Shown: in pieces, positions 1 through 64,000 of the stretch | Numbering within the stretch: position 1 is the stretch's first letter | Layout: every line of letters starts with the position of its first letter | IMG/VR virus record: IMGVR_UViG_3300045988_117710 | Origin: a virus | Reading direction: 5' to 3' (one strand) | Length of the DNA: 64,000 nt | Made by a program: the position numbers and the translations under genes | The notes under the pieces: generated by a model | Told to the model about the DNA's origin: nothing | Database searches by the model: none | The model's input: only the letters and a program-made list of their open reading frames with translations

Positions 1-1068
1 GGTTACAAAGATTTAGAGATTACAATTACTGCAGTAGATGATAATGGTACTCCTACTTCATTTACTCCAGAAACTTTCTATTCTGATAGTGTAATGTCTG
101 GAATCTATTCTACTGATGTACTTTCTACTAATTGGTTTAACTCAATAATTATTAGTAGTCCTGGTGCTGGTTATGAGGTTGGTGATACTTTCACTTTAGA
201 AAGTTTTCCTACAACTTCACCAGTGTTTACAGTAACTAGTGTTGATGGTAATGGTGCAATTCAAACTGTTAATCCAACAACATTCTCAACTAGTTCAAAT
301 ATGGGTGGTTCTTATTATGCTAGTGATATAGCTGGTAGAACTCCTGCAGTTATTTATGTTTCACCAAGTTCTGGTAATGCTGCTTTTGGTTTAAGATTCC
401 AAGTTGATTCTACTCCTAAGACACAAAATACTGAATTTGATTCATATATAACTGATTTAATCAAAGCTTTAGATGGAAGTTGGAATTCTGATATCGAAGC
501 ATTTAACTTTGTTCTTAATAAGAGAATTGATGGTAAGGTTGACCAAGTTGACTTTGATCAACATTTAGGTGATTTTGCAAATCCTCATAATGTTACTAAA
601 GAACAAATTGGTTTAGATGCTGTTGATAATACATCAGATATGGATAAGCCAATTTCTAAAGCAACTTTAGAAAGATTTCAATCTATTGATGCTCAATTAC
701 AATATTTACCTCGTTCTGTAGCAATATCTAAAGAAGGTTATGATAATTTAGTAACTAATATGTTATACAATTCTGATACTTTCTACTTTGTTACAAGAGG
801 TAATCCTCCATATAGTGTTTCATTTGCTATTTATAACGGTGGTTATGGATATAAGGTTGATGATACATTTACTATTATTGGTTCTTATAATCCTAACTTT
901 GAAGGTAAAGTTACAAAGGTAGATGCTAATGGTACTGTAGAAGAGTTTGTTATAACTAATCCATTATCTCAAGTAGACTTTGATATTTCTGGTATGTTCT
1001 CTACAACTTCTAGTGGTACAGGTTATGACTTAGTAATGTTAATAGGTTGTGAATTAATAAGTGGTTAG
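1..1068 (+). CDS. virion structural protein, 5'-truncated at the window edge
   Basis: The frame is open from nt 1 and in frame with ATG 94, so the gene starts upstream of the window. G/S/T/N-rich with repeated GxGY(K/E)VGDxFT modules. Confidence 0.5.
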   Translation, partial: GYKDLEITITAVDDNGTPTSFTPETFYSDSVMSGIYSTDVLSTNWFNSIIISSPGAGYEVGDTFTLESFPTTSPVFTVTSVDGNGAIQTVNPTTFSTSSNMGGSYYASDIAGRTPAVIYVSPSSGNAAFGLRFQVDSTPKTQNTEFDSYITDLIKALDGSWNSDIEAFNFVLNKRIDGKVDQVDFDQHLGDFANPHNVTKEQIGLDAVDNTSDMDKPISKATLERFQSIDAQLQYLPRSVAISKEGYDNLVTNMLYNSDTFYFVTRGNPPYSVSFAIYNGGYGYKVDDTFTIIGSYNPNFEGKVTKVDANGTVEEFVITNPLSQVDFDISGMFSTTSSGTGYDLVMLIGCELISG

Positions 1069-1077
1069 GAGGTATAA

Positions 1078-3000
1078 ATGAAAGCTTTTCAAACTATTGT
1101 TCCTGAAAATACAATTTCTCAATGGGTTAACGCATTTAACAATAATGCGTTAGCTTCATCTGACCATACTTTCTATCTTGGTGAGATTTTATTTAGTTCT
1201 GTTCTTTATACAGGGAATGAGACTATTGGTAAAAGAAAGATAGATTTTGGTAAGGATATTTCAGTAGATTTTACTAATGTATATCCAGATGATGTTGTTA
1301 TTGATAATTGGTATGTGTATTTCAGAAACACTAATAAGATAGTATTTATTAATGATTTACATTTAGACTTAACAGATCCAACTAAGTATGATAGTTATAC
1401 TACCGATGATTTATACTTTGTATTTCTAAATTCTGATTTAGGATACCGTGTAAGTCATAGTCCTGTTCCTAGAGGAGAGGAAGCAAGACTATTTAGATTT
1501 GTTTGTAATGGTACTACTTTTTCACAAGTAATTGCAACATTTCCTCGTTTTGGTTATTTTGGTTCTAATGGTACTTACGAAGAAGTTCTAGGTTTTGATT
1601 TAAAACCAGTTCCTGCTTTATCTGTAGGTCTTAATGATGGTATTCTTGAGTATGATGGTGTTTCTTTTACTAATCATGTTAGACCAGATAGATTAATTCG
1701 TGAAGCTGAGTATCAAGAAGCATTTAGTGTTGTTAAAGGTGGTAAAGGTTATCGTACTGATGATGTTGTTTATATTGATAGCAATTATGTAGAAGTTACT
1801 GGTGTTAATCTAGATCCTGATGCTTGTAATGCGTGGGTTAGTGGTGAGTCTTATTCTTCTGGTGATGAAGCTTATATCGAAGATTTAGGTTTATATCGTT
1901 CTTTAATTGAAGATAATACAATTAAACCTGGTACAGATGCTAGTGCTTGGACTTTTATTGATTATGTAGGTGTTGTTACTTCTATTATTCGTTCTGAAAG
2001 TTCATCAGTTTCTACTTATGGTACAGGTCTTGAGATTGAATCAATCCAATCATATAAACCATGTAATATAATCTATAATACTAGAGAGAATGGTTTAGAC
2101 TTCGATAGTTCTTCTATTAATATTGATTCTAGTTCATGTTTAGATTACACAAATAATACTTATATTGAAATTCCTTATGGTAAGTTCTCTATTCAAAGAG
2201 TTATGTATGATTATCTTCAAGATACTTTAGTATTTCAATATGGTAATGCTTATTATGATTCTTTAGATGAAGCTGTAGATGCTATCTATTCAGTTGATTA
2301 TCCATTCCCATATGGAACTTATATCTTCCCTGTTCTTGGATTTATGTGTGTTAAGTCTGGATGTACTAATGTTATGGATGAAGAACAATGTAGATTCATT
2401 CAAATTCGTACTAGAACAAGTGATATTCGTGATACTGAATTACTTGCTACAGATGATTATGCAAGAGGTTTAATCGTTGATGCAATGAGATTAATTAAGG
2501 ATTTACAACAACAGATTAATGTACTTAGAGCTGATTTAGATTCTGCTAAGAAAAGATTAAGTGCACATACTTCTGATTATGCAAATCCTCATAGAACAAC
2601 TCCATGGAATTTAGTTAATGGATTCAATAAGGATAGTTGGTTAGATCCTAATACAGGAAATCCATGGAAAGTTGAAGATTTACCTTTACGTGAAGGTTCA
2701 CCTACTAAGGTTTATATTGATAAGGAAGTTGCAAAGATTAATACTACTATAACTAACTTAAAAGATATTTATGTTAAGAAGTCTGGTGATACAATGACTG
2801 GTACTTTAACTATTAATAAGGATTTGGCTTTAGTTGCTAATGGTACTTGTAATTTAGGTAGAGCTGGTATTGTAAGTGCTAACTCAGTTGGTGCAGTTAA
2901 GATTATGCCACAATTTATTGTATGTAATGGTTACTCATTCTTCGTTGGTGCTTTACCTGTAGGTGCTGATGCTAATAAAGCGTATGGTATTATGAAATAA
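1078..3000 (+). CDS. tail fibre-like structural protein
   Basis: AGGAGG RBS 7 nt upstream. 640 aa with a C-terminal coiled-coil segment (LQQQINVLRADLDSAKKRL), typical of fibre proteins. Confidence 0.5.
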   Translation: MKAFQTIVPENTISQWVNAFNNNALASSDHTFYLGEILFSSVLYTGNETIGKRKIDFGKDISVDFTNVYPDDVVIDNWYVYFRNTNKIVFINDLHLDLTDPTKYDSYTTDDLYFVFLNSDLGYRVSHSPVPRGEEARLFRFVCNGTTFSQVIATFPRFGYFGSNGTYEEVLGFDLKPVPALSVGLNDGILEYDGVSFTNHVRPDRLIREAEYQEAFSVVKGGKGYRTDDVVYIDSNYVEVTGVNLDPDACNAWVSGESYSSGDEAYIEDLGLYRSLIEDNTIKPGTDASAWTFIDYVGVVTSIIRSESSSVSTYGTGLEIESIQSYKPCNIIYNTRENGLDFDSSSINIDSSSCLDYTNNTYIEIPYGKFSIQRVMYDYLQDTLVFQYGNAYYDSLDEAVDAIYSVDYPFPYGTYIFPVLGFMCVKSGCTNVMDEEQCRFIQIRTRTSDIRDTELLATDDYARGLIVDAMRLIKDLQQQINVLRADLDSAKKRLSAHTSDYANPHRTTPWNLVNGFNKDSWLDPNTGNPWKVEDLPLREGSPTKVYIDKEVAKINTTITNLKDIYVKKSGDTMTGTLTINKDLALVANGTCNLGRAGIVSANSVGAVKIMPQFIVCNGYSFFVGALPVGADANKAYGIMK

Positions 3001-3015
3001 TAGGGAGGTGTGATT

Positions 3016-4035
3016 ATGGCATTATTACCAAATTACTCACCATTTTTTAAGTATAGAGGTTCCCATGATATTTACTCTTTAGGTTATAATACTCACTATT
3101 ATGATTGGACAAAGGGTGAAGGTACTACGGATTATATAGCTCACTTCATATATAATCCGCAGTCCACTAATGGTTCTACTGGTAAGATTATTAAGGGTGA
3201 CTTTTGTTTACATGGTGTTGCTAGTTGGAATACTAAATATGTTGCAGGTTATTCTGCTGAAGGTTCTTGGGGTATTCAAGTTAAGTTATGGTGTCATGAT
3301 AGAAGACTTGGTACAGATCCAACTAAATCAAATCAGTGGGTTGATAGAACTTCTTCATTAAGAATCACTCCTAATAATACTTGTATCAAGATGAATACTT
3401 ATTGGAATACCGAAACATTCCAAAGTGGTAGACCAATATATGGTATTTCTATTCACAAGAATGGAGAACATGTTACTTATGATACTAGTCAGTTAGTTGG
3501 TATGTCTGCTACAGCAATTATTGATAAACTTAAGAGTGAAGGATATCATGGTAATAGAGGTTTTGACCATGATCCATTCTATTTACCTGAACTTGTTGCT
3601 TATCGTTACCAATCTAATAATGGTAGTTGGAGTCCTTCTTCTAGTCACATTACTCCTTTTTATAGAGGTATCGTTAATATTAGTTATAATTCCTATACTC
3701 GTTCTAATACTAAGAAATCAACTGTTGATGGTGGTGGAGGAAATGAGTTAGAGTATAAATTTATCTTTGATAAGAACAATGGAGTTGGGTTAGATTATTT
3801 CAGACTTCAGTTCATTGTTGAAGGTATGAGTTGGTTCTTTCCAGAGAAACCAATATTTGCTGATTATAATAAGATAGACAATCCAATGTTATCAGTTCCT
3901 GATTTTTGTAATAGAAGTGATATTGTTAATTGGCCAGATAGATTCGATGCTATGTCTTATTACTATGATGGTTCTTGGAAGAAGTCTATTCCATTATTTA
4001 AGTTTTATGATGGTAGCAATTGGGTATGTTTTTAA
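3016..4035 (+). CDS. hypothetical virion protein
   Basis: GGGAGG RBS then ATG at 3016. The ORF-track start at 3010 is a GTG inside the spacer. Confidence 0.5.
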   Translation: MALLPNYSPFFKYRGSHDIYSLGYNTHYYDWTKGEGTTDYIAHFIYNPQSTNGSTGKIIKGDFCLHGVASWNTKYVAGYSAEGSWGIQVKLWCHDRRLGTDPTKSNQWVDRTSSLRITPNNTCIKMNTYWNTETFQSGRPIYGISIHKNGEHVTYDTSQLVGMSATAIIDKLKSEGYHGNRGFDHDPFYLPELVAYRYQSNNGSWSPSSSHITPFYRGIVNISYNSYTRSNTKKSTVDGGGGNELEYKFIFDKNNGVGLDYFRLQFIVEGMSWFFPEKPIFADYNKIDNPMLSVPDFCNRSDIVNWPDRFDAMSYYYDGSWKKSIPLFKFYDGSNWVCF

Positions 4036-4068
4036 TATATTATATAAGAGGCGATAAGGAGAGGTTAT

Positions 4069-7000
4069 ATGGCAATTTATAAGTCAAATATTTTACAAGC
4101 CACTGGTGCTGAAAGAATAACTGTTGCTGATGTAGATAGTGTTTATCTTGAACCTGGTTTACATTTCTTACCTGAAGTCTATACTGTAGTTATAGATGGT
4201 TTGAATAAAGATGTAGCTGTTGAGGGTTCTTCAAAGTTCACTTATGATGCTTGGGCAGTTATTTGTACTAATTCAAACAAAGCCGAACGTGGTGGTTATA
4301 CATCTTCAAGAATTCAGATTTGGATTCCAGTAGGTAATCGTGATAATAGCTCTCCTTACTATTTATCTGATACTAAGAACTATTTCTTTATAAGAATGAG
4401 AAATGGTGATTTACCTGGTGATGGTTGGGGTAGTTTTAGATTATTTGCTAGTGGTGAATCAGTTTCCTATGTAGGTACTGAAGAAGGTTTCTATTTAGTA
4501 GATAATAAAGACTTTAGATATCCTGTTATCCAATCTGATAATAGTAAGGCAGATAAAGTTTCTACTATTGTGGAAACAACTTTTGGTGGTACTAAGTACA
4601 AAGCTGGTGAGATTATACCTACAAGTTCTAAGTTTATTAATGCTCAGATTTTAGGTGTAGATGCTTCTGGTACTCCTACTAGAGTTGCTTTAACTAATAA
4701 GAATGTAACTGCAACTGAAGGTTCTGGTTGTACTATTACTATTGATATGCCAGATTTTAGTTTTATATCTGGTGCTAATTATTCAAAGAATGACATTATT
4801 CCTACAAGTGATGTTAATATAAATGCTAAGGTTTTAGCTGTTGATGAGTTTGGTACTCCTACAGAGTTAGTTCTTACAGAGTCACCAACTACTGCTACTA
4901 ATGGTTCTGGTTGTACAGTAACTATTAATAATTCAATTGTTGAAGTAGATAGATTTGGAAATCTTCGTGAGTCTAAACTTAAAGCATCTTTGATTGATTC
5001 TTACACATTTACTTATCAAGATTCTTATGTGTATGAACTTAATTTCGATGAATCTTATGATGAGTCTGAATTAGCTGCGGCTGGTTCTGATTATGGTTTT
5101 GGTTATACACCATTCTCATTTGAGAATTTTAATTATTCCTTAATTGATAAGTATACTGGTAAGGCAATTGAGAATGCTGAAGTTTCATTTAATACTTCTA
5201 AAGGTCCTTACATTCCTGCAGTTAATCCTGGTTCATTAATTTGGTATGGATTTGTTGATGTTAATGGTAAGGTTACTACAGAAGATGGTACAGGTTATAA
5301 GAATGGAGATAAGTTTACATTTGTTGTAGATGGTAATACTTATAATGGTACTGTTACTGATGCTTCTGCTCATCCTATTAAGATTTCTCATAATATTCCA
5401 TCAGGTCCTAGTGGAGCTCTTTGGAGTTTATCTGAAGGTGCTTATAGTACAACTAATACGAGTGGTACTGGTAAAGGTTTAAGAGTAATTATAACTCATT
5501 CAATTCCTGCACCTAATTATACAATTGATCCTAATCATGAGAATCCTGATATTCCAGATAAATGTTTAGTTTGGTCTGGGGTTAAGGCAATTACTAACGA
5601 GTCTATGACTAAGGTTGGTGTAATATTTATACCATTTACTATTTCATTTGACCAAACAATTAATGGTCAAATAACTCATATAGAAGAACATGGAACTGTT
5701 ACTGTTGTAGGTCTTTATGGTACTAAACCATATTGGATAGCTTCTAACTTTAATACAGTTTCATATAATACAACTTCTGCTGAGGGATGGGAAGTTGGTG
5801 ATGCATTTACAATTAATGTTTTAGGTGTTAAGTATCGTGGTCAAATTCTAGATACAACTACAGATCCTTATAACATTATTACTGATATTCCTCAAAGTTC
5901 TGACAAGAATATGACAGGACAATATATTGCAGTTTCTGATCCTGAAGATGCTGATAAGAAGAACCTAGTAGTTAATATTAACTCTGTTAACTCTCATACT
6001 TATAAGTTAGGTAATTCTTATGTTGATCCTCATGGTGGTTACGATCCTGCATTCTATTCTAACTCTCAAGTTGATATTCTATGTAATCAATTGAAGTTAC
6101 CAAATGGTACTGATTGGAATATTGTTGCTTATTCTGGAATTCATGATAATAGAGAGTTCAAAGAATTAGCAAGAACAACTACTATTAGTAATGATGCTAC
6201 TAAACGTTCTGATTATAAGATTCCAACTGAAGCTGCAATTGGTGATTGGGTAGAATCAAAGCTTGATAGTGATGTTGTTAAGAGTTTAGTTGCTGATTGG
6301 ACAGCAAGTGGTGAACAAATTCATTTAGTATTAAGTTCTGGTAAGGATGCTTCAGTTGTTACTGTTCCTTATGCAAGTTCAACTCAAGATGGTTTAATCA
6401 AGAAAGAGATGTATGACCAAATCAATCTTGACCATACTACTTTAGAGTCATTAAAAGGTTTAGATTCAATTGCTGCTAACTTAGGTAAGAAGAGTGAAAT
6501 TACACAAGCGAAGATGAATCAAGCTTGGGCTGCAGCTGGTAAGGGAAATCCTGTTGAAGGTAATAAGATTATCAATACATCTGAAGGTGATAACCAAGGT
6601 CACAACTGGATGTACTTAAATATGGGTGGAGTTGTTCAATGGTATGACATTGGTTCTGGTAATGTTGCAATTGCTACTAACTCAATGCAAGGTGTTGTAA
6701 TGGGAACTCCTCCAGATACTGAATATGATTACTTATCTGAAGTTGTTAAGCAAACTGGTTCAGCAGTTAACTTTATTAATGAAACTTTAACTACTTCATT
6801 AGCTGGTGCAACTGATTTTGAAGTTGTAGTTGACAATACAGATTCTGAAGGTAATATTACTGCTTATACTCTTAAGTATAAAAATGCAACTCCTCCTAGA
6901 GGTGTTCAAGAATTTATGCTTAGTGGTGTTTCATTTAAGAAGAATCATACAACTCCATTGTATTATACAAATGTTATAGTTTATGATTCGTCTGCTGCAA

Positions 7001-8259
7001 GTGGTTATGTTAATAAGGAATCATTTAAGATTAATGGTATTACTGGTGATTATAATGGTTATGTTATTAACTCATTTGTAAATCCACTTGAATGTATTTC
7101 TAATATTCCTGTTAAGACACCAACTAATATATCTGGTACTTATACAACTACTTCTACAAATGGTACTGGTGCTGGATTAAAGGTTGTTGTAGTATCTACT
7201 CCTTACTATGAAAGTGTAGATTTAAGATTAAATATTACTTCTTGGACTTTACCAAGTAATACAGTACAAATTGCTGATGCTGAAGGTCGTATGACTGTTC
7301 AAGGTGTTGCTACCTTAGCAGACCAAGTTACTTTCTTAAGAGAGAATAAAGCTGATAAAAAAGAGATTACAGTTACAAGTTCAGATTCTTCTATAGTTAT
7401 TACTAAGCCAGAAGGATTTGAAGATGATCCTAAATTTGATTTGAAGTTCAATTTATCTGGTTCAACTCAATGGGTTACATTGACAGGATTAATTGATGGT
7501 TTAACTTCTTCTTGGGATTTAACTAATTACTTCTCTGGTTTATCTACTAATAATACTGAATTCTATTACGGTGATGGTATTTTAATACCTGGTATTGACT
7601 ATACATTTGTAAGTTCAGTTCTAATTAATCAAGGTGGTGCTGGATATAAAGTTGGTGAAGTTGTAATGCTTGATAATGATTCATTACGTTCTGCCAAGGT
7701 TTTAGCTGTAGGTGCTGCTGGTCAAATTACTGATGCTGAAGTTACTACTGCATTACCTACTCCTACTGATGGTACTGGTGCTCAGTTATCTGCTCAATTC
7801 ATATTTACAAGTTTAAAAGAACCTTATATGAATTCTGCTAACAATAGAACATTTATGGCGAAAGCTGTTAAGTTATCATTGATTTCTGAATTATCTGGTG
7901 TGTCTGCTGTAGTAGACCCTACGAATACTATTAACTGTGGTGTTCAAGATAATACAGCAACAATTGGTTTAAATGTTCAAGCTGTGCTTAGAGCAAATAG
8001 TTCTCAACCATGTTATATTAACTTAGCTACTCCAACTCCTTCACCAAATATTGTTACTCAAGGTTCTATTGTTGGATTGTTACAACAGTTAACTAATAAT
8101 GTGGATTATATAATGAAGAATGCTGTATGGAAGTATAATACAAATGCAAATAAGATTGAAATTGCAATCCAAGATGCACCTGTTACTCCTAAAGCAAATA
8201 CTGATATCTTGAAGATTAGACCATCTGATTTAGGTCAAGATGCTAATCCATTAGGATAG
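4069..8259 (+). CDS. large virion structural protein (1396 aa) with internal domain repeats
   Basis: AAGGAGAGG RBS. Tandem ~60-aa repeats (IIPTS..GTPT..L(T/V)..TATxGSGCT(I/V)TI). Recurring GTGxGL(K/R)VV and GxGYKVG(E/D) modules. Confidence 0.55.
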   Translation: MAIYKSNILQATGAERITVADVDSVYLEPGLHFLPEVYTVVIDGLNKDVAVEGSSKFTYDAWAVICTNSNKAERGGYTSSRIQIWIPVGNRDNSSPYYLSDTKNYFFIRMRNGDLPGDGWGSFRLFASGESVSYVGTEEGFYLVDNKDFRYPVIQSDNSKADKVSTIVETTFGGTKYKAGEIIPTSSKFINAQILGVDASGTPTRVALTNKNVTATEGSGCTITIDMPDFSFISGANYSKNDIIPTSDVNINAKVLAVDEFGTPTELVLTESPTTATNGSGCTVTINNSIVEVDRFGNLRESKLKASLIDSYTFTYQDSYVYELNFDESYDESELAAAGSDYGFGYTPFSFENFNYSLIDKYTGKAIENAEVSFNTSKGPYIPAVNPGSLIWYGFVDVNGKVTTEDGTGYKNGDKFTFVVDGNTYNGTVTDASAHPIKISHNIPSGPSGALWSLSEGAYSTTNTSGTGKGLRVIITHSIPAPNYTIDPNHENPDIPDKCLVWSGVKAITNESMTKVGVIFIPFTISFDQTINGQITHIEEHGTVTVVGLYGTKPYWIASNFNTVSYNTTSAEGWEVGDAFTINVLGVKYRGQILDTTTDPYNIITDIPQSSDKNMTGQYIAVSDPEDADKKNLVVNINSVNSHTYKLGNSYVDPHGGYDPAFYSNSQVDILCNQLKLPNGTDWNIVAYSGIHDNREFKELARTTTISNDATKRSDYKIPTEAAIGDWVESKLDSDVVKSLVADWTASGEQIHLVLSSGKDASVVTVPYASSTQDGLIKKEMYDQINLDHTTLESLKGLDSIAANLGKKSEITQAKMNQAWAAAGKGNPVEGNKIINTSEGDNQGHNWMYLNMGGVVQWYDIGSGNVAIATNSMQGVVMGTPPDTEYDYLSEVVKQTGSAVNFINETLTTSLAGATDFEVVVDNTDSEGNITAYTLKYKNATPPRGVQEFMLSGVSFKKNHTTPLYYTNVIVYDSSAASGYVNKESFKINGITGDYNGYVINSFVNPLECISNIPVKTPTNISGTYTTTSTNGTGAGLKVVVVSTPYYESVDLRLNITSWTLPSNTVQIADAEGRMTVQGVATLADQVTFLRENKADKKEITVTSSDSSIVITKPEGFEDDPKFDLKFNLSGSTQWVTLTGLIDGLTSSWDLTNYFSGLSTNNTEFYYGDGILIPGIDYTFVSSVLINQGGAGYKVGEVVMLDNDSLRSAKVLAVGAAGQITDAEVTTALPTPTDGTGAQLSAQFIFTSLKEPYMNSANNRTFMAKAVKLSLISELSGVSAVVDPTNTINCGVQDNTATIGLNVQAVLRANSSQPCYINLATPTPSPNIVTQGSIVGLLQQLTNNVDYIMKNAVWKYNTNANKIEIAIQDAPVTPKANTDILKIRPSDLGQDANPLG

Positions 8260-8265
8260 GTTATT

Positions 8266-8296
8266 AAGAACAAGTGAAAGCTTGTTCTTTTCTTTT
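8266..8296 (+). terminator. intrinsic terminator
   Basis: 9-bp stem AAGAACAAG/CTTGTTCTT followed by a T-tract. Confidence 0.7.
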
Positions 8297-8305
8297 TCGT
8301 ATAAT
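8291..8305 (+). promoter_or_regulatory. promoter P1, TTTTTCGTATAAT type
   Basis: TCTTTTTCGTATAAT sits on the terminator U-tract. -10 at 8300-8305. Confidence 0.5.
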
Positions 8306-8350
8306 ATTACTAGAGTTATTAATTATCGATGACCACTTCAAAAGGTTTTG

Positions 8351-8365
8351 GTTGTTTCGTATAAT
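8351..8365 (+). promoter_or_regulatory. promoter P2 (tandem to P1) for the dam gene
   Basis: GTTGTTTCGTATAAT. -10 at 8360-8365, 18 nt before the ATG at 8383. Confidence 0.5.
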
Positions 8366-8382
8366 TTAGTGAGGTGTATATT

Positions 8383-9552
8383 ATGTCAGTGACAAAAGCA
8401 AAGTGTATTGGTTATTTAGGTACGAAGACAGGGATTGCGGATCCTATTTTTGCAACATTGGTTCAGAGAGAACAAGATTTAGAGAGTAAGAACTTCTATG
8501 ATTTGTTTGGTGGTGGAGGAAGTATGTCGTCTTTCTTTGCTGAAGCTGGTTGGAATGTTCTTTACAATGAGTTCAATAACAATATTAAGTCTTTATTTGA
8601 GTATGTTGTGTTAGATAAGTTACCTGATTCTTTTTGGACAAAGCCAGAGTGGGTTTCTAGAGAGAAGTTTAAGGATGTTGTAACTAATCAAAGCAAATAT
8701 GATCCTTGGTTTGTAGGTTATTGTCAAGCTTGTTGGTCTTTCTCTGGTACTCAAGATTCTTATATGTATGGTGATTTATATGAAGAGTATAAGAAATTAG
8801 TTCACGATTGTTATGTGTATTGGGAGAATGGTGAACCACAACAGGAAGCTGTAGATGCCTATAATAGACTTAAAGAAGTTATAGCTGGTCTTACTTTCTT
8901 TGGAGAGTCTTTACCATTTGAATCTGATTTACCTTTATTTAGAATGACTAGTTTAACTGAGATTAAGAATTGGGCAAATCAATCTCTTAAGGTTATGGTT
9001 GATATTTGGAATAGACATAATCCAGATAATAAATTTAAGACAGCACAAGAGTTGAATGCTTATCTTAAGAAGAATGCTAAGGGTTCACCAGAAGCACAAG
9101 ATTTCAATGTCCTATATACTTTTGTTCAATCTTTTGGTAGATTGGAGTGGAATTCGAAGTTAGTTTCTTTAGAACCTTTGAGAGGTATGACTAAGAATAC
9201 AACAGGTCAAATTACGTTCAAATGGGGCTCATATGATGAGGTTGATATTCCTGATGGTTCTTTGGTTTATTGTGACCCACCATATGCTAAAACGGCTTCT
9301 TATGCGTCTAATAGTGAGGGTGGATTTGACCATGGTAAGTTCTGGCAATGGGTTCGTGAGAAGTCTAAAACTTGTTCAGTTTATGTTTCTGAAGAGACTG
9401 CTCCAGATGATTTCTATTCTGTATTAGATATTCCTTTAGCAAGAGGTTTAGGTTCTGGTAAAGGTGATGGTACTAAGAAGATTGCCATTGAGAAGTTATT
9501 TGTTCATGAGTCAAAACTCACTGAAAAGGATAGACAAGATTTAGGTTTATAG
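8383..9552 (+). CDS. dam: Dam-family N6-adenine DNA methyltransferase
   Basis: Motif I FGGGGS near the N-terminus and motif IV LVYCDPPYA. These are collinear with E. coli Dam (VEPFVGAGS ... VVYCDPPYAP). RBS GTGAGGTG. Confidence 0.8.
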   Translation: MSVTKAKCIGYLGTKTGIADPIFATLVQREQDLESKNFYDLFGGGGSMSSFFAEAGWNVLYNEFNNNIKSLFEYVVLDKLPDSFWTKPEWVSREKFKDVVTNQSKYDPWFVGYCQACWSFSGTQDSYMYGDLYEEYKKLVHDCYVYWENGEPQQEAVDAYNRLKEVIAGLTFFGESLPFESDLPLFRMTSLTEIKNWANQSLKVMVDIWNRHNPDNKFKTAQELNAYLKKNAKGSPEAQDFNVLYTFVQSFGRLEWNSKLVSLEPLRGMTKNTTGQITFKWGSYDEVDIPDGSLVYCDPPYAKTASYASNSEGGFDHGKFWQWVREKSKTCSVYVSEETAPDDFYSVLDIPLARGLGSGKGDGTKKIAIEKLFVHESKLTEKDRQDLGL

Positions 9553-9597
9553 TTATATATTACAATAGTATGTTATAATGATATTGGAGGAGATATT

Positions 9598-10347
9598 ATG
9601 AACAAATTGTTTGAAAGTGTTGATAGTTTATTCTCAAGTAATTCTAGTGTTATTTTAGAAGCAGAGTTTATTCCTGCTACTTGGGATGATGCAATTGGTA
9701 CAAGTTATTTAACTGTAATTAATCCAGATATTAATCCTAATGATTTAGAGAAGGTATTAGGTCCTAGTCTTGGTCCTTCTAGTGATGGTAAGAGTGATTA
9801 TAATTGGATTGTTAAGTACAATGATGAAGTGTTTGCTGTATATGATTACAAGGGTGATCGTTGGCATATTGGTGGTGAAACTGATAGTAATGTCAATGGG
9901 TTTATTGAAGCCCTTACTAATGGTTTAAGTTCTTTATCTGAAGATGAAGAATCAAAGAGTGAACGTGGACATAGAGAGTTTTATGATTATATAGTTAATA
10001 CTATTAAGAATGGAGATTCTAAAAATGAGAAGAGACCTTGTACAGTATGTGATTTCTCAAATATAGAAATTGCTCCTTTTAATGAGAGTGATCCTTATTA
10101 TTTCAATATTATTTTCAAGAATATTCCTGATTCTTCAAACAACAAATATGTTGAGTCTTATTTAGTAACTAACTTTATAGAAACTGATGGTTATTACAAA
10201 CCTATCAATTCTATTACTTTGAGTGATGGTTCTTATATTCTTGATGTCGATACAAGAGTAGCTGATGAAACATTTAATACTGTTAAACCTTTTACAGCTA
10301 TTCTAGATGAGATTTATGATATTGTTTATAATAACAATATAGCTTAG
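9598..10347 (+). CDS. hypothetical protein (acidic)
   Basis: GGAGGA RBS, 249 aa. Confidence 0.6.
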   Translation: MNKLFESVDSLFSSNSSVILEAEFIPATWDDAIGTSYLTVINPDINPNDLEKVLGPSLGPSSDGKSDYNWIVKYNDEVFAVYDYKGDRWHIGGETDSNVNGFIEALTNGLSSLSEDEESKSERGHREFYDYIVNTIKNGDSKNEKRPCTVCDFSNIEIAPFNESDPYYFNIIFKNIPDSSNNKYVESYLVTNFIETDGYYKPINSITLSDGSYILDVDTRVADETFNTVKPFTAILDEIYDIVYNNNIA

Positions 10348-10364
10348 TAGAATGATAAGGAGGA

Positions 10365-11348
10365 ATGATGAAGTCAGATCAAGAGTTTTTCATTGAGAGA
10401 ATGTATAAATTCTTCAAATCAACTCTAGCTGAAAGTATGACTAAGGATGATCTTGATATCATTATTCATCTTATGTCATATGTTTTAGGTGATATTGATT
10501 TTGAAGCAACTAGAATGAAGTCCTATGTAGCGATTGATTTAACTCCTACTGATAGGATTCAACAATTATCTACGAATGTTGCTTTCCCATGGTCTAATGC
10601 TCTTACACCAGAGCAACAAAGACAATATGTTAAGTTATATCACTTGATTAGAAGAAGACGTGGGACTGTATGGGCAATCGAAAATCTTTGTAAGGTTTTT
10701 GGTCAAGATACAGCTTCTTATTATCAAGCAAGTGATTTACGTTCTGTTAAGCTTTTAGAGTATCCTTACAATTATACTGGAGATGCTCCATGTGATACTT
10801 TAAAGGATGAGAATGGTAAACCAATTCTAGATGAGAATGGTTGTACTATTCCAGATAAATCAAAACCATTAAAGTGGTGTTATTATCAATCAGGAGCACC
10901 TAAGTTTCCTGGTGATATGGTTTTAAGAATTCCACATATGACAACTATTCTTTATAATGAGATAGTTAATACAAAACTTGCTGGTACAAGATTATATTTC
11001 TTATTTTATTTTATGCAAGGTATTTTCCATTGTGCACCTAGTACAACTGGATTAAGTAATAGAAAGTTCTTCTTCGATCCTGCTTATGGTAAGGATTATT
11101 GGAAGATATCAGATTTACAAGCACCGGCTTGGGATAAGACTCCTACATCAATTATTATGTATATGGAGGATTATCAAGTAGGACATTATGTAGATAACTA
11201 TGAGGTTACTGCAAGTCAAATGTTCAAGGTTAAGACAGTTAAGCCATTTGATAAGGGATGGATTTTCCATGAGGTTAATACTCCAAATTATCGTGGTTAT
11301 ATTATTAGTTCTGAACAAATCGTTGATGACGAAGTTTTATATAATTAG
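10365..11348 (+). CDS. hypothetical protein
   Basis: AAGGAGGA RBS, 327 aa. Confidence 0.6.
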   Translation: MMKSDQEFFIERMYKFFKSTLAESMTKDDLDIIIHLMSYVLGDIDFEATRMKSYVAIDLTPTDRIQQLSTNVAFPWSNALTPEQQRQYVKLYHLIRRRRGTVWAIENLCKVFGQDTASYYQASDLRSVKLLEYPYNYTGDAPCDTLKDENGKPILDENGCTIPDKSKPLKWCYYQSGAPKFPGDMVLRIPHMTTILYNEIVNTKLAGTRLYFLFYFMQGIFHCAPSTTGLSNRKFFFDPAYGKDYWKISDLQAPAWDKTPTSIIMYMEDYQVGHYVDNYEVTASQMFKVKTVKPFDKGWIFHEVNTPNYRGYIISSEQIVDDEVLYN

Positions 11349-11367
11349 TTTAAGAGGAGAGTAGGTT

Positions 11368-12018
11368 ATGAGTACTTATATCACACCAGAGTTTCCTAAT
11401 GTAATTAAGACACAAGTTATTACATTGAAATCTAGACAAAGAAGAATGGTAGATTTCTATAATTTACCTGGTAGTTTCTATATGGCTTTTGGTAAGCAAA
11501 CTCCATGGAAGTCTGATACTGATCCTAATGTTAGTGATACTAATCCACCAGTACCAGATCCTAATCAACAATATATAAGTGAGTTGATTGGTCTTTGGAG
11601 AATTCAATGGAAGATGTATGCTAAGCCATTAATTAATCCAACTACTGAAGAGAAGAATAATCATATCAAGCCAATTTATAGTGGTGAGCAAATAATTGGT
11701 TATACAGATGGTGTTGAGGAATACAAGGGTGTTTACTATGCTTGTACATTGAATCAAGAGAAGGCACTTAATGAAGGTTATACTTGTGTAATGCTTTATG
11801 CTTATCTTGATAGAGATGATGTGTTCCCTGCAAATGTTACTTTCAGACAAACTGGTTTATATGTTCAATCTACAAAGACAGATTTATATATTCCTGCTAG
11901 TTCTTGGAATAACTATTCTGAAGATGATAAAGGTTATTTAGAGCTTATTTGTAATTGGAGACCTTATACTAGAAGTTCTGAAACAAGCGAAGAGTTCTTT
12001 TCGTTATTCTCATTTTGA
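11368..12018 (+). CDS. hypothetical protein
   Basis: AAGAGGAGAG RBS, 216 aa. Confidence 0.6.
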   Translation: MSTYITPEFPNVIKTQVITLKSRQRRMVDFYNLPGSFYMAFGKQTPWKSDTDPNVSDTNPPVPDPNQQYISELIGLWRIQWKMYAKPLINPTTEEKNNHIKPIYSGEQIIGYTDGVEEYKGVYYACTLNQEKALNEGYTCVMLYAYLDRDDVFPANVTFRQTGLYVQSTKTDLYIPASSWNNYSEDDKGYLELICNWRPYTRSSETSEEFFSLFSF

Positions 12019-12078
12019 TTATACTGGAAAGTATACTCTTTTTACTTTCTAAATTATATATTAATTTAGGAGGTTGTT

Positions 12079-12963
12079 ATGGGAGTGAAAGGAAGAAAGA
12101 TTTTACCAAAGTTAACATTAGAATTACTTAAAGAAGAGAGACCAGATATTGAAATACTAGGAGAATATATTAATAACTATACTAAACTTAAAGTCAGATG
12201 TAGTTGTGGAAACATTTATGAAGCAGCACCATCAACATTAAGGAAAGGCCATAAATGTATGAAGTGCTCTGGTAATAATAAGATAACATTAGATATTGTT
12301 CAAAAAGAACGACCAGATTTATTTATTGTTGAAGTTGTTAATGCCTATAATATTTATTATTTGTGTCCGACTTGTGGTACTAAATGTAAAACTTCATATT
12401 CTTGGTTAACTAATAAAGATGTTTCAAAGAGAACTAAAGGTTGTATTAAATGTCATACTTCAAGACTAGCAAAGTCTAAATTTTCTACTAAAGAGGAGCT
12501 TCAGAAGAAGTGTCCTGATATTGAGATATTAGGAGAGTATGTCGATTCCTATACACCAATTGAGTATAGATGTAGGTGTGGAGAAATTCATAAATCAAAG
12601 CCACAACATTTAACTCAAGGTAAGAGATGTGGACATTGTAAGAGGTATACAGGAGAAGAGGTTATTAAGGATTTTCTTAATAGTAATAGTATTTCTTACA
12701 TTAAACAGTATAGGTTTAAAGATTGTAGAGATAAATTACCTCTACCATTCGATTTCTACTTACCTGACTATAATATGTGTATAGAGTATGATGGACTTCA
12801 GCATTTTGAACAGAGGAAAGGTTGGACAGACTTAAGTGAAGTTCAGTTACATGATTCTATTAAGACAAATTATTGTAAGAGTAACAATATTACTTTATTG
12901 AGGATTTCTTATAGGCAATTAAGTGAAATACAAGATATATTAACAGAAACGTTCAAAAGTTGA
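12079..12963 (+). CDS. homing-endonuclease-like protein: three tandem zinc-ribbon repeats plus a C-terminal PD-(D/E)xK (Vsr/DUF559-like) nuclease domain
   Basis: Three ~65-aa repeats with CxCG...CxxC. C-terminus PLPFDFYLPDYNMCIEYDGLQHF matches the Vsr-like nuclease core. AGGAGG RBS. Confidence 0.5.
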   Translation: MGVKGRKILPKLTLELLKEERPDIEILGEYINNYTKLKVRCSCGNIYEAAPSTLRKGHKCMKCSGNNKITLDIVQKERPDLFIVEVVNAYNIYYLCPTCGTKCKTSYSWLTNKDVSKRTKGCIKCHTSRLAKSKFSTKEELQKKCPDIEILGEYVDSYTPIEYRCRCGEIHKSKPQHLTQGKRCGHCKRYTGEEVIKDFLNSNSISYIKQYRFKDCRDKLPLPFDFYLPDYNMCIEYDGLQHFEQRKGWTDLSEVQLHDSIKTNYCKSNNITLLRISYRQLSEIQDILTETFKS

Positions 12964-12984
12964 TTGAAATAATCAACTTTTTTA
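12958..12984 (+). terminator. intrinsic terminator
   Basis: 8-bp stem AGTTGATT/AATCAACT plus TTTTTT. Confidence 0.65.
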
Positions 12985-13104
12985 TATATTAGATTGAATA
13001 CCGAAGAGACAAGAAATACTTGTTATTCCAAATGGTTGAATTCAAAGTTAAAGAGTTGATTTGATATTCAGTAGATTTATTAATTATAGTATAGGAGAAA
13101 AGAT

Positions 13105-14499
13105 ATGTTAAAAACTAATCTTAACGAAAGTACTTTAATTAAAAAATATTCTCCAATTTTAGAATCAGTTGAAACTGGTTTAAAGAACTTAGGAAGAGAT
13201 GTTGCTGAATTCGATTCTTATAAGAAATATACTTTATCAAGAATCATGGAAAATGCTCAAAACTTAATTGAAACTTATTCAAAAAATAAGGCAATTATGG
13301 AAGCTGGTACTTTCCAAGTAAACAATGTTCCTGCTAAAAACCAATACTTAAAATTAACTGCTGCTGTTTATCCACAATTAGTAGCTGAAAATGTTGCTTC
13401 TGTTCAAGCAATGGAATATAAAGATGCAACTTGCTACTATTTAGGATATACTTATGGAGACAACAGAGGAGAAATCAAAGCTGGTGATTCTATAAGTACA
13501 GTATTCCAAGTTGGCCCAGATTCTGACAAATATGCTGCTTCTACAAGATATGCTTCTGAAGCTATCTCTCAAGAAGAATTAGTTGTTGAAGCTGGTGAAG
13601 CAAAACTTGCTTGGGGACCAGTTATTCCTGGATCAGTTGCTATCGATATTGATGGTACTGGTGCTACAATCGTAACTGATGACGGTTTAGGTGCATTATC
13701 TGACGGTGGTGCTATTGATTATGCTACTGGTACAATTACTGGTGCTACAATCGTTGAAGGTGCTAAAGCTGATTACAAACAAAATCTAGAATATGCCCCT
13801 GCTCAATTACCATCTGTTAGCTTAGATATTAAACCTTTATTCTTACATGCTAAACCTAAAGCATTAAGAACTGCTTATAGCTTAATTGGTGCATTCGATT
13901 TACAACAAACTCAAGGTTTAGATGCACAAAAATTATTAAGCAACTTAGCTACTGACGAATTAAGATGTGAAATCGATGGAGAAATCTTAAATGATATAGC
14001 TTCATTACCTGCTTCTGCTGCAGCTGGTGTAGTTACATGGAATATGGAAGTTCCATTTGGTATCAATAAGAAAGAACATTATGAAAGCTTATACTTCAAA
14101 ATTATTGAAGCTGGTTCAATCATCAAACAAGTTACTCGTAAATACGAAGGTAACAGAGTTATCGCTGGATTCAACGCTAACTATGTATTAAAAACTTTAG
14201 ATGAATTCAAAGCTGCTTCAACAAGAAATAGTGTAGGTCCTGTTGTTTCTGGTACTTTAGCTGGTGACTATACAGTTATCTATAACCCATATATTGGTGA
14301 AGATGATTTCACAGTATTATATCAAGGTCAAACATTTGACACAGCTTATATCTATGGTGTTTATATGCCTATCGTTTCTAGCCAATTCATTATGGATGAT
14401 ACTTTACTAGGACGTCAAGGATATGCTACAGAATACGCTAAATCATTTGTTAACCGTAAATATGTAGTTAAAGGTAAAATTACTCACAACGTTGCTTAA
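13105..14499 (+). CDS. putative major capsid (or major tail) protein
   Basis: 464 aa. Codon usage differs from neighbours (AAA/GAA/CAA/GCT-rich), consistent with high expression. Followed by a perfect 10-bp terminator. Confidence 0.4.
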   Translation: MLKTNLNESTLIKKYSPILESVETGLKNLGRDVAEFDSYKKYTLSRIMENAQNLIETYSKNKAIMEAGTFQVNNVPAKNQYLKLTAAVYPQLVAENVASVQAMEYKDATCYYLGYTYGDNRGEIKAGDSISTVFQVGPDSDKYAASTRYASEAISQEELVVEAGEAKLAWGPVIPGSVAIDIDGTGATIVTDDGLGALSDGGAIDYATGTITGATIVEGAKADYKQNLEYAPAQLPSVSLDIKPLFLHAKPKALRTAYSLIGAFDLQQTQGLDAQKLLSNLATDELRCEIDGEILNDIASLPASAAAGVVTWNMEVPFGINKKEHYESLYFKIIEAGSIIKQVTRKYEGNRVIAGFNANYVLKTLDEFKAASTRNSVGPVVSGTLAGDYTVIYNPYIGEDDFTVLYQGQTFDTAYIYGVYMPIVSSQFIMDDTLLGRQGYATEYAKSFVNRKYVVKGKITHNVA

Positions 14500-14580
14500 T
14501 TGTTGAGTAAAATATAAGTATCAATAACAAAATTTAATATTTTGGAGAAATATTTTATTAATTATTGCATAAGTAGTATC

Positions 14581-14612
14581 AAGAACACTCTATGAGTGTT
14601 CTTTTTATTTTG
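14581..14612 (+). terminator. intrinsic terminator after the putative capsid gene
   Basis: 10-bp perfect stem AAGAACACTC/GAGTGTTCTT plus TTTTTATTTT. Confidence 0.8.
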
Positions 14613-14673
14613 TTATAGTGTTAAGTAGTTATATATTTATATAGTTTAGATAGATTCTAAAGAGGAGGTGTTT

Positions 14674-17600
14674 ATGGCTTCTTATTATAGTAGTGATTCT
14701 TCTGTTAATTTAAAGAATTTTGGAAAGAAGGCCTATTTACAAGCCGATGTATCTTATTCACGTTCTGGTACTACTGGTTATAATGTAACAGTAGCAGTTT
14801 ATCTTAAAACACGTTCTACAAGTACTTCTTGTCCATTCTATTCTTATAGTTGTTATCAATATTGCTCTATTAATGGAGTAGAAAAACGTAATACAAGTAG
14901 TAGTAATCCAAGTTCAAGTTGGAGAGCTCGTGATGGAGTTCATTTGTGGTCTAGTACTCAATTTGTAGATCCGGGTGGACCTGCATATAGTTGTCCTTTT
15001 AGTGTTACTTATCGTGTTCCTTCTGGTACATATACTTTTAGTAGTCAACAAACTTTTTCTATTAGTAATTCAATAACTCTACCAGCTACTTGGGTTGCAC
15101 CAACTCAAACTTTCTTAACTTCAGCTACAAATACTACAACTAATAATACAAGTTCTAGTAGTAGAAGTTTTACTGATAATACCCACGCTTCTGGTAATAC
15201 TAGTTATGTAGGTGATTCTTTTAGTTATACTTGGGATAAGAATGACCAAGCAAATGTAGGTTCAAATGCTAATCCAGGTTCTTATGCTTATTTAGCTAGA
15301 AGTTCTTCTAATACGTCTGGTTCTGTTAATAATCACCCATCTACTGGTACAGATATTCATACTGCATGGGGATGGACTCATGGTGGAGATGATTTATATG
15401 TAGGTGGTTATACTTATACTGCAGTTCCTGCTGATGGTGGTAATTACTTATTAGCTTGTATGTATAAATATTATGCAGATTCTAATGGTAATGCATGTCA
15501 TTTTCATCAAGCAAATGGTCATTATATTCAAGCTATACCAACAATTTCTGCTACATATACTGTTAGGTCTAGAAAGCTTTATAGAAGTTCACCATCAACT
15601 GTAGTAGTTCAGTTATCTGCTATTTCTATTACAACTAATGGTTATAGGATTCATAGACGTAATAGTGATATGGGTATAGTTGAGTTTCATACTTGTACTG
15701 CTAATGGTTTCGCTTCAGCTACTAGAGGTTCTGCCGATAATGGTCAAACTTCAAATTATTCAATGTCAGGTAGAACATATCAACTTGTTTGGAAGAATGC
15801 TGCAGCAAGTAATGTTAGTGCTGGTACTTATACATCTGGAGTTTATTCTAGATATCAAAGTCCTAACTTAACAGCGGCATATACAACTGGACATGATTTA
15901 TATACTGTTTCTAATGCTTTAACTGTTGTTGATGGTTCTTTCTCAAAGATTGCTGCAAAGAACTTTAAGATAACTAATCCATCAAGTCAATATCCAACTT
16001 CTGCTTCAACTATGAATTTCTTATTAGGTTGGGAGTATAATGGTACACATAACAATGTTCGTGGTGATTATAGAATTGAACGTTCAACTGATGGTTCTAC
16101 TTGGGGTGTTGGTGGTATATCTGGTGGTACTGTTTATAAGGATTGGAGAGGATGGACAGTAGATACTGATTTATCTTCTACTGGATGGAGAATTGACCAA
16201 TCTGGCACTACTTATGTTTATGCTGATGTTCCTTTATCAACAACTGGATATTACTATAGGATTTCTTTAATCCCATCTAGTACAGATTCAGCAGGATATC
16301 AAATCTTCGGTGATCCTATTTATTTAGTTTCTGATAAGATTTATCGTGTTATTATTCCTGCAGTACCTAAGGTTAATTATTTAACAAGTATTTTACCTCC
16401 TATTGTTGGTATTGCTAATGATTTCTATTATAAATATCAGAATACATCTAATTGGGGTAACTTCTCACCTAATACTGATTTTGGACATATTAGAAGACAA
16501 TACTATGATGGTTCACATTATGAAGATTTAACAGATACTTCTAATATTACTGCTAGTGGTTATGTAGAAGGTGTATATTCAAAAACTGTTCCGAGTACTT
16601 CTACTGGTTCACTTTCTTTAAGAGTTAAGTCGTCTGTTAAGACAACTAATTGGAGTGATACAGAGTTTACTTCAGCACAATCTAATTATAAGTCTTTAGC
16701 ATTGATTGCTCAGAAGAAGTATTCTATTACAGCTTCTGATGTTGCAATTTCAACTCCATTAGCAACTACTTTATTAAGAAATATTCCATTTACTTTATCT
16801 TTACCTCGTAAAACTATTAATGGTAACTATTTAATTAATTCTGGTAGTATTTATGTAGATGGTACTAAGTCATCTGACTTTAATGATTTATCATATACAC
16901 TTGGTGATGTAGCTGGTTGGGGAACAACTTTTGTAGGTGGTAATACTACTTTAGGTTCTGATGGTGTTTGTACTTCTATATCTGGTGATAGGTCTATTTC
17001 ATTTGCTAATAAGAGTTGGTCTACAGATACTTTAACTAGAGGTGTTCATACTATTAAGGTAGATGTTGAAATTCTTACTTACTTTGATTCTGATGGTGTT
17101 AGAACTATTAATGGTACAAATTACAATTTACCTACTAACCATGTTCTATTTGGTTCTACTGGTGTGTTATCTTCTAATACATTAACTGTTGAGATTGGAG
17201 ATATTCCAGCTGCACCAACTATTAATATTCCAAATCCTCAATTCTTTAATGCAGGTCAAGAAAGAAAGTTAACTTGGACTTTCTCACCTAATGATTGGGG
17301 TGTTAATGATACAACTTATAATAATAGACATTATGATTATGAGTTATATAATCCAGCAGGTACTAAGATTCAATCAGGTACTATTGCTAAAGGAACTACT
17401 TCTCATACATATACATTTACTCCAAGTAATGCTGATTTAGGTTCTTATAAGTTTAGATTACGTCAAGTTAATGTTCTTGGTGTTTCTAATTGGGTTGAGT
17501 CTGAAATAGAAATTCAAAAGGCAATTGAGCCAACTACTTCTACTTTCTCAACTTCTGAAGTAATTGCCTTAGCTGATTGGGATTATTCATTATCAATTAA

Positions 17601-18804
17601 ACCTGGTAATAATGGTTCTTATAAACCAGTAACTACTGCTCCTATTGCTAGATATAAGATTGATGTTGTTCAGTTACCTAAGAACTTATATAATCCATCA
17701 TTTGCAGTATTTGATTCTAATTATATTACTGATGTAGGAAGTGGTTGGTATCATTTAGCTGCTGATAGAACAAGTGCAACTGGTGTAGATTATGCTGATT
17801 TCTGGACAAATTGGAATCAATATTTGAAAGCCAATACAGATTATACTTATGTACTTGAAGTTAGAAATGCTAGTGTTAATAGAAGTTTAATATTTGAATT
17901 AGGAGATACTGCTGCTCCTTCAGCTCAATTCTCTACAAACTTTGAGTTGATTGGTGATTCTGCTGATGAACTTAATGGAACACATTTCTTCTATGTTAAG
18001 ACTAAAGCTGATATGAAATCAACTTTATATAATAAGCATTGTGGTAGAGACTTTGTAACTTTACCTGCAGGATGTAATTATAGTTTAGATTTCAGAATCT
18101 CTATTATTGAAGGACATATTCCTGAAGATGAGTTCACTTATTCTGCTTATAAGAATCCTTATATAACAAATCTTACAGCTTGGACGAATGTAGGTAATGG
18201 TGCAAACATTTCTAGAAACTTAACTCATAACTTAAGTAATTATATTGATGGTTCTTATAGTCTTTATATTCCTTATGAGAGATACTATACAACATTCACT
18301 TCTAAAGAATCTCTTATTACTCAGATTATTCCACCTGAGATTCAAATTACTGATGCTAGTACTATTGAATGGGTTGGTACTGATAAGGCAGAGTTTAACT
18401 TTAAGATGTTTGTAGATATCTTTGGATGGTGTGGAACATGGAATGCTAATGAAAATCCACATACTGGTGGATGTTGGGCTGAGTATTCATTAGATTATGG
18501 TAAGACTTGGACAAGAGCTTATGATAATAAAGCGGATAGAGTTATTGAGATTCCACTTACTTGGTTAGATGAGATTTGGCTTCGTGGTTATGGTGCTAAT
18601 CCTGTTGATACTGATGATAAGTTTACTGTTGGTACAGATTCTAATGGTGATCCTATTAAGGTTGAGATTGTTAAGCATGATATGTATTCTTGTTATAAAG
18701 CATGGTTAGCTGAGAATGGTGGTGCTGAGGATTGGACAAGAAAGATTCATTTATCTCATAACAATACGAAAGAGAAGAAAATTCGCAAGATAACTAAGGA
18801 ATAA
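14674..18804 (+). CDS. large S/T/Y/G-rich virion protein, putative tail fibre or receptor-binding protein
   Basis: AGGAGG RBS with ATG at 14674; the track start at 14668 is a GTG. Length 1376 aa. Confidence 0.5.
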   Translation: MASYYSSDSSVNLKNFGKKAYLQADVSYSRSGTTGYNVTVAVYLKTRSTSTSCPFYSYSCYQYCSINGVEKRNTSSSNPSSSWRARDGVHLWSSTQFVDPGGPAYSCPFSVTYRVPSGTYTFSSQQTFSISNSITLPATWVAPTQTFLTSATNTTTNNTSSSSRSFTDNTHASGNTSYVGDSFSYTWDKNDQANVGSNANPGSYAYLARSSSNTSGSVNNHPSTGTDIHTAWGWTHGGDDLYVGGYTYTAVPADGGNYLLACMYKYYADSNGNACHFHQANGHYIQAIPTISATYTVRSRKLYRSSPSTVVVQLSAISITTNGYRIHRRNSDMGIVEFHTCTANGFASATRGSADNGQTSNYSMSGRTYQLVWKNAAASNVSAGTYTSGVYSRYQSPNLTAAYTTGHDLYTVSNALTVVDGSFSKIAAKNFKITNPSSQYPTSASTMNFLLGWEYNGTHNNVRGDYRIERSTDGSTWGVGGISGGTVYKDWRGWTVDTDLSSTGWRIDQSGTTYVYADVPLSTTGYYYRISLIPSSTDSAGYQIFGDPIYLVSDKIYRVIIPAVPKVNYLTSILPPIVGIANDFYYKYQNTSNWGNFSPNTDFGHIRRQYYDGSHYEDLTDTSNITASGYVEGVYSKTVPSTSTGSLSLRVKSSVKTTNWSDTEFTSAQSNYKSLALIAQKKYSITASDVAISTPLATTLLRNIPFTLSLPRKTINGNYLINSGSIYVDGTKSSDFNDLSYTLGDVAGWGTTFVGGNTTLGSDGVCTSISGDRSISFANKSWSTDTLTRGVHTIKVDVEILTYFDSDGVRTINGTNYNLPTNHVLFGSTGVLSSNTLTVEIGDIPAAPTINIPNPQFFNAGQERKLTWTFSPNDWGVNDTTYNNRHYDYELYNPAGTKIQSGTIAKGTTSHTYTFTPSNADLGSYKFRLRQVNVLGVSNWVESEIEIQKAIEPTTSTFSTSEVIALADWDYSLSIKPGNNGSYKPVTTAPIARYKIDVVQLPKNLYNPSFAVFDSNYITDVGSGWYHLAADRTSATGVDYADFWTNWNQYLKANTDYTYVLEVRNASVNRSLIFELGDTAAPSAQFSTNFELIGDSADELNGTHFFYVKTKADMKSTLYNKHCGRDFVTLPAGCNYSLDFRISIIEGHIPEDEFTYSAYKNPYITNLTAWTNVGNGANISRNLTHNLSNYIDGSYSLYIPYERYYTTFTSKESLITQIIPPEIQITDASTIEWVGTDKAEFNFKMFVDIFGWCGTWNANENPHTGGCWAEYSLDYGKTWTRAYDNKADRVIEIPLTWLDEIWLRGYGANPVDTDDKFTVGTDSNGDPIKVEIVKHDMYSCYKAWLAENGGAEDWTRKIHLSHNNTKEKKIRKITKE

Positions 18805-18818
18805 TTATATATTTGATT

Positions 18819-18860
18819 AGAGTACTTTGGGTGTCACCTCCTCAGGGTACTCTTTTATTT
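18819..18860 (+). terminator. intrinsic terminator (long loop)
   Basis: AGAGTAC/GTACTCT stem followed by TTTTATTTT. Confidence 0.45.
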
Positions 18861-18893
18861 TGACTATTTTTATCTTAATGGTTGATTTTTCTT

Positions 18894-18910
18894 TTTCTTT
18901 GTCGTATAAT
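18894..18910 (+). promoter_or_regulatory. promoter, TTTCTTTGTCGTATAAT
   Basis: -10 at 18905-18910. Confidence 0.5.
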
Positions 18911-18930
18911 ACTATCGAGAGGTGATATAT

Positions 18931-19293
18931 GTGAGTAGTTTCGATACAGATAAGATGTATACAGAGTTGAATAGACTTTTAGATACCTATTCATTTTCTG
19001 AATTGATGTGGTTGTTTAGAAATATTACTTATGACCAAATTAAATACTTTTCTGAAGATAGTAAGGGAGTTATTTATGATGGTTCTTATTCTAGGGAAGT
19101 AATAGAACAGGCAACTGATTTTCAACGTAAGATTTCGACTTATGCAGATCTTATGAATCAATCTATTTCAAATCATAGAGAGTTTGATAGGGATTATTTA
19201 AAGCAATATGAGTATGCTGGACCTTATCTTAATATTATCGAGAGTTTGAAAGAGAGAATCAATTTTTTGGAAGGTGTTGAGGAAGATGACTAG
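18931..19293 (+). CDS. hypothetical protein
   Basis: GTG start after a GAGAGGTGA RBS, downstream of the promoter at 18905-18910. First gene of a three-gene operon. Confidence 0.45.
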   Translation: MSSFDTDKMYTELNRLLDTYSFSELMWLFRNITYDQIKYFSEDSKGVIYDGSYSREVIEQATDFQRKISTYADLMNQSISNHREFDRDYLKQYEYAGPYLNIIESLKERINFLEGVEEDD

Positions 19294-20488
19294 TGTGGCA
19301 AAGAGTTATCAGTTTACTTTAACTGATAAGTATGTTTCAAGTTGGGGTTATTTAGAAGGTATTCGTGAGTTATTACAGAATGCCTATGATTATGGTAATT
19401 ATGATATTTCTTTTGGTTCTGATTCTATTGTTATTAAGAATTATAATGATAAGATTCAAATTAAAACTTTGTTGATGGGTTATGGGACAAAGACCAATGA
19501 TAAGAATTCTATTGGTGGATTTGGTGAAGGTTTTGTTTTAGCTCTATTGGTTCTATTAAGACAAGGATTTCAAGTTCATATAGAGAATGCTGATGAAGTA
19601 TGGATTCCTTATTTCCAAGAGAGTGAAGAGTTTAATAATGAGAGATTATTCCATATCAATGTTTTAGAGAGTGAAAGTCCAACTGATGATTTGTCTATTA
19701 TTGTAAGTGGTTTTAGTCCTGAACAATTGAATTCTATTCAAGATGAGTTCTTAGGTTTACAAGGAGATTATTCTTCTATTAAGACTTTATATGGTGAAAT
19801 TCTTACTGATCCTAATCAGAAAGGTAAGATGTATGTTGAAGGTTTACCTATTACTACTGATAGAGATTTTGAGTATGGATATAACTTTAAAGCAGAGTAT
19901 GTTATCCTAGATAGAGATAGGAAAGATATTAATCATAAGGAACTTAAGAAGATTACTTCTATGGCAATTGTTCATATGGAGGAAGATAATTTTGATTTTG
20001 TAGATAGTATTGTTGATTCTGGTAAGGAAGATATTTATGCTTTTAATCATAAGGAGATAGAGCTTCCTAAAACTTTTGTTGATAAGTATTCAGACCATTT
20101 AAAGAAGAAGTTTAGTGTTGCTGATACATCAGTTGTTGTTAATAAAACTGATGAGAAGGTTATTAAGGAACTTGAGGATATGGGTGAAGAAGTTGTTACT
20201 GTTGATAGGAAGATTTATGCAGATATTATTAATGAGACTTCTGAATATTCTTATGATAAATATCAACAAGCATCTAAAACTGTTAGTAGTAGAAGTAAGG
20301 TAGATGATGCTTGGATTTATTTTAGAAATAGTACTTATAGTGATTTGTTAGATTGGTTAAAGAAATATGAGTCATTGCTTTCTGAAGAAGCAATTGAAGA
20401 GTATAAGAGTATTATGGAATATAATGAACCTTATTTATTTGAGTTAATTCGTGATGAGGTTTTAGGTGATTCTGATGGGGCGAAATAG
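19286..20488 (+). CDS. GHKL-family (Bergerat-fold) ATPase
   Basis: N-box ELLQNAYDYG and G2-box GGFGEGF. ATG at 19286 after GGAAGGTG; the track start at 19274 is a GTG. Confidence 0.5.
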   Translation: MTSVAKSYQFTLTDKYVSSWGYLEGIRELLQNAYDYGNYDISFGSDSIVIKNYNDKIQIKTLLMGYGTKTNDKNSIGGFGEGFVLALLVLLRQGFQVHIENADEVWIPYFQESEEFNNERLFHINVLESESPTDDLSIIVSGFSPEQLNSIQDEFLGLQGDYSSIKTLYGEILTDPNQKGKMYVEGLPITTDRDFEYGYNFKAEYVILDRDRKDINHKELKKITSMAIVHMEEDNFDFVDSIVDSGKEDIYAFNHKEIELPKTFVDKYSDHLKKKFSVADTSVVVNKTDEKVIKELEDMGEEVVTVDRKIYADIINETSEYSYDKYQQASKTVSSRSKVDDAWIYFRNSTYSDLLDWLKKYESLLSEEAIEEYKSIMEYNEPYLFELIRDEVLGDSDGAK

Positions 20489-21155
20489 GTTCCCAATTGG
20501 GCTTAAATTTCATCATTTAACGGTTATTGAGTATTTGGGTTCACAGGGTGATAAGAATCGTCACACTCGATATAAATGCCTTTGTGATTGTGGTAAAGAG
20601 GTTATCATTCTTTCTCAACATATTGGTAAGCAGAAGAGTTGTGGGTGTGTTCCTCGAAACAATCATAGATACAAATCGTATAATGTTTCAAAGGAGGATA
20701 GTATGAAATTAGTTCGTGAAGCTGCTTTTGAAACAAATTCAAGTAGTACTCATAGTATTACTATGTGTTCTGGATCTGTTTTCGATGATTGGAAGGATGG
20801 TAAGTTAGTTTTTCTTGAAGATGAGGACAAGTTCTTTGTTAAGGGTAGTCGTGAGTTAAGAGATTGGTATGCTAGGTGTGTTTTACGTTATAAGTGTACT
20901 TATGATTGGGATACTAAATTGTATTCAGATGGATCTGCAACTTATACTGAAGATGAGCTTTTCTGCCAAGAGAGATTAGATTCTGTTTCTGAAGAAGATA
21001 TTTCAGAGTATAGAGAAGATGATTGGTATGCATGTCCACTTTCTTACAGTGAGTGGGTTGACTATCGTGGTGAAGGTTATGAGTTATATGAAGAACGTAA
21101 TACCTTTGATGGTGCAGATGTTGTAGCATTTGGTTACTATGGAAATGATTATTAA
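20466..21155 (+). CDS. zinc-ribbon protein fused to, or co-encoding, a member of the FETNSSS-N-terminus family
   Basis: N-terminal half has CxCxCG...CGC. An internal AAAGGAGGA RBS followed by an ATG at 20704 begins MKLVREAAFETNSSSTHS, matching paralogues at 58520-60046. Confidence 0.5.
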   Translation: MILMGRNRFPIGLKFHHLTVIEYLGSQGDKNRHTRYKCLCDCGKEVIILSQHIGKQKSCGCVPRNNHRYKSYNVSKEDSMKLVREAAFETNSSSTHSITMCSGSVFDDWKDGKLVFLEDEDKFFVKGSRELRDWYARCVLRYKCTYDWDTKLYSDGSATYTEDELFCQERLDSVSEEDISEYREDDWYACPLSYSEWVDYRGEGYELYEERNTFDGADVVAFGYYGNDY

Positions 21156-21167
21156 TTTGTTTAATTA

Positions 21168-21200
21168 AAGTCAACAATATTGTTGACTTTTTCTTTTGTT
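21168..21200 (+). terminator. intrinsic terminator overlapping a downstream -35
   Basis: 9-bp stem AAGTCAACA/TGTTGACTT plus a T-tract. Confidence 0.7.
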
Positions 21201-21211
21201 TATCGTATAAT
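21183..21211 (+). promoter_or_regulatory. consensus sigma-A-type promoter TTGACT-N17-TATAAT for the PARP-like gene
   Basis: -35 at 21183-21188 lies in the 3' arm of the terminator hairpin. -10 at 21206-21211, preceded by CG. Confidence 0.65.
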
Positions 21212-21236
21212 AGAGACAATGAAAGAGGTAATGTTT

Positions 21237-22496
21237 ATGAAATTTGCAAAGTTAATTATGATTACTGAAGACAATCACAATAAAGAGTATATAATGACTC
21301 AGATTGATTCTTCAACATTTAAAGCTGAATGGGGTAGGGTTGGTTCTAGTTATCAATCAACTACTTATTCTATGTATGAGTGGGATAGTAAGTACAAATC
21401 TAAAGTTAAGAAAGGTTATAAGGATATATCAAATCTAGTTGAGAAGGTTACTGTAGATGGTGATGTTAAGACTTTACCTTATGACTATATTACTAATAAG
21501 TCTGTCAAGGATATTCTTAATAGATTGTATCAATATACTGATTCTTACTTAAAGGAAAACTACTTAGTTAATACTGTAGATGTTTCCAAAGCACAAATTG
21601 ATGAAGCTTATAAGATTATTGATGAGCTTGAAAGATTAGCTTATTCAAGACATTTAGATGTTCGTGAAGTTAATAGAAATTTAATTAAGTTATTTGAAAC
21701 AATTCCAAGACGTATGTCTAGAGTTAAAGATTATTTATGTGATGATTCTATTACTAAAGATAAGGTTGATGAAAAGATTCGTGCTGAGTTAGATATGCTT
21801 AAGACTATGTCAGATGCTGTTGAGTTAAGACTTAAGAAACAAGCTGCAAGTAAGAAGACTACTAAGGTTGAGAAGTTATCTGAATCTGAACAAAAGGATA
21901 AATTACTTGCTGATCTTGGATTAGTTGTAGAGGATGTAACTGATGAGGATATTAAGTTTATTAAGAAACAATTAGGTGAAAGTTCACACTTATTTAAGAA
22001 AGCTTGGAAGATTACTAATCCTGCTACTGAAAAGAGATTTAATGATTTAGTTGCTACTGATGATTTCAAAGGTAAGGAAGTTAAATATTATTGGCATGGT
22101 TCTAGAAATCAAAACTGGTATAATATTATTCAAACAGGATTAACTGCTAATCCTAAGGGTGTTAAGATTACTGGTAAGATGTTTGGTTATGGTATCTATT
22201 TTGCACCTAAAGCAAAGAAGAGTGTTAACTATACTTCTCTTGAAGGTTCTTATTGGGCAAGTGGTAATGATAAGAGTGGGTTCATGGCTTTATTCGAAGT
22301 TGCTATGGGTAATGTGTTAGATGTTTATGATCATCATTACTGGTGTTCAAGAACTAACAAAGAAGAGATGTGGAAACATAACAAGTGTCATACTTTATAT
22401 GCTCACGAAGGTAGAGGTTTCTTATACAATGATGAAGTTATTGCATATGATGATGCACAAGTTAATATTAAATATATAGTGGAGTTGAGTAGATAA
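21237..22496 (+). CDS. PARP-like ADP-ribosyltransferase (WGR domain plus PARP catalytic domain)
   Basis: WGRVGS motif near the N-terminus. C-terminus YWHGSRNQNW..TGKMFGYGIYFAPKAKKSVNY...LYNDEVIAYDDAQVNIKYIVEL is near-collinear with the PARP1 catalytic signature including the H-Y-E residues. Real ATG at 21237 (AAAGAGG RBS); the track ORF runs upstream through the promoter. Confidence 0.75.
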   Translation: MKFAKLIMITEDNHNKEYIMTQIDSSTFKAEWGRVGSSYQSTTYSMYEWDSKYKSKVKKGYKDISNLVEKVTVDGDVKTLPYDYITNKSVKDILNRLYQYTDSYLKENYLVNTVDVSKAQIDEAYKIIDELERLAYSRHLDVREVNRNLIKLFETIPRRMSRVKDYLCDDSITKDKVDEKIRAELDMLKTMSDAVELRLKKQAASKKTTKVEKLSESEQKDKLLADLGLVVEDVTDEDIKFIKKQLGESSHLFKKAWKITNPATEKRFNDLVATDDFKGKEVKYYWHGSRNQNWYNIIQTGLTANPKGVKITGKMFGYGIYFAPKAKKSVNYTSLEGSYWASGNDKSGFMALFEVAMGNVLDVYDHHYWCSRTNKEEMWKHNKCHTLYAHEGRGFLYNDEVIAYDDAQVNIKYIVELSR

Positions 22497-22598
22497 TGAA
22501 GAGAGATAAAGCTCTTTAAGTTTGATTAATTTATATATTATTTTAGGTGGTTTTAATTCTTTTTCCCACCTGACTTTCTTTTTCTTATTTTTTCCATT

Positions 22599-22624
22599 GG
22601 GTGGGGTTATCCCACTCTTTTTCG
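22599..22624 (+). terminator. intrinsic terminator
   Basis: GTGGG/CCCAC stem plus TCTTTTT. An additional AGGTGG/CCACCT hairpin lies at 22545-22571. Confidence 0.5.
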
Positions 22625-22630
22625 TATAAT
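22614..22630 (+). promoter_or_regulatory. promoter, CTCTTTTTCGTATAAT
   Basis: -10 at 22625-22630. Confidence 0.5.
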
Positions 22631-22647
22631 ATAGTAGGAGTGATTTT

Positions 22648-22929
22648 ATGATTTGTTCTAATTGTAAGAAGGACACAGCTCTGATGAATAAGGATTTATG
22701 TTTCGATTGTTTTCTTGCAAGTCAGGGAGAGTTTTCTAATAAGTTGTTTTGTCCTAGTTGTTTGAAAGAGACTACTTGTGTATTTGAGTATTCTGTTCAA
22801 GGGTTTCAGCATCGTAAGATTCATGAAGTATCTGGTGTGGTATATAAGGATTTTGATATCTTTGAAGATTACTATACTTGTCTTGAGTGTGACAAGCAGT
22901 TCACAGTTGTTAGGGAAGAAGAGAGATAG
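22648..22929 (+). CDS. zinc-ribbon protein
   Basis: Four CxxC pairs. RBS GTAGGAGTGA. Confidence 0.55.
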   Translation: MICSNCKKDTALMNKDLCFDCFLASQGEFSNKLFCPSCLKETTCVFEYSVQGFQHRKIHEVSGVVYKDFDIFEDYYTCLECDKQFTVVREEER

Positions 22930-23609
22930 TGAAATATTGTATTTTGTTTACTTTAGATCATGATTATTTAATCATTGGTTTTGATGGAACAGATTATGTT
23001 GCTTCTATAATTAGGACAGGGTGGAATCCCCATACTCTGTCTGCTATTAACTTTAACTTTTGTAATCCTGTGGATAAGAAGTTAATACCTAGGATTTTTA
23101 AAGACCATTATTGGACAAAGAAGAAGTTTTCAATTACTTTTCCAATTTCTTTTGAAGCGGATAGGAATGTCTACTTAGATAGACGTGGGATTCCTAGGTT
23201 TGATTTATTTGATGGTACTCATAAAGATTTTATAAGGAAGTTAGAACTTACTGGTTTTGATTTCACTTGTTTCAATCGAGAGATTTCCAATAGTGAGTTT
23301 GATGTGAATTTAGATTATTTGTTTTATGGCAAGAGTGTTCAGAGGAAGAGTAATTTGCTTTTGAATCTTTATAGAGAACGAAAGGTGAATTATTGTGTTG
23401 TTACTGATTTCTCTTTGGTTGATACAATTCCTGTTGGGTTTCATTTGGTTGTTTATATTGATTCTATGACTAAAGAGTTTCTAGAGTGGTTTAAGTTGGT
23501 CAAGGAGTCTGGTTCTTTTATTTCAATCATTTATACTTCTGATGATTATTCTATTTTAGATAAGAATCGTGCTATATTAGATAACTACCTAATACTACTG
23601 AAGTGTTAG
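22929..23609 (+). CDS. hypothetical protein
   Basis: GTG start overlapping the upstream stop. 226 aa. Terminator follows. Confidence 0.45.
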   Translation: MKYCILFTLDHDYLIIGFDGTDYVASIIRTGWNPHTLSAINFNFCNPVDKKLIPRIFKDHYWTKKKFSITFPISFEADRNVYLDRRGIPRFDLFDGTHKDFIRKLELTGFDFTCFNREISNSEFDVNLDYLFYGKSVQRKSNLLLNLYRERKVNYCVVTDFSLVDTIPVGFHLVVYIDSMTKEFLEWFKLVKESGSFISIIYTSDDYSILDKNRAILDNYLILLKC

Positions 23610-23621
23610 GTAGTTTTATTT
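23587..23621 (+). terminator. intrinsic terminator
   Basis: ACCTAA/TTAGGT stem plus TTTTATTTT. Confidence 0.5.
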
Positions 23622-23769
23622 TAATAACTAATACTAAACAATCAATAACATTAATTTTAATAAGGATATTATTAAACAAGAGAAAGACAAAGAGATTATG
23701 AATTCTGAATACAATCTTAAATAGATTATATATTTAATTAGATTATATTAGTGTTATAGGAGTTAGTTT

Positions 23770-24630
23770 ATGGCAAATTATTCAAGAAAAATGTTAGAAC
23801 AAGTTCCTGATCAGTTCGAGTTGAGTACAATCCTAACACCAACTATTAGTAACTTGATTCAAAATTATGCACCACCTAAAACTAGAACTATTAATGGTAA
23901 GTCCTTAGAAAATGATATTTGGTTGACAGCTGCAGACGTTGGAGCGAGAAGCAATGTATGGTTACCAACACCTGAAGAGATAGATACTTATAGATGTGTT
24001 TCACCAGATGGTGTACCTGGAAACTTTGTAGCATTTGGACCAGCAGGAAGCAAGACTTTAGTTGACAGTGGTAGAAACTATGATACTTGGTTACCTGCGA
24101 AGTATCTTCCAGCGAACAATGAAGAAGTACTTCAAGTTAATTCAACTGGTATTGTAAATTCAGTACCTCAAAGTACTTTGAGACAATATGTGTTCGAGTA
24201 TAGTGCAACTAAGAATTATGAGTTGGGTGAGAGCTTCTTTTATGGTAGCGGTACAGAGCTTGGTCTTTATACAACTACAGTTCCTCACTCTGCTGAAACA
24301 TTTAATGCGAGTCATAATAAGTTAATATCTAAAGTTGGTCTTAGTACTAATTTTATGGATTTCACTCTTACGACTCCTGTTAGTAGCAGTGCTTATATTT
24401 TAACTGGTACTCTACAACAACAATTACAAGGTTTATTAAATAATATTAAGAATTTACAAGATAGAGTTGAGTGGTTAGAGAATAATGCAGTCACTACAGA
24501 CAATTTCTCTAGTCCTGGTAAAACTGGATTGGCTTCTGGTAAGGTTAAGTTGAACGTAGGTACAAATCAAATTCAACCACAAACTGGATATTATATTGTA
24601 AGAATAGATCCAAATGAAATCCTATCTTAA
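23770..24630 (+). CDS. fibre-like structural protein
   Basis: AGGAG RBS. C-terminal coiled coil LQQQLQGLLNNIKNLQDRVEWLENN. Confidence 0.5.
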   Translation: MANYSRKMLEQVPDQFELSTILTPTISNLIQNYAPPKTRTINGKSLENDIWLTAADVGARSNVWLPTPEEIDTYRCVSPDGVPGNFVAFGPAGSKTLVDSGRNYDTWLPAKYLPANNEEVLQVNSTGIVNSVPQSTLRQYVFEYSATKNYELGESFFYGSGTELGLYTTTVPHSAETFNASHNKLISKVGLSTNFMDFTLTTPVSSSAYILTGTLQQQLQGLLNNIKNLQDRVEWLENNAVTTDNFSSPGKTGLASGKVKLNVGTNQIQPQTGYYIVRIDPNEILS

Positions 24631-24650
24631 TAGTTAGTGGGAGGTAATTT

Positions 24651-27266
24651 ATGGCTGAGATTGCTTTTAGTGCTACTTATGGTGATGGTTCTCCATCTTA
24701 TAAGGTTTCATACTCTGCCAATGTTTCTATGGCTTCTAATCCTGATGAGGATTATCCTACTGTAGTGTGGGCTGCAGGTAAATTGAAGTTAAAGTGTACC
24801 AAGAAGGATGGTGTGTTGAATGCTGACCCTTATATGATGGTTACTTCTTTTGGTAGAAGTATGTCTATTTCGAATCAAGCAGATGGGTTGGTTAATCCTA
24901 TTGGAAAGACAAAGTGTTGGAAGACATCACATTCTGCTGAAACTACTGTTTCTAAAAAGAACTTTGTTTGTAATGCAAAACCTTTTTATATGAAACAAGG
25001 TTCTTTATTATTTCCTTCTTGTTGGGCTGATACGAAGTTCTGGCGTGAGAAGTTAGGAGTTCAAGTTGGTGGTGCAAGTAAGGCCACTACTAGAACTTCT
25101 GATAGTTTTGAGATTCCTCATTTATGTATGTTTTATAGATATGGTGGAAGTACTTATAGTAGTACTTTCCCTAATACTGATAGAACTTTATATATTTCTA
25201 GTCCTTGGATGTATAAGCTTCAAGGTTCTGGTACTTATGCCGGTTGTCCTGGTACAACCTATGGTACTAGAAAGTTCACATTCAAGATTCCTGTTACAAC
25301 GAATTGTGCTGGGTATTTAATAGTTCATTTCTATGGTATGGATGGTGGATATCAGAGTACAGGTCATTCTGTAAAGATTCAGAAACATATTTCTGCATTG
25401 ACTTCTGGGTTAGTTGAAGTTAGTGGTTCTGCTTATTTTAAGCAAGGTCCTTATAATGTTTATACAGAGTTTTCACCAGATACTAGTACTCGTTTATTCT
25501 CATCTACTCCTGGTACAGTAACTGCATCCAATCCGGGATTTAGTTCATCTAAAGGTAAGGTGTTCTTCTATTATCCCGGTTCACCTTATTCACCTGCAAA
25601 CTCTGCACCTTCATTTAGTGTTACTAACACTACTTCTCAACAAGTTAGTACAGGACAAACAAAGAATGTTTCATTGAGAATTACTCTTAATGATAATGGT
25701 GTTTCTCGTTATTGGCTTAATAAGATGGTTTACAATGTAGACTTATATTGGAATGATGGAACTAAGATTGGTTCTTATACTGTTAATGATTCTGATATGA
25801 ATAATATGAATTCTCACAATACTAATTTTAGTACAACTGTTCAGATTCGTTCAAGTATGAGACAGAAGGATGAATATGTTTATTGGGTTGTATCTGGTTA
25901 TTCAGTAGATACAGCTGGTAAGACAAGATGGGGTACAACAAGAACTTCTGGTAAGGTTAACTTGTTCTGGGCTTACAATGAACCTGCGAAGGTATCATTC
26001 AATAGTGCAAGAATTTCTTCTAGTTCTGGTCCAAACTTTTCTAATAATAAAGCTCAATTATATTATGGTGGAACAACTCTTAACTTTGTTTTACAAGCTA
26101 CAATTAATGCTTGGGGAGATAGACCTGGTACAAGAACTTATGAGTTCTCACTTAATAGAAATGGTTCAGTAGTTAAGTGGTATGGTAGAAATACAACTTC
26201 TGATACTGGTACTAAGTCACATACTTATTCTTATACTGTTCCAGATAACTGGGTTGGTTCATCTGCTAATTTCACTGTTTACAAGCGTTTAGGAGATACT
26301 GAGTATTTAGCTTCTGGTGATCCAAAGAATCCAGCATTGGGTACAAACCGTGCTTCTGGTGGTACTATTAGTTTCTATGAAGTTATTGGTGGTGTATCTG
26401 GTATGATAGATATCAAACCATCTATCTTAATGGTTTCAATTCCATGTTCAGTATCTGGTACAGGATATTATGATAAGCAATCTAGTCAGAAGGTTCGATA
26501 TTATGTTGAAGTTTTTGATATAGATGCTGATAAGGTTGTTAATCAATATGTTCTTGGTAATACATCAGGTGATATTACTAAAGAGATTGCGATAGATTTA
26601 AGTTCATCAGATTTTACGGTTTCTGAACCACATCTATATGAACTTAGACTTAAGGCGGATGTTACAGAGTTACTTGGAAATGTTCATACATATACTTTCT
26701 ATACAACAACTCGTCAATCATTCATGCCACCTCAATATACTTTAACTCAGACAACAGATGAGTTATTACCACCTGTTTCTGATACAAGTTTATTGATTAG
26801 ACAGAAGGCAACGAATACTTATACTTATAAAGTTGATTATGATTTAGCTCTATCTACAAGTATTCTTTATATAGAATATTATTTAGCTTCTAGTCCTAAT
26901 GTTAAGCGTACGAAGACTGTAAATATTCTTCCTGCAGGTTATGCTGGTGGTACTTTCTATGGTCAGTATACTTTCCCTAATCCAAAGGATTTAGATCCTA
27001 GTGATCCTTTGTATGATCCTGAAGGTTTTGCATTAGGTACTAAGGTAACAGCTTGGGTGTCTAGTACATGGAACTTACCTGGTTCTACAAGTGTTTACAG
27101 TAATAGTTCTGGTAAGGTTCAATATAATGTTACTCCTACTAGATACATTTACTTCTTAACTAGAGGTATTGAGAATGAGCAATGGTTAAATACTGTTCAT
27201 AGTGTTACTCCTACTAGAGCAGATAAGAAATCTAAGAAGATATTTGTGGAGACAGATATTAGTTAG
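24651..27266 (+). CDS. large S/T/G-rich virion structural protein
   Basis: GGGAGG RBS, 871 aa. Confidence 0.5.
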   Translation: MAEIAFSATYGDGSPSYKVSYSANVSMASNPDEDYPTVVWAAGKLKLKCTKKDGVLNADPYMMVTSFGRSMSISNQADGLVNPIGKTKCWKTSHSAETTVSKKNFVCNAKPFYMKQGSLLFPSCWADTKFWREKLGVQVGGASKATTRTSDSFEIPHLCMFYRYGGSTYSSTFPNTDRTLYISSPWMYKLQGSGTYAGCPGTTYGTRKFTFKIPVTTNCAGYLIVHFYGMDGGYQSTGHSVKIQKHISALTSGLVEVSGSAYFKQGPYNVYTEFSPDTSTRLFSSTPGTVTASNPGFSSSKGKVFFYYPGSPYSPANSAPSFSVTNTTSQQVSTGQTKNVSLRITLNDNGVSRYWLNKMVYNVDLYWNDGTKIGSYTVNDSDMNNMNSHNTNFSTTVQIRSSMRQKDEYVYWVVSGYSVDTAGKTRWGTTRTSGKVNLFWAYNEPAKVSFNSARISSSSGPNFSNNKAQLYYGGTTLNFVLQATINAWGDRPGTRTYEFSLNRNGSVVKWYGRNTTSDTGTKSHTYSYTVPDNWVGSSANFTVYKRLGDTEYLASGDPKNPALGTNRASGGTISFYEVIGGVSGMIDIKPSILMVSIPCSVSGTGYYDKQSSQKVRYYVEVFDIDADKVVNQYVLGNTSGDITKEIAIDLSSSDFTVSEPHLYELRLKADVTELLGNVHTYTFYTTTRQSFMPPQYTLTQTTDELLPPVSDTSLLIRQKATNTYTYKVDYDLALSTSILYIEYYLASSPNVKRTKTVNILPAGYAGGTFYGQYTFPNPKDLDPSDPLYDPEGFALGTKVTAWVSSTWNLPGSTSVYSNSSGKVQYNVTPTRYIYFLTRGIENEQWLNTVHSVTPTRADKKSKKIFVETDIS

Positions 27267-27279
27267 AAAGGAGTACAAA

Positions 27280-27504
27280 ATGTTTGGTTTTGACTTTGAG
27301 GTGATTATCAAAACTTTTTTAACTATTCTTATTGCTTTAGGTATATGTGGGGTATGTTTTATTATATGTGCTTGTAATCTTTCTGCTCAAGAGTCTCGTC
27401 GTGAGGAGAGAAGAGAGATTGAGATGGCAATTAAGAAAGCTGAAGAGGAAGAATTGAGAGAAGAAATCAGAGCTGAGATTTTGAAAGAAATGGAAGACAA
27501 GTAG
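27280..27504 (+). CDS. small membrane protein (one TM helix plus a highly charged C-terminal tail)
   Basis: AAAGGAG RBS then ATG. FLTILIALGICGVCFIICA TM segment followed by an EERREIEMAIKKAEEEELREE tail. The track ORF starts 78 nt upstream, inside the previous gene. Confidence 0.5.
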   Translation: MFGFDFEVIIKTFLTILIALGICGVCFIICACNLSAQESRREERREIEMAIKKAEEEELREEIRAEILKEMEDK

Positions 27505-27587
27505 TTCATTTATCATATATTATTTTAGTGTATGAGTTCTTGGAGGTCTGCTATGATGACATCTCTATTAATTCAATTTATTATTTA

Positions 27588-27623
27588 GGCAAGGATTTTA
27601 GGGAAATCTTTGCCTTTTCTTTT
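27588..27623 (+). terminator. intrinsic terminator
   Basis: 10-bp stem GGCAAGGATT/AATCTTTGCC (one G-U pair) plus TTTTCTTTT. Confidence 0.7.
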
Positions 27624-27658
27624 GGTTTATGGTAGTTCTACAGTTTTAGGAGTGCTTT

Positions 27659-28606
27659 ATGGAACAAGAGATATTAAAAGAGTTAGGTGGTAAGTTGAAA
27701 TATCTTATTCGTAAGAAGAAATCATTTCAAGATATTTGTGAAGCTACTGGTCTTAAAGATTATGAGCTTTATGGTGTTGTTCAATTGCTTAAGCAACAAG
27801 GTGAACTTATTGATGTTGTTAATGGTGAGCTAGTTATTCTTAAAACTCCACCTAAGACTTCAGACATTTATACAGTCCCTACTATTTCTGAACATCTTAA
27901 GTTGTTGTTAATTAGTGATACTCATCTATGTAATAAATCTGATAGACTTGATATTCTTCGTTATCTATATGATAAGGCAGAGAAACAAGGTGTTAAGCAT
28001 GTTCTTCATTCTGGAGATTTTACTGATGGTTTATCTAATCGTCCTGAACAGATTTATGAACTTAAAGAACCATCTTATGAAGGTCAAGTTCAATATTGTG
28101 TAGATAAATATCCTAGGTTTAGTGGTAAGACTTATGTTATTCAAGGTAATCATGATGATTGGTGGTTTAAGAGATGTGGTTCAGAGATTGTTAAGGCAAT
28201 TGCTCAACAGAGAGATGATATTGTTTATCTAGGAGCTGATGTTGCTGATCTTCATATTGGTAAGCTTAAGTGTAGATTATTTCATGGTTCTGGCGGCTCT
28301 TCTTATGCAGTGTCTTATAAGATTCAGAAGTATTTAGATTCTATTCCTTTAGAAGAACGTCCTGATATTCTTCAAACAGGACATATTCATCGTGCTTTCT
28401 ATATGCATAATGTATCTACTCATTGTTTTCAAACAGCTTCTTTAGAAGATCCAACTCCATATAGTCGTTCTATGGGATTCCCTAATGATTTATCTTGTTG
28501 GTGGGTTGATGTTGATTTTGATAACAAGGGTAATCCTGTTATGATTCAACCTCAATTAGAAACTTTCCCTACTAAGAGATTAGTTAAATCTCGTTATAAG
28601 GGATAA
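27659..28606 (+). CDS. calcineurin-like metallophosphoesterase (SbcD/Mre11-like?) with an N-terminal wHTH-like region
   Basis: Motifs LISDTHL, HSGDFTDG and QGNHD. Confidence 0.55.
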   Translation: MEQEILKELGGKLKYLIRKKKSFQDICEATGLKDYELYGVVQLLKQQGELIDVVNGELVILKTPPKTSDIYTVPTISEHLKLLLISDTHLCNKSDRLDILRYLYDKAEKQGVKHVLHSGDFTDGLSNRPEQIYELKEPSYEGQVQYCVDKYPRFSGKTYVIQGNHDDWWFKRCGSEIVKAIAQQRDDIVYLGADVADLHIGKLKCRLFHGSGGSSYAVSYKIQKYLDSIPLEERPDILQTGHIHRAFYMHNVSTHCFQTASLEDPTPYSRSMGFPNDLSCWWVDVDFDNKGNPVMIQPQLETFPTKRLVKSRYKG

Positions 28607-28612
28607 TTATTG

Positions 28613-28641
28613 TTGACTTCTTAATTCTTTTATCGTATAAT
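28613..28641 (+). promoter_or_regulatory. consensus promoter TTGACT-N17-TATAAT
   Basis: -35 at 28613-28618, -10 at 28636-28641. Confidence 0.6.
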
Positions 28642-28666
28642 GTATTTAAGATAGGAGAGGGTAAGA

Positions 28667-29050
28667 ATGGAGAGAGATAAGTCAAATATTCCTTATGATG
28701 CAGATTTGAAGATAACACAATGTACTAGATTATTACATAGTGGGTTGAAGAAGTATAATCCATTATTGTATTCAGAGGTTATGAAGTATGTTAAAAGTAT
28801 GAAGTCAGAGAAGGGAATGCAAGAACACACTTTTAAGCTTTCTGAAGTTGATTCTCATATTCTTGGTGATTTATCTATTCAGCATTTAGGTAGTGTGATT
28901 TATTCTATTAGTTGTAAGGATGTTTTGTATGAGTATACTATAGTAGAACCTGTTGTTTATAAGGGAAGGTTCATTCCTGGTACTAAGTCAGCTCTTACAA
29001 ATAAGATTAAGTTTAAGATTGATTATTTACAAATGTGCGGTAAGCTTTAG
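28667..29050 (+). CDS. hypothetical protein
   Basis: TAGGAGAGGG RBS, promoter at 28613-28641. Confidence 0.55.
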   Translation: MERDKSNIPYDADLKITQCTRLLHSGLKKYNPLLYSEVMKYVKSMKSEKGMQEHTFKLSEVDSHILGDLSIQHLGSVIYSISCKDVLYEYTIVEPVVYKGRFIPGTKSALTNKIKFKIDYLQMCGKL

Positions 29051-29051
29051 G

Positions 29052-29078
29052 GAGATGTCAAACATCTCTTTTTCTTTT
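29052..29078 (+). terminator. intrinsic terminator
   Basis: GAGATGT/ACATCTC stem plus a T-tract. Confidence 0.65.
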
Positions 29079-29086
29079 CGTATAAT
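29069..29086 (+). promoter_or_regulatory. promoter, TTTTTCTTTTCGTATAAT
   Basis: -10 at 29081-29086, on the terminator U-tract. Confidence 0.5.
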
Positions 29087-29101
29087 ATAGAGGTGATATT
29101 C

Positions 29102-29269
29102 ATGATAGATAAGAGTAAGGTTCTTGATTATATTCAAGAGAGGTTAGATTTTCTAGAGAAGAATGTTGTTACTGATGGTGTTCATTCAGTTCCTATTAAT
29201 GGTCAGGTGATTGCTTTATTGGTTGGCATTAAGGATTATATCAATTCTTTAGAAGATTTATCAAAGTAG
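29102..29269 (+). CDS. small hypothetical protein (55 aa), not in the supplied ORF track
   Basis: Own TTTTCGTATAAT promoter at 29081-29086, AGAGGTGA RBS, clean ATG..TAG. Confidence 0.45.
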   Translation: MIDKSKVLDYIQERLDFLEKNVVTDGVHSVPINGQVIALLVGIKDYINSLEDLSK

Positions 29270-29302
29270 AATTATTTAGTAGTATTTTTGTAGGAGGTAT
29301 TT

Positions 29303-30979
29303 ATGGAATTTAATTTTGATTTATTAGATTTGTCTGTTCCTGCTTTTACTCTTAAGAAAGAGCAAGTAGATGCAATTAGGTTTTGTTTAGAAAGACCTAA
29401 TGCAGTCATGTCTTTACAGACTGGTTTAGGTAAGACTTGTTCTTCTATTGTTGTTGCAAGAGAGTTGATGAAGCAGTTTAGTAACTTACCATTGCTTAGT
29501 ATATTTATAGTTCCTAATGAAGCTCTTAAAGCTTTCAAGAAGGAGTTTAAGATGATGGGTATTTCTCATTCTACTTGGGAGAGTTCGAAGAAGACCCCAA
29601 GTAAGGGTGCAAGAGTTTTACTTATTACTCATACAGCATTAGTTAAGTATTTTGATGAGGTTCAAACTACTGTTAGAAGATTTAATTGTTTGGCTGTTGT
29701 TGACGAGATTCATAAGTTTAGTAATACAGCAAAGATGACTCAGTCTTTAGCAAAGTTACGCCCTTATTTCAAAAGGTTTTATGGTCTTACTGCTACGACA
29801 GTTAGAAATGATCCTATGTCTTTACATACAATTTGTAATTTGGTTAGACCTGGTTCTTTAGGTACTGAGGTTCAGTTTAAGACAAGATTCTGTACTACAA
29901 AGAAGAAGATGTTTAAGTATACAACCAAGACAGGTTATAAAGGTCAGAAGGAAGTTGTTGAGGTTACAGGATTTAATCCTGATACTCTAGATCAACTTAA
30001 TGCAATTACTGATGATATCATTATCACTCGTAAGCTTGAGTATAATTTAATGCTTCATAGTATTGATATTCCTTTAGAGAATGAAGTTTGGATGAATTAT
30101 AAGAGAGCTGGTGTTGGGGTTCGTCCTGTTAAGACTAAGACTGTTGAGAAGAAGGTTAAGGATTTGACTACTGGTTTGGATAAGATTACTTATGTTGAGG
30201 TTGAGGATAAGGATTCTTTAGCTTCTTGGGCTGTGAAGTTAATTGATTTACAGAAGTGTTTGGATAATTCTTCAGAGTTTTTTCCACAACTCCCATTTAC
30301 TAATAAGGAGCAGTATTTTCTTAATTGGGTGAAGAGGTTGTTTGATGAAGGACATATTCCTATTGTGTATTGTTTCTATTTAGATACGATTGAACGAATC
30401 AAGAGTTTATTATGGAGATATAAGGATCAGCTTCAACTTGAGGATGTATTTGTTATCTCTGGTCAAGTTGAGAAGAAGGAGAGAGCAAAGATTGAGGATA
30501 AGATTGCACCTAGAACGGTTACTATTATTAATCGTGCTGGTACTGTTTCTATTAATCTTCAGAAGGCAGATACTCTTATATTTTATAATATTCCATGGGC
30601 AATTGATGAGTATTTACAAGCAGTTGGTCGTATAACAAGAACTGATACGAAGTTTGATAGTCAACATATTTACTTTCTAGAGTATGAGGGTACTATTGAT
30701 AATTATCGTGTTATTAAGATTAAGAATCATCTTAATGCTGTTGAGCAGATTCAAGGAGATCAGTTAACAAGTTCTGATGGTATTAATTTATCTGCTAATG
30801 GTATGAGGGATGTTAAGAAGTTACTTCTTTGGTGCTTTAAGCAAGATAATCCTGTTACTAAGGATGAGTTACTTGCTAAGATTAGTTCCAAGAAATCAAA
30901 GAAGAGTAAGAAGGTAGAAATTTCTGATGAGAAGAAAGAGATTTTAAATGATATACTAGGAACTGGCAAGGATTCCTAG
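29303..30979 (+). CDS. SF2 DExH-box helicase
   Basis: Motif I GLGKT, motif II VVDEIH, motif III LTATT, motif VI QAVGRITR. AGGAGG RBS. Confidence 0.7.
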   Translation: MEFNFDLLDLSVPAFTLKKEQVDAIRFCLERPNAVMSLQTGLGKTCSSIVVARELMKQFSNLPLLSIFIVPNEALKAFKKEFKMMGISHSTWESSKKTPSKGARVLLITHTALVKYFDEVQTTVRRFNCLAVVDEIHKFSNTAKMTQSLAKLRPYFKRFYGLTATTVRNDPMSLHTICNLVRPGSLGTEVQFKTRFCTTKKKMFKYTTKTGYKGQKEVVEVTGFNPDTLDQLNAITDDIIITRKLEYNLMLHSIDIPLENEVWMNYKRAGVGVRPVKTKTVEKKVKDLTTGLDKITYVEVEDKDSLASWAVKLIDLQKCLDNSSEFFPQLPFTNKEQYFLNWVKRLFDEGHIPIVYCFYLDTIERIKSLLWRYKDQLQLEDVFVISGQVEKKERAKIEDKIAPRTVTIINRAGTVSINLQKADTLIFYNIPWAIDEYLQAVGRITRTDTKFDSQHIYFLEYEGTIDNYRVIKIKNHLNAVEQIQGDQLTSSDGINLSANGMRDVKKLLLWCFKQDNPVTKDELLAKISSKKSKKSKKVEISDEKKEILNDILGTGKDS

Positions 30980-30991
30980 TATTCGTATAAT
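30978..30991 (+). promoter_or_regulatory. promoter, AGTATTCGTATAAT
   Basis: -10 at 30986-30991. Confidence 0.45.
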
Positions 30992-31018
30992 TTAATAGTA
31001 GTATATGAGGAGATTAAT

Positions 31019-31351
31019 ATGATTAGGAGACATGATTTAGATAAGTTAACTAATCTTCTTGAAGGAATTCAGAAGGAAGGAATTAAGATTAATCGTGATG
31101 ATGAGCTCTCTAAAGTATTAACTGATATCAAAGGTTTAAGAACAGCAATTTATTTACAGACTTGTTCTGGTTTAGGGTATTTAGTTGATGGTACTTTTTA
31201 TAAGAGTGAAGAAGATATGATTAATATATTAGAAGGTTTTGATGGTGATATCGATGACTTGGCCACGAAGTTTGGTAGTGTTCAAACCTTTATTAGTACT
31301 GATTACTTATTAGAGTGGTTAGGAAGAATTATAGATGAGAACTTTAAATAG
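31019..31351 (+). CDS. hypothetical protein
   Basis: GAGGAG RBS, promoter at 30986-30991. Confidence 0.55.
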   Translation: MIRRHDLDKLTNLLEGIQKEGIKINRDDELSKVLTDIKGLRTAIYLQTCSGLGYLVDGTFYKSEEDMINILEGFDGDIDDLATKFGSVQTFISTDYLLEWLGRIIDENFK

Positions 31352-32222
31352 TGTTCTTGAAGAGTATCGTGGTAAGAAGGTTTTCTTAATAGATAACCTA
31401 TGGTATATGCATAAATGTTACAGTGTAATGTCTGATTTTCAGAATGCTGATGGTTATAAGACTGGTCATTTATATGGAATGGCGAATTTGATTACTAATA
31501 TTACAACTAATTTTGAAGATGCTTTGATTCTTATTTGTGAGGATTGTGGTTCTTCTGATAGGAAGCAGTTGGATGAGAGTTATAAAGCAAACAGACATCA
31601 AATGTTTAGTTTTCATTCTCTATTTAGTTTCGAACGTAATTTATTTCAAGATGTTCCTAATGTGTTCTTTTGTTATTCTGAAGGGTTTGAAGCTGATGAT
31701 GTATTGTTTTCAGTAAGTAGGATTAAGGATTATGATAATGAGTTTATTATTTTCTCTGGAGATAATGATTTATTACAAGCTTTAGATGATTCTACTAAGA
31801 TTGTTAGGAAGATTGTTGGAGATAGATTTACAATAGAAATTAATCAGGGTGATGATTATTATAACAAGACTTATGAGTCACTTTTACCATCACAGATTCC
31901 TGTGTTTAGAGCAATTGTTGGTGATAAGTCTGATAACTTACAACCTATTATTTATAGGTTTCCTAGAAAGGTTGCTAAGTTGTTTGCAAAGAATTATGAT
32001 TCTCAATCCGATGATGGTGTTTCTGAACTTTCAGAGAAGGAAAGAAATTTATACAATCAAGTTCCTTTGTGTGATAGGTTTCATAACAATTTAGATATTA
32101 TGAGATTGAAGCCAGTTGATTGTTCTATTCGTGATAAAGATTATAAGTATACATCTAGAGATGTTGCAGGATATTTACAGTTATTTAAGTTTAGAGATTA
32201 TTTAATAAAGAGAGGGTGGTAA
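31335..32222 (+). CDS. 5'-3' exonuclease / flap endonuclease (T4 RNase H / FEN family)
   Basis: FEN-like motifs GHLYGMANLI, ADDVLFSV and FSGDNDLLQALDD. Confidence 0.65.
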   Translation: MRTLNSVLEEYRGKKVFLIDNLWYMHKCYSVMSDFQNADGYKTGHLYGMANLITNITTNFEDALILICEDCGSSDRKQLDESYKANRHQMFSFHSLFSFERNLFQDVPNVFFCYSEGFEADDVLFSVSRIKDYDNEFIIFSGDNDLLQALDDSTKIVRKIVGDRFTIEINQGDDYYNKTYESLLPSQIPVFRAIVGDKSDNLQPIIYRFPRKVAKLFAKNYDSQSDDGVSELSEKERNLYNQVPLCDRFHNNLDIMRLKPVDCSIRDKDYKYTSRDVAGYLQLFKFRDYLIKRGW

Positions 32223-32225
32223 GTA

Positions 32226-32417
32226 ATGGAATATACAGTTATTCTAAAAGATAAGACTTTGAGATATAACAATAAGAAAGATATAGCTACTTTCTTTGGT
32301 GTTTCTGAACAAACAGTGGAGTCTTGGTTGTTAGGTAAATGTAAACCTAAAAAGAAGTTTAATATTGTTCAAGTATATGTTGATGGTTTACTTATTTTAG
32401 ATTTCACTGGGAGGTAA
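32226..32417 (+). CDS. small HTH DNA-binding protein
   Basis: IATFFGVSEQTVESW helix-turn-helix. GAGGGTGG RBS. Confidence 0.5.
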   Translation: MEYTVILKDKTLRYNNKKDIATFFGVSEQTVESWLLGKCKPKKKFNIVQVYVDGLLILDFTGR

Positions 32418-32422
32418 GATTG

Positions 32423-32692
32423 ATGAGAGATGATGTTTTTAGAGTTTCTACAAGTACAGATCCAAGGAAGTTGGCTCAAGCTGTTATGAATAAGGTTCAG
32501 TTTAGTGTTAATACTCCTGTACTAAGTTGTTTGGGTGCAGGTGCAATTAACCAAGCTGTTAAAGCACTTTCTATTCTTATAGGTATGGGTTCTACAATTG
32601 GTTTAGATATTTATTTCAAATCTCACTTTGAGGTTAGAGAATTAGATGGCGAAGAGAAGACTTTTATAAACTTCAAAGTTTATAAGATATAA
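32423..32692 (+). CDS. SpoVS-like (stage V sporulation protein S family) protein
   Basis: RVSTSTDP..LGAGAINQAVKALSILIG..LDGEEKTFINFKV is collinear with B. subtilis SpoVS (KVSAKSSP..IGAGALNQAVKAVAIARG..IDGEERTAIKLIV). GGGAGG RBS. Confidence 0.7.
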   Translation: MRDDVFRVSTSTDPRKLAQAVMNKVQFSVNTPVLSCLGAGAINQAVKALSILIGMGSTIGLDIYFKSHFEVRELDGEEKTFINFKVYKI

Positions 32693-32858
32693 GTCTTCTT
32701 TTTATATATTAATTTAGAAGTAAAGAAGTATTTTATTGTAGTATGTTTGTATTATGGAGTAGAAGAATTTATAGTTACTTTTGATAGGTGATTTTATAAT
32801 GGTTGATTTTCAAGGTCCTTCTATTTCATTTTGTTTAAAGTGATTAGGAGGACTTTTT

Positions 32859-34829
32859 ATGTTTTTCACAATTAATGACATTATCACTGGGAAGAAATAT
32901 AATGTAAATGTTATGTGGATTACATCTATGAAGAATGGTGATGATTCACAGTCTGCTCCTAACTTTGAGTTATTGTTGTATCAAGGTGACGGAGGACGTC
33001 CTTTGGTAGAATCATATGCTTCAGCTGCTGAGAGAAAGGAACGTAGAGATACTATTGTTGAAGCAGGTTCATTTTTCGAACTTAATAGTATTCAATACAA
33101 TCTTGTTTGGGTTCAGTCTGTTGCAAAGGTAAATGCTGGTGATCCATTATATGATGGTAACTTAGCACAGAAACCTGCTGTTTCTATTACATTTGCTAAT
33201 GGTAGAACTATTTATGGTCAGTTTGATACTGAACAAGCAAGAGATGAGTTCTATGACTTATTAATGGAGTCAATGCTTAGTGGTGGTTTAGTTCAAAGAG
33301 ATACTTTTGATGATTTTCCTAAGAAGGGGAATCCTGGATGTGTTTATCTAGCGAAGGATACAGGTATTACTTACTATTGGGATAAGGTTCTTAAGCAGTA
33401 TGTAACAACTGGTTCTGGTGGTCGTAAAGGTGTCTATGAGGCAATTAATGATTTACCTACTACTCTTGGTCAAGTGGTTACAATTAATAAGTCAGATTTA
33501 AGAGAATTGGTTAAGCCAACAGTTGATTTCATGGAGACTTCTGATGTAATTGATGATGAAGGTACTCGTGGTGTTATTATTGCTAATAATGATACTACTG
33601 TAGATATATGTATTATACCAGACAAAACTATTGATTCATTTAAGCAAGTCGCTACTGAAGCTGATTTACCAGAAACTGGGAAGACTAACATATTATTATA
33701 TGTTCAAGATATAGATGAGTTTAGAATTTGGGATGATAATGTACCTGGTTGGGTAGATCCATTCCATCCTATTAGATTTGAGAGTGATATTACTCCAGAG
33801 ACTGCTAGAACTAATACTCTTTATATTGATGAGACAGAAGCAAGATATACATCTGACAATGTTGAGTGGAAGTATATTACTTCTGAAGCAAGACCTTATC
33901 AGAAGGGTACTACTTACTATAAGGGAATGTTAGTCTATAGAGACAATATTTTAACTAAGGCAACAGTTACATTTAAGTCTAATGCAACAGTTAGTAAGAA
34001 TACTGCAGAAGCATTTACTTATGACTTAGATAAAGGAAATCTAGAAGTAATAATTGATGCTTACACTAGAACTAATGTAATGTATGATTTGTCTGACCAA
34101 CTTGATGAAGATACTCAAGAGTTTAATTTACCTGCAGGAGTAACTCCAGAACGTTCTGTTCTAGTATTCTATGCTGGTCAGTTATTAATAGAGGGTGTCA
34201 ACTACATTATCGATTACACTAATCAGAAGTTAAGATTATTGTTCGAAGAGGATCCAGATTCATTAGAAGATAGACATCTGACAATGATTATTGGTAACAT
34301 TGAAGCACCGGCTGGTGTTAGAACTGTTACTGGTATTATTCCTGGATTGGTTGATAATACAGATCCATTTAATCCTGTCATTGGTCATGATGATACTAAG
34401 ATTGATAAGAGTATTGCTAATCGTCTTGTATCTAATACTGATGTTACAGAGGTAGATGGTGCTGTGGATATGACTTTCACTTATGCAGATACTGATGATG
34501 GTTCTATTTCTGCTAAGAAGGTTATATTCAAAACACCAAATGATAATATTAAGTTTAAGGTTAATAATGTAACACCTCAAATCAGAGAGATTGAAATTTC
34601 TGCATTTGGTGCTGCAGAGGTAACTGAACGAGCTATTACATTTGATGGTACTTCTAGGGAGTTTGATTTACCTATTAATGTTGATACTACTAGACCTTTA
34701 GTAGTTATGATTAATGGGTTAGCATTAACTTCTGGTGAAGATTACGACTATGTTATAGTCGGAAATAAGATTAAGTTTACATATGTGTTTGAGGTGGATT
34801 CAAATGCTGTAATAGTAAACTTTAAATAG
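32859..34829 (+). CDS. virion structural protein
   Basis: AGGAGG RBS, 656 aa. Confidence 0.5.
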   Translation: MFFTINDIITGKKYNVNVMWITSMKNGDDSQSAPNFELLLYQGDGGRPLVESYASAAERKERRDTIVEAGSFFELNSIQYNLVWVQSVAKVNAGDPLYDGNLAQKPAVSITFANGRTIYGQFDTEQARDEFYDLLMESMLSGGLVQRDTFDDFPKKGNPGCVYLAKDTGITYYWDKVLKQYVTTGSGGRKGVYEAINDLPTTLGQVVTINKSDLRELVKPTVDFMETSDVIDDEGTRGVIIANNDTTVDICIIPDKTIDSFKQVATEADLPETGKTNILLYVQDIDEFRIWDDNVPGWVDPFHPIRFESDITPETARTNTLYIDETEARYTSDNVEWKYITSEARPYQKGTTYYKGMLVYRDNILTKATVTFKSNATVSKNTAEAFTYDLDKGNLEVIIDAYTRTNVMYDLSDQLDEDTQEFNLPAGVTPERSVLVFYAGQLLIEGVNYIIDYTNQKLRLLFEEDPDSLEDRHLTMIIGNIEAPAGVRTVTGIIPGLVDNTDPFNPVIGHDDTKIDKSIANRLVSNTDVTEVDGAVDMTFTYADTDDGSISAKKVIFKTPNDNIKFKVNNVTPQIREIEISAFGAAEVTERAITFDGTSREFDLPINVDTTRPLVVMINGLALTSGEDYDYVIVGNKIKFTYVFEVDSNAVIVNFK

Positions 34830-34847
34830 TTTAGAGGAGAAATTTAT

Positions 34848-36239
34848 ATGGCAACAACAAAAATCTCAGTCCAACAACTTTCAGAAAAGTTATTTAAGTT
34901 AGTTGGTAGAAATTATCTATTTACAGATAAGACAAATGTCACATTTGATGCAACTGAAAACACAATTACTAGATCTATGTTATTAAATGCTGACAATGTA
35001 GTTCCTACTTGGGAAGAAGTAGAAAGAGCTGCTATTGTATTTATAGTTGATTCTACAAAGAATACAATTAAAGCAACTGCAAAGATAACTGCTAAAGATT
35101 CTACAGCAGACAATGTTAAAGTTTTAGTTGATAATACTTCTACTGAAGTAAACGCTAAATTAAAAGAATTAGAAGAAAATATTAAGACTAACAAAACTAA
35201 TATTGAAACTAATGCTGCTAACATAACTACTAATGCAAATGATATTGATGCTTTAGAAGGTAGAATGGATACTGCTGAAGCTGACATTGATGCTTTAGAA
35301 GGTAGAATGGATACTGCTGAAGCTGATATACTTGCTAATGCTGGTAACATTACTCAAAATGCTGCTGACATTGATGCTCTAGAAGCAAGAATGGCTACTG
35401 CAGAAGGTAATATTACAACAAATACAAATAATATAGCAACTAATGCTTCTAATATTGCAACTAATGTATTAAATATTACTACTAATACAAATGATATTAA
35501 AGCATTGAAAGAAAAGACAGCTACTGAAGAAGCTGAATTAGATGCTTTAACTGAAAGAGTAACTAAGAATGAAACTGATATAGCTGAAAGAGTTACTAAA
35601 ACTGAAGCTGCTACTTTTGTTAAAGATATAGCTTATGATGCTACTACTTGCAAGTTTACTTTCACTATGTATGATGACTCTACTGAAGAAGTAGACTTAC
35701 CATTAGAAAGTACTGTTAAGGGTGGTCGTTATGATGCTGATACTAATACTTTAATACTTATTTTAAATGATGAAGCTGGTACAGAAATTGAAATTCCTGT
35801 TGAAGACTTAGTTGATATCTATACTGGTTCTGAAAATGACCAAATTAAAGTTGAAGTTTCTGCAGATTATATTGTTAGTGCTGCTCTTAAGACTGGTTCA
35901 ATTGATGAAACATTCTTTACTACAGCATTACAAGAAAGATTAAATGCCTTAGAAGCAAAAGATGTAGATTTACAAGAACAAATAGATGCAATTGATCCAT
36001 CTGTTGCTGCTAAGATTACTGGTATTGAATTAACACCAGATGGTCAAAAGACTACTTTCGATGTAGGATTCGAATTAGCTGAGACTGATATAGTTGATTT
36101 ATACTATAATGGGCTTAGAGAATTAGAAGGTAAAGGTTATACAGTAGATAGAACAGCAGGTTCTAATGGTTCAGTTACAACTTTATTTGATGTTCCTGCT
36201 GAAGTTGGAGATACTTTATACATCGAAGTTACTAGATAA
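34848..36239 (+). CDS. fibre protein with tandem coiled-coil heptad-like repeats
   Basis: Repeated (N/D)I(D/T)..A(N/L)E.RM.TAE. motifs, including an exact 42-nt DNA tandem duplication. A-ending codon usage. Confidence 0.55.
   Translation: MATTKISVQQLSEKLFKLVGRNYLFTDKTNVTFDATENTITRSMLLNADNVVPTWEEVERAAIVFIVDSTKNTIKATAKITAKDSTADNVKVLVDNTSTEVNAKLKELEENIKTNKTNIETNAANITTNANDIDALEGRMDTAEADIDALEGRMDTAEADILANAGNITQNAADIDALEARMATAEGNITTNTNNIATNASNIATNVLNITTNTNDIKALKEKTATEEAELDALTERVTKNETDIAERVTKTEAATFVKDIAYDATTCKFTFTMYDDSTEEVDLPLESTVKGGRYDADTNTLILILNDEAGTEIEIPVEDLVDIYTGSENDQIKVEVSADYIVSAALKTGSIDETFFTTALQERLNALEAKDVDLQEQIDAIDPSVAAKITGIELTPDGQKTTFDVGFELAETDIVDLYYNGLRELEGKGYTVDRTAGSNGSVTTLFDVPAEVGDTLYIEVTR
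35244..35327 (+). repeat. perfect-to-near-perfect 42-nt tandem duplication inside the fibre gene
   Basis: ATTGATGCTTTAGAAGGTAGAATGGATACTGCTGAAGCTGA(C/T) x2, encoding IDALEGRMDTAEAD x2. Confidence 0.85.
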
Positions 36240-36266
36240 TTCAATAGGAGAAAAGGAGTTTAATTT

Positions 36267-38741
36267 ATGCAAAAATTAAATAGACAACAACTTCCTGTAG
36301 ATGTATTAAATGAATTATATGGTAAGGCAAACCAAGTTTACGTAGATGAGAAGTTCAATGAATTCTCATCTGCGGTAAACTCAACATCATCTGACTCAGG
36401 TGACTATGCTATAATGCCTTTTAATAATGAAGCTCCTGTTGTATATACAATGCAAAACCGTAACATAGATAATGTTGAAATAGACGGTTCAGTAGGTTAT
36501 AAAGATAATCTACCTGGTGGTTATGTATTTACAGGTGCTGCTGATTCTTACAGAAATAAAACATTTAACCGTATCAAGGTATTCGTTAAAGTACCTGGAT
36601 GGGTTAGAATAGGTATTGTAAGAGGTACAGGTTATGGAATGGGTAAAGACCAAGGTGATGGTGTTGCAAGAGGTATATTCAAAGCCAATGCTAGATATGA
36701 TGCAACAGATGTGTATCCTTCATCATTGGTTAAGGGTGTTGAGGATTCAACAGCTGATGACCAAGCTCATGCAACATTAAAGAAATGGTTAGTAGTTCAA
36801 TATGCTGCTACTGTAGGTGTTCATGAGTACGATTTTGAAGATGAAATTATAACTTCACCATTTGAATACATTTATGAAGAGAGTAGATCAGGAGTTGCTG
36901 GGTTTGTTTATAATAAATCTGGAGCTGCTGTTACAACAGGTAATACAACAATTCCTAATGGGGTTGCTAACACAGGTTTAACATATCCAACAGCTGCAAT
37001 TTCAGCTACAAACCTTTGTGATGGTCAATATCCAATTTCTGATAATATGTTAGATACTTCTGCAAGATTAGCTTACTTTAATGAAAAATCAGCCAGAGGT
37101 GGTGGATATCATAGAAGTTGGACAGGTATTAAATATAACCAAACAGACAAAACAATAGATATATCTCAACATAGAGGTGACTTAAATATAGGTTTATATA
37201 GAAGAGGTGTTAGTGGTACTAAATATTTACAACCTGTTATTGAAAATGCCTTAACTAGAAATATATCAATAAGTGAAACTAATACTGGTCATATAAATGG
37301 ATATGGTCCTAAATATGAAGACCAACAATTATTAGCACAAACTGGAGCTAGAATATATGCTATTGAAGTAATCATAGCAGAACCTGGTGACTTATCATTC
37401 TTTGTATTTAGTTCTAATGATCCAGCTACTTGTAGAATATTAAAACACTTTACATTGAGAACAAGAGGTATAGGTAAGCAACTTATCCATTTACCTGAAG
37501 ATGTTATTTTACAAGAAGGAAACTGGTGTGGTGTAGAAGGTATTACACAAGCTGTTACTTTTAATAGACCTATAGCAAGTGAAGTATTCTCAAGTGGTAC
37601 TACATTAGCACAAGGTTATGCAGATACAGCAAAATTTGTTTATCGTGATCCATCTTCAGTAAAGAATTGGACATGTAAAGGTGATGATCCAACAGCAATT
37701 CAAGATTTAATACCATTTAGTTCAGCTACAGGTACTAGAAGTTCTGGATTCCAATTTTGGAAAGGTGTTCAATATATACCGGGAGCAAATGCAGGTGAAG
37801 GTTATGTTGATTTCACAAATGCATCTATAGTAGAAGACAATACAAACTACTTAAATATATGTCTAGTTGTAAGAGATGAACCAATATCTAAATTAGAAGA
37901 TTTATGGTGTTCTATTACAGGTGACTCAATATCTACTTATACAGGTGTTGTTTCAAAAGCAGATGATTACGGTATGACTTATCTTAATGCAGCTGGTAAT
38001 AACTCATGCTTTTATCCAAAGAATGCTAGTGGATTTACAAACTGTATTGATGCAACTTGGTGGGGAGCTTTAATTAAACAAACAAGAATGAGATTATTAA
38101 GAAACGATGCATGGTCAGGTTCAAGAGTATCTGGAACTGATTCAGATACATCATCAACAGCTTGTGCTTCTGATATAAGATCTGTATTGTTACGTAACAT
38201 TTCATTCCCAACATATGAACCAGTAAAAGAATCAGGTAAATATACACACCCATTTGGTACACCTGATATTGTATTTACTTGTATAGGTACAAATGACTTA
38301 GCAGGTGGGGTAACACCAGGATCTTATTCAAATGAACAACCTGCTGATATTTCAACAATATTAAGTGCATTTGAAAGAATGGTTGGTAAGCACAAAGCAA
38401 ACTATCCACAATCAATATTAGTATACTTTGTTCTACCAAGAGGTTCTAGTGTTTATCCATATACAAATGCAACAACTGGATTCTCAATAGCTCAAATGGC
38501 TGCTTCATTTGAATATATTGCAAAAGCAATGGGAGTATACTTTGTACCACTTTCATATTTCAATGCTTTAAATGCTAATGAAGCCAGTGCAACATTTGTA
38601 TGGACTCCAAATAGTGCTACACTTCATAAAAATAGTACAACATTTGATGGAGCAGTAACAACTGATAAATTACACCCATCAGCTACAGGACACCAAATCA
38701 TAGCAAACGCTTTACAAAGATTCTGTGAACAAATAGTTTAA
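36267..38741 (+). CDS. tail-associated protein with a C-terminal SGNH/GDSL esterase domain
   Basis: Block I ITGDSISTY, block III GTNDL and block V DKLHPSATGH in the C-terminal ~300 aa. Confidence 0.55.
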   Translation: MQKLNRQQLPVDVLNELYGKANQVYVDEKFNEFSSAVNSTSSDSGDYAIMPFNNEAPVVYTMQNRNIDNVEIDGSVGYKDNLPGGYVFTGAADSYRNKTFNRIKVFVKVPGWVRIGIVRGTGYGMGKDQGDGVARGIFKANARYDATDVYPSSLVKGVEDSTADDQAHATLKKWLVVQYAATVGVHEYDFEDEIITSPFEYIYEESRSGVAGFVYNKSGAAVTTGNTTIPNGVANTGLTYPTAAISATNLCDGQYPISDNMLDTSARLAYFNEKSARGGGYHRSWTGIKYNQTDKTIDISQHRGDLNIGLYRRGVSGTKYLQPVIENALTRNISISETNTGHINGYGPKYEDQQLLAQTGARIYAIEVIIAEPGDLSFFVFSSNDPATCRILKHFTLRTRGIGKQLIHLPEDVILQEGNWCGVEGITQAVTFNRPIASEVFSSGTTLAQGYADTAKFVYRDPSSVKNWTCKGDDPTAIQDLIPFSSATGTRSSGFQFWKGVQYIPGANAGEGYVDFTNASIVEDNTNYLNICLVVRDEPISKLEDLWCSITGDSISTYTGVVSKADDYGMTYLNAAGNNSCFYPKNASGFTNCIDATWWGALIKQTRMRLLRNDAWSGSRVSGTDSDTSSTACASDIRSVLLRNISFPTYEPVKESGKYTHPFGTPDIVFTCIGTNDLAGGVTPGSYSNEQPADISTILSAFERMVGKHKANYPQSILVYFVLPRGSSVYPYTNATTGFSIAQMAASFEYIAKAMGVYFVPLSYFNALNANEASATFVWTPNSATLHKNSTTFDGAVTTDKLHPSATGHQIIANALQRFCEQIV

Positions 38742-38754
38742 TGAGGAGGATAAT

Positions 38755-40194
38755 ATGGTCACTATAGAAAGAGAAACATATTACACATTAGACGAAATTA
38801 ACTCATTGATTAGTAACGGTCAAGTTGCCGCTGCTAATCAATGGGAAGTTTACGAACTTTCTTATAATAGTGGTTTTAGTGTTGGTTGGAACCTGTGTAG
38901 AATGTTTGTCAATAAACATACTGGAGCAGTAACGGGTATTCTTGGAATGGAAGGAATGTCTGGAAGTTCTAATAATACTATATTGACTAATAGTAACCTA
39001 GGTATTCATGCAGATATGAAAATAAAATGGCCTGGATTACAAGTCTATACTACAACTACATCAGCAGCTTCTGCGGCTACTAAGAAAGCAGCTAGTCTGT
39101 TTAATATTAGAGTAGAAACAGATGGGACATTTATAGGTCAAGGTCATGGTTTTACTAGATCTGAGCTCGAGACACATATAGAGAATTTCTTCTATATAGG
39201 TTCTAAATATGGTAAGATTACAACTGAGGATGCTAAACCAATTTATCTTCCAGAAGGTACATTTTATAATAAAAATGCAGTTGACCTATTAACTGGTAAA
39301 GCTTGGTTTAAATATACGGTACCTTTAAACTCAGAAGCATACACAGATGACTCGAGTTTAACCTTTTATAAAAATCTATGGTCAGCTGAGTGTATAGTTC
39401 AATATGATTTAAAACCAGTTACAGCAAACACATATCCGAGTATAAGTGTTCCTAATAGATTCATGCCTTACTTAAATTTAACTTTATATCCAAAGATTAG
39501 ATACCTATCACCTGCTTCATCTAACACTCAAGCAAAAGAAAGATGCTATATAAGATTAGGTGGGAATGAGTTTTATCTAGGTGGTGTTCCTTCAGGTACA
39601 ACCAGAATTACAGGTTCTAACTTCTATATAGGAGTTGAAGAGGGAGCTATAGGATTAGATACAGAAACTGGAAAAGGTTTATGGAATAGAGATGCATCTG
39701 TTCAAGTACCTTCAGCTGAAAATACTGTTTTTGGTAATTTAAGAGATAACAACATTAGTCGTGTAGATATCACAGGAATGATTGTTAGTGGATATGTTAA
39801 AAGAGATGGATACCAATGTCATGTTATCAGATCGAGAACAGGAATGGTTAATTTTGCTGCAGCTATGAAAGTAAATAGTACAACATTAGCAGATCCATTA
39901 TTCAATAATTTCACAGCTGCTTGGAGACCAAGTTATAAATACAGGAGATCTACAATAACAGCATCTGGAGTACAAACAGTATATTTTGCTTCACCATCAT
40001 TTATGTCACTGGTAGTAGATACTACTCCTAGTCATAGATCGTATACAGCAAATATATGTTTAAGAACCAACCAAACTAGCGGTGGAGATGATGCGAAGAT
40101 AAAAGCACCGTCTTACGGTACTACTGGAAATATTTCACCAACTGTCGGTAATAATCTAATATGGCAAGGTTGGTATTTAGCAGATAATACATAG
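38755..40194 (+). CDS. virion structural protein
   Basis: GAGGAGG RBS, 479 aa. Confidence 0.5.
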   Translation: MVTIERETYYTLDEINSLISNGQVAAANQWEVYELSYNSGFSVGWNLCRMFVNKHTGAVTGILGMEGMSGSSNNTILTNSNLGIHADMKIKWPGLQVYTTTTSAASAATKKAASLFNIRVETDGTFIGQGHGFTRSELETHIENFFYIGSKYGKITTEDAKPIYLPEGTFYNKNAVDLLTGKAWFKYTVPLNSEAYTDDSSLTFYKNLWSAECIVQYDLKPVTANTYPSISVPNRFMPYLNLTLYPKIRYLSPASSNTQAKERCYIRLGGNEFYLGGVPSGTTRITGSNFYIGVEEGAIGLDTETGKGLWNRDASVQVPSAENTVFGNLRDNNISRVDITGMIVSGYVKRDGYQCHVIRSRTGMVNFAAAMKVNSTTLADPLFNNFTAAWRPSYKYRRSTITASGVQTVYFASPSFMSLVVDTTPSHRSYTANICLRTNQTSGGDDAKIKAPSYGTTGNISPTVGNNLIWQGWYLADNT

Positions 40195-40202
40195 GAGGTA
40201 TT

Positions 40203-40499
40203 ATGGAAACTATTTATTGGACAAAGATTGAAAGGATTTTCGATTCTGAAAAGGAGATATGGGTATCTACTGATAAATATGAAATTATTAAGGAAGAAGA
40301 ACAAGGGTATGTTCCAGATGGTGACGGATTCCAAGTTAATATGAATGGTATCAGTTATGAAACATATCTAAAAGCACCAGAAAATTACCTTATAGTGTCC
40401 GGGGTTTTAATGGAAATCACTGAAGAGGAAGACTTAGAAGATTTACCTATTCCTGAAGATACTAATACAACAACTGATTCAGTTATAGATAATATGTAG
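40203..40499 (+). CDS. small acidic protein
   Basis: TAGGAGG RBS. Confidence 0.5.
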   Translation: METIYWTKIERIFDSEKEIWVSTDKYEIIKEEEQGYVPDGDGFQVNMNGISYETYLKAPENYLIVSGVLMEITEEEDLEDLPIPEDTNTTTDSVIDNM

Positions 40500-40587
40500 T
40501 TAATATTCAATTACTTTATATATTATTTTAGATATAAGTGTATTATGGGTACACGGTAATTTTAACAGATAAAATGGAGTTGCGCAT

Positions 40588-41169
40588 ATGAATGGTACTA
40601 AAACACCTTGGAATGATGTTTCTTCAATTTGGAAGAAGATTGCCGCAGTAATCGCCGCTGTAGGAGTTCTAGCAACTCTTACTGTTACTATATTTAAGAC
40701 ACCTGCTGATATTACCTATATTGTTTATGCTGTTCTTGGTTTGATTCTTTTAATGATTTCTTGGTATGTGGATAAACAAGCTTTTTATTCGCATAGAGAG
40801 TTGGTTGATTATGAGAATCAAGCAAGGGAGAAGATAACTAATGCTCTTGGAGATATTAGAGATTCTATTCATCAAGTTGATGAAGCTTCCAAGGATAGAA
40901 TTACTTCTTTTAATGATCGTGTTGACAAGATAATTGGTATTGTAGAAGATACTAGAAAGGATACTTTAAGAATTCAATTGCTTATCTTGATGAGAGAGGA
41001 CAATGACAATATAGATACTATTTTAAGGTTAGCAGAAACTTACTTTGTTAAGTTACAAGGCGATTGGTATATGACAAGTGAGTTTAGCAAGTGGGCGAAA
41101 GCTCATGATGTTATGATTCCAAATAATATTTGGGATTCTATTAAGGATCATGAAGATCTTAAGTCTTAG
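40588..41169 (+). CDS. membrane protein with two N-terminal TM helices (possible holin or holin partner)
   Basis: Hydrophobic segments IAAVIAAVGVLATLTVTIF and IVYAVLGLILLMISWYV. Confidence 0.4.
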   Translation: MNGTKTPWNDVSSIWKKIAAVIAAVGVLATLTVTIFKTPADITYIVYAVLGLILLMISWYVDKQAFYSHRELVDYENQAREKITNALGDIRDSIHQVDEASKDRITSFNDRVDKIIGIVEDTRKDTLRIQLLILMREDNDNIDTILRLAETYFVKLQGDWYMTSEFSKWAKAHDVMIPNNIWDSIKDHEDLKS

Positions 41170-41181
41170 GAGGGAGAATTT

Positions 41182-41520
41182 ATGAATGAATTTATTACTT
41201 GGGAAATGTTAGGGGATTTTGTTAAGTTAACTGGTATTGTATTAGCTACTACACAATTTGTTAAGAATGCACCTTTGATTAAGAAGATTCCTACTCAATA
41301 TTTATCTTGGTTAGTTTCATTTGTTTTAATTACTTTATTTAATATTCATACTTCTAATTTTACACCTATGGATATAGTGTTGTATGCTTTATCAGCAATG
41401 TTTATTGGAACTTCTGCTTCTGGTATTTATGATGTTGGAGGAACAAGTTCTGATAAGATAGAGAAGATTGCTACTAAGGTAAAAGATTTAATGAATGGAT
41501 CTTCTGAAGATACTAAATAG
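41182..41520 (+). CDS. holin-like protein
   Basis: 112 aa with two or three TM segments and a charged C-terminus. AGGAGGGAG RBS. Strong terminator follows. Confidence 0.45.
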   Translation: MNEFITWEMLGDFVKLTGIVLATTQFVKNAPLIKKIPTQYLSWLVSFVLITLFNIHTSNFTPMDIVLYALSAMFIGTSASGIYDVGGTSSDKIEKIATKVKDLMNGSSEDTK

Positions 41521-41528
41521 TTTTAGTT

Positions 41529-41557
41529 AAGAATGGCTTTTGAGTCATTCTTTTTTC
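41529..41557 (+). terminator. intrinsic terminator after the holin gene
   Basis: AAGAATGG/TCATTCTT stem plus TTTTTT. Confidence 0.65.
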
Positions 41558-41565
41558 GTATTAAT
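41549..41565 (+). promoter_or_regulatory. promoter variant, TTTTTTCGTATTAAT
   Basis: On the terminator U-tract. Confidence 0.4.
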
Positions 41566-41598
41566 ATATGTAATACTTTCACATATATTTTATATAAG

Positions 41599-41627
41599 TT
41601 GACTTTTTAATGATTGTATGGTATTAT
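41599..41627 (+). promoter_or_regulatory. promoter TTGACT-N17-TATTAT
   Basis: -35 at 41599-41604, -10 at 41622-41627. Confidence 0.5.
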
Positions 41628-41688
41628 TGTGAACAATTATGTATATTGTGAGTATTCTAGTACATAATATTAATTGAGGTGATTTAGT

Positions 41689-42372
41689 ATGGTAGAGTTT
41701 ATTGATATCAATATTACTAATTTTGTATTTAGGAAGGTTATTCGAAGTTTATCAAAGTTGAAGAAAGCTGGTTACTGTGTTGATTTCCCTATTAAGGGCA
41801 ATACTACTATGAAGAATTTACTTTCTAGTGATTATACTTCTATGTATAAGAATGAGAATGGTTTATTCTTAAGGGTTTATGTAACTACTGCAGAGAATCC
41901 TTCTGAAGAAGATATAATGGAGATTTTAGATTTAGAAGAAGCTTCTAAAGCGAAGAATAGAGTATTACGTGCCAATAGCTTGAAGAATAAGTGTTCTTTA
42001 TGTGGTGTTGGTATTAAAGGAAATAGTCGCTTATATAATAAGGAAGTAGTTTGTGAGCTTTGTTTTGCTCGTAAACAGCTTGAAATTGCGGATTATATTA
42101 GTCAATGGGTTAGTTCTATGGGTGATGATATTAAATCGCTTGACAGTGTGCCAGAACTGGCTGACAGAGGGTTCTATATCACACGTGATGGTAAGATGTA
42201 TGGAACTAAGTATAGATCCAAGGGTAAGACTTTCTTGGAGTATCCAATCGAGAAGAAGGTAGTCATTCATGATAATGGATTGAGGATCTGTTGTCTATGT
42301 AGAGCTTTGGATGATAATAAGAAAAACCTTTACTATAATGTAGACAAATTGGTTAGTGAATTATTTGTTTAG
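41689..42372 (+). CDS. zinc-finger protein
   Basis: CSLCG..CELC and CCLC motifs. Two upstream promoters. Confidence 0.5.
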   Translation: MVEFIDINITNFVFRKVIRSLSKLKKAGYCVDFPIKGNTTMKNLLSSDYTSMYKNENGLFLRVYVTTAENPSEEDIMEILDLEEASKAKNRVLRANSLKNKCSLCGVGIKGNSRLYNKEVVCELCFARKQLEIADYISQWVSSMGDDIKSLDSVPELADRGFYITRDGKMYGTKYRSKGKTFLEYPIEKKVVIHDNGLRICCLCRALDDNKKNLYYNVDKLVSELFV

Positions 42373-42380
42373 GAAAAGAA

Positions 42381-42416
42381 AAGCAACTTTTTGATGTAAA
42401 AGAGTTGCTTTTTTAT
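42381..42416 (+). terminator. intrinsic terminator
   Basis: AAGCAACT/AGTTGCTT stem plus TTTTTTATTTT. Confidence 0.65.
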
Positions 42417-42433
42417 TTTGTTTATCGTATAAT
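42416..42433 (+). promoter_or_regulatory. promoter, TTTTGTTTATCGTATAAT
   Basis: -10 at 42428-42433. Confidence 0.5.
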
Positions 42434-42472
42434 GGTTATAGTGAAAGGGATACATGGTGTCATGTATTATAG

Positions 42473-42727
42473 GTGGAATTTATGGAATTGAGAGATTTAG
42501 CTTTAAAGATGGGAGCAGTTAATATTGTTGTTAGTCATATCAATAGTGATTATTACAAGGACCATATTACAGTTGTTGTAAGTAATGACTTAGTTATGGA
42601 TTATGTTGGTAAGACTTATTCATTTATACCTCTAACTGAAAATGGTATGAATAAACAATTGGGAGCTGCTTCAGTTAGAAAGATTTTAGAAGCAATTAAG
42701 AATGAGCTTAAAGACAAATCATTCTAG
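42473..42727 (+). CDS. hypothetical protein
   Basis: AGGTGG RBS. Confidence 0.5.
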   Translation: MEFMELRDLALKMGAVNIVVSHINSDYYKDHITVVVSNDLVMDYVGKTYSFIPLTENGMNKQLGAASVRKILEAIKNELKDKSF

Positions 42728-42739
42728 GAGGTGATTTTA

Positions 42740-43159
42740 GTGAATACTGTTAAGAGATTAACTCGAGATGAGTTTTTGGAGATGAAGAAGGATTTCATTT
42801 CTGGATTAACTTGTGTGAGTGGTTGTGTTGGTAATCCTGATGATAGGAAGAAGGCAAACTTCAATGGTGTTTATGTGTTTCTGAAAGATGATGAGGTGTT
42901 TTATATTGGTAGTTGTTATTCATTAACTAGAACTATTGGTAAGGACCGTTTTCGTGAACATGAAGTTGGACATCATACTAATTCTTGTGTGTTAACACAT
43001 TTGATGGAGACTTATGCTTTAACCATTAAGCAGGCAAGAGAGATGTTTAACTCTGTAGAGTTTATAGCATTTAAGTGTGATCCGTTAGAGTTTCTTTTAA
43101 TGGATAATGTGCCTGGATTAATCAATAGTGCAGGTTATAAGAAAAGGATGGGAGTGTAG
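42740..43159 (+). CDS. GIY-YIG nuclease domain protein
   Basis: GVYVFL..DEVFYIGS..R..H motif. AGGAGGTGA RBS then GTG at 42740; the track start at 42731 sits inside the RBS. Confidence 0.55.
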   Translation: MNTVKRLTRDEFLEMKKDFISGLTCVSGCVGNPDDRKKANFNGVYVFLKDDEVFYIGSCYSLTRTIGKDRFREHEVGHHTNSCVLTHLMETYALTIKQAREMFNSVEFIAFKCDPLEFLLMDNVPGLINSAGYKKRMGV

Positions 43160-43161
43160 TT

Positions 43162-43365
43162 ATGAAGATGAGAAAGTATAATGTCAGAGGGTTGTTGAGA
43201 AGAGGGAATAGAGCAAAGCAATTTTCTTATAAGATTGAAGCTAGTTCTATCAAAGTAGCAGAGAGTTCTGTGAAGGCAATTGTATCTAATTATTGTAAGA
43301 CAGTTTATCCTAATTTGGATGAAGTTAAGTGTATCATTAATAAGAAGACTGTGAGGTGTGATTAA
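43162..43365 (+). CDS. small basic protein
   Basis: GGGAG RBS. Confidence 0.45.
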   Translation: MKMRKYNVRGLLRRGNRAKQFSYKIEASSIKVAESSVKAIVSNYCKTVYPNLDEVKCIINKKTVRCD

Positions 43366-43703
43366 TGGATAGAGTGTTCATTTATGATGGTTCTGATGGT
43401 CATAAGGAGTTAGCTATCAAGGTTACTACTGAAGAGTGTTTTAATTGGGGTGGTTTAGCTGTTTGTGATTTGTGTAATGAGGATTCAGATGGTTTCTTAT
43501 ATTTATGTCCTGAGTTAGGAAGCAATGCTTTATGTAGTAAGTGTTTTGAGGAACATAAGGGTAGAGTTAAGTTCTATCAAGAGGATGCACCTTATACTCT
43601 TAATAGTTTATTGAGTTATGCTAATAACTATGGATTAGAATTCTCTGATACTGATATGAAGACTATTCTTACTTATGTTGCTTTATTGAAGGAGGTTGTC
43701 TAA
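43365..43703 (+). CDS. Cys-rich small protein
   Basis: CDLC..C..C..CSKC. Confidence 0.45.
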   Translation: MDRVFIYDGSDGHKELAIKVTTEECFNWGGLAVCDLCNEDSDGFLYLCPELGSNALCSKCFEEHKGRVKFYQEDAPYTLNSLLSYANNYGLEFSDTDMKTILTYVALLKEVV

Positions 43704-43966
43704 TGTTTAAGTGTTATGATTGTGGTTATGTATTTGAAGAGCCAAAGCATTATTCAGAGGATAGAACTCCTGGTGGAGCATTTGAGGGTGGTTCTTTTAT
43801 AGAACATTTCACAGGATGTCCACAATGTGCTGGCGCCTATGATGAAGCCGTTGAGTGTGATGGTTGTGGTGAGTGGGCTTTCTCGAAGTATTTAGAAGCC
43901 ACTTGTGATGGTAATTATTGTGAAGCATGTATGGAAGAAATGGAGGTGGATGAAGATGAAGTATAA
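43703..43966 (+). CDS. zinc-ribbon protein
   Basis: CYDCGY, CPQC, CDGCGEW. GAAGGAGG RBS. Confidence 0.5.
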   Translation: MFKCYDCGYVFEEPKHYSEDRTPGGAFEGGSFIEHFTGCPQCAGAYDEAVECDGCGEWAFSKYLEATCDGNYCEACMEEMEVDEDEV

Positions 43967-44258
43967 TGTTGGTGATGAATTTATTTTACATACTTCTTTA
44001 GGAGATAAGGTAACTAAAATCGTTAATATTAAGTATGAGTTTGCTGATTATATTAAGGGTGGTCCTAAGTATGTTTCAGAGCAAGAGCTTGAAGGTTATA
44101 TGCTTTCTGGAGTTCTTAAGGAGTCTACTGAAGATAAGAAATTCTCTGATAAGGAGTTATTAGAGGTTGTACAGTATTTAGCGAACTCTGATAGATTTGT
44201 AGGTTTAAGTGTTAGTGATATCTTAAGAGAGGTAGGTGGCTCTGATGAGTTGGATTAA
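43956..44258 (+). CDS. hypothetical protein
   Basis: GGAGGTGGA RBS then ATG at 43956. The track ORF is extended upstream into the previous gene. Confidence 0.5.
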   Translation: MKYNVGDEFILHTSLGDKVTKIVNIKYEFADYIKGGPKYVSEQELEGYMLSGVLKESTEDKKFSDKELLEVVQYLANSDRFVGLSVSDILREVGGSDELD

Positions 44259-44466
44259 GAAGTTGTTTTGTAGACATCAATGGAGAGCTGTTCAGAAGAG
44301 AACTTCCAATCATTGTGATGATTATATTTACTTTTCAGATTTAGGGTTTTGGGATGATATCAAATATAAATGTGAGAAGTGTGGCAAGGAAAAGATTAAG
44401 ACTGTGGCAAATAGCAAACATCCTCTGTTACATGAATGGGAGGATTTAAATGACAAAGATAGATAA
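44245..44466 (+). CDS. zinc-ribbon protein
   Basis: GAGGTAGGTGG RBS, ATG at 44245. Confidence 0.45.
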   Translation: MSWIKKLFCRHQWRAVQKRTSNHCDDYIYFSDLGFWDDIKYKCEKCGKEKIKTVANSKHPLLHEWEDLNDKDR

Positions 44467-45010
44467 AGAGCTTTATAAGATTTATGATGAAGCTTGGAGA
44501 GTTTTAGATGATTATAAGGAAGAGCTGTTGAAGTATAATGATACTTCTAGCTTGAAGAAGGCAATGTATAATATTGATTCAGTTGTTGTTAATAGGAGAT
44601 GTAATTCTAGGAGAGGTTGTTGTAAGCATTTAGATGGTAATACTGTTAAGGTTGAGCTTTCTGGTTATATGTTATCTTTACCAGAGAAGGAAGCAGTTAC
44701 TACAATGGTTCATGAGCTTCTACATTGTTTTAGAGATTCACGTGGTCATAGAGGTCAATGGTTATGGAGAGCCAATTTGCTTAAGAGTAGAACTGGGTTG
44801 AATATTACTAGGGTGAGAACCATTGAGAATGAGTATGAGTTGAGAAAAGATTATTATGAACAACGAGCTAGGAATCAAAGAGAATATAATATAGTTTGTA
44901 GATGTAAGAATTGTGGTTATGAGATTCGTAGAAGTAGGGAGACACAATTCACGAAGCATCCAGAGTTTTATAAGCATCCACAGTGTGGTGGAACTTTTGA
45001 AAGGGTTTAG
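44450..45010 (+). CDS. SprT-like zinc metalloprotease domain protein with a C-terminal zinc ribbon
   Basis: HELLHCF (HExxH) motif and C-terminal CRCKNCGY..C. Confidence 0.5.
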   Translation: MTKIDKELYKIYDEAWRVLDDYKEELLKYNDTSSLKKAMYNIDSVVVNRRCNSRRGCCKHLDGNTVKVELSGYMLSLPEKEAVTTMVHELLHCFRDSRGHRGQWLWRANLLKSRTGLNITRVRTIENEYELRKDYYEQRARNQREYNIVCRCKNCGYEIRRSRETQFTKHPEFYKHPQCGGTFERV

Positions 45011-45046
45011 GTTTTGAATTAACGTAGTAAAGATTGGAGGTGTGCT

Positions 45047-45448
45047 ATGAGAGTTAATGTCGGTGATGTGGTTTTGGCAAAGTATATGAATTTTGATGGT
45101 GAGATATCTTTTGGTTTATTCACGATTTGTTATCATGAGTGTTATGATAATCCTGTTTCTACTAATTTTACAGCTATTAAGGTTTGTACTAGATCTGGCT
45201 GTTATCAAATTAATTTACTTAAACGTTCTTTACCGTTTTTGGAACATGATTCGTTTTTAAACTGTAATATGCAATTTCGATTCAGAGAGGATCAGGTATT
45301 AAAGATTTGTGGTAGGTTAACACCTTACTATTGTAATAAGATGTTACAGCAAGTTATGAATTACAATTCTGCTATGAATAGACAATTGCAAGATTTAATT
45401 GGTGATGATATTTTTGAAGATTTGAAAGATAGAATTTCAAATAGTTGA
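45047..45448 (+). CDS. hypothetical protein
   Basis: GGAGGTG RBS. Confidence 0.5.
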   Translation: MRVNVGDVVLAKYMNFDGEISFGLFTICYHECYDNPVSTNFTAIKVCTRSGCYQINLLKRSLPFLEHDSFLNCNMQFRFREDQVLKICGRLTPYYCNKMLQQVMNYNSAMNRQLQDLIGDDIFEDLKDRISNS

Positions 45449-45458
45449 GGTGGTTTTT

Positions 45459-46634
45459 ATGAAAGAGTTTGTTATTAAGAATGAACTTATGATGTTCATT
45501 GAGGAGCATGAGGATTGGAAGGTTCTATTAGCTTCTGATCCTTATAATCTAATTATTAAGGAAGATGAGGATTTTCCTAATGTTTATTTATTCAAGTATA
45601 ATATGTTAGAGTCTGATATGTATCAGAAGATTTCCCAAGAAGCGAGAGGTTTAATAGTTGAGGTTTCTGAAGTAGCTGGTAGACGTGTGACTAAGATGTT
45701 AGCACATTCTTTTGATAAGTTCTTTAACTATACTGAACCTCAAGGTGTTATGGTTCTAGAGAATTTCAATTGGGATAATTATAGTTTCCAAGAGAAGAGA
45801 GATGGATCTCTTATGAGATTGTGGTTCTATAAAGATAAGTGGGTTGTATCTAGTTCTGGTACTATTGATGCTCATAAAGCCAATATTCAGATTCCTAGTG
45901 TAGGTTATAATTCATTTGGTGATATGTTTGATGCTATTATTAAGAAGTATGATGTTGATTTTGATTCTTTAGATAAGGGGATAACTTATTCATTTGAGAT
46001 GACTTCACCAGACAATAAGATAGTAGTTGATTATGACTCTGATGAGCTTACTCTTATTGGTATGAGAGTTAACAAGTTGAATATGGAGCTTGATCCTATA
46101 TCTTTTAATCCATTTAAGGATATTAAGGTTGCTGAGAGATTTGAGTTTACTTCTCTTGATGATGCTTTATCTATTATTAATAATAGAACGAATTTTGAGG
46201 GCTTGGTTTTGGTTGATTCTAGTTTCAATCGTGTTAAGATTAAGACTGAGGAGTATTTAGCTTTAGCAAAGATGTCTGACATGGCAAGTTCTGATAGAGG
46301 TATCTTAAGGATGATTCTAGCTGGTACTATAGATGATGTTGCAAATCGATTACCACATTTACAACCACGAATTGATATCGTTAAGGGTTTTGTGGAATCA
46401 GAAATTACTAATATTAAGCAGTTGATTAGTACTGTTGATTTTACTCAAGATAGAAAGACAATTGCTCTATCAGTTAAGGATAGTCCTTATGCTAGGTTTG
46501 TATTTCCATTGATTTCTAATCCTGATCAGGATGTTATTGGAGCTTATTTTGTGTCTGATAACTTGGAGAAGATTTACAAATCTTATAAGGAAAGGTTCAA
46601 TTTAAGTGAAGAAACTGAAGAAGAAGTCATATAA
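45459..46634 (+). CDS. RNA ligase, T4 Rnl1 (RnlA)-like
   Basis: Nucleotidyltransferase motif I KRDGSL (T4 Rnl1 has KEDGSL). GAGGTGG RBS. Confidence 0.6.
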   Translation: MKEFVIKNELMMFIEEHEDWKVLLASDPYNLIIKEDEDFPNVYLFKYNMLESDMYQKISQEARGLIVEVSEVAGRRVTKMLAHSFDKFFNYTEPQGVMVLENFNWDNYSFQEKRDGSLMRLWFYKDKWVVSSSGTIDAHKANIQIPSVGYNSFGDMFDAIIKKYDVDFDSLDKGITYSFEMTSPDNKIVVDYDSDELTLIGMRVNKLNMELDPISFNPFKDIKVAERFEFTSLDDALSIINNRTNFEGLVLVDSSFNRVKIKTEEYLALAKMSDMASSDRGILRMILAGTIDDVANRLPHLQPRIDIVKGFVESEITNIKQLISTVDFTQDRKTIALSVKDSPYARFVFPLISNPDQDVIGAYFVSDNLEKIYKSYKERFNLSEETEEEVI

Positions 46635-46651
46635 TAGTTGACTTCTTTTTT
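46623..46651 (+). terminator. intrinsic terminator overlapping a downstream -35
   Basis: GAAGTCA/TGACTTC stem plus TTTTTT. Confidence 0.6.
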
Positions 46652-46666
46652 GTTTTATCGTATAAT
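46638..46666 (+). promoter_or_regulatory. consensus promoter TTGACT-N17-TATAAT
   Basis: -35 lies in the terminator 3' arm. The 24 nt from the -10 onward are identical to 21206-21229. Confidence 0.65.
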
Positions 46667-46691
46667 AGAGACAATGAAAGAGGTGAATGTT

Positions 46692-47408
46692 ATGAAAGAC
46701 ATGCTTATGAATGAGTATAGTGTTTCAAAACTATTTGTTAAGAATAGTCCAACAAGTAGAATTAACAGCAGAGCGGATTTTGGTTATAAGGAAGAACATG
46801 TATGGGACATTGAGAAGTACCTATCTGATGAAGAGAAGTTAGAAATTATTGATTACCATACTGATGGGTTAGGTTCTTATATTCTAGATCTTATTAGAAA
46901 CTATCAAGTTGTAAGAGAGAATCCAGAGGTTCTTAAGAGAACAACTTATGGAGGGTTTAATAAGAATTCATTATTGAAGTGGTTGAATACAGCTGATCCT
47001 AGAAATGTATGTTCTAGAATTCTAACTCGTAGTTATCCTACTTATTGGATGTTCAAGAAGGAGTTTAGATTAACTGAGGATTGTCCTACAACTGACTATG
47101 GTTATAGGTTCTTATATACAGACCAACCTGTTGTTAGACAATGGTTTCATGATTTACTTAATAAGTTAAATAAGGAAGAGACTGAATGGTTTTTATTAAA
47201 TGATGAACATGAGGTTAAGATAAATAAGGTTAAGGATTTAGCTGATATTGTAGGGACTGACAATTTAAATAATCGTAAGTTATCTGACCTAGTTTGGAAT
47301 AATAAACGTGATGGTTTTACTGATGAAGAGTTGGATCGTTACATAGAAGTTTTAAGTGATATTGTTAATTATATGAATGAGAAGAAAGCTCAACTTGAGT
47401 TAATATAG
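46692..47408 (+). CDS. hypothetical protein
   Basis: Consensus promoter at 46638-46666 and a 5'-UTR identical to that of the PARP-like gene. ATG at 46692; the track ORF is extended through the promoter. Confidence 0.55.
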   Translation: MKDMLMNEYSVSKLFVKNSPTSRINSRADFGYKEEHVWDIEKYLSDEEKLEIIDYHTDGLGSYILDLIRNYQVVRENPEVLKRTTYGGFNKNSLLKWLNTADPRNVCSRILTRSYPTYWMFKKEFRLTEDCPTTDYGYRFLYTDQPVVRQWFHDLLNKLNKEETEWFLLNDEHEVKINKVKDLADIVGTDNLNNRKLSDLVWNNKRDGFTDEELDRYIEVLSDIVNYMNEKKAQLELI

Positions 47409-47420
47409 GAGGTAATGTAT

Positions 47421-47678
47421 ATGTCAAAAGTAAGTTTTATGTTAGGAAGTAATTTAGTATTTCAAATATCAAAGAGTAATTATATGTCTGCTAATCAGAT
47501 TGTGGATTTCTTAATGGAGCAAGGTTGTTTCACTCTTAAGAAAGACAATGTTATGAAGTCACTTGATAATATGTTATATTATGGTCGTGAGATTACAGCT
47601 GGTGAGTATGATTGTTTAACTGGTAAGGTTACATTAACAATCTCTGATGAGGTTTGGGAGGATCCATATGGATGTTAG
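47421..47678 (+). CDS. hypothetical protein
   Basis: AGGAGG RBS. Confidence 0.5.
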   Translation: MSKVSFMLGSNLVFQISKSNYMSANQIVDFLMEQGCFTLKKDNVMKSLDNMLYYGREITAGEYDCLTGKVTLTISDEVWEDPYGC

Positions 47679-47877
47679 AAGTTATACGAAGGATTTATTA
47701 AGGGAGCTTGGTGCTAAGGGATATATGATTGTCCCTTGCACACAAGAAGAGCAAGAGGAGATATTTACAACTTTGAGGTCTAATGGTAGATGTGCAAGAG
47801 CTGGTTATATCTATAATAAGGAACATGAGAAGATATTCTTTGTTCTAACAAAGAAGAGAAATAAGGTTGGTGCTTAG
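47668..47877 (+). CDS. hypothetical protein
   Basis: GGGAGGA RBS, ATG at 47668. Confidence 0.45.
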   Translation: MDVRSYTKDLLRELGAKGYMIVPCTQEEQEEIFTTLRSNGRCARAGYIYNKEHEKIFFVLTKKRNKVGA

Positions 47878-47878
47878 T

Positions 47879-48370
47879 ATGATTAAGATTAAGTATGGTG
47901 ATTTGTTAGATGCAACGGAAGATGTAATCTGTCATCAATGTAATGTTCAAGGTATCTTTGGTGGAGGTTTAGCTGCTCAGATTGGTAAGAGATGGCCACA
48001 ATGTGCTTTCTCTACTGAAGGGTTCGCTGAAGTATTTGGTTCTGGTGTTCTAGGTATGGTTCATTATTGGAAGACTCCTGATGGTAGAACTGTTTGTAAT
48101 TGTTTTACTCAGAGGGAGGATTTCACTACTGATTATTGTTTTCTAGAGAAAGCTTTTACAGAGATTCTTACAATTTGTAAGGAGAGTAATCTTTCAGTAG
48201 CAGTACCATTTCAGTATGGTTGTGGTATAGCTCATGGTGATTGGAATCAGGTATTAGATATCTTTACTAGGTTATCTACTGATATTGGTGTTGATATTAA
48301 TGTTTATTATTTGAAGGGAAGTGTTCAAGATGCCTCTAATAGTGAAGGACAAATATTTGGAGAAGAATAG
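47879..48370 (+). CDS. macro-domain (ADP-ribose binding / hydrolase) protein
   Basis: YGDLLDATEDVICHQCNVQGIFGGGLAAQI matches the macro-domain core (GDIT..DAIVNAAN..GGGV). Confidence 0.6.
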   Translation: MIKIKYGDLLDATEDVICHQCNVQGIFGGGLAAQIGKRWPQCAFSTEGFAEVFGSGVLGMVHYWKTPDGRTVCNCFTQREDFTTDYCFLEKAFTEILTICKESNLSVAVPFQYGCGIAHGDWNQVLDIFTRLSTDIGVDINVYYLKGSVQDASNSEGQIFGEE

Positions 48371-48575
48371 TTGGGTTATAGGTGATTTACTAACTGCTAG
48401 AGAAATGATTGATGTTATTGTTAGAGATTTAGAATCTAATGGTAGAACTCATGTAGATTATGTTCTAGAGAAGTTAGAAAGAGCAGAGAATATTTTAAAT
48501 AATATTAATGGGTTATGTTTAAGAAATTCTAATAAAGGAGTGAAGAAAGATGAAGACACAAGTTCAAGTAATTAG
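48330..48575 (+). CDS. hypothetical protein
   Basis: GAAGGGA RBS then ATG at 48330. Confidence 0.4.
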   Translation: MPLIVKDKYLEKNSWVIGDLLTAREMIDVIVRDLESNGRTHVDYVLEKLERAENILNNINGLCLRNSNKGVKKDEDTSSSN

Positions 48576-48978
48576 GACCTATGATAGAAGTGTTTTTGAA
48601 AAACAACTATCTGAAGCTTATGCAAGTAAGGATGTAGTTAATGTTAATACTCATACCGAGTCTTATTTCAATGGAAGGGATTTAGTTATCTATTATATAG
48701 CAATTGTGTTCTATAAGGAGAATGTTGGTGAGATTGCTTTAGTGAATAGGTCTAAGTCAGATATTCTAGTTAGTAATTTAGGATTAAATTCTAGAGCTTA
48801 TGGTGTGTTGGTTAGACATAATAGACATATGACTCTTGGTGATCTTGTTGATTTAATAAGATCTGGTAGTATTTATAAGATGAAGAATATTGGTGGTACT
48901 ACTGTAACTCAAATTAAGGAGAGATTAGTTGAGTTAGGTTTAGTTAAGGAGGAGAGTTCAAATGGCAAAGATAGATGA
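48550..48978 (+). CDS. protein with an RNA polymerase alpha-subunit C-terminal-domain-like (HhH) fold
   Basis: LGLNSRAYGVL..GDLVDLIRSGSIYKMKNIGGTTVTQIKERLVELGL is collinear with the E. coli alpha-CTD ([45 protein letters not shown]). Confidence 0.5.
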   Translation: MKTQVQVIRTYDRSVFEKQLSEAYASKDVVNVNTHTESYFNGRDLVIYYIAIVFYKENVGEIALVNRSKSDILVSNLGLNSRAYGVLVRHNRHMTLGDLVDLIRSGSIYKMKNIGGTTVTQIKERLVELGLVKEESSNGKDR

Positions 48979-49135
48979 GCTTAGAGAGATAGCGAAAGCA
49001 TATTGTAAGAAGATGGGTTATAAGTTTATATTCGCTAATGAATATAAGTTTGGTTTCGAGGATAAGCAAGGTGGTTTATGGACTTTAACTTATTTTGAAT
49101 TAGAATCTAAGTTGAAGGAAATGAATAATCAATAA
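48962..49135 (+). CDS. small hypothetical protein (57 aa), not in the ORF track
   Basis: AGGAGAG RBS, clean ATG..TAA. Overlaps the end of the previous gene. Confidence 0.4.
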   Translation: MAKIDELREIAKAYCKKMGYKFIFANEYKFGFEDKQGGLWTLTYFELESKLKEMNNQ

Positions 49136-49145
49136 TATTGGGTAG

Positions 49146-49158
49146 GTTATTCGTATAT
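49146..49158 (+). promoter_or_regulatory. promoter variant, TTATTCGTATATTA
   Basis: -10 TATATT at 49153-49158, immediately followed by a hairpin. Confidence 0.4.
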
Positions 49159-49159
49159 T

Positions 49160-49243
49160 ACAATGACAATTCTTTAGTTGTCATTTGTATGTCACGAGTA
49201 ACCCCATACTCAGTGAATAGCACTCTATACGAGTGCTTTTTTC
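49160..49243 (+). promoter_or_regulatory. structured 5' leader with a possible attenuator upstream of 49267
   Basis: Hairpin AATGACAA/TTGTCATT at 49162-49185, then the terminator hairpin at 49219-49243, both lying between the promoter and the RBS. Confidence 0.35.
49219..49243 (+). terminator. terminator or attenuator hairpin inside the leader of the phosphoesterase-ligase gene
   Basis: AGCACTC/GAGTGCT stem plus TTTTTT, 25 nt before the ATG at 49267. Confidence 0.6.
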
Positions 49244-49266
49244 GTATTTAAATTAAGGAGGTACCT

Positions 49267-50934
49267 ATGGTTAATGTTTTCTTTATTAGTGATTTACATC
49301 TTAATCATGGCAATATTATTGATTATTGTGATCGTCAGTTTAATAGTATTCAGGAGATGAATGATACTATTGTTAGGAATTGGAATAGTGTTGTAGGTCC
49401 AGATGATATAGTTTATTTTCTAGGTGATTTTGCTTTAGGTAGAGATGTAGATAAGGTTTATGAGGAGTATTCGAAGCTTCTGAATGGCACTATCTATTTC
49501 TTAAGAGGAAATCATGATAAGTCTAGATCTGTTGTATCTAGGTATTTTAATTTAATCGATACAGGTACGACTGTTTCTTATAATGATTCTCATTTCATTC
49601 TTTCCCATCATCCTTTATATGATTCAGAGATTCCTAAGGGATATGTTAATCTTCATGGTCATATTCACAATAACAAGTTGAGTAGGGTTTATGATTCTGG
49701 ATGTCATTTTAATGTTTCTGCTGATGTTACTGATTTCACACCATATTTCGTAAAGAATATTATAGATGATATTTCCTCTGGTTCTTTAGTTCCAAAGAGA
49801 ACTGGGGTTGATAGAGTTAGGAAGGATGATGGTAGTATGAGAAAGTTAGCTACAGTGCAAACTATTTTAAATGTTGAACCTATACCTGATGCTGATGCAA
49901 TTGAGGTTGTTACAGTTAAGGGTTGGAAGGTTGTTGTAAAGAAGGGTGAGTATCAAGTTGGTGATAAGGTAGTTTATTTCGAAATTGATTCACTTATTCC
50001 AAGAAGTTCAATAACAGAGTTTTTGATGGAAGATGAGTATATGTTGTCTGCTAGATTAAGAACTAGAAAATTAAGAGGTCAAGTATCTCAAGGTTTAGTT
50101 ATTTCTTTAGAAGATTCTCTTGTTATGGCTGAAGAGTTAAATGGTGCTGTTGAGTTATTTGATACTGATGATGGTACAGATGTTTCTGATTTACTTCATG
50201 TTGAGAAGTATGAACCACCTGTTACTTATGGTAACGAGGGTAGATGTGTTGCTTGGCCATTTACATTGACTAAAACTGATGAAGAGAGAATTCAAAATAT
50301 TCCTGAAGTTATTGATAAGTTGATCGAGAATGGAACTCATTTATGTATTTCAGTTAAGTTAGATGGTACTTCTATGACTGTAGTACATCAACCAGATGGT
50401 ATTCATGTAGCTGGTAGAAACAATGATTTTGATAAGACAGATGATTTTGCTTTCAATAATAAGTATTGGTCTACAGCTCGAAGATATGGTGTTACAGATG
50501 CTTTAGAAGAAGCCCATATAAATAATCCAGACAAATACTTTGCTGTTCAAGGTGAGTTAGTTGGTCCTGGTATTCAAGGTAATAAGATGAATTTATCAGA
50601 TTTGAATTATTATATCTTTAACTTATTTGTTTCTGAAGATGAATGCAGAACTTGGAAGAAGTTAGGTTATGAAGAATTAGTTCAGTTCTGTATTGATTAT
50701 GATCTTACTCATGTTCCTTATATTTATTCAGATTTCGAATTGAAGGCACATGGTTTAGTAGATGTTGATAGTATTCTTAAGTTTGCGGAAGGTACTTATA
50801 GAGATAATGCCGAGGGTTATTTCCCAAATGCTAAAGCCAATCAACAAAGAGAGGGGTTAGTGTTTAGAACTCTTGATCATCAATTCTCTTTTAAGGTTGT
50901 TAATAATATCTTCTTACTTAAGGGAGGAGAATAA
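49267..50934 (+). CDS. metallophosphoesterase fused to a nucleotidyltransferase-family (RNA/DNA) ligase domain
   Basis: N-terminal DLHLNHG, GDF and GNHD. C-terminal motif I KLDGTS. AAGGAGG RBS. Confidence 0.6.
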   Translation: MVNVFFISDLHLNHGNIIDYCDRQFNSIQEMNDTIVRNWNSVVGPDDIVYFLGDFALGRDVDKVYEEYSKLLNGTIYFLRGNHDKSRSVVSRYFNLIDTGTTVSYNDSHFILSHHPLYDSEIPKGYVNLHGHIHNNKLSRVYDSGCHFNVSADVTDFTPYFVKNIIDDISSGSLVPKRTGVDRVRKDDGSMRKLATVQTILNVEPIPDADAIEVVTVKGWKVVVKKGEYQVGDKVVYFEIDSLIPRSSITEFLMEDEYMLSARLRTRKLRGQVSQGLVISLEDSLVMAEELNGAVELFDTDDGTDVSDLLHVEKYEPPVTYGNEGRCVAWPFTLTKTDEERIQNIPEVIDKLIENGTHLCISVKLDGTSMTVVHQPDGIHVAGRNNDFDKTDDFAFNNKYWSTARRYGVTDALEEAHINNPDKYFAVQGELVGPGIQGNKMNLSDLNYYIFNLFVSEDECRTWKKLGYEELVQFCIDYDLTHVPYIYSDFELKAHGLVDVDSILKFAEGTYRDNAEGYFPNAKANQQREGLVFRTLDHQFSFKVVNNIFLLKGGE

Positions 50935-50935
50935 T

Positions 50936-51730
50936 ATGAAGTATTTATTTCACTTCGCTATGATGAAGGAGTGTCCTACTGAGTTTATTAAGTTACCAGA
51001 AGGTGTACATGATGATTTAAGTGGAGATGATATTGTAGGTTTATTTGATACCATTTATCCTAATATTAAGTTTTGGGTTTCTGGTGTTGGATGCAATAAT
51101 GTCCTTTATCCTGATTATGAAGTGGTTAATTATCTTAAGACTTGTGATTATGTTTATAGTTTTGGTTTATCTGGTTCTATTAATGATAATCTTAAAGTTG
51201 GAGATTTGGTTAATGTTCATAGTGTTAATAATCTAGATGTTAAGATGCCTGGGTATGGATTAGGTTGTACTGATGATTTTGATGCAGATTGTTTAGGTTG
51301 TTCAAAGTCTAATCTTACAGCTTTATCTGATTTTAATACTAGGGTTATCTGTTATACTTCTAATCGATTTGTTACGAAGGAGTATTTAGATTTCTTATTT
51401 GGTGATAATTCTGATGATAATTTAGATGATTTCTATGATGATGCTTTTAATGTAGCATTTGATGAGAATGTGATTACTTCTTTAGCTTTAGGTTTTATTG
51501 ATGAACCAAAGAAAGATTGTATAGTTTGTGAGATGGAACTATTCTATCTTAAGAAGTTTGTTGATATTATTAATAAGTCTTGTCCTGTATGTGCTTATAA
51601 GTTAGTTTCTGATATAGTATGTAAACCTGATAATTATGAAGAGTATGAAGGTTCTTTACAAACTCTATTATCTAGTTTACATTTTGCTGTAGGAGCTGCT
51701 GTTAAGGAGTTAGGTTCAGATGGAGAATAG
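50936..51730 (+). CDS. PNP/MTAN-family nucleosidase or phosphorylase-like protein
   Basis: VSGVGCNNV and FGLSGSIN..LKVGDLV resemble the SGIGKVNAA and GTAGGL..VGDVV motifs of MTA/SAH nucleosidases. GGGAGGAG RBS then ATG; the track ORF is extended upstream. Confidence 0.4.
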   Translation: MKYLFHFAMMKECPTEFIKLPEGVHDDLSGDDIVGLFDTIYPNIKFWVSGVGCNNVLYPDYEVVNYLKTCDYVYSFGLSGSINDNLKVGDLVNVHSVNNLDVKMPGYGLGCTDDFDADCLGCSKSNLTALSDFNTRVICYTSNRFVTKEYLDFLFGDNSDDNLDDFYDDAFNVAFDENVITSLALGFIDEPKKDCIVCEMELFYLKKFVDIINKSCPVCAYKLVSDIVCKPDNYEEYEGSLQTLLSSLHFAVGAAVKELGSDGE

Positions 51731-52220
51731 TATGAAGGTTCAGTTAGCAGATATTACTTTTGATTCATGTGTAGATGGTCCTGGGTTAAGAACTGTTGTG
51801 TGGTTGTCTGGGTGTTCTCATAGATGTCCAGAGTGTCATAATGAACGTTTACAGGATTTCCATTATGGTTATTCCATGGATGTTAATGAGTTAGTTGATA
51901 CTTTATCTAGTTCGAAGAGGATAACTTTCTCTGGTGGTGATCCATTGTTTCAAGTGAATGCTTTAGATGAGATTATTGGTTCTCTTGATCCAGAGACAGA
52001 CATTTGGATTTATACTGGTTTTACTTTAGATAAAGCCAAGGAGATTCTGATGGATAAGCCAAATCTTAGAGAGTCTGAATTTACTATTAAGTGTGGTAAG
52101 TTTGATAAGAGTCTTAAGGATCCTAGTTGTAAGTTTAGGGGTTCTAGTAATCAAAGGATTTATCATTATATTAATGGTATCTTTACTGATATCTCTGACA
52201 AGATTGATAATAGAAAATAA
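51720..52220 (+). CDS. nrdG: anaerobic ribonucleotide reductase activating protein (NrdG-type radical SAM activase)
   Basis: VDGPGLRTVVWLSGCSHRCPECHN, FSGGDPL and DPSCKFRGSSNQRIYHY are collinear with E. coli NrdG. Confidence 0.7.
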   Translation: MENSMKVQLADITFDSCVDGPGLRTVVWLSGCSHRCPECHNERLQDFHYGYSMDVNELVDTLSSSKRITFSGGDPLFQVNALDEIIGSLDPETDIWIYTGFTLDKAKEILMDKPNLRESEFTIKCGKFDKSLKDPSCKFRGSSNQRIYHYINGIFTDISDKIDNRK

Positions 52221-52221
52221 G

Positions 52222-52247
52222 GGAAAGTTTAGTTGACTTTCCTTTTT
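52222..52247 (+). terminator. intrinsic terminator after nrdG
   Basis: GGAAAGT/ACTTTCC stem plus TTTTT. The loop and 3' arm contain TTGACT. Confidence 0.6.
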
Positions 52248-52261
52248 ATTTATCGTATTAT
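52233..52261 (+). promoter_or_regulatory. promoter TTGACT-N17-TATTAT(AAT)
   Basis: -35 lies in the terminator loop/3' arm. Confidence 0.6.
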
Positions 52262-52279
52262 AATATAGAGGTGAATGGT

Positions 52280-52528
52280 ATGTATTCTCATAATTATAAA
52301 GGTTTACCTTATAAGCAAAGTGTTAAGCGATTTGAGAAGGATTATCGTATTAGATATTGTTTGTATGGTAAGTATTCCAAATGGAGAACTGCTTCTGGGA
52401 AGAAGATTCGAGTTAAGGATTTAGATTATCACCATTTAATTAATATTGTTAATTATTTTGGGAATACAAAGATTCGAAATGATTATCCATTTGTTTGGTA
52501 TAGATATGTGAAAGAGGTGGTATTGTGA
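52280..52528 (+). CDS. small hypothetical protein
   Basis: Consensus promoter at 52233-52261. AGAGGTGAA RBS then ATG at 52280. Confidence 0.5.
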   Translation: MYSHNYKGLPYKQSVKRFEKDYRIRYCLYGKYSKWRTASGKKIRVKDLDYHHLINIVNYFGNTKIRNDYPFVWYRYVKEVVL

Positions 52529-53565
52529 AGAAGTTCACAGCAACAGTTTTAATGGGTTATCCTGGTTCTGGTAAGACTAGAGCAAGTTCTTATAAGCATT
52601 TAAGAACTAATGATGCTTTATATCTATCTTCTGATGATTTAAGAGTAGAGATGTTTGGTTTCAGAGATCAGGAGCATAATAAGGAGTTATTCGAAGAGTT
52701 ATATAAGAGAGCAATCAATTATTCTGATAAGGGAGATGTTTTAATTGATTCTACAGCTCTTACTAGAAAAGATAGATTGAGGGTTATTGCAAAGCTTGGT
52801 AAGTACTTCAATATGAGATTAGTAGTAGTTGTCAGACCTATTTGGGAGATTGTGGAGGAGAATCAAATCAGAAAGGTTTCTAAACCTGAAGAGTATATTC
52901 CTGAACCAATCTTTAAACAGATTCTTGGTAGATTTCAATTACCTACTTATGATGAGGGTTGGGATGAGATTAGTTTTTGTTTCAATTCTTCTATTGAAGA
53001 ACATAATGATCCTAATCTATTATTAAAATGTTTTTATGATTTAGATAAGGTTGAAGATATTGCACATGATAATCCACATCATCCAGAGTCAATCAAGGAA
53101 CATGTTAATTATGTTTTAGGTAAGGTTAAGGAAGAGACATCAAGTTTTGTATTAGAGTCTATTGCTTATTATCATGATTTAGGTAAATTTTATGTTATTC
53201 AGTATAATGAAGAGAAAGGATATTCTCAATGTATTGGTCATGCAGCTGTTTCAGCTTATATCTATTTGACAGATTTCTTGATTAGGGCTGTTTTAGATTC
53301 TATTGAGAAAGATGACTTTACTAATCCTTTTAGTAATTTAGAGTTTCTTTTAATTTATTATGGAGTGTTCTATCATGATTATCCTTATTCATTTACTGAT
53401 TTTGAAGATATGGTTAGTTCTTTAAGTAAACCTAGTAAACCATTGATTCATTTATTTAAAAATCTTAATGATGGTTTAGTTGGTATTTCTATGAGAGAGT
53501 TTACAAGAATGTTAATAGATTTTAATTGTTATGATAGAATGAGGGAAGGTGATTCAGATGAATGA
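52525..53565 (+). CDS. bifunctional P-loop polynucleotide-kinase-like domain plus HD phosphohydrolase domain
   Basis: Walker A VLMGYPGSGKT. C-terminal H..HD motif (HHPESIKEH ... YYHDLGK). Confidence 0.55.
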   Translation: MKKFTATVLMGYPGSGKTRASSYKHLRTNDALYLSSDDLRVEMFGFRDQEHNKELFEELYKRAINYSDKGDVLIDSTALTRKDRLRVIAKLGKYFNMRLVVVVRPIWEIVEENQIRKVSKPEEYIPEPIFKQILGRFQLPTYDEGWDEISFCFNSSIEEHNDPNLLLKCFYDLDKVEDIAHDNPHHPESIKEHVNYVLGKVKEETSSFVLESIAYYHDLGKFYVIQYNEEKGYSQCIGHAAVSAYIYLTDFLIRAVLDSIEKDDFTNPFSNLEFLLIYYGVFYHDYPYSFTDFEDMVSSLSKPSKPLIHLFKNLNDGLVGISMREFTRMLIDFNCYDRMREGDSDE

Positions 53566-54358
53566 GAGTATTCTGAAGGCATTAGATATTCTTGAGTCTA
53601 GAGGATATAATGTAGTTTATTTAGGATATTATGGTGCTCATAATTATAATCTTAATGATGAGCAATCTGATTATGATTTTAAAGCCATTGTTATTCCTAC
53701 TCTTAAGCAGTTGATTAAGAGAGATGTTATTTCAACTACTATTGAGTGTGAGTTTGGTAATATTGATGTTAAGGATTTACTTACATTTACAACTAATATG
53801 AATAAGGGAAACTTTAGTTATATTGAGTCTTTACATTCTAATTACTTTTTAGACTTTGGAGAAGCTTTTCTAGGAATTTCTATTAGGGATTTGTTTAAGG
53901 ATGTTAAGGTTAATTGGATGTCTATGGTTGGTGCTATTTATGAGAAGAGAAAAGCTCTTACTCATGAGTATCCTAGTAAAACTGCAGAGTTTGAGAAGTT
54001 TGGTTGCGATCCTAAACAGTTCTTACAAGCAATTCGTTTGTTTGATATTCTTCGTAGAAGAAGTAAGGATGTTGAGAATTATAATAAGTCATTTGAGACT
54101 TATTCAGATGATGGAGTTCAGTTTGAGTTAGTTGAATTTGAATCTGAAGCAAGTAGTAGAAAGTATGAGTTTTCTCATCAGGATTTAATTGCTATGAAGA
54201 GAGGTTTATTAATGCCTCTAGATGAGACTATTAGAATATTTGATTATATTCAAGTTAAGGCAAGAGATTATATTTCTAAAGATTATAAGTTTGAACCTTT
54301 AGATTATACTGATGAGGTTATTGACTTATTAGTGACTTATTTTAAGAACAATTTATAG
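53558..54358 (+). CDS. Pol-beta-superfamily nucleotidyltransferase
   Basis: G[GA]x9SDYDF motif (YLGYYGAHNYNLNDEQSDYDF). GGGAAGG RBS then ATG at 53558. Confidence 0.45.
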   Translation: MNESILKALDILESRGYNVVYLGYYGAHNYNLNDEQSDYDFKAIVIPTLKQLIKRDVISTTIECEFGNIDVKDLLTFTTNMNKGNFSYIESLHSNYFLDFGEAFLGISIRDLFKDVKVNWMSMVGAIYEKRKALTHEYPSKTAEFEKFGCDPKQFLQAIRLFDILRRRSKDVENYNKSFETYSDDGVQFELVEFESEASSRKYEFSHQDLIAMKRGLLMPLDETIRIFDYIQVKARDYISKDYKFEPLDYTDEVIDLLVTYFKNNL

Positions 54359-54366
54359 GAGGATTT

Positions 54367-54969
54367 ATGTTAAAGATAGGATTTGTTGGTGCACCACAAA
54401 GTGGTAAGTCTAGTTTGATTGAGTATTTGAGAAATTTATTAAAGGATGAGTATCAAGTGGTTATTGCTGATGAGCCACCAACAATTCTTTTGAAGGTAGG
54501 GTTGGATCCTGCATCTGGAGTTATTTCTAGTTTGGATTTTCAGAAGGAGTGTTTATTAGAGTATCATAATGTTTATGAGAGAATTTCGAAGTATTCTAGT
54601 GTTTATTCTAACTCTGATAAACCTACAATTGTTTTAATGGATACTTTACCAGAGATTGGGAAGTGTTATCTTAATGATGAAGAGACTAAGGTGTGGGAAG
54701 AGCATTACAATCTTTTCTGGAGAAATAATGTTGTGTTTGAAACTTTCAAACCAGATATTATATTCAATCTTGAGTTATTACAAGGAGAGTTTTCTACTAA
54801 GGGTAATGCTGTTCGTAGAGACTTAGATGTTGAGTATATTCTTTCTATTGATGAGAAGATTTGCAATACTTATCCTTCTGCTATTAGATTAGCAAATGAT
54901 ATTGGTATCGAAGAAAGAGCCAATGAAGTAGCAGATATTATTGATTCTGCTTTAAGAAATCAAAATTAA
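54367..54969 (+). CDS. P-loop kinase, deoxynucleoside-kinase-like
   Basis: IGFVGAPQSGKSS..(20 aa)..ADEPP arrangement typical of the dNK family. Arg-rich lid VRRD. AGGAGGA RBS. Confidence 0.4.
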   Translation: MLKIGFVGAPQSGKSSLIEYLRNLLKDEYQVVIADEPPTILLKVGLDPASGVISSLDFQKECLLEYHNVYERISKYSSVYSNSDKPTIVLMDTLPEIGKCYLNDEETKVWEEHYNLFWRNNVVFETFKPDIIFNLELLQGEFSTKGNAVRRDLDVEYILSIDEKICNTYPSAIRLANDIGIEERANEVADIIDSALRNQN

Positions 54970-55004
54970 TTCGTATAGTTTAATTAGAAAGGTGGTATGA
55001 GTCC

Positions 55005-56984
55005 ATGTTAGATTATAATAGATTAGATATGGCAACCCTAAGATTGTTTAAGGGGTTATATGTTGATGAACCAAATACTGGTTCTAATATTTCAAGAGAT
55101 GAGGTAGTTAAGTTAGCTCTTAATGGGTTAATCTTTAATACTACTGTTCATTCTGATACAGCTGTTGATATAGCAATTAAACTTTATGGAAATAATCCAT
55201 ATAAGTTATCAAATACTTTTCATAAGGATTGGACTACTGTGGAGAATATTACTCCTGAAGAACATTATTTACAAACTTTTATTAGTTATATAACTACTTA
55301 TGGATATGATTCTTTAGGAATTCCTTATGATGAAAATCATTACATTATTCCTGATGAGATTATTCCTATTCCAGAGAATGTAGTTCCATTTAATTTTACT
55401 GTTATTAGTTCATTGAATTATGTAACATTATTAAATAGAGTTCATGCATTAGTTTCATCTGGTGTAGCTTTATCTCAACAACAAGTTGATGATGTATTGG
55501 TTATTATTAACTATTTACAGTTACCTATTGACTTCTCTATGGTTAAGAATAAAGAAGTTCGTTGTGTTCTTTGGTTAGGTATTACTGGTGATAAACCTTA
55601 TATCAATGTTGATGAATTCTTAAGAGTTTTAGTTTATACTACTCTACATCAAACATTATTAGTTCGTTCTTATAGAGATTATAAGGCAATTAGATTTGCA
55701 ATGAATTATTCTGATGAGACTAGAAGAAAAGTTGCTAAACTATTAGAAACTTATCAAAGACAATTTGGTATTGAGAATTTAGCAGGTTCTTTCTTACGTA
55801 ATAAGATGTTATTCCTAGCTTTCAAATGTGATGAGACTAAGGTTCTTATTAACAAGTTAAGAAGAGTTGCTGATAAGTATCATAGACCAATTAGTAATGC
55901 TAAATTAACTATGGATGATATCCTTCGTGCTGCGGAGAATAAGAATATATTCCAATTAGTTAAGTATTATAACTATTGTTTATCTATAATTAATCCTACT
56001 GAAGATAGAGTTTATGCTATTAGAAATGGTAAGAATTATTTAGCTAGTAATCCTAATTACAATAATTCTTCAGTTGCTAGAGATTTAGTTGTTCCACATT
56101 ATATGGATTTATCTAGAACTATTGTTACTAAGTTAGAAGAGTTACTTTCTAATTTGAAAGATAAGACATTTATTATACCTGAATATGTTGATTATAAAGT
56201 TCCATCATCTCTTAAGAGATTAGCATCTGGTGTTCCAGAAGGAACTATGATTAAGTTTAAGGAAGGAGATCCATTTGTTGTTGGTGTTTACTGGACAAAT
56301 CTTGAAGGTGACGATAATGAGAAGAACAGAGTGGATTTAGATCTTCATGCTAATTCAGTTAATAAGAGTATTGGATGGAATACTTCATTCAGAAATGACG
56401 AAGTTCTTTATTCTGGTGATATAGTAGATGCACCTATTAGTAAGGGTGGTGCTTCTGAAGCATTGATGTTTAGAAAAGTTACTGATCCTTATTTAGTTAC
56501 TTTAAATTCTTATAATCAAGCTGGTGTTATTTCTTATAAGTTTATCTTTGATGTTGAGGATGGGTTCAGAGCTTCTCATTCAACAGGATGGGATAGAAGA
56601 ACTCCAAATGGTTATATCTTTACACCAAATGCTAGAGTTCTTAATGCGAAGATTAAGAAAGATGGTTCTCAAAATACTTTAGGTTTAGTTATGAATGATA
56701 GATTCTATTTTATGAATTCATCATTATTCTCTGGTCATGTTACTGTTAAAAGTGATTTACTTAAGAGAGCTATTAAGTATTATGAAGAATCTCAAGCAAG
56801 AGAGTTAAGATTAAGAAGTTTACTAACATTAGTTGGTGCTAGAGTGTTTGATTCTTTTGAAGATTTAAAAGCTTGGGAAGATTTCCATGAAGTTGTTGTG
56901 GATACTAATACTGTAGTTGATTTATCTTTAGAAGCAATTACTGAAGATACATTTGTTCAGTTATTTACAATAGATGCTGAGTAG
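55005..56984 (+). CDS. hypothetical protein (659 aa)
   Basis: AAAGGTGG RBS. No recognisable motifs. Confidence 0.55.
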   Translation: MLDYNRLDMATLRLFKGLYVDEPNTGSNISRDEVVKLALNGLIFNTTVHSDTAVDIAIKLYGNNPYKLSNTFHKDWTTVENITPEEHYLQTFISYITTYGYDSLGIPYDENHYIIPDEIIPIPENVVPFNFTVISSLNYVTLLNRVHALVSSGVALSQQQVDDVLVIINYLQLPIDFSMVKNKEVRCVLWLGITGDKPYINVDEFLRVLVYTTLHQTLLVRSYRDYKAIRFAMNYSDETRRKVAKLLETYQRQFGIENLAGSFLRNKMLFLAFKCDETKVLINKLRRVADKYHRPISNAKLTMDDILRAAENKNIFQLVKYYNYCLSIINPTEDRVYAIRNGKNYLASNPNYNNSSVARDLVVPHYMDLSRTIVTKLEELLSNLKDKTFIIPEYVDYKVPSSLKRLASGVPEGTMIKFKEGDPFVVGVYWTNLEGDDNEKNRVDLDLHANSVNKSIGWNTSFRNDEVLYSGDIVDAPISKGGASEALMFRKVTDPYLVTLNSYNQAGVISYKFIFDVEDGFRASHSTGWDRRTPNGYIFTPNARVLNAKIKKDGSQNTLGLVMNDRFYFMNSSLFSGHVTVKSDLLKRAIKYYEESQARELRLRSLLTLVGARVFDSFEDLKAWEDFHEVVVDTNTVVDLSLEAITEDTFVQLFTIDAE

Positions 56985-57000
56985 TTTATAGGAGGTTCAG

Positions 57001-57363
57001 ATGTTTAGATTATTTTATAGAATTCAAGATTACTTTAGTAAGTATGAAAGACATATGAGAAGAGTTCGTAGATTCTACAATAATCCTGCCAAGGAAGAGA
57101 CTTGGAATCTGGACCTTCATATTGTTGAATTCTTAATTCCTCGTTTAGAGTTGTTTATTGAGGATTCAAGTAGGATAGTTGATTGGGATTCAGATGATGA
57201 ACATAGGAAAGTTAAAGATTATATTCCTATGATAGTATCTGATTTCCGATTCTATCTAGATAATTATGATTCTGATGATATTGGGGTTTGGAAGAAATCT
57301 CAAGAAAAGGTTAAAGAAGGGTTTAGTTTACTTTCCGAGATTTATTGTATGCTTGGATGGTAG
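57001..57363 (+). CDS. hypothetical protein
   Basis: TAGGAGG RBS. Confidence 0.55.
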   Translation: MFRLFYRIQDYFSKYERHMRRVRRFYNNPAKEETWNLDLHIVEFLIPRLELFIEDSSRIVDWDSDDEHRKVKDYIPMIVSDFRFYLDNYDSDDIGVWKKSQEKVKEGFSLLSEIYCMLGW

Positions 57364-57412
57364 TTTCTATTTATATATTAAATTAGTATATAGAGTTTAG
57401 AGGAGAAGGTAT

Positions 57413-57604
57413 ATGGCAGTTTTATATCAAGGATCCAATTTTGTGAAGTTTAATGAATTTAAGGATTCTGAAGGGAATATTCTTACTTTTGTTAAGAATA
57501 CAAAGAATGGTAAGTTATTTTCTACTAAGAATGGTTATGTAACTCTTACTGAATCACAAGCAAATAGTTTAGTGTTAAATAAGGGTAGTAAGAAAAGTAA
57601 ATAA
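57413..57604 (+). CDS. small basic protein
   Basis: AGAGGAGAAGG RBS. Confidence 0.5.
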   Translation: MAVLYQGSNFVKFNEFKDSEGNILTFVKNTKNGKLFSTKNGYVTLTESQANSLVLNKGSKKSK

Positions 57605-57629
57605 GCCAAATTGAAATGAGGTGTTTTGA

Positions 57630-58517
57630 ATGGTTTATGTAAATGGAAATGCAACTGTTTCTATTGATGACAATGGGAGAAGAGTTGTTGAGTGGCCAGA
57701 TGGTGAGGATTTAAGATTAGAGTATCCTTTAAGTATTGATTTAAATATTTCTAATAGATGTTCTAATGGCTGTACTTATTGTTATGCTGGTAATACTCCA
57801 ACTGGTAGGGTTGCAGATTTCTTGACAATGAATTACTTGGATGATATGTTAGCTGGTAGTGAGATTGCTATCAATATTCAATATCCTTTACCAGAGAATT
57901 TTGAGTTCTGGTTAGAGAAGATGAAGAAGCAAGGTGTAATTGTTAATGCTACTATTAATCAATTAGATTTTGAAAGAGATGAAGCTATTATTGATCAGGT
58001 AGCTGATTGGCAAGATAGAGGTTTATTACATGGTATAGGTATTTCATATCGAAGTAATAATTACATTTATGATAAGATAGGGAAACTTAAGAATGTTGTT
58101 ATTCATATGATTGTTGGTATTCATACTCTTGAAGAGATTAGAGCAATGTTATTGAATTATAATGTTTTAGTTCTAGGTTATAAGTTCAAAGAGCGTGGAA
58201 TTACTTATAGTCAAATGAATCAGTTTGTTTCTTCTAGTATTGAGATGTTAAAGCTTCGTGCTGACGAACTTCTTAAGAGTGTTGGTCGTGGGGTTTTATG
58301 CTTTGATACTAAGGCGGTTGAACAGCTTGAACTTAAGAATCATTTATCTGAAGAAGATTGGAATACTTATTATCAAGGTGATGAGGGAACAATTTCATTT
58401 TACATAGATGGTGTCAAAGGTACTTTTAATACTGATTCTCATACTAATGATGAACCAATTCCTATTGATGGAATGTGTATTAAAGATATGTTTAGAGTAA
58501 TAAGAGAGAAGGTGTAA
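57630..58517 (+). CDS. putative radical SAM enzyme
   Basis: CSNGCTYC (CxxxCxxC) cluster at aa 43-50. Confidence 0.4.
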   Translation: MVYVNGNATVSIDDNGRRVVEWPDGEDLRLEYPLSIDLNISNRCSNGCTYCYAGNTPTGRVADFLTMNYLDDMLAGSEIAINIQYPLPENFEFWLEKMKKQGVIVNATINQLDFERDEAIIDQVADWQDRGLLHGIGISYRSNNYIYDKIGKLKNVVIHMIVGIHTLEEIRAMLLNYNVLVLGYKFKERGITYSQMNQFVSSSIEMLKLRADELLKSVGRGVLCFDTKAVEQLELKNHLSEEDWNTYYQGDEGTISFYIDGVKGTFNTDSHTNDEPIPIDGMCIKDMFRVIREKV

Positions 58518-58519
58518 TA

Positions 58520-58996
58520 ATGAAGGTAGTTCGTGAAGGTGTATTTGAAACTAATTCAAGTAGTACTCATAGTTTAGTTTGTGCAAGAAGTATGAGTCCT
58601 GAAGAGTATGTTCCAAATAATTCAACTATTAAAGTTAAGTTTATTGATACTGATGATTTAACTTCTTTACGTACTTTAGCAGAGAAAGTTTCTTATTTAG
58701 TTTCTCATATTGTTAATGGTTATAAGTATAATGCAGCTACTTATGAGAATTTGATAGAAGATGTTAAGAATTCATGGTCTTTTAAGAAATTAAATTACTA
58801 TGTTGAAGAGCATTATAATAAAAGTATAGTATTTCCTGAATCCTATAAGGGAGATTTAGAGGAAATAGTTAATATCAATCATCAATTGATTGAGAGTGAT
58901 TTCGATTCTTTATGTAAAGATATTGTTAGTGAAGATAGAGATTACTTAGGTGAGATTTTATCACCAGATAAAAGTATTGATTTTGGAAGGGATTGA
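58520..58996 (+). CDS. FETNSSS-N-terminus family protein, paralogue 1
   Basis: Begins MKVVREGVFETNSSSTHSL. AGAGAGAAGGTG RBS. Confidence 0.6.
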   Translation: MKVVREGVFETNSSSTHSLVCARSMSPEEYVPNNSTIKVKFIDTDDLTSLRTLAEKVSYLVSHIVNGYKYNAATYENLIEDVKNSWSFKKLNYYVEEHYNKSIVFPESYKGDLEEIVNINHQLIESDFDSLCKDIVSEDRDYLGEILSPDKSIDFGRD

Positions 58997-59610
58997 TTTA
59001 TTTGAAAATTATTCGTGATGGTGTGTTTGAAACTAATTCAAGTAGTTCACATAGTTTAGTCATTAAGAAGAGAACTAAACCTAGGGTTAATGATATTCCT
59101 AGAGGTGTGGAATCATTTCTAGTTAATGAGTATGGTGTTTGTTGTTGCTCTGATGAGTCTGTTGATATTAATCGTCATTATACTCAAGTAGCGAAGTTAT
59201 CTTTTCTACTTAATATGTTAGCAACTGTTTGTAACTATTGTCAAGATTGGGATTTAATGTTTAAAGATTATTCTTATGATGACTATAGATCAGCAATCAA
59301 TAAATACGAGTATATGACTCAGTTCTGGGAAGAGATGATTAATTCACCATATTTTACAATTCTTCAAGATGTTGTATTTGAAGAAACAGGAACTCATATT
59401 GAGTTTGCTCGTCCTGATTCAGATGATATTCCATTCTATGATTGTGTTTATACTGATGATGGTGATGTGGATGAGTTATTAGGTTTTGATATCAAGAACT
59501 TTGATGCTGAATCTTATAAGAAGAGACTTAAAGAAATTCTATTTGATGAGGATATGGTAATTATTGATGCAAGTATTCCTTATGGAATAGAAGGTGATTG
59601 GGATGTCTAA
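58993..59610 (+). CDS. FETNSSS-N-terminus family protein, paralogue 2
   Basis: KIIRDGVFETNSSSSHSL. TTG or internal start overlapping the upstream stop, GGAAGGG RBS. Confidence 0.55.
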   Translation: MIYLKIIRDGVFETNSSSSHSLVIKKRTKPRVNDIPRGVESFLVNEYGVCCCSDESVDINRHYTQVAKLSFLLNMLATVCNYCQDWDLMFKDYSYDDYRSAINKYEYMTQFWEEMINSPYFTILQDVVFEETGTHIEFARPDSDDIPFYDCVYTDDGDVDELLGFDIKNFDAESYKKRLKEILFDEDMVIIDASIPYGIEGDWDV

Positions 59611-60046
59611 TAAGAAGATTCGTGAAGGTGTATTTGAAACTAATTCGAGTTCTAGTAATTCTTTATCAATTGAGTCTTGGAGAGATGATTTAGTGGTTCC
59701 AGAAAGATTATCTTATGTTGAGCTTGAGATGGGAAGAACTTTTGAACACAAGGGTTATGATGAAAGATTTACTGTTTTGTTAAGTCTTTGTGATTCTGCT
59801 GATGATGTGTTTAAGCTTTGTTACAAGTGTTATAAGTTTGGTGTTAAGGAGATAGTTTTACCTAATCCTGATAACTATACTTGTTATGGCAATTCTGATT
59901 ATATTCATGTTTCTGCAGGTGAGATAGATGATTCTGAATATGAACTTCGTGAATGTTTGAAAGATGATGAACTTCTTAAGGGTTGGTTGTTTAATCCAGA
60001 TTCTGAAGTATCTGGTCAAGATGATAATTATTTATGTGATTGGTAG
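59603..60046 (+). CDS. FETNSSS-N-terminus family protein, paralogue 3
   Basis: MSNKKIREGVFETNSSSSNSL. GAAGGTGA RBS then ATG at 59603. Confidence 0.55.
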   Translation: MSNKKIREGVFETNSSSSNSLSIESWRDDLVVPERLSYVELEMGRTFEHKGYDERFTVLLSLCDSADDVFKLCYKCYKFGVKEIVLPNPDNYTCYGNSDYIHVSAGEIDDSEYELRECLKDDELLKGWLFNPDSEVSGQDDNYLCDW

Positions 60047-60053
60047 TGATTAT

Positions 60054-60302
60054 ATGAAGGATTTTAAATTGAAGTGGTACAATTTTCTAGGATTCTTTCG
60101 TTCTGGTTTAGCAAAAGATGTTTTATTAGGATATAGGAAGAGTTCTGGTGAACCTGTTAAGTGTCCTCATTGTAAGTGCAAGAAGTTGGAGACTTATGAG
60201 ACTTTCAGACATGATCAGGGTTTTGTTGAAGAATATTGGGTTAGATGTAGTAAGTGTAAAGAACACGTTGGTACTTGGGCTTACGGATCTTGGATGTTAT
60301 AA
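60054..60302 (+). CDS. zinc-ribbon protein
   Basis: CPHCKC and CSKCKEH. The track ORF is extended upstream; ATG at 60054 follows the upstream stop. Confidence 0.45.
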   Translation: MKDFKLKWYNFLGFFRSGLAKDVLLGYRKSSGEPVKCPHCKCKKLETYETFRHDQGFVEEYWVRCSKCKEHVGTWAYGSWML

Positions 60303-60324
60303 GATGCTATAAAGCATCTTTTTA
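60302..60324 (+). terminator. intrinsic terminator
   Basis: AGATGCT/AGCATCT stem plus TTTTTATTT. Confidence 0.65.
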
Positions 60325-60335
60325 TTTCGTATAAT
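60319..60335 (+). promoter_or_regulatory. promoter, TTTTTATTTCGTATAAT
   Basis: -10 at 60330-60335. Confidence 0.5.
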
Positions 60336-60356
60336 GTTTTAGAAGGAGATGGTTAT

Positions 60357-60842
60357 ATGTATACGAATACTGAGATGTATCAACACGCGAAGTTAGAATT
60401 AGATAAGTTGTTAGAACTTGAGAGAAAGGATAATCTTAAACGTTCTGTAGAAGAGTTAGAGAACGAAGTTGCAATGTTTGATGGCAAGACTCCACAAGAG
60501 TTTATGAATGATGCTATTCTTAATGTTATTGCTTCTATCAATTCAGAAATTAATTCTTATAATTCTATGGATTATTTACTTAATACTGTTTATGATTTAG
60601 TTAAGTTTAGAAATCTTACACCACTTACTTTAGGAGATGAAGAGTGGGTTCATGTTTTAGATGATCCTGATAGAGGAAGTGTTTATCAGAATATTAGAAA
60701 CTTTGCAGTGTTTAAAGATGACAAGAATGGTGTATATCATTCTGATGGACAAGAGATGCTTAATATTGCTTGTGGTAAGTATCCAGAGTCTGGTGAAGTA
60801 ATGGAAGTTTATCAAGATAATGAAGGAGAGTCTAATGAGTAG
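60357..60842 (+). CDS. hypothetical acidic protein
   Basis: Promoter at 60330-60335, AGAAGGAGATGG RBS. Confidence 0.55.
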   Translation: MYTNTEMYQHAKLELDKLLELERKDNLKRSVEELENEVAMFDGKTPQEFMNDAILNVIASINSEINSYNSMDYLLNTVYDLVKFRNLTPLTLGDEEWVHVLDDPDRGSVYQNIRNFAVFKDDKNGVYHSDGQEMLNIACGKYPESGEVMEVYQDNEGESNE

Positions 60843-61131
60843 TTTTAATACAGATTGTAAAATCTTTAAGGAGTTCAAGGGTGAACTTCAAGTTGATGGG
60901 ATGAACATATATACTCCAGAAGTGGTTCAATTTCGTCTTTACACTGATCCAAATACTACAGATGGGTATTTGTTCTATGTGTTTCCAATAACTGCAGGAA
61001 TGGCTTTATTTGGGGATTATTTTGTGCTTAATCAGAAGGATTGTGTAGCTGTAATTACTAAGGGTGATATTGAAGATATGTTTAGAGGAACATTTACTCG
61101 TTCAATTACTGCTGACATTTATAATAATTAA
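60835..61131 (+). CDS. hypothetical protein
   Basis: AAGGAGAG RBS then ATG at 60835. Confidence 0.5.
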   Translation: MSSFNTDCKIFKEFKGELQVDGMNIYTPEVVQFRLYTDPNTTDGYLFYVFPITAGMALFGDYFVLNQKDCVAVITKGDIEDMFRGTFTRSITADIYNN

Positions 61132-61140
61132 TCGTATATT
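61131..61140 (+). promoter_or_regulatory. promoter variant, ATCGTATATTA
   Basis: Same variant as at 49150, again immediately followed by a strong hairpin. Confidence 0.35.
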
Positions 61141-61234
61141 AATAGTGAGGAGTGATCCTCACTATTTTACTAGTGGTGACACAGTTTATTGTATGTTTAG
61201 TAAGTTCACAGTGATGTGAAAGAGGAGTGATTTT

Positions 61235-61606
61235 ATGTTAGGTAATTTTATTGTAGATTTTTTAAATGATTCTTATACTTTTAGTAGACCACTTTCTAAT
61301 AAGGTTAGTGCTTATAAGAGAGACTATGAAGATAAGATAACTATTATTCAAGAAGCATATGGTGTTTCTGAAGATAATATTTCAGTTGAAGTTGTTAAGG
61401 AATATGGAGCTGCTTTTCTAAAGGTTAAGGGTTCTACTAAGAATGATGTTCTTAATGCAACTTTTGAGTTTAGCAATTCTTTTAGAATTGATCCTGATAC
61501 AATTAAGGAAATTAATTATAAGTCTAAAGATGGACTTCTTTATATAGATTTGGTTAAGAAAGAACCAGAGAAACCATCTATCAAAATTAGTAAGGTAGAA
61601 GAATAG
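61235..61606 (+). CDS. hypothetical protein (weak Hsp20/alpha-crystallin-like features)
   Basis: AAGAGGAG RBS. Beta-rich pattern ending LYIDLVKKEPEKPSIKI. Confidence 0.45.
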   Translation: MLGNFIVDFLNDSYTFSRPLSNKVSAYKRDYEDKITIIQEAYGVSEDNISVEVVKEYGAAFLKVKGSTKNDVLNATFEFSNSFRIDPDTIKEINYKSKDGLLYIDLVKKEPEKPSIKISKVEE

Positions 61607-61634
61607 AACTAGATGTCACCTCTAGTTCTTTTTA
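61605..61634 (+). terminator. intrinsic terminator
   Basis: 9-bp stem AGAACTAGA/TCTAGTTCT plus TTTTTATTT. Confidence 0.7.
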
Positions 61635-61645
61635 TTTCGTATAAT
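61629..61645 (+). promoter_or_regulatory. promoter, TTTTTATTTCGTATAAT
   Basis: -10 at 61640-61645. The leader TTTTAGAAGGA is shared with the 60335 promoter. Confidence 0.5.
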
Positions 61646-61667
61646 ATTTTAGAAGGAAGGAGTTTTT

Positions 61668-62036
61668 ATGCTTATTTCTAAAGAAAAGTTTGTGAGTATT
61701 ATGAATGAGCTTAAGGCAATGGATGATGCTTCTAATAGATTGTCTGATGCTTTAAGAGATTATGATAGTACTAGTGATTTTGGTGGTTTTAGTAATTTCA
61801 GAGCAATGGATGTTGCTATTGATTTATTAAATATTTTGGTTCAGGATTTTCCTGCAGAGTATGTTGGTTCTACCATTGAGTATTTCATTTATGATTTAGA
61901 ATGGGGAACAGCTTGGACAGAGGAGAGTATTACTGAAGCCGATGGTACTCCTATTAGACTTTCTACTGTTGAGGAGTTATATGATTATTTAGCAGAGAAT
62001 TATAGTGTAGGAGATGGAGATGAATCAGAGTCCTAA
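61668..62036 (+). CDS. hypothetical acidic protein
   Basis: Promoter at 61640-61645, AGAAGGAAGGAG RBS. Confidence 0.55.
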   Translation: MLISKEKFVSIMNELKAMDDASNRLSDALRDYDSTSDFGGFSNFRAMDVAIDLLNILVQDFPAEYVGSTIEYFIYDLEWGTAWTEESITEADGTPIRLSTVEELYDYLAENYSVGDGDESES

Positions 62037-62241
62037 GTATTTAGTTTATGTTACACAACAGGGTGTAACAGTTCTTGTTTCTTATGATGATATTCAAAGT
62101 CTGATGAAAGGTCAAGATATTCGTGTTGGTAATTCAGATGAGAGATATTATCTAACTATTATTACTTTTAAGAATGGTGTACAAGAACAACAAGCAGTGT
62201 CAGAATCTCAATGGAGATTTTGGGAAGAGGAGAATCGTTGA
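62020..62241 (+). CDS. small hypothetical protein
   Basis: GTAGGAGA RBS then ATG at 62020. Confidence 0.45.
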   Translation: MNQSPKYLVYVTQQGVTVLVSYDDIQSLMKGQDIRVGNSDERYYLTIITFKNGVQEQQAVSESQWRFWEEENR

Positions 62242-62459
62242 TGTTTGATGTTTCTAATGTTATAATAATGTTGTTATGTGTTTATTATCAAGAAGGTAAA
62301 AAGTTGGGTGAGATAGTAGATATTGGAGGAGCAAAGTTTAGGTTAGTTTTATCTGACCAACCTGTTGAGGAAGAACCTGGTGTTTCACTTTTCAGAATTG
62401 GTCCTGTGTCTACTATTGTTAAGTATTTCGAAGGATTGAATGATAATGGAGAAGTTTAA
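62241..62459 (+). CDS. small hypothetical protein
   Basis: GAAGAGGAGA RBS, ATGA stop/start overlap at 62241. Confidence 0.45.
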   Translation: MFDVSNVIIMLLCVYYQEGKKLGEIVDIGGAKFRLVLSDQPVEEEPGVSLFRIGPVSTIVKYFEGLNDNGEV

Positions 62460-63243
62460 GTTTTTTGTAGTTTCTGATGTTCATGGACATTACTCGGAAT
62501 TACGTAGAGCTCTTAAGAGAGCAGGATTTAAGGTTACTGAACCTAGTCATAAGTTGGTTGTGGTTGGTGATTCTTTCGATCGTGGTAGTGAGTCTTATGA
62601 ATTGTATAAGTGGCTTTCTAAACTTATTAAGAAGGGGAAAGCAATTGTGTTGCGAGGTAATCATACCTATTTCTTTGAGTCTGTTCTTAATAAGACAGAG
62701 CGAGGATTTAATTTCCAACACAATGGTTTAGATAAGACAATAGATAGTTTTATGCATCAGACTAGAGCATTTGAGATGTTTCTATTGTTTAATAATTTAG
62801 AGTATAATCAAGAGAGTTTTGATAAGTTTATTTCTTATGTTTCTGATTCTATTCAGAAGGAGTTTCCTACTATTAAGGAAGAAATTGAAGCTCTACCAGA
62901 TTATTTCGAGACTCAGAATTATATTTTTACTCATGGGATCATATTCAATAATCAGGATTTCAGAAATACTCCTACGAGTTATTGGAGGAAAGAGAATCAT
63001 TGGGCAAAGCCAGAAGATTATGCAACTGGTTATTGGAATATGACTGGGAAGACTATTGTTGTAGGTCATTTGGATACTGAAACTATTAAGAGAGCTTTGA
63101 AGAGAAGAGAGCATCTAGAGTTAGTTCAGGATAGGCCTTATCATACTTTGTATGTTAAACAGTTTGATACTTTCTTTTTGGATGGTTGTACTATTTTAAC
63201 AAAGAGAATAAATGTATTGATTGTTGAAGATTTTATGGTATAA
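62440..63243 (+). CDS. PPP-family Ser/Thr protein phosphatase (lambda-phosphatase / ApaH-like)
   Basis: FVVSDVHGH, VVVGDSFDRGSES (GDxxDRG) and LRGNHTYF (GNHE-like) motifs. Confidence 0.6.
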   Translation: MIMEKFKFFVVSDVHGHYSELRRALKRAGFKVTEPSHKLVVVGDSFDRGSESYELYKWLSKLIKKGKAIVLRGNHTYFFESVLNKTERGFNFQHNGLDKTIDSFMHQTRAFEMFLLFNNLEYNQESFDKFISYVSDSIQKEFPTIKEEIEALPDYFETQNYIFTHGIIFNNQDFRNTPTSYWRKENHWAKPEDYATGYWNMTGKTIVVGHLDTETIKRALKRREHLELVQDRPYHTLYVKQFDTFFLDGCTILTKRINVLIVEDFMV

Positions 63244-63250
63244 TGTAAAT

Positions 63251-63264
63251 ATACTTCGTATATA
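63251..63264 (+). promoter_or_regulatory. promoter, ATACTTCGTATAAT, driving an ORF-free transcript
   Basis: -10 at 63259-63264. Confidence 0.45.
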
Positions 63265-63270
63265 ATATTA

Positions 63271-63685
63271 GTAGCATATGTTAGTTCCTTTTTAGTCTTA
63301 CTGGTCAAGAACTTACTAACCGCTACAAACATTACCTCTTAATGTAGAAGCTACTGCAAAAGAATGTTCCTTGTAGCAAATGTTAGCTGGGTTTACCCGG
63401 CGTATCAGTCCTTCGGGACAAGAATTACTGAAGTCCTATTATTCAATGAGGGAAGTCTAATAGGTTGGAGCTATTGAGAGTTCTGTAATCTTTGGGTTAC
63501 ATTCCGCAAGACCTTATTCTACTAATTCTGTTTTTGATTCAGCAAATGAGTGTTCCTTTTATGGAAAATGAAATGGGTTCAATGTCATTACACTCCGCTG
63601 AAGTTTATTTTGAACTTCCTATTGGAAGATGCTTACAACTACATTACGAAGTATTGTTAAGGCACACTTAGGTGTGTCTTTTTCG
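63271..63685 (+). ncRNA. candidate structured non-coding RNA (~415 nt)
   Basis: Bounded by the promoter at 63259-63264 and the terminator at 63662-63685. No ORF of 60 aa or more. GC content is locally higher than the surroundings, with several hairpins such as GTCC-TTCG-GGAC. Confidence 0.35.
63662..63685 (+). terminator. terminator ending the candidate ncRNA
   Basis: GCACAC/GTGTGTC stem plus TTTTT. Confidence 0.5.
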
Positions 63686-63691
63686 TATAAT
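63676..63691 (+). promoter_or_regulatory. promoter, CTTTTTCGTATAAT
   Basis: -10 at 63686-63691. Confidence 0.45.
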
Positions 63692-63714
63692 AATTTAGAA
63701 AGGAATCTAAAGTG

Positions 63715-63743
63715 TTGACTTTTATTTTCCTTTATTATATAAT
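63715..63743 (+). promoter_or_regulatory. promoter TTGACT-N17-TATAAT
   Basis: -35 at 63715-63720, -10 at 63738-63743. Confidence 0.55.
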
Positions 63744-63770
63744 TAACTTATCATTAGAGAGGTGAATGTT

Positions 63771-64000
63771 ATGAGAAAGTTAATGAGCAATGAGGATTGT
63801 ACATACTTATATGATAGGGAGAGTAAGTTATTATATGTTTCTTTATCATTTGAGGATCTTACTAATTTAGATACTTGTGAGGATTATTTTGTGGTTGATG
63901 TTTATAACTATACTGATGGTCCTGATGCTATTTCTGAATTAGTACATTTTTGTAAGGGTTTGGATAGTGTTGAAGATAGATATGAGTCTATTAGAAGTGT
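63771..64000 (+). CDS. hypothetical protein, 3'-truncated at the window edge
   Basis: Consensus promoter at 63715-63743. AGAGAGGTGAA RBS then ATG at 63771. Open to the end of the window. Confidence 0.5.
   Translation, partial: MRKLMSNEDCTYLYDRESKLLYVSLSFEDLTNLDTCEDYFVVDVYNYTDGPDAISELVHFCKGLDSVEDRYESIRS

Follow-up and report, generated by a model that had tools for sequence, protein, structure and literature searches.

The analysed stretch of viral DNA, hereafter the window, comprises 64,000 nucleotides and represents roughly one third of the genome, which is ~180 kb in size. A tightly packed string of genes at ~45047-49135, with a T4 Rnl1-type RNA ligase gene near its start, contains an open reading frame on the plus strand that extends from an ATG at 47879 to a stop codon ending at 48370 and encodes a macrodomain protein of 163 amino acids (Table 1). 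Three small genes separate it from the Rnl1 gene, the first of which encodes a 256-aa protein with a Csn2-like C-terminus (PADLOC Csn2, 5e-7). A terminator-like hairpin closes the string and is followed by a metallophosphoesterase-OB-RNA ligase fusion, which by its domain composition is a predicted end-healing and sealing enzyme, by a polynucleotide-kinase-like protein with a weak HD match (PF01966, E 0.011, 16.4 bits against a cut-off of 22 bits) and by a nucleotidyltransferase with a weak match to RlaP (PF10127, 1.5e-3, below the cut-off). A gene for a PARP1-like ADP-ribosyltransferase is located 25 kb upstream of the macro gene in a different gene block. The Pfam searches covered mainly window ORFs of at least 100 aa, among which no NADAR domain was found. 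A tRNA scan of the 64-kb window found none, and the matches of a promoter scan were no more numerous than in shuffled sequence.

Table 1. Positions of the genes and sequence features discussed in the text, numbered from the first nucleotide of the window.
Feature	Coordinates	Strand	Evidence or remark
PARP1-like ADP-ribosyltransferase, 438 aa, helical regulatory region and catalytic domain	21180..22496	+	PF00644 1.1e-21
T4 Rnl1-type RNA ligase	45450..46634	+	PF09511 4.1e-18; phrog_562 2.6e-49
Three small genes (256, 87 and 76 aa) between Rnl1 and macro gene	46638..47877	+	ORFs
Macrodomain gene, 163 aa	47879..48370	+	ORF; phrog_335 1.3e-26; PADLOC DarG 1.2e-12; AF2; Foldseek
Loop 1, Gly-rich, predicted ADP-ribose-binding, H19-Q-C-N22-V-Q-G-I-F-G-G-G-L-A32	47933..47974	+	AF2, alignment
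Gln78 codon CAG, motif N74-C-F-T-Q78	48110..48112	+	alignment to SCO6735 Gln85
Loop 2, predicted diphosphate-binding, P110-F-Q-Y-G-C-G-I-A-H-G-D-W122	48206..48244	+	AF2, alignment
84-aa ORF between macro and alpha-CTD-like genes	48321..48575	+	overlaps both
C-terminal tail, residues 149-163, lineage-specific	48323..48370	+	overlaps next ORF
142-aa protein, weak RNA polymerase alpha-CTD-like (helix-hairpin-helix) C-terminal half	48550..48978	+	PF03118, NCBIfam
Terminator-like hairpin and T-run, closing the Rnl1-macro-alpha-CTD string	49219..49247	+	consensus scan only
Metallophosphoesterase, OB-fold and RNA ligase fusion	49267..50934	+	PF00149 5.4e-9; PF21189 1.1e-28; PF09414 2e-21
Polynucleotide-kinase-like P-loop kinase with weak HD, then weakly RlaP-like nucleotidyltransferase	52525..54358	+	PF13671 5.6e-11
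Tad3-family anti-Thoeris protein	60357..60842	+	PF25185 2.2e-20

The reading frame is genuine and encodes a macrodomain, with a similarity well above chance. Its product begins with MIKIKYGDLLDATEDVICHQCNVQGIFGGGLAAQI, and residues 7-35 form the peptide quoted in the original prediction. A 163-aa protein in public data (P0001) is 99% identical and has an identical start, and because this start is shared the ATG is favoured over an upstream TTG at 47867. Matches were obtained to phrog_335, to the DarG model of NCBIfam (8e-8) and to the DarG model of PADLOC, the latter covering residues 1-154 of the protein and positions 1-154 only of the 329 in the model. A phmmer search of the PDB retrieved SCO6735 (7.8e-6), DarG (2e-5) and Poa1p (4.8e-5), and a profile built from the macro family retrieved BT1257 (2.7e-23), DarG of Mycobacterium tuberculosis (3.5e-21) and SCO6735 (3.3e-19). 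The Pfam model PF01661, which had been proposed as the check on a macrodomain, does not match the window protein itself, even at E<=1, so that taken literally the outcome counted in advance against the assignment did occur; the same model matches 53 of 64 members of the family (best 3.1e-13). Its silence as a sign of a non-macrodomain is overruled by these relatives, the other HMM libraries and the predicted fold, and the protein is a divergent member of the family, not a non-member. The macrodomain assignment of the original prediction is thus borne out by phrog_335, the DarG models, solved macrodomains and the AlphaFold model, and an annotation that Pfam misses is gained. When the 8-kb region holding the gene was compared by megablast with 50,697 phage genomes, no match was obtained, which indicates that the phage has no close cultured relative.

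The AlphaFold2 model of the protein (pLDDT 86.5, pTM 0.81) displays the three-layer alpha/beta/alpha macro fold. Foldseek returned 176 PDB matches at E<=1e-3, with TM scores up to 0.83, and the best 50 are nearly all macrodomains. The best matches are DarG, BT1257, SCO6735, TARG1 and Poa1p, headed by the DarG structure 5m3i (7e-11), with TM 0.75-0.80 among the top matches; tk.4 of Acinetobacter phage 133 is likewise similar in structure. Loop 1, HQCNVQGIFGGGLA, follows a strand (residues 16-22) and precedes a helix (residues 30-38), and the Gly-rich loop singled out at the outset is accordingly seated within a macro fold in the model. It contains Asn22 (codon 47942-47944), which is invariant among 64 relatives and aligns with N22 of DarG and N27 of SCO6735. 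Loop 2, PFQYGCGIAHGDW, lies between a strand (107-110) and a helix (122-136); its residues P110, G114, G120 and W122 are invariant among the 64 relatives, and the aligned segment in SCO6735 and BT1257 reads GCGLAGG(T/K)W. When the family profile is compared with the PDB, both loops align with the corresponding loops of DarG, SCO6735 and BT1257. The C-terminal residues 149-163 have a pLDDT below 50 and are missing from most homologues.

Judged from its aligned residues, the protein is a stand-alone member of the ALC1/TARG1-like class, of the Gln (SCO6735) subtype, without a DarT-binding domain. Gln78, conserved in at least 90% of the 64 relatives, is the equivalent of Gln85 in SCO6735 and occupies the position of the catalytic Lys of DarG (K80) and TARG1 (K84). 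The position of TARG1 Asp125 is taken by Ala118, and a small residue replaces this Asp in SCO6735 and BT1257 as well. Human TARG1 (OARD1) and yeast Poa1p share the macrodomain class by fold and profile, but the Lys84/Asp125 dyad of TARG1 corresponds to Gln78/Ala118, and TARG1-type Lys/Asp catalysis is ruled out. Substitution of the two conserved residues has been studied in SCO6735, where N27S nearly abolishes activity and the Q85A mutant acts on neither DNA nor protein substrates (PMC9411070). The fold, the class and the conservation of the residues that SCO6735 activity needs are established for the window protein.

DarG of the DarTG2 system is the top fold match and its Asn22 is kept. Unlike DarG, the window protein lacks the C-terminal DarT-binding domain and has no adjacent DarT gene; the DarT family is not represented among the neighbours or the other window ORFs scanned with Pfam (mostly at least 100 aa). 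Lys80 of DarG (Lys78 in PhiKZ gp104) is replaced by Gln78. Identity as a DarG antitoxin is ruled out by the missing C-terminal domain, the lack of darT among the ORFs scanned and the Gln in place of Lys.

SCO6735 and BT1257 are the best sequence and profile matches in the PDB and have the same fold and the equivalent Asn and Gln. The window protein differs from both in being phage-encoded, in carrying Gln20 for Val25 and in being strongly acidic (pI 4.6, net charge -10). The loop after Gln78 is also short and acidic, with seven residues (REDFTTD) between Q78 and Y86 compared with 13 in SCO6735 (HGMKTGSKGAPVR), and in the alignment the long basic mobile loop typical of the SCO6735 subclass is not present at this place. 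Such a longer basic loop after the Gln is said to characterise that subclass and is employed by SCO6735 for DNA (PMC9411070). With an acidic protein and a short acidic loop, DNA would be no better a fit as substrate than a protein or a small molecule. The pI of T4 Tk.4 is 5.9, also non-basic.

Phage-encoded macrodomains of known function provide the nearest functional parallel. Knock-out of tk.4 renders T4 sensitive to DarTG2, according to genetic evidence in a preprint (bioRxiv 10.1101/2025.11.20.689424), and gp104 of PhiKZ, named AdfM, strips DarT2 adducts off DNA (PMC13309987). Like Tk.4, which is of the same AdfM type, the window protein is a stand-alone phage macrodomain (~155 aa in the Tk.4 group) with an N-x-[FY]-[TS]-Q motif (NLYTQ in Tk.4, with Gln for the Lys of DarG) and with H-x-x-N and G-x-G loops. 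A tblastn search found Tk.4-type homologues of T4-like phages and Felixounavirus in 389 records of Escherichia phages, and PhiKZ gp104 is matched by the macro family profile with 98.9% probability (E 2.8e-17). The AdfM-type architecture is found here in a phage-encoded protein of 163 aa that has no extra domain and is homologous to Tk.4 and gp104. Identity to Tk.4 is only 22% (BLASTP E 6e-5), and the T4 gene lies between tk and vs, whereas the window gene lies between RNA ligase genes; T4 encodes Alt/Mod-type transferases and no PARP.

The protein is best explained as an AdfM-like hydrolase that would take ADP-ribose off nucleic acids in a counter-defence and repair role, a reading to which we assign a probability of roughly 45%. 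The two Gly-rich loops would grip the ADP-ribose moiety, and Asn22 and Gln78 would orient the distal ribose for a water-mediated cleavage of the C1'' bond, with release of free ADP-ribose. Candidate substrates are the thymidine-linked adducts that DarT2-type toxins place on single-stranded phage DNA and perhaps ADP-ribose attached to phosphorylated ends of RNA or DNA; stripping mono-ADP-ribose off such nucleic acids would most likely be its physiological job and would serve both counter-defence and repair. [quoted passage not shown] Reversal of DarT-type toxins had been offered in the original prediction as an alternative role, and this suggestion has since found experimental support in homologues, T4 Tk.4 (bioRxiv 10.1101/2025.11.20.689424) and PhiKZ AdfM (PMC13309987). 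Two further observations pull the other way: ALC1, a reader, likewise has a Gln at this site, which weighs against a hydrolase, and the proximity of PARP and macro genes in other lineages favours an eraser of PARP products.

The surroundings of the gene are compatible with such a role. On the family matches of its genes, it lies within an RNA-repair/counter-defence island with Rnl1, the phosphoesterase-RNA ligase, the kinase-HD protein, the RlaP-like protein and Tad3, the presence of the anti-Thoeris gene being the reason to regard the region as one of counter-defence. Within this accessory island, which also carries the anti-Thoeris gene, the macro gene and those for RNA-repair enzymes probably share a transcript; co-transcription and the timing of the gene are what we infer here. 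The arrangement around the gene is kept in the relatives L004 and L083-L085: in L004 a syntenic Rnl1 is 81% identical and the 256-aa and 87-aa ORFs are retained, and in L083-L085 an 81-aa ORF takes the position of the 84-aa ORF. Homologues of the kinase-HD and RlaP-like proteins recur near macro genes of other phages, and more distant relatives of the macro gene occupy accessory positions beside DNA methyltransferases or an integrase. Among 25 IMG/VR macro lineages, RNA-repair-type neighbours occur in five, and 19 have no RNA-repair or other queried neighbour.

The macro gene had been thought to sit immediately before a gene for an alpha-CTD-like protein. This does not hold, as the 84-aa ORF, which has no family match in Pfam, PHROG, NCBIfam or PADLOC, intervenes and overlaps both. 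The alpha-CTD-like character of the 142-aa protein was upheld in part, with NCBIfam rpoA models at 1.2e-5 and PDB matches that are all to RNAP alpha (E 0.014-0.2). PF03118 remains sub-threshold (1.4e-4, 22.0 bits, under the 23.8-bit cut-off), the AlphaFold2 model is unusable (pLDDT 48) and the gene is absent from the syntenic relative L004; a homologue search yielded one cluster only, 95% identical.

The strongest alternative is a dedicated eraser of the phage's own PARP, which would make the modification reversible. The PARP would modify itself, host proteins or nucleic-acid break ends, and the macrodomain would remove protein-proximal (Glu/Asp-linked) or end-linked ADP-ribose. An active PARP-like writer in the same genome had been predicted, and this part of the proposal is well founded: the protein matches human PARP1 (phmmer, 1.5e-15), and its WHGSR (His), GYGIYFA (Tyr) and YNDE (Glu) motifs align with H862, Y896 and E988. 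It is apparently an active-looking, putative writer. As in the PARP + PARG/TARG1 systems of eukaryotes and bacteria, a His-Tyr-Glu enzyme and a TARG1-class macrodomain are thus found in one genome, and the acidic surface of the macro protein is compatible with protein substrates. SCO6735 takes Glu-linked ADP-ribose off automodified PARP1 E988Q (PMC9411070).

Comparison with other phages brings evidence on both sides. Of the 11 other PARP lineages, four have a macro-family gene at most 4 kb from the PARP homologue and a fifth has one no more than 10 kb away, with distances of 0.2 kb in L072, 2.2 kb in L073/74, 3.9 kb in L037-39, 2.4 kb in Klebsiella phage FBKp34 and 10 kb in LR756500; in L037 the two form a single overlapping operon. 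By chance, such a gene would be expected in about 0.3-0.8% of windows, and the enrichment has P<=1e-3 even at 4% of windows with a macro gene, computed with n=12 and therefore conservative for the 11 lineages found. Phage accessory genes cluster, however, which inflates proximity. No macro gene was found near PARP, in 10-12 kb or the available flank, in five lineages (L067/68/76, L069, L070, L075 and Cellulophaga phi4:1), nor in the same range in L066, the nearest relative of the window. The macro family occurs in 897 phage records, nearly all without PARP, while PARP occurs in 15 of 50,697, so the family is ~60 times commoner and its general function cannot hinge on phage PARP. PARP is not its usual partner, and in the window 25 kb and different gene blocks separate the two. 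Furthermore, ALC1-like macrodomains do not degrade poly-ADP-ribose chains, and the PARG known from PARP + PARG systems was not found with Pfam among window ORFs of at least 100 aa. The writer/eraser pair is therefore favoured by the proximity in other lineages and disfavoured by the distance here and by the record counts, and we regard a dedicated PARP eraser as a serious but less likely alternative to the AdfM-like reading.

Alternatively, the protein could bind ADP-ribose without hydrolysing it, serving as a reader or sponge or inhibiting DarT directly, or it could break down immune signals derived from ADP-ribose, for example those of Thoeris. ALC1, a non-catalytic reader, also has Gln at the catalytic position, and catalytically dead SCO6735 still blocks DarT through binding (PMC9411070). 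Signal degradation by phage macrodomains was proposed earlier (PMC7824862), and the island of the macro gene includes the anti-Thoeris gene tad3. Yet Asn22 and Gln78, required for catalysis in SCO6735, are kept across the family, and the characterised close structural relatives (DarG, SCO6735, TARG1, Poa1p, PhiKZ AdfM) are enzymes. No macrodomain is known to cleave or sponge cyclic ADP-ribose isomers, which also counts against this explanation, and it appears quite unlikely.

A further alternative is a Poa1p-like phosphatase for ADP-ribose-1''-phosphate, cleaning up the by-product of the 2'-phosphotransferase Tpt1/KptA after tRNA ligation in NAD-dependent RNA repair. Poa1p matches the protein significantly in sequence and fold, phage records label the family 'phosphatase' or 'Appr-1-p processing', and the gene has an RNA ligase gene on either side and is near the kinase-HD and RlaP-like genes, with repair-type neighbours in the five IMG/VR lineages mentioned above; but the sequence match to Poa1p is limited to the N-terminal part, the 19 lineages that lack any queried neighbour speak against a link to RNA repair, and Pfam detected no Tpt1/KptA (PF01885) and no 2H cyclic phosphodiesterase in window ORFs of at least 100 aa, the window being about a third of the genome. 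Moreover, Rnl1 and the Rnl-phosphoesterase fusion join 3'-OH/5'-phosphate ends and leave no 2'-phosphate, as is established for T4-type repair, which counts further against this role. A clean-up role has been proposed for some jumbo-phage macrodomains (PMC7824862), but for the window protein we hold it to be very unlikely.

The macrodomain protein and the PARP, which is rare in phages, may also belong to a wider scheme. In unrelated phages PARP homologues are flanked by Rnl5-like ligase, RlaP, kinase-HD, Ro60, DNA ligases and tRNA nucleotidyltransferase, and in one lineage PARP, macro and end-repair genes form a single operon. These neighbours suggest that the phage PARP acts on nucleic acids and not on targets of the chromatin type. 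On this comparative evidence, PARP and macrodomain could form a reversible ADP-ribosylation cycle whose targets are broken nucleic-acid ends and not proteins. Phosphorylated ends of RNA or DNA made by host nucleases would first be tagged or capped by the PARP1-like enzyme; removal of this cap by the macrodomain would then open the way for end healing and sealing by the phage kinase, phosphoesterase, RlaP and ligases. We rate this scheme as improbable. If true, a virus of bacteria would here possess an RNA/DNA repair module that depends on a PARP.

Taken alone, the macro gene is one more divergent member of a very large, already named phage macrodomain family. Two members of this family, T4 Tk.4 and PhiKZ gp104, were recently shown to beat DarTG2 defence, which makes the gene a candidate anti-DarT factor of an uncultured large phage. 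PARP, the macro family and RNA/DNA end-repair genes recur together here and in several unrelated phages. If they act in a joint pathway, it would show bacterial viruses using reversible ADP-ribosylation of nucleic acids and would offer a simple system for a chemistry so far mainly known in eukaryotic DNA repair.

The macro gene runs on the + strand from an ATG at 47879 to a stop ending at 48370 (ORF list and raw sequence) and encodes 163 residues, whose N-terminus, MIKIKYGDLLDATEDVICHQCNVQGIFGGGLAAQI, contains the peptide quoted in the original prediction. A TTG four codons 5' of the ATG is a possible alternative start. The ATG is favoured, since a public protein of 163 aa and 99% identity (P0001) begins at the same Met and an M-[IL]-x start motif is common to all macro homologues. 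The last 15 codons (residues 149-163, 48323-48370) are lineage-specific, disordered in the AlphaFold2 model, and overlap, in another frame, the start of the ORF that follows (48321-48575). Every gene of the window lies on the + strand, and a tRNA scan detected no tRNA gene in it. T4-type major capsid protein, tail sheath and baseplate genes indicate that the window derives from a large tailed phage; no close cultured phage was found at the DNA level, and near-identical genes are carried on contigs of up to 185 kb.

The predicted protein is a macrodomain, though Pfam's model misses it: PF01661, by which the original prediction proposed to verify the fold, gave nothing at E<=1. The assignment was borne out by PHROG 335 (1.3e-26; its label 'phosphatase' is an old Appr-1-p label), by the DarG models of NCBIfam (8e-8) and PADLOC (1.2e-12, residues 1-154) and by phmmer matches to the PDB sequences of SCO6735 (7.8e-6), Mycobacterium tuberculosis DarG (2e-5) and yeast Poa1p (4.8e-5). 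An exhaustive profile search collected 13,696 cluster representatives at E<=1e-3, mainly stand-alone proteins of ~150 aa, and PF01661 is matched by 53 of the 64 aligned family members (best 3.1e-13). The 64-member profile in turn retrieved BT1257 (2.7e-23), DarG (3.5e-21), SCO6735 (3.3e-19), Poa1p (2e-16) and TARG1 (6.6e-16) from the PDB. In the AlphaFold2 model (ten sequences; pLDDT 86.5, pTM 0.81) only the tail is disordered, and the top Foldseek matches in the PDB are all macrodomains (DarG at 7e-11, BT1257, Thermus DarG, SCO6735, TARG1 and Poa1p; TM 0.7-0.83); among viral models, the matches were tk.4 from Acinetobacter phage 133 and numerous phage proteins labelled 'macro domain'. The Gly-rich loop lies between strand 16-22 and helix 30-38 and a second loop, GCGIAHGDW, between strand 107-110 and helix 122-136, and these are the fold's two ADP-ribose-binding loops, so the structural objection foreseen in the original prediction, a misplaced Gly-rich loop, does not apply.

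Asn22 aligns on DarG Asn22 and SCO6735 Asn27, and Gln78, in the motif N-C-F-T-Q, takes the place of the catalytic Lys found in DarG (K80) and TARG1 (K84); the position of TARG1 Asp125 is taken by Ala118. N22 is invariant in the 64-member alignment and Q78 at least 90% conserved. It is Gln at the latter position that sets the SCO6735/BT1257 branch apart within the ALC1-like class. SCO6735 activity is abolished by Q85A and nearly abolished by N27S; the enzyme undoes the thymidine ADP-ribosylation that DarT makes on ssDNA, both in vitro and in cells, and PARP1 E988Q is a further substrate, from which it takes off Glu-linked ADP-ribose (PMC9411070). On RNA, it hydrolyses ADP-ribose attached to phosphate ends but does not act on the 2'-OH-linked form (PMC11833690). 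The loop after the Gln is long and basic in SCO6735, whereas it is short and acidic here (REDFTTD), and the whole macro protein is acidic (pI 4.6, net -10).

A tblastn search found macro family members in 897 of the 50,697 phage records, Escherichia phages accounting for 389; they are annotated among others as 'Appr-1-p processing', 'phosphatase' or 'macro domain'. T4 Tk.4 shares the motif, as N-L-Y-T-Q, with the macro protein (22% identity, E 6e-5). A transposon screen singled out tk.4 as the one gene that T4 requires on a DarTG2 host, and a clean knock-out sensitised T4; the authors named this anti-DarTG2 factor AdfM (bioRxiv 10.1101/2025.11.20.689424). PhiKZ gp104, an AdfM of the Lys type that the family profile matches with 98.9% probability, frees DNA of DarT2 adducts in vitro and is protective for chimalliviruses (PMC13309987). 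Reversal of DarT-type toxins, offered as an alternative in the original prediction, is thus the function with direct experimental support among the nearest characterised phage proteins. The original observation is thus confirmed, and its interpretation is supported in part. The macro protein is a Pfam-invisible new member of a very large known family, the stand-alone ALC1/TARG1-like phage macrodomains of AdfM type. Its most likely role, to which we give a probability of about 0.45, would be that of a mono-ADP-ribosyl hydrolase that serves counter-defence and repair by acting on adducts of nucleic acids.

The gene sits in a tight string of abutting or overlapping genes (table).

Features of the window and of related loci (L-numbers, phage loci carrying relatives of the macro protein or the PARP)
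Feature	Position	Strand	Remarks
PARP	21180-22496	+	438 aa; PF00644 1.1e-21
T4 Rnl1-type RNA ligase	45450-46634	+	near the start of the macro gene string
Three small genes			no assigned function; between Rnl1 and macro gene
256-aa protein	46638-47408		first of the three small genes between Rnl1 and macro gene; kept in L004
84-aa ORF	48321-48575	+	3' of macro gene
142-aa alpha-CTD-like ORF	48550-48978	+	after 84-aa ORF
57-aa ORF			after alpha-CTD-like ORF, ahead of hairpin
Terminator-like hairpin	49219-49247		AGCACTC-TATAC-GAGTGCT, then T-run; closes the Rnl1-macro-alpha-CTD string; occupies the region's only sizeable gap
Metallophosphoesterase-OB-RNA ligase fusion	49267-50934	+	downstream of macro string
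Radical-SAM protein	51720-52220		4Fe-4S, Fer4_12, ribonucleotide-reductase activase-like; downstream of fusion
P-loop kinase with weak HD match, then weakly RlaP-like nucleotidyltransferase	52525-54358	+	HD: PF01966 E 0.011, below Pfam cut-off
Tad3-family anti-Thoeris protein	60357-60842	+	type I Thoeris inhibitor; PF25185 2.2e-20; further downstream
D12-class N6-adenine DNA methyltransferase	8374-9552		PF02086 9e-12; amid tail and baseplate genes
Very large ORFs	14668-18804; 4069-8259		1378 and 1396 aa; no Pfam match at E<=0.01
Weak SprT-like metalloprotease match	44450-45010		below Pfam cut-off
Second ORF with weak radical-SAM match only	57630-58517		E 0.0013, below cut-off
Weak Hsp20-like match	61235-61606
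PARP with end-repair flanks, L037	1500-12400
PARP with end-repair flanks, L069	7505-11203
PARP with end-repair flanks, L070	8345-11191
PARP with end-repair flanks, L075	1750-3917
PARP with end-repair flanks, L078	11190-14972
Extra DUF723 gene, L083	12421-13356		directly after phosphoesterase-RNA ligase gene; window without it
Extra DUF723 gene, L085	9145-10080		as in L083

The Rnl1-type ligase, the phosphoesterase-OB-ligase fusion, the kinase with its weak HD match and the weakly RlaP-like nucleotidyltransferase make up a full RNA-repair toolkit, probably aimed at host anticodon nucleases, and with Tad3 in the window, its hosts evidently confront the phage with NAD-based defences. The C-terminal 90 residues of the 256-aa protein match models of Csn2, of type II-A CRISPR adaptation (PADLOC 5e-7, TIGR01866 0.003), and it is conceivably a mimic or decoy of Csn2. 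The 63%-identical relative L004 keeps the order Rnl1 - x - x - macro - x - phosphoesterase-ligase - ... - kinase. The DUF723 gene of two near-identical strains is possibly a mobile gene of homing-endonuclease type. More distant macro relatives adjoin DNA methyltransferases, or an integrase at a prophage end. At 60% identity, 60 IMG/VR loci with a family member reduce to 25 lineages: five of these have homologues of the phosphoesterase, RlaP, kinase or ligase genes within 10 kb, one has a radical-SAM homologue only, and in 19 no neighbour homologue was detectable. We read the macro gene as belonging to accessory counter-defence and repair islands rather than as an obligate RNA-repair component.

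An alpha-CTD-like protein had been placed immediately after the macro gene; one 84-aa ORF intervenes. Its C-terminal half scores 22.0 bits against PF03118 (cut-off 23.8), the protein matches NCBIfam rpoA models (1.2e-5), and its PDB matches are RNA polymerase alpha chains only (E 0.014-0.2). It retains, in RNA polymerase alpha alignments, the Arg corresponding to E. coli alpha Arg265, the residue modified by T4 Alt and ModA. Its AlphaFold model is unusable (pLDDT 48) and the only homologue found was one 95%-identical cluster; the near-identical strains L083-L085 carry the gene and L004 lacks it. It is a lineage-specific curiosity, not evidence on the macrodomain's target.

The main rival, ranked below the hydrolase reading and in our judgement unlikely, is a dedicated eraser of the phage's own PARP. 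The predicted PARP is indeed present. It aligns with human PARP1 across the helical regulatory and catalytic domains, with WHGSR, GYGIYFA and YNDE on His862, Tyr896 and Glu988. It lies between the capsid and replication blocks, among genes with no family matches. In phages PARPs are rare, 15 of 50,697 records carrying one; earlier mentions concern Aeh1, Cellulophaga phi4:1 and some few jumbo phages (PMC4245714; PMC7824862). Grouped at 60% identity, the homologues collected from phages of IMG/VR and GenBank fall into 11 lineages, whose flanks were searched with an HMM of the macro family. A macro gene was found 0.2 kb upstream of the PARP in L072, and 2.2 kb (L073/74), 2.4 kb (Klebsiella phage FBKp34), 3.9 kb (L037-39) and 10 kb (megaphage LR756500) from it; none was found within 10-12 kb, or the available flank, in L067/68/76, L069, L070, L075 and Cellulophaga phi4:1, nor within 10 kb in L066, the window's nearest relative. 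From the family's density across the phage collection, 0.3-0.8% per flank window would be expected by chance, and the excess stays significant if 4% is assumed instead (P of about 1e-3 or lower, computed for n=12 and conservative for 11 lineages), a proximity that clustering of accessory genes inflates. The pairing therefore has real comparative support, and the activity of SCO6735 on PARP1 E988Q favours it too. Against it, the PARP lies 25 kb upstream of the macro gene here, and the family is ~60 times commoner than PARP in phage records, which means that its usual partner cannot be a PARP.

There is a slim chance that the protein acts as a reader or sponge or degrades a signal. Poa1p-like metabolite clean-up, suggested by the Poa1p matches, is very unlikely: no Tpt1/KptA, 2H phosphoesterase, PARG, NADAR or DarT was found among window ORFs of at least 100 aa scanned with Pfam, which weakens a role on tRNA-splicing by-products, and the ligase types present, as in T4-type repair, leave no 2'-phosphate.

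The surroundings of phage PARPs repeatedly contain nucleic-acid end-repair genes. The order in L037 is phosphoesterase, Rnl5-like ligase, PARP, RlaP-like, kinase-HD, homing endonuclease, RlaP, macro and NAD-dependent DNA ligase, the last three overlapping. An RlaP gene overlaps the PARP stop in L075, a Ro60 (TROVE + vWA) homologue precedes PARP in L069 and an ATP-dependent DNA ligase in L070, and in Cellulophaga phi4:1 the flanks of PARP hold a tRNA nucleotidyltransferase and, one gene further, a DNA ligase. In L066 the PARP (77% identical) lies amid homologues of the window's 659-aa, 200-aa and Tad3 genes, the same accessory island that houses the macro gene in the window. Eukaryotic PARP1-3 act at RNA or DNA breaks, and this recurrence hints that phage PARPs may do so rather than act only on host proteins. 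A TARG1-class macrodomain would then provide an uncapping step, removing phosphate-end ADP-ribose as its relative SCO6735 does on RNA; judged from gene order, this joint scheme is improbable. The macro gene itself is ordinary, and it is the recurrent neighbourhood of PARP, macro and RNA-repair genes that deserves experimental attention.

Follow-up and report, generated by a model that had tools for sequence, protein, structure and literature searches.

A phage family of small proteins that joins an RNA polymerase alpha-CTD-type domain to a Cse60/CprV-like domain

Upstream promoter DNA and many activators dock on bacterial RNA polymerase mainly via the C-terminal domain of its alpha subunit (alpha-CTD). 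A small ORF of a viral genome fragment, whose product ends in a segment resembling this domain, raises the questions whether a phage encodes an alpha-CTD outside of the polymerase, to what it is attached, and which function it may have.

The gene and its operon

The window, i.e., the whole stretch of 64,000 nucleotides analysed here, has a G+C content of 32% and carries nearly all of its long ORFs on the plus strand. The gene under study and the putative signals around it are located as follows.

48550..48978, plus strand: coding sequence of a 142-aa two-domain protein, stop codon included (ORF list)
48535..48540, plus strand: Shine-Dalgarno-like AAGGAG, 9 nt 5' of the ATG (direct sequence reading)
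49219..49247, plus strand: terminator-like hairpin with T-run, past the next small ORF (consensus scan)

The ORF overlaps both of its neighbours, a preceding 84-codon ORF and a following 57-codon ORF, and is therefore part of a tightly packed phage operon. The hairpin probably closes this operon; the evidence is weak, with one site found in the consensus terminator scan and one expected by chance. No enrichment over shuffled sequence was observed in the promoter scan.

The ORF is a real gene. A 95%-identical protein (P0001) is encoded on 14 metagenomic contigs of up to 185 kb in the same gene order, and homologues at 30-43% identity are present in further phage contigs. Compared to 97%-identical relatives, the codon differences amount to just 4 synonymous and 7 non-synonymous ones, for which reason dN/dS is uninformative. 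Paralogues of either domain do not occur elsewhere within the window.

Two domains on a short linker

The protein is composed of two domains, a linker, and a tail.

48550..48720, plus strand: N-terminal Cse60/CprV-like domain, aa 1-57 (AlphaFold, alignment A4, Foldseek, hhalign)
48721..48759, plus strand: linker, aa 58-70, variable in length and sequence across the family (alignment A2)
48760..48942, plus strand: alpha-CTD-type domain, aa 71-131 (family sequence searches, residue mapping, Foldseek)
48943..48975, plus strand: charged C-terminal tail, aa 132-142, of low model confidence

An earlier note on this DNA had described a stand-alone protein with an alpha-CTD-like C-terminus and had named a search with the PF03118 profile as the check. 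At E<=10, PF03118 (RNA_pol_A_CTD) is the sole Pfam match of the window protein (aa 67-126, E=1.4e-4, 22.0 bits), five rpoA models of NCBIfam match solely via their C-terminal ends (best 1.2e-5), and all 12 matches of the PDB sequence search at E<=10 are RpoA. The Pfam score falls 1.8 bits short of the gathering cut-off of 23.8 bits, which speaks for a generic helix-hairpin-helix (HhH) likeness, or a chance ORF, without alpha-CTD specificity. Due to this shortfall of the single sequence, membership in PF03118 was established via the family instead. The profile is matched by 11 out of 14 family members having the C-domain (best 1.8e-15), two of the family members carrying the PF03118 label in precomputed tables. 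A family-only profile, built from the C-domains of 11 relatives with RpoA sequences left out, placed 51 distinct RpoA sequences of the PDB ahead of the first other protein; its top match is the B. subtilis alpha-CTD (3e-14) and its first non-RpoA match a Pol X HhH (E=0.021). Furthermore, the window protein matches none of the generic HhH families of Pfam (HHH, HHH_5, etc.) at E<=10, its predicted helices sit where those of the alpha-CTD sit, and the protein is kept across divergent phage contigs. The generic or chance explanation thus has a negligible probability, and the C-domain is a member of the alpha-CTD family specifically, as the earlier note had held; an assignment to a generic HhH family, by which the note would have been refuted, did not occur.

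In the AlphaFold model of the full protein (pLDDT 86.9), the C-domain helices span residues 81-90, 96-105, 107-110, and 116-128 and coincide, under the residue mapping given below, with the four alpha-CTD helices (E. coli residues 264-273, 278-287, 288-291, and 297-309). The best 29 PDB matches in Foldseek come from RNA polymerase complexes and are chains of alpha size (280-323 aa), with full-length TMq values of 0.3-0.4 that fit the superposition of one domain out of two. A resemblance to the alpha-NTD, as might be read from Foldseek alignments with RpoA that extend over 120-148 columns, was rejected on the basis of the rmsd (17-28 Å) and of these TMq values. Outside of aa 66-139, neither Pfam nor NCBIfam gave any match, including the alpha-NTD domains RNA_pol_L and RNA_pol_A_bac, by which RpoA dimerises and assembles beta and beta'. 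Since there is no alpha-NTD and the N-domain is a 57-aa Cse60-like fold, the protein is not an RpoA. The tail is unconserved across the family, and its residues 137-142 have a pLDDT below 50.

In the earlier note, the N-terminal 80 aa were considered unrelated. This has to be refined, as residues 1-57 form a separate, conserved Cse60-like domain, followed by the linker (residues 58-70). The alpha-CTD is fused to this domain by the short linker, and the term “stand-alone” had to be given up. The N-domain is even the best-conserved portion of the two-domain family. AlphaFold predicts a beta(3-10)-alpha(13-26)-beta(28-41)-beta(44-56) fold with a pLDDT of 91.8 for the domain alone, and alignment A4 shows conservation of D12, Y24, T34-H35-T36-E37, and I50-A51-I52..Y55, with the family motifs DTHTE and YYIAIVFY.

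Foldseek against viral models (BFVD) retrieved many phage proteins of approximately 60 aa, several of which are named “Sporulation protein Cse60” (TM 0.77-0.87, rmsd 1.2-2.0 Å). In hhalign, alignment A4 of the N-domain matched the Cse60 alignment A8 end to end over 59 columns (78% probability, E 1.8e-5). A8 contains phage Cse60-like genes found by a consensus probe together with database relatives; 11 out of its 12 members match PF10957 (Spore_Cse60). An earlier comparison with a narrow Cse60 alignment had given only 11%, and the higher value was reached once diverse Streptococcus and Lactobacillus phage sequences had joined the template. None of 31 N-domain sequences matches PF10957 in hmmscan, even at E<=10, and searches with the N-domain in Pfam, PHROGs, and PDB sequences returned nothing meaningful. 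The N-domain is a remote, superfamily-level relative of Cse60 beyond the reach of the Pfam model, and not a member of PF10957. In case of Foldseek against the PDB, only weak and generic beta-alpha-beta-beta matches were obtained (L23, dodecin, S10, CutA, and Alba, all with E>=0.04); no relationship to dodecin is claimed. A profile search with the N-domain yielded 26 proteins, mostly stand-alone versions of 53-84 aa from phage-like contigs that reach up to 185 kb, and none of these has a Pfam label or a name.

B. subtilis Cse60 (YteV) was renamed CprV in a 2026 paper, which reports an Alba-like fold, confident multimer predictions, and self-interaction in two-hybrid assays that is abolished by the beta1 mutation V4A (PMC13627676). 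The alternating hydrophobic beta1 residues are retained in the window protein (V5 and V7), and by analogy to the CprV prototype the N-domain probably self-associates. Within the linker, the pLDDT falls to 79-85, and the pTM of the model is 0.57; both indicate that the orientation of the two domains to each other is not fixed.

Cse60-like genes also occur in temperate Lactobacillus and Streptococcus phages (Lj928, JNU_P7, CHPC663), located one to two genes upstream of a regulator gene that is annotated as transcriptional activator, ArpU-family regulator, or DNA-binding protein.

L011 289-510: Cse60-like gene of a temperate phage
L014 286-486: Cse60-like gene of a temperate phage
L012 295-501: Cse60-like gene of a temperate phage

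This position next to regulators hints that phage Cse60-like proteins possibly act together with transcription factors.

Residue conservation, genome context, and possible functions

The E. coli alpha-CTD reference sequence was confirmed to be identical to PDB 1LB2_B. In a local pairwise alignment with it, the C-domain of the window protein shows 19/56 identities. Residues matching E. coli are L77, L79, R82, L87, H93, K110, N113, G115, T120, I122-K123, L126, and G130-L131, and G97-D98-L99-V100 corresponds to G279-D280-L281-V282. The residue-for-residue agreement stated previously thus holds for the listed residues, except for the lysine of the “G.K” element (K298, here T117), and the alignment takes two one-residue insertions, M94 and G106. 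Taking R265, N268, N294, G296, K298, S299, and E302 as the E. coli 265 determinant, three DNA-binding residues are identical, namely R82 (48793-48795) for R265, N113 (48886-48888) for N294, and G115 (48892-48894) for G296. N268 and K298 are lost, being replaced by G85 and T117, respectively, and T118 and Q121 are conservative replacements of S299 and E302. The patches by which the E. coli domain contacts activators and sigma, i.e., the acidic 261 determinant (D258/D259/E261, here S75/N76/G78) and the 287 determinant (T285/E286/V287/E288, here I103/R104/S105/S107), are not retained, which carries limited weight due to the fact that these patches are lineage-specific.

Alignment A6 sets the window protein beside six of its short-linker relatives, the alpha-CTDs of two RpoA sequences, and two further alpha-CTD proteins; N113 and G115 (columns N46 and G48) do not vary in it, and R82 (R15) hardly does. 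In the family-only alignment A7, G115 is invariant and N113 nearly invariant; the arginine equivalent to R265 is absent in four family members (P0002, P0004, P0007, and P0009). The C-half of the window protein has a net charge of +3 and a pI of 9.5, most C-domains across the family being neutral or acidic. Identity of the family C-domains to the alpha-CTD of B. subtilis is 34-46%, compared to 27-35% for that of E. coli; between the window protein and RpoA alpha-CTDs it amounts to 29-34%. Y84 of the window protein aligns with B. subtilis Y263, and this position is aromatic in most short-linker members. B. subtilis Y263 is required for Spx binding (rpoA(Y263C) allele; structure 1Z3E).

With the equivalents of R265, N294, and G296 retained, the sequence is compatible with DNA docking, which the loss of N268 and K298 makes less certain. 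Considering the retention of R82, N113, and G115 together with the basic C-half, docking on the minor groove of A/T-rich DNA appears as the likeliest activity. Competition for UP elements or activators, recruitment of the host polymerase, and a decoy for ADP-ribosylation had been suggested as functions in the earlier note. The reading favoured by the data is a multimer that offers several alpha-CTD heads to A/T-rich DNA or to partners of the alpha-CTD. We tentatively propose, at somewhat less than even chances, that the protein is a small accessory “mini-alpha”, which would present alpha-CTD heads multimerically to A/T-rich DNA and thereby modulate host transcription. T4-like phages rely on the host RNA polymerase. 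In detail, the N-domain (aa 1-57) would self-associate, and the flexible linker would tether the alpha-CTD-type HhH domain (aa 71-131), so that the multimer displays at least two heads. Via the equivalents of R265/N294/G296, these heads would dock in the minor groove of UP-element-like DNA rich in A/T, with multimerisation supplying avidity. The docked heads might compete with the host RNA polymerase for such sites, occlude them, or mark them, by which transcription by this enzyme would be modulated. The formation of multimers, the docking on DNA, and the influence on transcription are all inferred. A role of valency is suggested by the modular occurrence of both domains, since the N-domain also exists as a stand-alone protein, some members (P0002 and P0004) carry two alpha-CTD copies each, and unrelated proteins contain 2-6 PF03118 domains in tandem. 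Arguments against a mini-alpha are the loss of N268 and K298, the four members without the R265 equivalent, the neutral or acidic character of most C-domains, the lack of a conserved neighbour gene tied to transcription, and the site of action of CprV (see below for both).

A bolder variant of this proposal would make the protein the first case of a virus imitating the alpha-CTD. The mini-alpha would out-compete the host alpha-CTDs for UP elements, e.g., those of rRNA promoters, or for activators depending on the alpha-CTD, and shut off a promoter class. We regard this variant as unlikely. If true, a class of host promoters would be silenced with the polymerase itself left untouched, a third route besides those of T4 Alt/ModA and G1 gp67.

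Alternatively, the head might serve as a protein-partner decoy that, instead of binding DNA, titrates host or phage proteins docking on the alpha-CTD of the polymerase and thereby uncouples them from the enzyme; candidates are Spx-type regulators, class I activators, sigma region 4, and NusA. The closeness of the family to the alpha-CTD surface of Bacillota RpoA, the putative Spx contact at Y84, and the partial loss of the DNA-contact set are in agreement with this explanation. It has to cope with the lack of conservation of the E. coli 261 and 287 determinants and with the DNA-contact positions R82, N113, and G115 being the best-conserved residues family-wide; moreover, partner surfaces are lineage-specific. 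A decoy function therefore seems rather doubtful to us, and docking of a multimeric mini-alpha on DNA remains the preferred reading.

The following genes of the window bear on the function or on the nature of the phage.

13105..14499, plus strand: major head protein, T4 gp23-like
21180..22496, plus strand: PARP-like protein, 438 aa, downstream of the head gene cluster (PF00644, E=1.1e-21)
45450..46634, plus strand: T4 Rnl1-like RNA ligase of an RNA-repair set
47867..48370, plus strand: macro-domain protein, 167 aa (phrog_335, E 3e-27)
49267..50934, plus strand: metallophosphoesterase + OB + RNA ligase fusion of the RNA-repair set, 555 aa
51720..52220: NrdG-like radical-SAM activase
52525..53565, plus strand: AAA_33/KTI12-type kinase of the RNA-repair set

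The PARP-like protein aligns with human PARP1 in both the helical and the catalytic domain (E=1.5e-15), and its H-Y-E motifs are intact (WHGSR, GIYFA, and YNDE). The macro-domain protein, missed by Pfam alone, matches macrodomain and ADP-ribose-1''-phosphate phosphatase chains of the PDB (E 7.5e-6) and is encoded two genes upstream of the alpha-CTD-like gene. Thus ADP-ribosylation of R82 by a phage or host transferase, either regulating the protein or soaking up the modifier, comes into consideration. PARP-type enzymes with an H-Y-E triad differ from T4 Alt/ModA, which are of the R-S-E type and specific for arginine. Macro and PARP genes are lacking in the surroundings of other family members, the arginine is missing in some members, and the adjacent RNA-repair genes explain the macro domain equally easily. 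The PARP-like and macro genes in the window are only circumstantial evidence, and even though R82 aligns with R265, the residue ADP-ribosylated by T4 (PMC3694059), we consider this explanation very improbable.

The neighbourhood also bears on an architectural role, in which the multimeric HhH protein would be a general factor of DNA architecture or metabolism that binds phage or host DNA non-specifically, in the service of replication, recombination, repair, nucleoid remodelling, or protection, and has no part in transcription. Genes of repair and nucleotide metabolism (two RNA ligases, macro domain, NrdG, and kinase) surround the locus, and HhH domains generally contact the DNA backbone without sequence specificity. 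The resemblance of the N-domain fold to Alba, a feature described for CprV as well (PMC13627676), is also in line with this role, and Foldseek weakly matched an Alba chain. The role is at odds with the specific alpha-CTD likeness of the C-domain, which is unlike the HhH of repair enzymes (see the Pol X match above), and with the mostly neutral or acidic N-domains of the family, which argue against nucleic-acid binding by this domain. We assign it a minor probability.

Recognition of the family required an exhaustive search, as a word-indexed homologue search gave a single 95% relative. The exhaustive search of 1.84 billion representatives retrieved 41 proteins, two-domain relatives among them. 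The two-domain family has approximately 14 members, which are solely encoded on metagenomic contigs of large phages, and in an IMG/VR scan it was found at one locus. When the gene was compared by BLAST with 50,697 phage records, both as DNA and as protein, no match was obtained. Searches of cultured phages with two other family members returned no two-domain relative, only matches at the level of the C-domain in unannotated records, possibly host rpoA.

The more distant members have different surroundings in other large phages; one is situated next to a SprT-like gene and 7-deazaguanine genes, others on contigs with T4-type portal and AbrB-like genes. A neighbouring gene conserved across the subfamilies was not found, and therefore none links the family to transcription. 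In one phage, a full 150-aa two-domain member (L015 1927-2379) follows the SprT-like gene beside GTP cyclohydrolase I, PTPS, and QueC genes. The equivalent position of a 185-kb phage harbours just a 45-aa N-domain remnant (L009 5001-5138), which suggests that members of the family have undergone domain loss or truncation. On the contig of the 185-kb phage, the GTP cyclohydrolase I gene (L009 5739-7703, minus strand) is split by an intein, as judged from PT-HINT, Intein_splicing, and faint LAGLIDADG matches in a precomputed Pfam list.

The closest cultured relatives of the head protein belong to the myoviruses Listeria LIS04 (35% identity), Bacillus SP-15 and HSE3, and Streptococcus GXN1. These data suggest a large (approximately 185 kb) T4-like myovirus, otherwise uncultured. 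Its host is probably a member of the Bacillota because of the capsid relatives, the higher identity to the B. subtilis alpha-CTD, and the low G+C content. Further ORFs of the window include two of 1396 and 1378 aa without Pfam or PHROG match (4069..8259 and 14668..18804, plus strand) and three of 871, 656, and 659 aa without Pfam match (24651..27266, 32859..34829, and 55005..56984, respectively). A DNA methyltransferase-like protein is encoded at 8374..9552 (plus strand; phrog_56, E 2e-21) and an 824-aa protein at 36267..38741 (plus strand), the orthologue of which in L001 has GDSL-lipase Pfam domains.

Comparison with known systems

Use of the alpha-CTD outside of RpoA is already known at the database level, and what is new is the combination of this known domain with a Cse60-like module into a phage architecture that lacks annotation. 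Literature searches on phage alpha-CTD-like proteins gave nothing relevant. The family defined here escapes the current Pfam and PHROG models. If the mini-alpha proposal is correct, the phage would possess its own copy of the alpha-CTD, probably a multimeric one, as a simple means of competitive inhibition or of re-targeting.

With the alpha-CTD of RpoA (PF03118; 1Z3E_B and 1LB2_B) the phage protein shares the four-helix non-canonical HhH, the residues equivalent to R265/N294/G296, the GDLV motif, and the position of the domain on a flexible linker behind an N-domain, which is oligomerising in RpoA and presumably so in the phage protein. In contrast to RpoA, it is phage-encoded and lacks the alpha-NTD, so that it cannot be a polymerase subunit; it has G85 and T117 in place of the canonical residues, two one-residue insertions, and neither a 261 nor a 287 determinant.

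Similar to Cse60/CprV (PF10957), the N-domain has approximately 57 residues in a beta-alpha-beta-beta order, aligns in register from end to end, and has stand-alone counterparts of approximately 60 aa in Bacillota phages. Unlike Cse60/CprV, the phage family has no PF10957 match, possesses DTHTE and YYIAIVFY motifs of its own, and is fused to an alpha-CTD; furthermore, CprV acts at the sporulation septal pore and not in transcription. The poorly understood Cse60/CprV fold would gain a second context as a portable oligomerisation module in phages.

Other non-RpoA proteins with PF03118 (P0013, P0014, P0016-18, and P0023) likewise place the alpha-CTD outside of the polymerase, usually in several copies. 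They achieve valency by tandem repeats, whereas the phage family would use a separate oligomerisation domain. The large proteins P0014, P0016, P0017, and P0038 contain 2-6 PF03118 domains in tandem, some of them with a sigma-70 region 4 or a PspA/IM30 segment. We know of no experimentally characterised non-RpoA protein with multiple alpha-CTDs, nor did the literature searched contain one.

The contact of the alpha-CTD to UP elements is already attacked by phages, namely by G1 gp67 and by ADP-ribosylation of R265 in case of T4 (PMC3694059). The proposed mini-alpha would target the same step in hosts whose genomes are rich in A/T, namely docking of the alpha-CTD on upstream DNA of this composition (PMC3694059). 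The means would differ, as gp67 acts by binding to sigma and Alt/ModA by covalent modification of R265, and neither is related in sequence or fold to the protein described here, which would bring an alpha-CTD of its own.

Follow-up and report, generated by a model that had tools for sequence, protein, structure and literature searches.

The question raised by this locus is what is transcribed from a promoter-like motif that is separated from the phage ligase gene behind it by a series of hairpins ending in an intrinsic terminator. The original prediction read the region as an attenuator or riboswitch-like leader of that gene and named a separate sRNA of ~85 nt as the alternative. The evidence collected here agrees better with this alternative than with an attenuator or riboswitch, and the best reading, held with moderate confidence, is a conserved sRNA of ~77 nt or a promoter-proximal terminated leader with a C-rich loop.

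The window (the whole stretch of viral DNA that was analysed, 64 kb long) looks like a section of the genome of a large virulent phage. An exact protein match assigns it to a 179-kb scaffold of a Human Microbiome Project sample, and the phage is known from metagenomes only. All plausible ORFs of at least 80 aa lie on the + strand, which contains 32% G+C and only 12% C. The capsid gene is of the T4 gp23 type and has its nearest cultured relatives in myophages of Listeria, Bacillus, and Streptococcus, at ~30–36% identity, and no tRNA or tmRNA genes were found within the window. Strong AGGAGG Shine-Dalgarno (SD) sequences and TTGACT-17-TATAAT promoters in the window indicate a Firmicute-type, low-GC setting. 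The product of the ligase gene gave domain matches to Metallophos (5e-9), PHA02142 OB (1e-28), and RNA_ligase (2e-21), and the gene heads a unit that extends to a terminator at 52219. An Rnl1-like ligase is encoded upstream, a Fer4_12 protein and an AAA_33/KTI12 kinase-like protein are encoded downstream, and the neighbourhood is RNA-repair-like. The small proteins around the module gave no informative Pfam hits. An operon of small genes occupies positions 46638–49135 upstream, with a promoter cassette at 46638.

The promoter-like motif, the 8-bp hairpin, the terminator hairpin with its T-run, the SD and the start codon named in the original prediction are all present, in place or displaced by 1–3 nt (Table 1). 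Other details needed correction. Five T rather than a run of six U follow the terminator stem, and six are reached only if T49237 is counted. What had been described as a 30-nt spacer between the two hairpins is a gap of 33 nt that folds into a third hairpin with the loop ACCCCA. The earlier description also lacked a second TCGTAT motif, TCGTATTTA, which is fused to the T-run. The likeness that had been pointed out between the terminator stem and that of the post-capsid terminator (14581–14603, AAGAACACTCTATGAGTGTTCTT) exists in the window, where both have the form CACTC-TAT..GAGTG, but the stems of the relatives are completely different, and for that reason no functional meaning is given to it. 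The 83-nt segment of the window has a fold z-score of -5.6, with none of 200 shuffles equally stable, and the layout of the module is clearly non-random.

Table 1. Features of the module and of the ligase gene in the window, with identity to the corresponding segment of variant L134.
Feature	Position	Strand	Description or basis	Identity, window vs L134
Promoter-like motif TCGTATATT	49151..49159	+	-10-like TATATT 49154–49159; variant of genome-wide TCGTATAAT; core of TTATTCGTATATTA (49147–49160)	11/11
Predicted transcription start A	49166..49166	+	7 nt past the -10-like hexamer; canonical sigma-70/sigma-A spacing	
Hairpin 1	49162..49185	+	AATGACAA (49162–49169) pairs with TTGTCATT (49178–49185), loop TTCTTTAG; folds of six variants	13/25, pairing kept
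Conserved core, GTATG plus hairpin 2	49187..49216	+	GTATG 49187–49191; sequence, folds, comparison	29/31
Hairpin 2	49192..49216	+	TCAC-GAGTA 49192–49200; loop ACCCCA 49201–49206; TACTC-A-GTGA 49207–49216	
Intrinsic terminator (hairpin 3) with T-run	49219..49242	+	AGCACTC-TATAC-GAGTGCT; stem 49219–49237; T-run 49238–49242	hairpin 3, 10/21
T-run plus CGTAT, TTTTTCGTAT		+		10/10
Degenerate second motif TCGTATTTA	49242..49250	+	fused to the T-run; layout as in terminator-TTTTTCGTATAAT cassettes	
Shine-Dalgarno AAGGAGG and ATG of ligase gene	49255..49269	+	AAGGAGG 49255–49261; ATG from 49267; sequence	SD region, 7/19
Ligase gene	49267..50934	+	555 aa; fusion of calcineurin-like phosphoesterase, OB fold and RNA ligase	

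Relatives were sought in several collections. Megablast found no close DNA relatives among GenBank phages, and tblastn returned homologues of the ligase only, at no more than 36% identity. Comparison of the ligase protein with IMG/VR and JGI metagenomes gave only relatives of at most 39% identity, which were of no use for the intergenic region. A large protein collection contained graded full-length homologues of the ligase, from 84% down to 56% identity, and the DNA around twelve ligase homologues was compared. Six sequence variants from gut metagenomes, whose ligases share 74–84% amino acid identity, have the module directly before the orthologous gene: the window (identical in L050 and L051), L132/133, L134, L143, L141/142, and L144. 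Six further lineages that were sampled lack it at this position, namely L135 (ligase identity 71%), L136 (64%), L137/138 (77% for L137), L139/140 (65% for L139), L313, and L315 (63%). In L135, L136, and L139/140 the ligase gene overlaps or abuts its upstream neighbour. A 49-nt gap of unrelated sequence precedes the gene in L315, and the contig of L313 begins just 60 nt upstream of it, again with unrelated sequence. The gap in L137/138 is 38 nt, and only TTTTTTCGTAATTAT is left there, directly before the ligase SD. The module, wherever it is found, accompanies the ligase gene, also in relatives with a different gene upstream. Scans of IMG/VR and GTDB genomes with the invariant core gave 53 and 115 loci, all of them unrelated coding sequence.

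The segments of the module have diverged unequally between the window and L134 (Table 1), in which the ligase gene overall shows 78% nucleotide identity. Both differences in hairpin 2 belong to one compensatory replacement of a G-C by an A-U pair. The sequences of hairpins 1 and 3 differ among three clades with complementarity complete, and several of the replacements are compensatory. In hairpin 1 the ACAA/UUGU base is invariant in all six variants and the distal half has been replaced (UG UA, CG AU UG, or UA GC AU). In hairpin 3, the terminator, both partners have changed at positions 3, 4, and 6 of the helix, and an internal U.G pair in L144 fits a helix of + strand RNA. Such mosaic conservation is as expected of a structured RNA with one sequence-specific site, and this is what the comparison suggests; the covariation comes from only six variants in about three clades, and its statistics are thin. 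Folded separately, each of the six variants takes the same three-hairpin form; z-scores range from -4.7 to -6.9, and none of 200 shuffles was as stable. MAFFT/RNAalifold applied to the variants recovered only hairpin 2 and misregistered hairpins 1 and 3, since these are not homologous base for base. The pairs were therefore tabulated per sequence from the individual folds, and no covariance model was made.

The core is, like the promoter-like motif, nearly invariant. The stretch GTATGTCAC...CCCATAC is the same in all six variants, and the words of the core occur only once in the window, in which no paralogues were found. In L141 and L144 the core is shortened by a deletion of 7 nt, which changes the middle hairpin to GUAUG/CAUAC with the loop UCACCC, so that the C-rich run lies again in the loop. 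The C-rich motif is unpaired in every MFE and centroid fold, as ACCCCA in the long form or UCACCC in the short form. The + strands of the window and its relatives contain 10–12% C. Only four copies of CCCC occur on the + strand of the 64-kb window, and in the 3–8-kb loci of the relatives the CCCC of the module is often the sole one. Because CCCC is rare in these genomes, its retention in the loop is notable. Hairpin 1, counted from the predicted +1, would be a 5'-terminal hairpin of 6–7 bp, and hairpins in this position stabilise RNAs in Firmicutes. In every variant it also runs 2–6 predicted pairs upstream of the predicted +1, and a primary transcript from the promoter-like motif at 49151 gives no explanation of this overhang. 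Possibly transcription starts nearer to the -10 element than usual, or the full hairpin has a role, such as that of a processing site, in transcripts that come from further upstream, or the repeat acts in the DNA as well.

The motif TCGTATATT differs from the recurrent TCGTATAAT by one mismatch and is preceded by no -35 element. Exact TCGTATAAT is present in 14–15 copies on the + strand of the window and in none on the - strand. These copies are nearly always intergenic, mostly 15–27 nt before start codons and often directly after a hairpin and T-run, and several have TTGACT 17 nt upstream, which makes them full sigma-A-type promoters. As a promoter class the TCGTATAAT-type motif is credible. 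Matches with one mismatch are common (38 observed, 22 expected), and a position weight matrix (PWM) made from the exact sites ranks the 49151 motif 49th and the TCGTATTTA motif 33rd, the matrix being over-fitted to the exact sites and unable to tell which local motif is active. Because of the abundance of one-mismatch copies and the low PWM rank, the promoter call at 49151 rests mainly on comparison. All six variants have TTCGTATAWT without change, and in L141 and L144 the site is an exact TCGTATAAT. The larger arrangement TTCGTATAWT-N6-ACAA, with a hairpin beginning at the predicted +1, is likewise common to all six, and the invariant ACAA would be the first four transcribed bases. The gap between the upstream stop codon and the motif is 15 nt in the window and only 2 nt in L134. 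The comparison suggests promoter activity at 49151, and canonical spacing would then put the transcription start at A49166.

The second motif resembles the terminator-TTTTTCGTATAAT cassettes of the same genome, in which a hairpin and T-run are followed by TCGTAT before an SD, at 8297, 22622, 29078, 60327, 61637, and 63683. Its -10-like hexamer is TATTTA or TATGTA, without the final T. It is present in four of the six variants and missing in L141 and L144. In the clade of the window, TCGTATTTA is a possible weak restart promoter for the ligase gene.

An independent scan recognised the terminator as a stem of 7 bp with 4 GC pairs; the loop has 5 nt, and the folding energy of the stem-loop is -9.5 kcal/mol. 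Five terminator-like hits were found in 10 kb, with 2.6 +/- 1.7 expected, and single hits are not rare. The hairpin has the GC-containing stem-loop and the immediate U-run of an intrinsic terminator, and it is the structure and not the sequence that is kept in relatives. Three different stem sequences occur among the variants, all of them complementary and each followed by a T-rich run. The stems in the other clades are AGAGCACT/AGTGCTCT and AGAGGATA.../...TATCCTCT, and AGAGCAC/GTGCTCT of relatives contrasts with AGCACTC/GAGTGCT of the window. Termination would take place at ~49240–49242. The predicted terminator is the first plausible one on the + strand after the 46638 cassette, and it would therefore close the upstream operon too. 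In L141 and L144 the SD follows directly after the terminator, with nothing promoter-like between them, so that the ligase gene of these variants is reachable only by read-through. Their U-runs are interrupted (AUUAUUUU, AUUUAUUUU). The window, L132, L134, and L143 have a clean U5–6 run, followed in all four by TCGTAT. The contrast between a strong terminator with a weak restart promoter and a leaky terminator has only two clades on each side and is suggestive only. In the plain sense of the word, the predicted terminator would attenuate downstream transcription.

The attenuator or riboswitch in the headline of the original prediction, taken in the classical sense, would be a leader that responds to a metabolite, to a tRNA or to leader-peptide translation by exchanging a terminator fold for an antiterminator fold. 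The anatomy that speaks for it, a terminator between the promoter-like motif and the RBS in a conserved leader that is always found with the same gene, is present, but no antiterminator was found and no sensor in the form of a known aptamer, T-box or conserved leader peptide, though a protein-binding site may be present. When each of the six variants was folded with the 3' arm of the terminator removed or blocked, hairpins 1 and 2 were unchanged and the 5' arm was unpaired or formed at most 3–5 non-conserved pairs; neither arm takes part in an alternative helix in any variant. The best downstream partner of the core differs from variant to variant and is weak (-8.5 to -13.9 kcal/mol). In favour of a switch, L144 alone offers a 7-bp CACCCC:GGGGUG option between the C-rich loop and the 3' arm of the terminator, at -13.9 kcal/mol; no cis anti-SD or pseudoknot pairing is conserved among the variants. 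The three hairpins also leave almost no unpaired sequence for an aptamer. No Rfam family matched the whole window at gathering thresholds, and at E <= 10 the interval 49100–49300 gave only noise (tsr26 with 17 bits where 141 are needed, mir-722, and others) and no riboswitch, leader or T-box family. The sole small ORF, of 20 codons from 49189, was rejected as a leader peptide: it has no SD and is frame-shifted by the 7-nt indel in L141 and L144. A riboswitch or classical attenuator is thus unsupported, as conserved antiterminator or anti-SD pairing, an Rfam match and a leader peptide are all lacking and six other sampled lineages dispense with the module, and this reading is considered very unlikely.

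The most serious rival of the sRNA reading is factor-dependent antitermination of the lambda PR'-tR'/StxS, Q-like type, which is somewhat unlikely. In this case the promoter would be constitutive and most transcripts would stop at the terminator, leaving a short by-product RNA, until a phage- or host-encoded protein, binding to one of the first two hairpins or to the promoter region, permitted timely read-through into the RNA-repair operon. Lambdoid late control has the same layout, in which a promoter and a short structured RNA are followed by a terminator and then by the genes. The invariant sequence of hairpin 2 could bind a protein, the module remains with the ligase gene while the upstream gene changes, and in L141 and L144 the ligase gene has no other visible promoter. 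On the other hand, the interrupted U-runs of these same two variants suggest simple leakiness, a possible restart promoter follows the terminator in the window clade, six related lineages carry the same ligase gene without the module, and no antiterminator candidate was found among the neighbouring small proteins, which lack informative Pfam hits. It is unlikely that the region is pure punctuation, with the terminator ending the upstream operon (46638–49135), the ligase operon restarting at TCGTATTTA, and TCGTATATT and hairpins 1 and 2 being incidental 3'-UTR structure such as stabilisers of the upstream mRNA. Terminator-TTTTTCGTATAAT cassettes are standard in the genome of the window, the terminator is the first credible one past the 46638 cassette, and L137 keeps TTTTTTCGTAATTAT directly before the ligase SD with the rest of the module gone. 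Punctuation would leave unexplained the invariant TTCGTATAWT-N6-ACAA and a near-invariant 31-nt core with its CCCC loop, while the flanking stems and the SD region diverge; moreover, the restart motif is degenerate and is absent in L141 and L144. Scarcely credible is an element that acts at the level of DNA, in which the inverted repeat over the predicted start would serve as an operator or as another palindrome bound by protein, with no role for the RNA folds. Hairpin 1 does overlap the predicted +1 and reach upstream of it in all variants, and a second TCGTATATTA, at 61132, is also directly followed by an inverted repeat. However, it is the pairing and not the palindrome sequence that is kept between clades, the stems contain G.U pairs that are functional only in + strand RNA, and hairpin 2 and the terminator are left unaccounted for.

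An sRNA gene embedded between two operons is the favoured reading, and its specific form, a discrete RNA of ~77 nt ending at a constitutive terminator that closes the upstream operon too, has about an even chance of being correct. The RNA would start at about A49166, driven by the -35-less promoter-like motif TCGTATATT, and would fold during transcription into the 5'-terminal hairpin, the middle hairpin showing the C-rich loop ACCCCA, and the intrinsic terminator. It would end in the U-run at ~49240–49242, giving an RNA from ~49166 to ~49241 or roughly 77 nt. Since no credible terminator stands between the 46638 cassette and this one, the same RNA could come from the 3' end of the upstream operon, being released as a 3' fragment of that transcript through the common terminator. 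No competing RNA switch would act on the terminator, and the ligase operon would be transcribed by read-through of it and, in the window clade, possibly also by initiation at the degenerate TCGTATTTA. The region between motif and terminator is non-coding. The exposed C-rich loop, which is probably the functional site, may act in trans by pairing with G-rich, SD-like mRNA targets, by analogy with the C-rich-loop sRNAs of Firmicutes. Among the 69 translation-initiation regions of the window no convincing site for the loop was found, and its best duplex, at -18.9 kcal/mol, lies inside the ligase ORF and not at a start site. Against the sRNA it must also be said that the constant attachment to the ligase gene would fit a cis-acting role as well, and that the TATATT of the window motif is off consensus, without a -35 element and with a low PWM score. 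There is a slim chance that the RNA has a function linked to the RNA-repair cluster formed by the Rnl1-like ligase, the phosphoesterase-ligase fusion and the AAA_33 kinase-like protein. The module may in that case be a checkpoint, with the terminator overridden by a phage or host factor upon tRNA damage by host anticodon nucleases, or hairpin 2 may serve a nuclease or repair enzyme as decoy or partner RNA, which is loosely comparable to the Y-RNA-like RNAs of bacterial Rsr-RtcB operons.

Several known systems resemble the module in part. DapZ and MicL are examples of sRNAs that derive from 3'-UTRs, have their own internal promoter and use the terminator of the mRNA in common with it; the examples of this type are enterobacterial and Hfq-dependent. 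The module likewise has the terminator of the upstream operon as its own and a promoter-like motif close after the upstream stop codon. It differs in that its RNA is at once the 5' leader of the gene that follows. Compared with the terminator-promoter cassettes of the same genome, it has the same hairpin and T-run with TCGTAT directly before an SD, but it carries an additional promoter-like motif and two conserved hairpins ahead of the terminator, and the motif after the terminator is degenerate. In RsaE/RoxS and the Rsa group of S. aureus, an unpaired C-rich (UCCC) motif pairs with G-rich Shine-Dalgarno regions (PMC6158497, PMC5419742). The likeness to RsaE/RoxS includes a length of ~80–100 nt, few stable hairpins, an intrinsic terminator, a C-rich apical loop, and a low-GC, Firmicute-type setting. 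The module is phage-encoded, unlike these RNAs, has a single C-rich motif and gave no match to the RsaE/RoxS family model (cmscan, E <= 10); it is not a member of the family, and the resemblance is a functional analogy only. The lambda 6S RNA and StxS are short PR' transcripts that stop at tR', the terminated RNA being a stable, functional sRNA (PMC7547250). They resemble the module, with its promoter-like motif, in that a promoter is followed within ~80–200 nt by an intrinsic terminator in front of phage genes that only read-through can reach, which for the module applies to L141 and L144. A Q-like antiterminator and a qut site were not identified for the module, which in addition belongs to a large, virulent-looking phage with a T4-type capsid and not to a lambdoid prophage, precedes an RNA-repair cluster and not a late operon, and has a possible restart promoter in some variants.

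To our knowledge, the small RNAs of virulent phages of Gram-positive gut bacteria are almost unexplored. The module is a compact and well-delimited sRNA candidate with comparative support that heads an RNA-repair cluster. If expressed, it would define a new family of phage sRNAs and would provide a simple test case for transcription punctuation in large, one-strand, C-poor phage genomes. Should the module turn out to be punctuation alone, the finding would be an ordinary one. As a modest addition to the known phage sRNAs or terminated leaders it is unproven. Large one-strand phage genomes appear to be punctuated both by terminator-promoter cassettes and by promoter-short-RNA-terminator units, and the phage group appears to use the latter format for non-coding RNAs. 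At least two further such units are found in the window, since a similar succession of promoter-like motif, non-coding stretch, terminator and TCGTATAAT occurs at 22497–22647 and at 63256–63691, the latter ~420 nt long.

The conserved three-hairpin module that precedes the ligase gene is flanked in the window by direct TTCGTAT repeats at 49150 and 49241. In L137, a locus of a relative (ligase identity 77%) from which the module is absent, the stretch from the stop codon of the preceding gene to the start of the ligase gene (1231-1268) holds only TTATCTTTTTTCGTAATTATTAAAGAGAGGAG. Because the module lies between repeats and the L137 gap holds this sequence alone, the L137 state could have arisen by deletion between the TTCGTAT copies, or it could be the ancestral condition.

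In the window, the stretch 22497-22647 carries the promoter-like motif TTTATATATTATTTTAG, followed by about 70 nt with hairpins, a terminator (GGGTGGGGTTATCCCACTC and T5), TCGTATAAT at 22622 and a gene at 22648. This predicted order of promoter, short RNA, terminator and promoter is the same as in the ligase-leader module. At 27505-27658, the promoter-like motif TCATATATTATTTTAG is followed by a Shine-Dalgarno (SD) sequence and a mini-ORF of 11 codons (ATGATGACATCTCTATTAATTCAATTTATTATTTAG), and 3' of these by the hairpin GGCAAGGATTT...AAATCTTTGCC and its T-run, a further SD and the gene at 27659. Judged from its sequence, this layout looks like a leader peptide plus terminator, closer to a classical attenuator than the ligase-leader module (49151-49242). 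A second copy of TCGTATATTA begins immediately 3' of a stop codon (61132-61170) and adjoins the hairpin ATAGTGAGGA/TCCTCACTAT plus TTT without a gap. A transcript initiated at this motif would be without the 5' arm of the hairpin and would therefore escape the terminator there; the geometry, with the motif immediately 5' of the hairpin, matches that at 49151.

A second recurring intergenic motif, (T/C)ATATATTA(A/T)TTTAG, is distinct from TCGTATAAT and is located mainly upstream of structural-looking genes, for example in the capsid region. The two motifs suggest two predicted promoter classes, perhaps late versus early/middle, and the motif at 49151 (TCG plus TATATT) is a hybrid of both. The compact terminator-promoter cassettes take their -35 hexamer, TTGACT, from the 3' arm of the terminator hairpin, and the 17-nt spacer from there to TCGTATAAT is made up of the T-run.

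Coordinates of genes, motifs and terminator elements in the window and in relatives' loci
Feature	Source	Coordinates
Rnl1-like ligase	Window	45450-46634
Phosphoesterase-OB-ligase fusion	Window	49267-50934
Fer4_12 radical-SAM-like protein	Window	51720-52220
AAA_33/KTI12 kinase-like protein	Window	52525-53565
(T/C)ATATATTA(A/T)TTTAG copies (approximate starts)	Window	12054, 12985, 22538, 23740, 27513, 32702, 40515, 57370
Compact terminator-promoter cassettes	Window	21180-21211, 28610-28641, 46638-46666, 52219-52261
Compact terminator-promoter cassette	L134	1840-1883
Compact terminator-promoter cassette	L139	1-29
3' end of 63256-63691 unit: hairpin (followed by a T-run)	Window	63660-63682
TCGTATAAT fused to this 3' end	Window	63683

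The unit at 63256-63691 is a candidate long non-coding RNA. It carries the promoter-like motif TCGTATATAAT, and the approximately 420 nt that follow contain no credible ORF, are visibly richer in C and include helices capped by UUCG and UUUA. The stretch has a fold z of -2.84 and gave zero matches in Rfam.

The ligase gene belongs to an RNA-repair-like gene cluster (45450-53565) that comprises the four genes in the table, the order of which is kept in every relative fetched. Two genes upstream of the ligase gene, a 142-aa protein (48550-48978) has a weak match, below the Pfam cut-off, to the RNA polymerase alpha subunit C-terminal domain (PF03118, E = 1.4e-4) and might be a transcription-related phage factor. 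Strand asymmetry is extreme throughout the window; the + strand carries all credible genes and consists of 36% T, 32% A, 20% G and 12% C, and CCCC is four-fold below the composition-based expectation.
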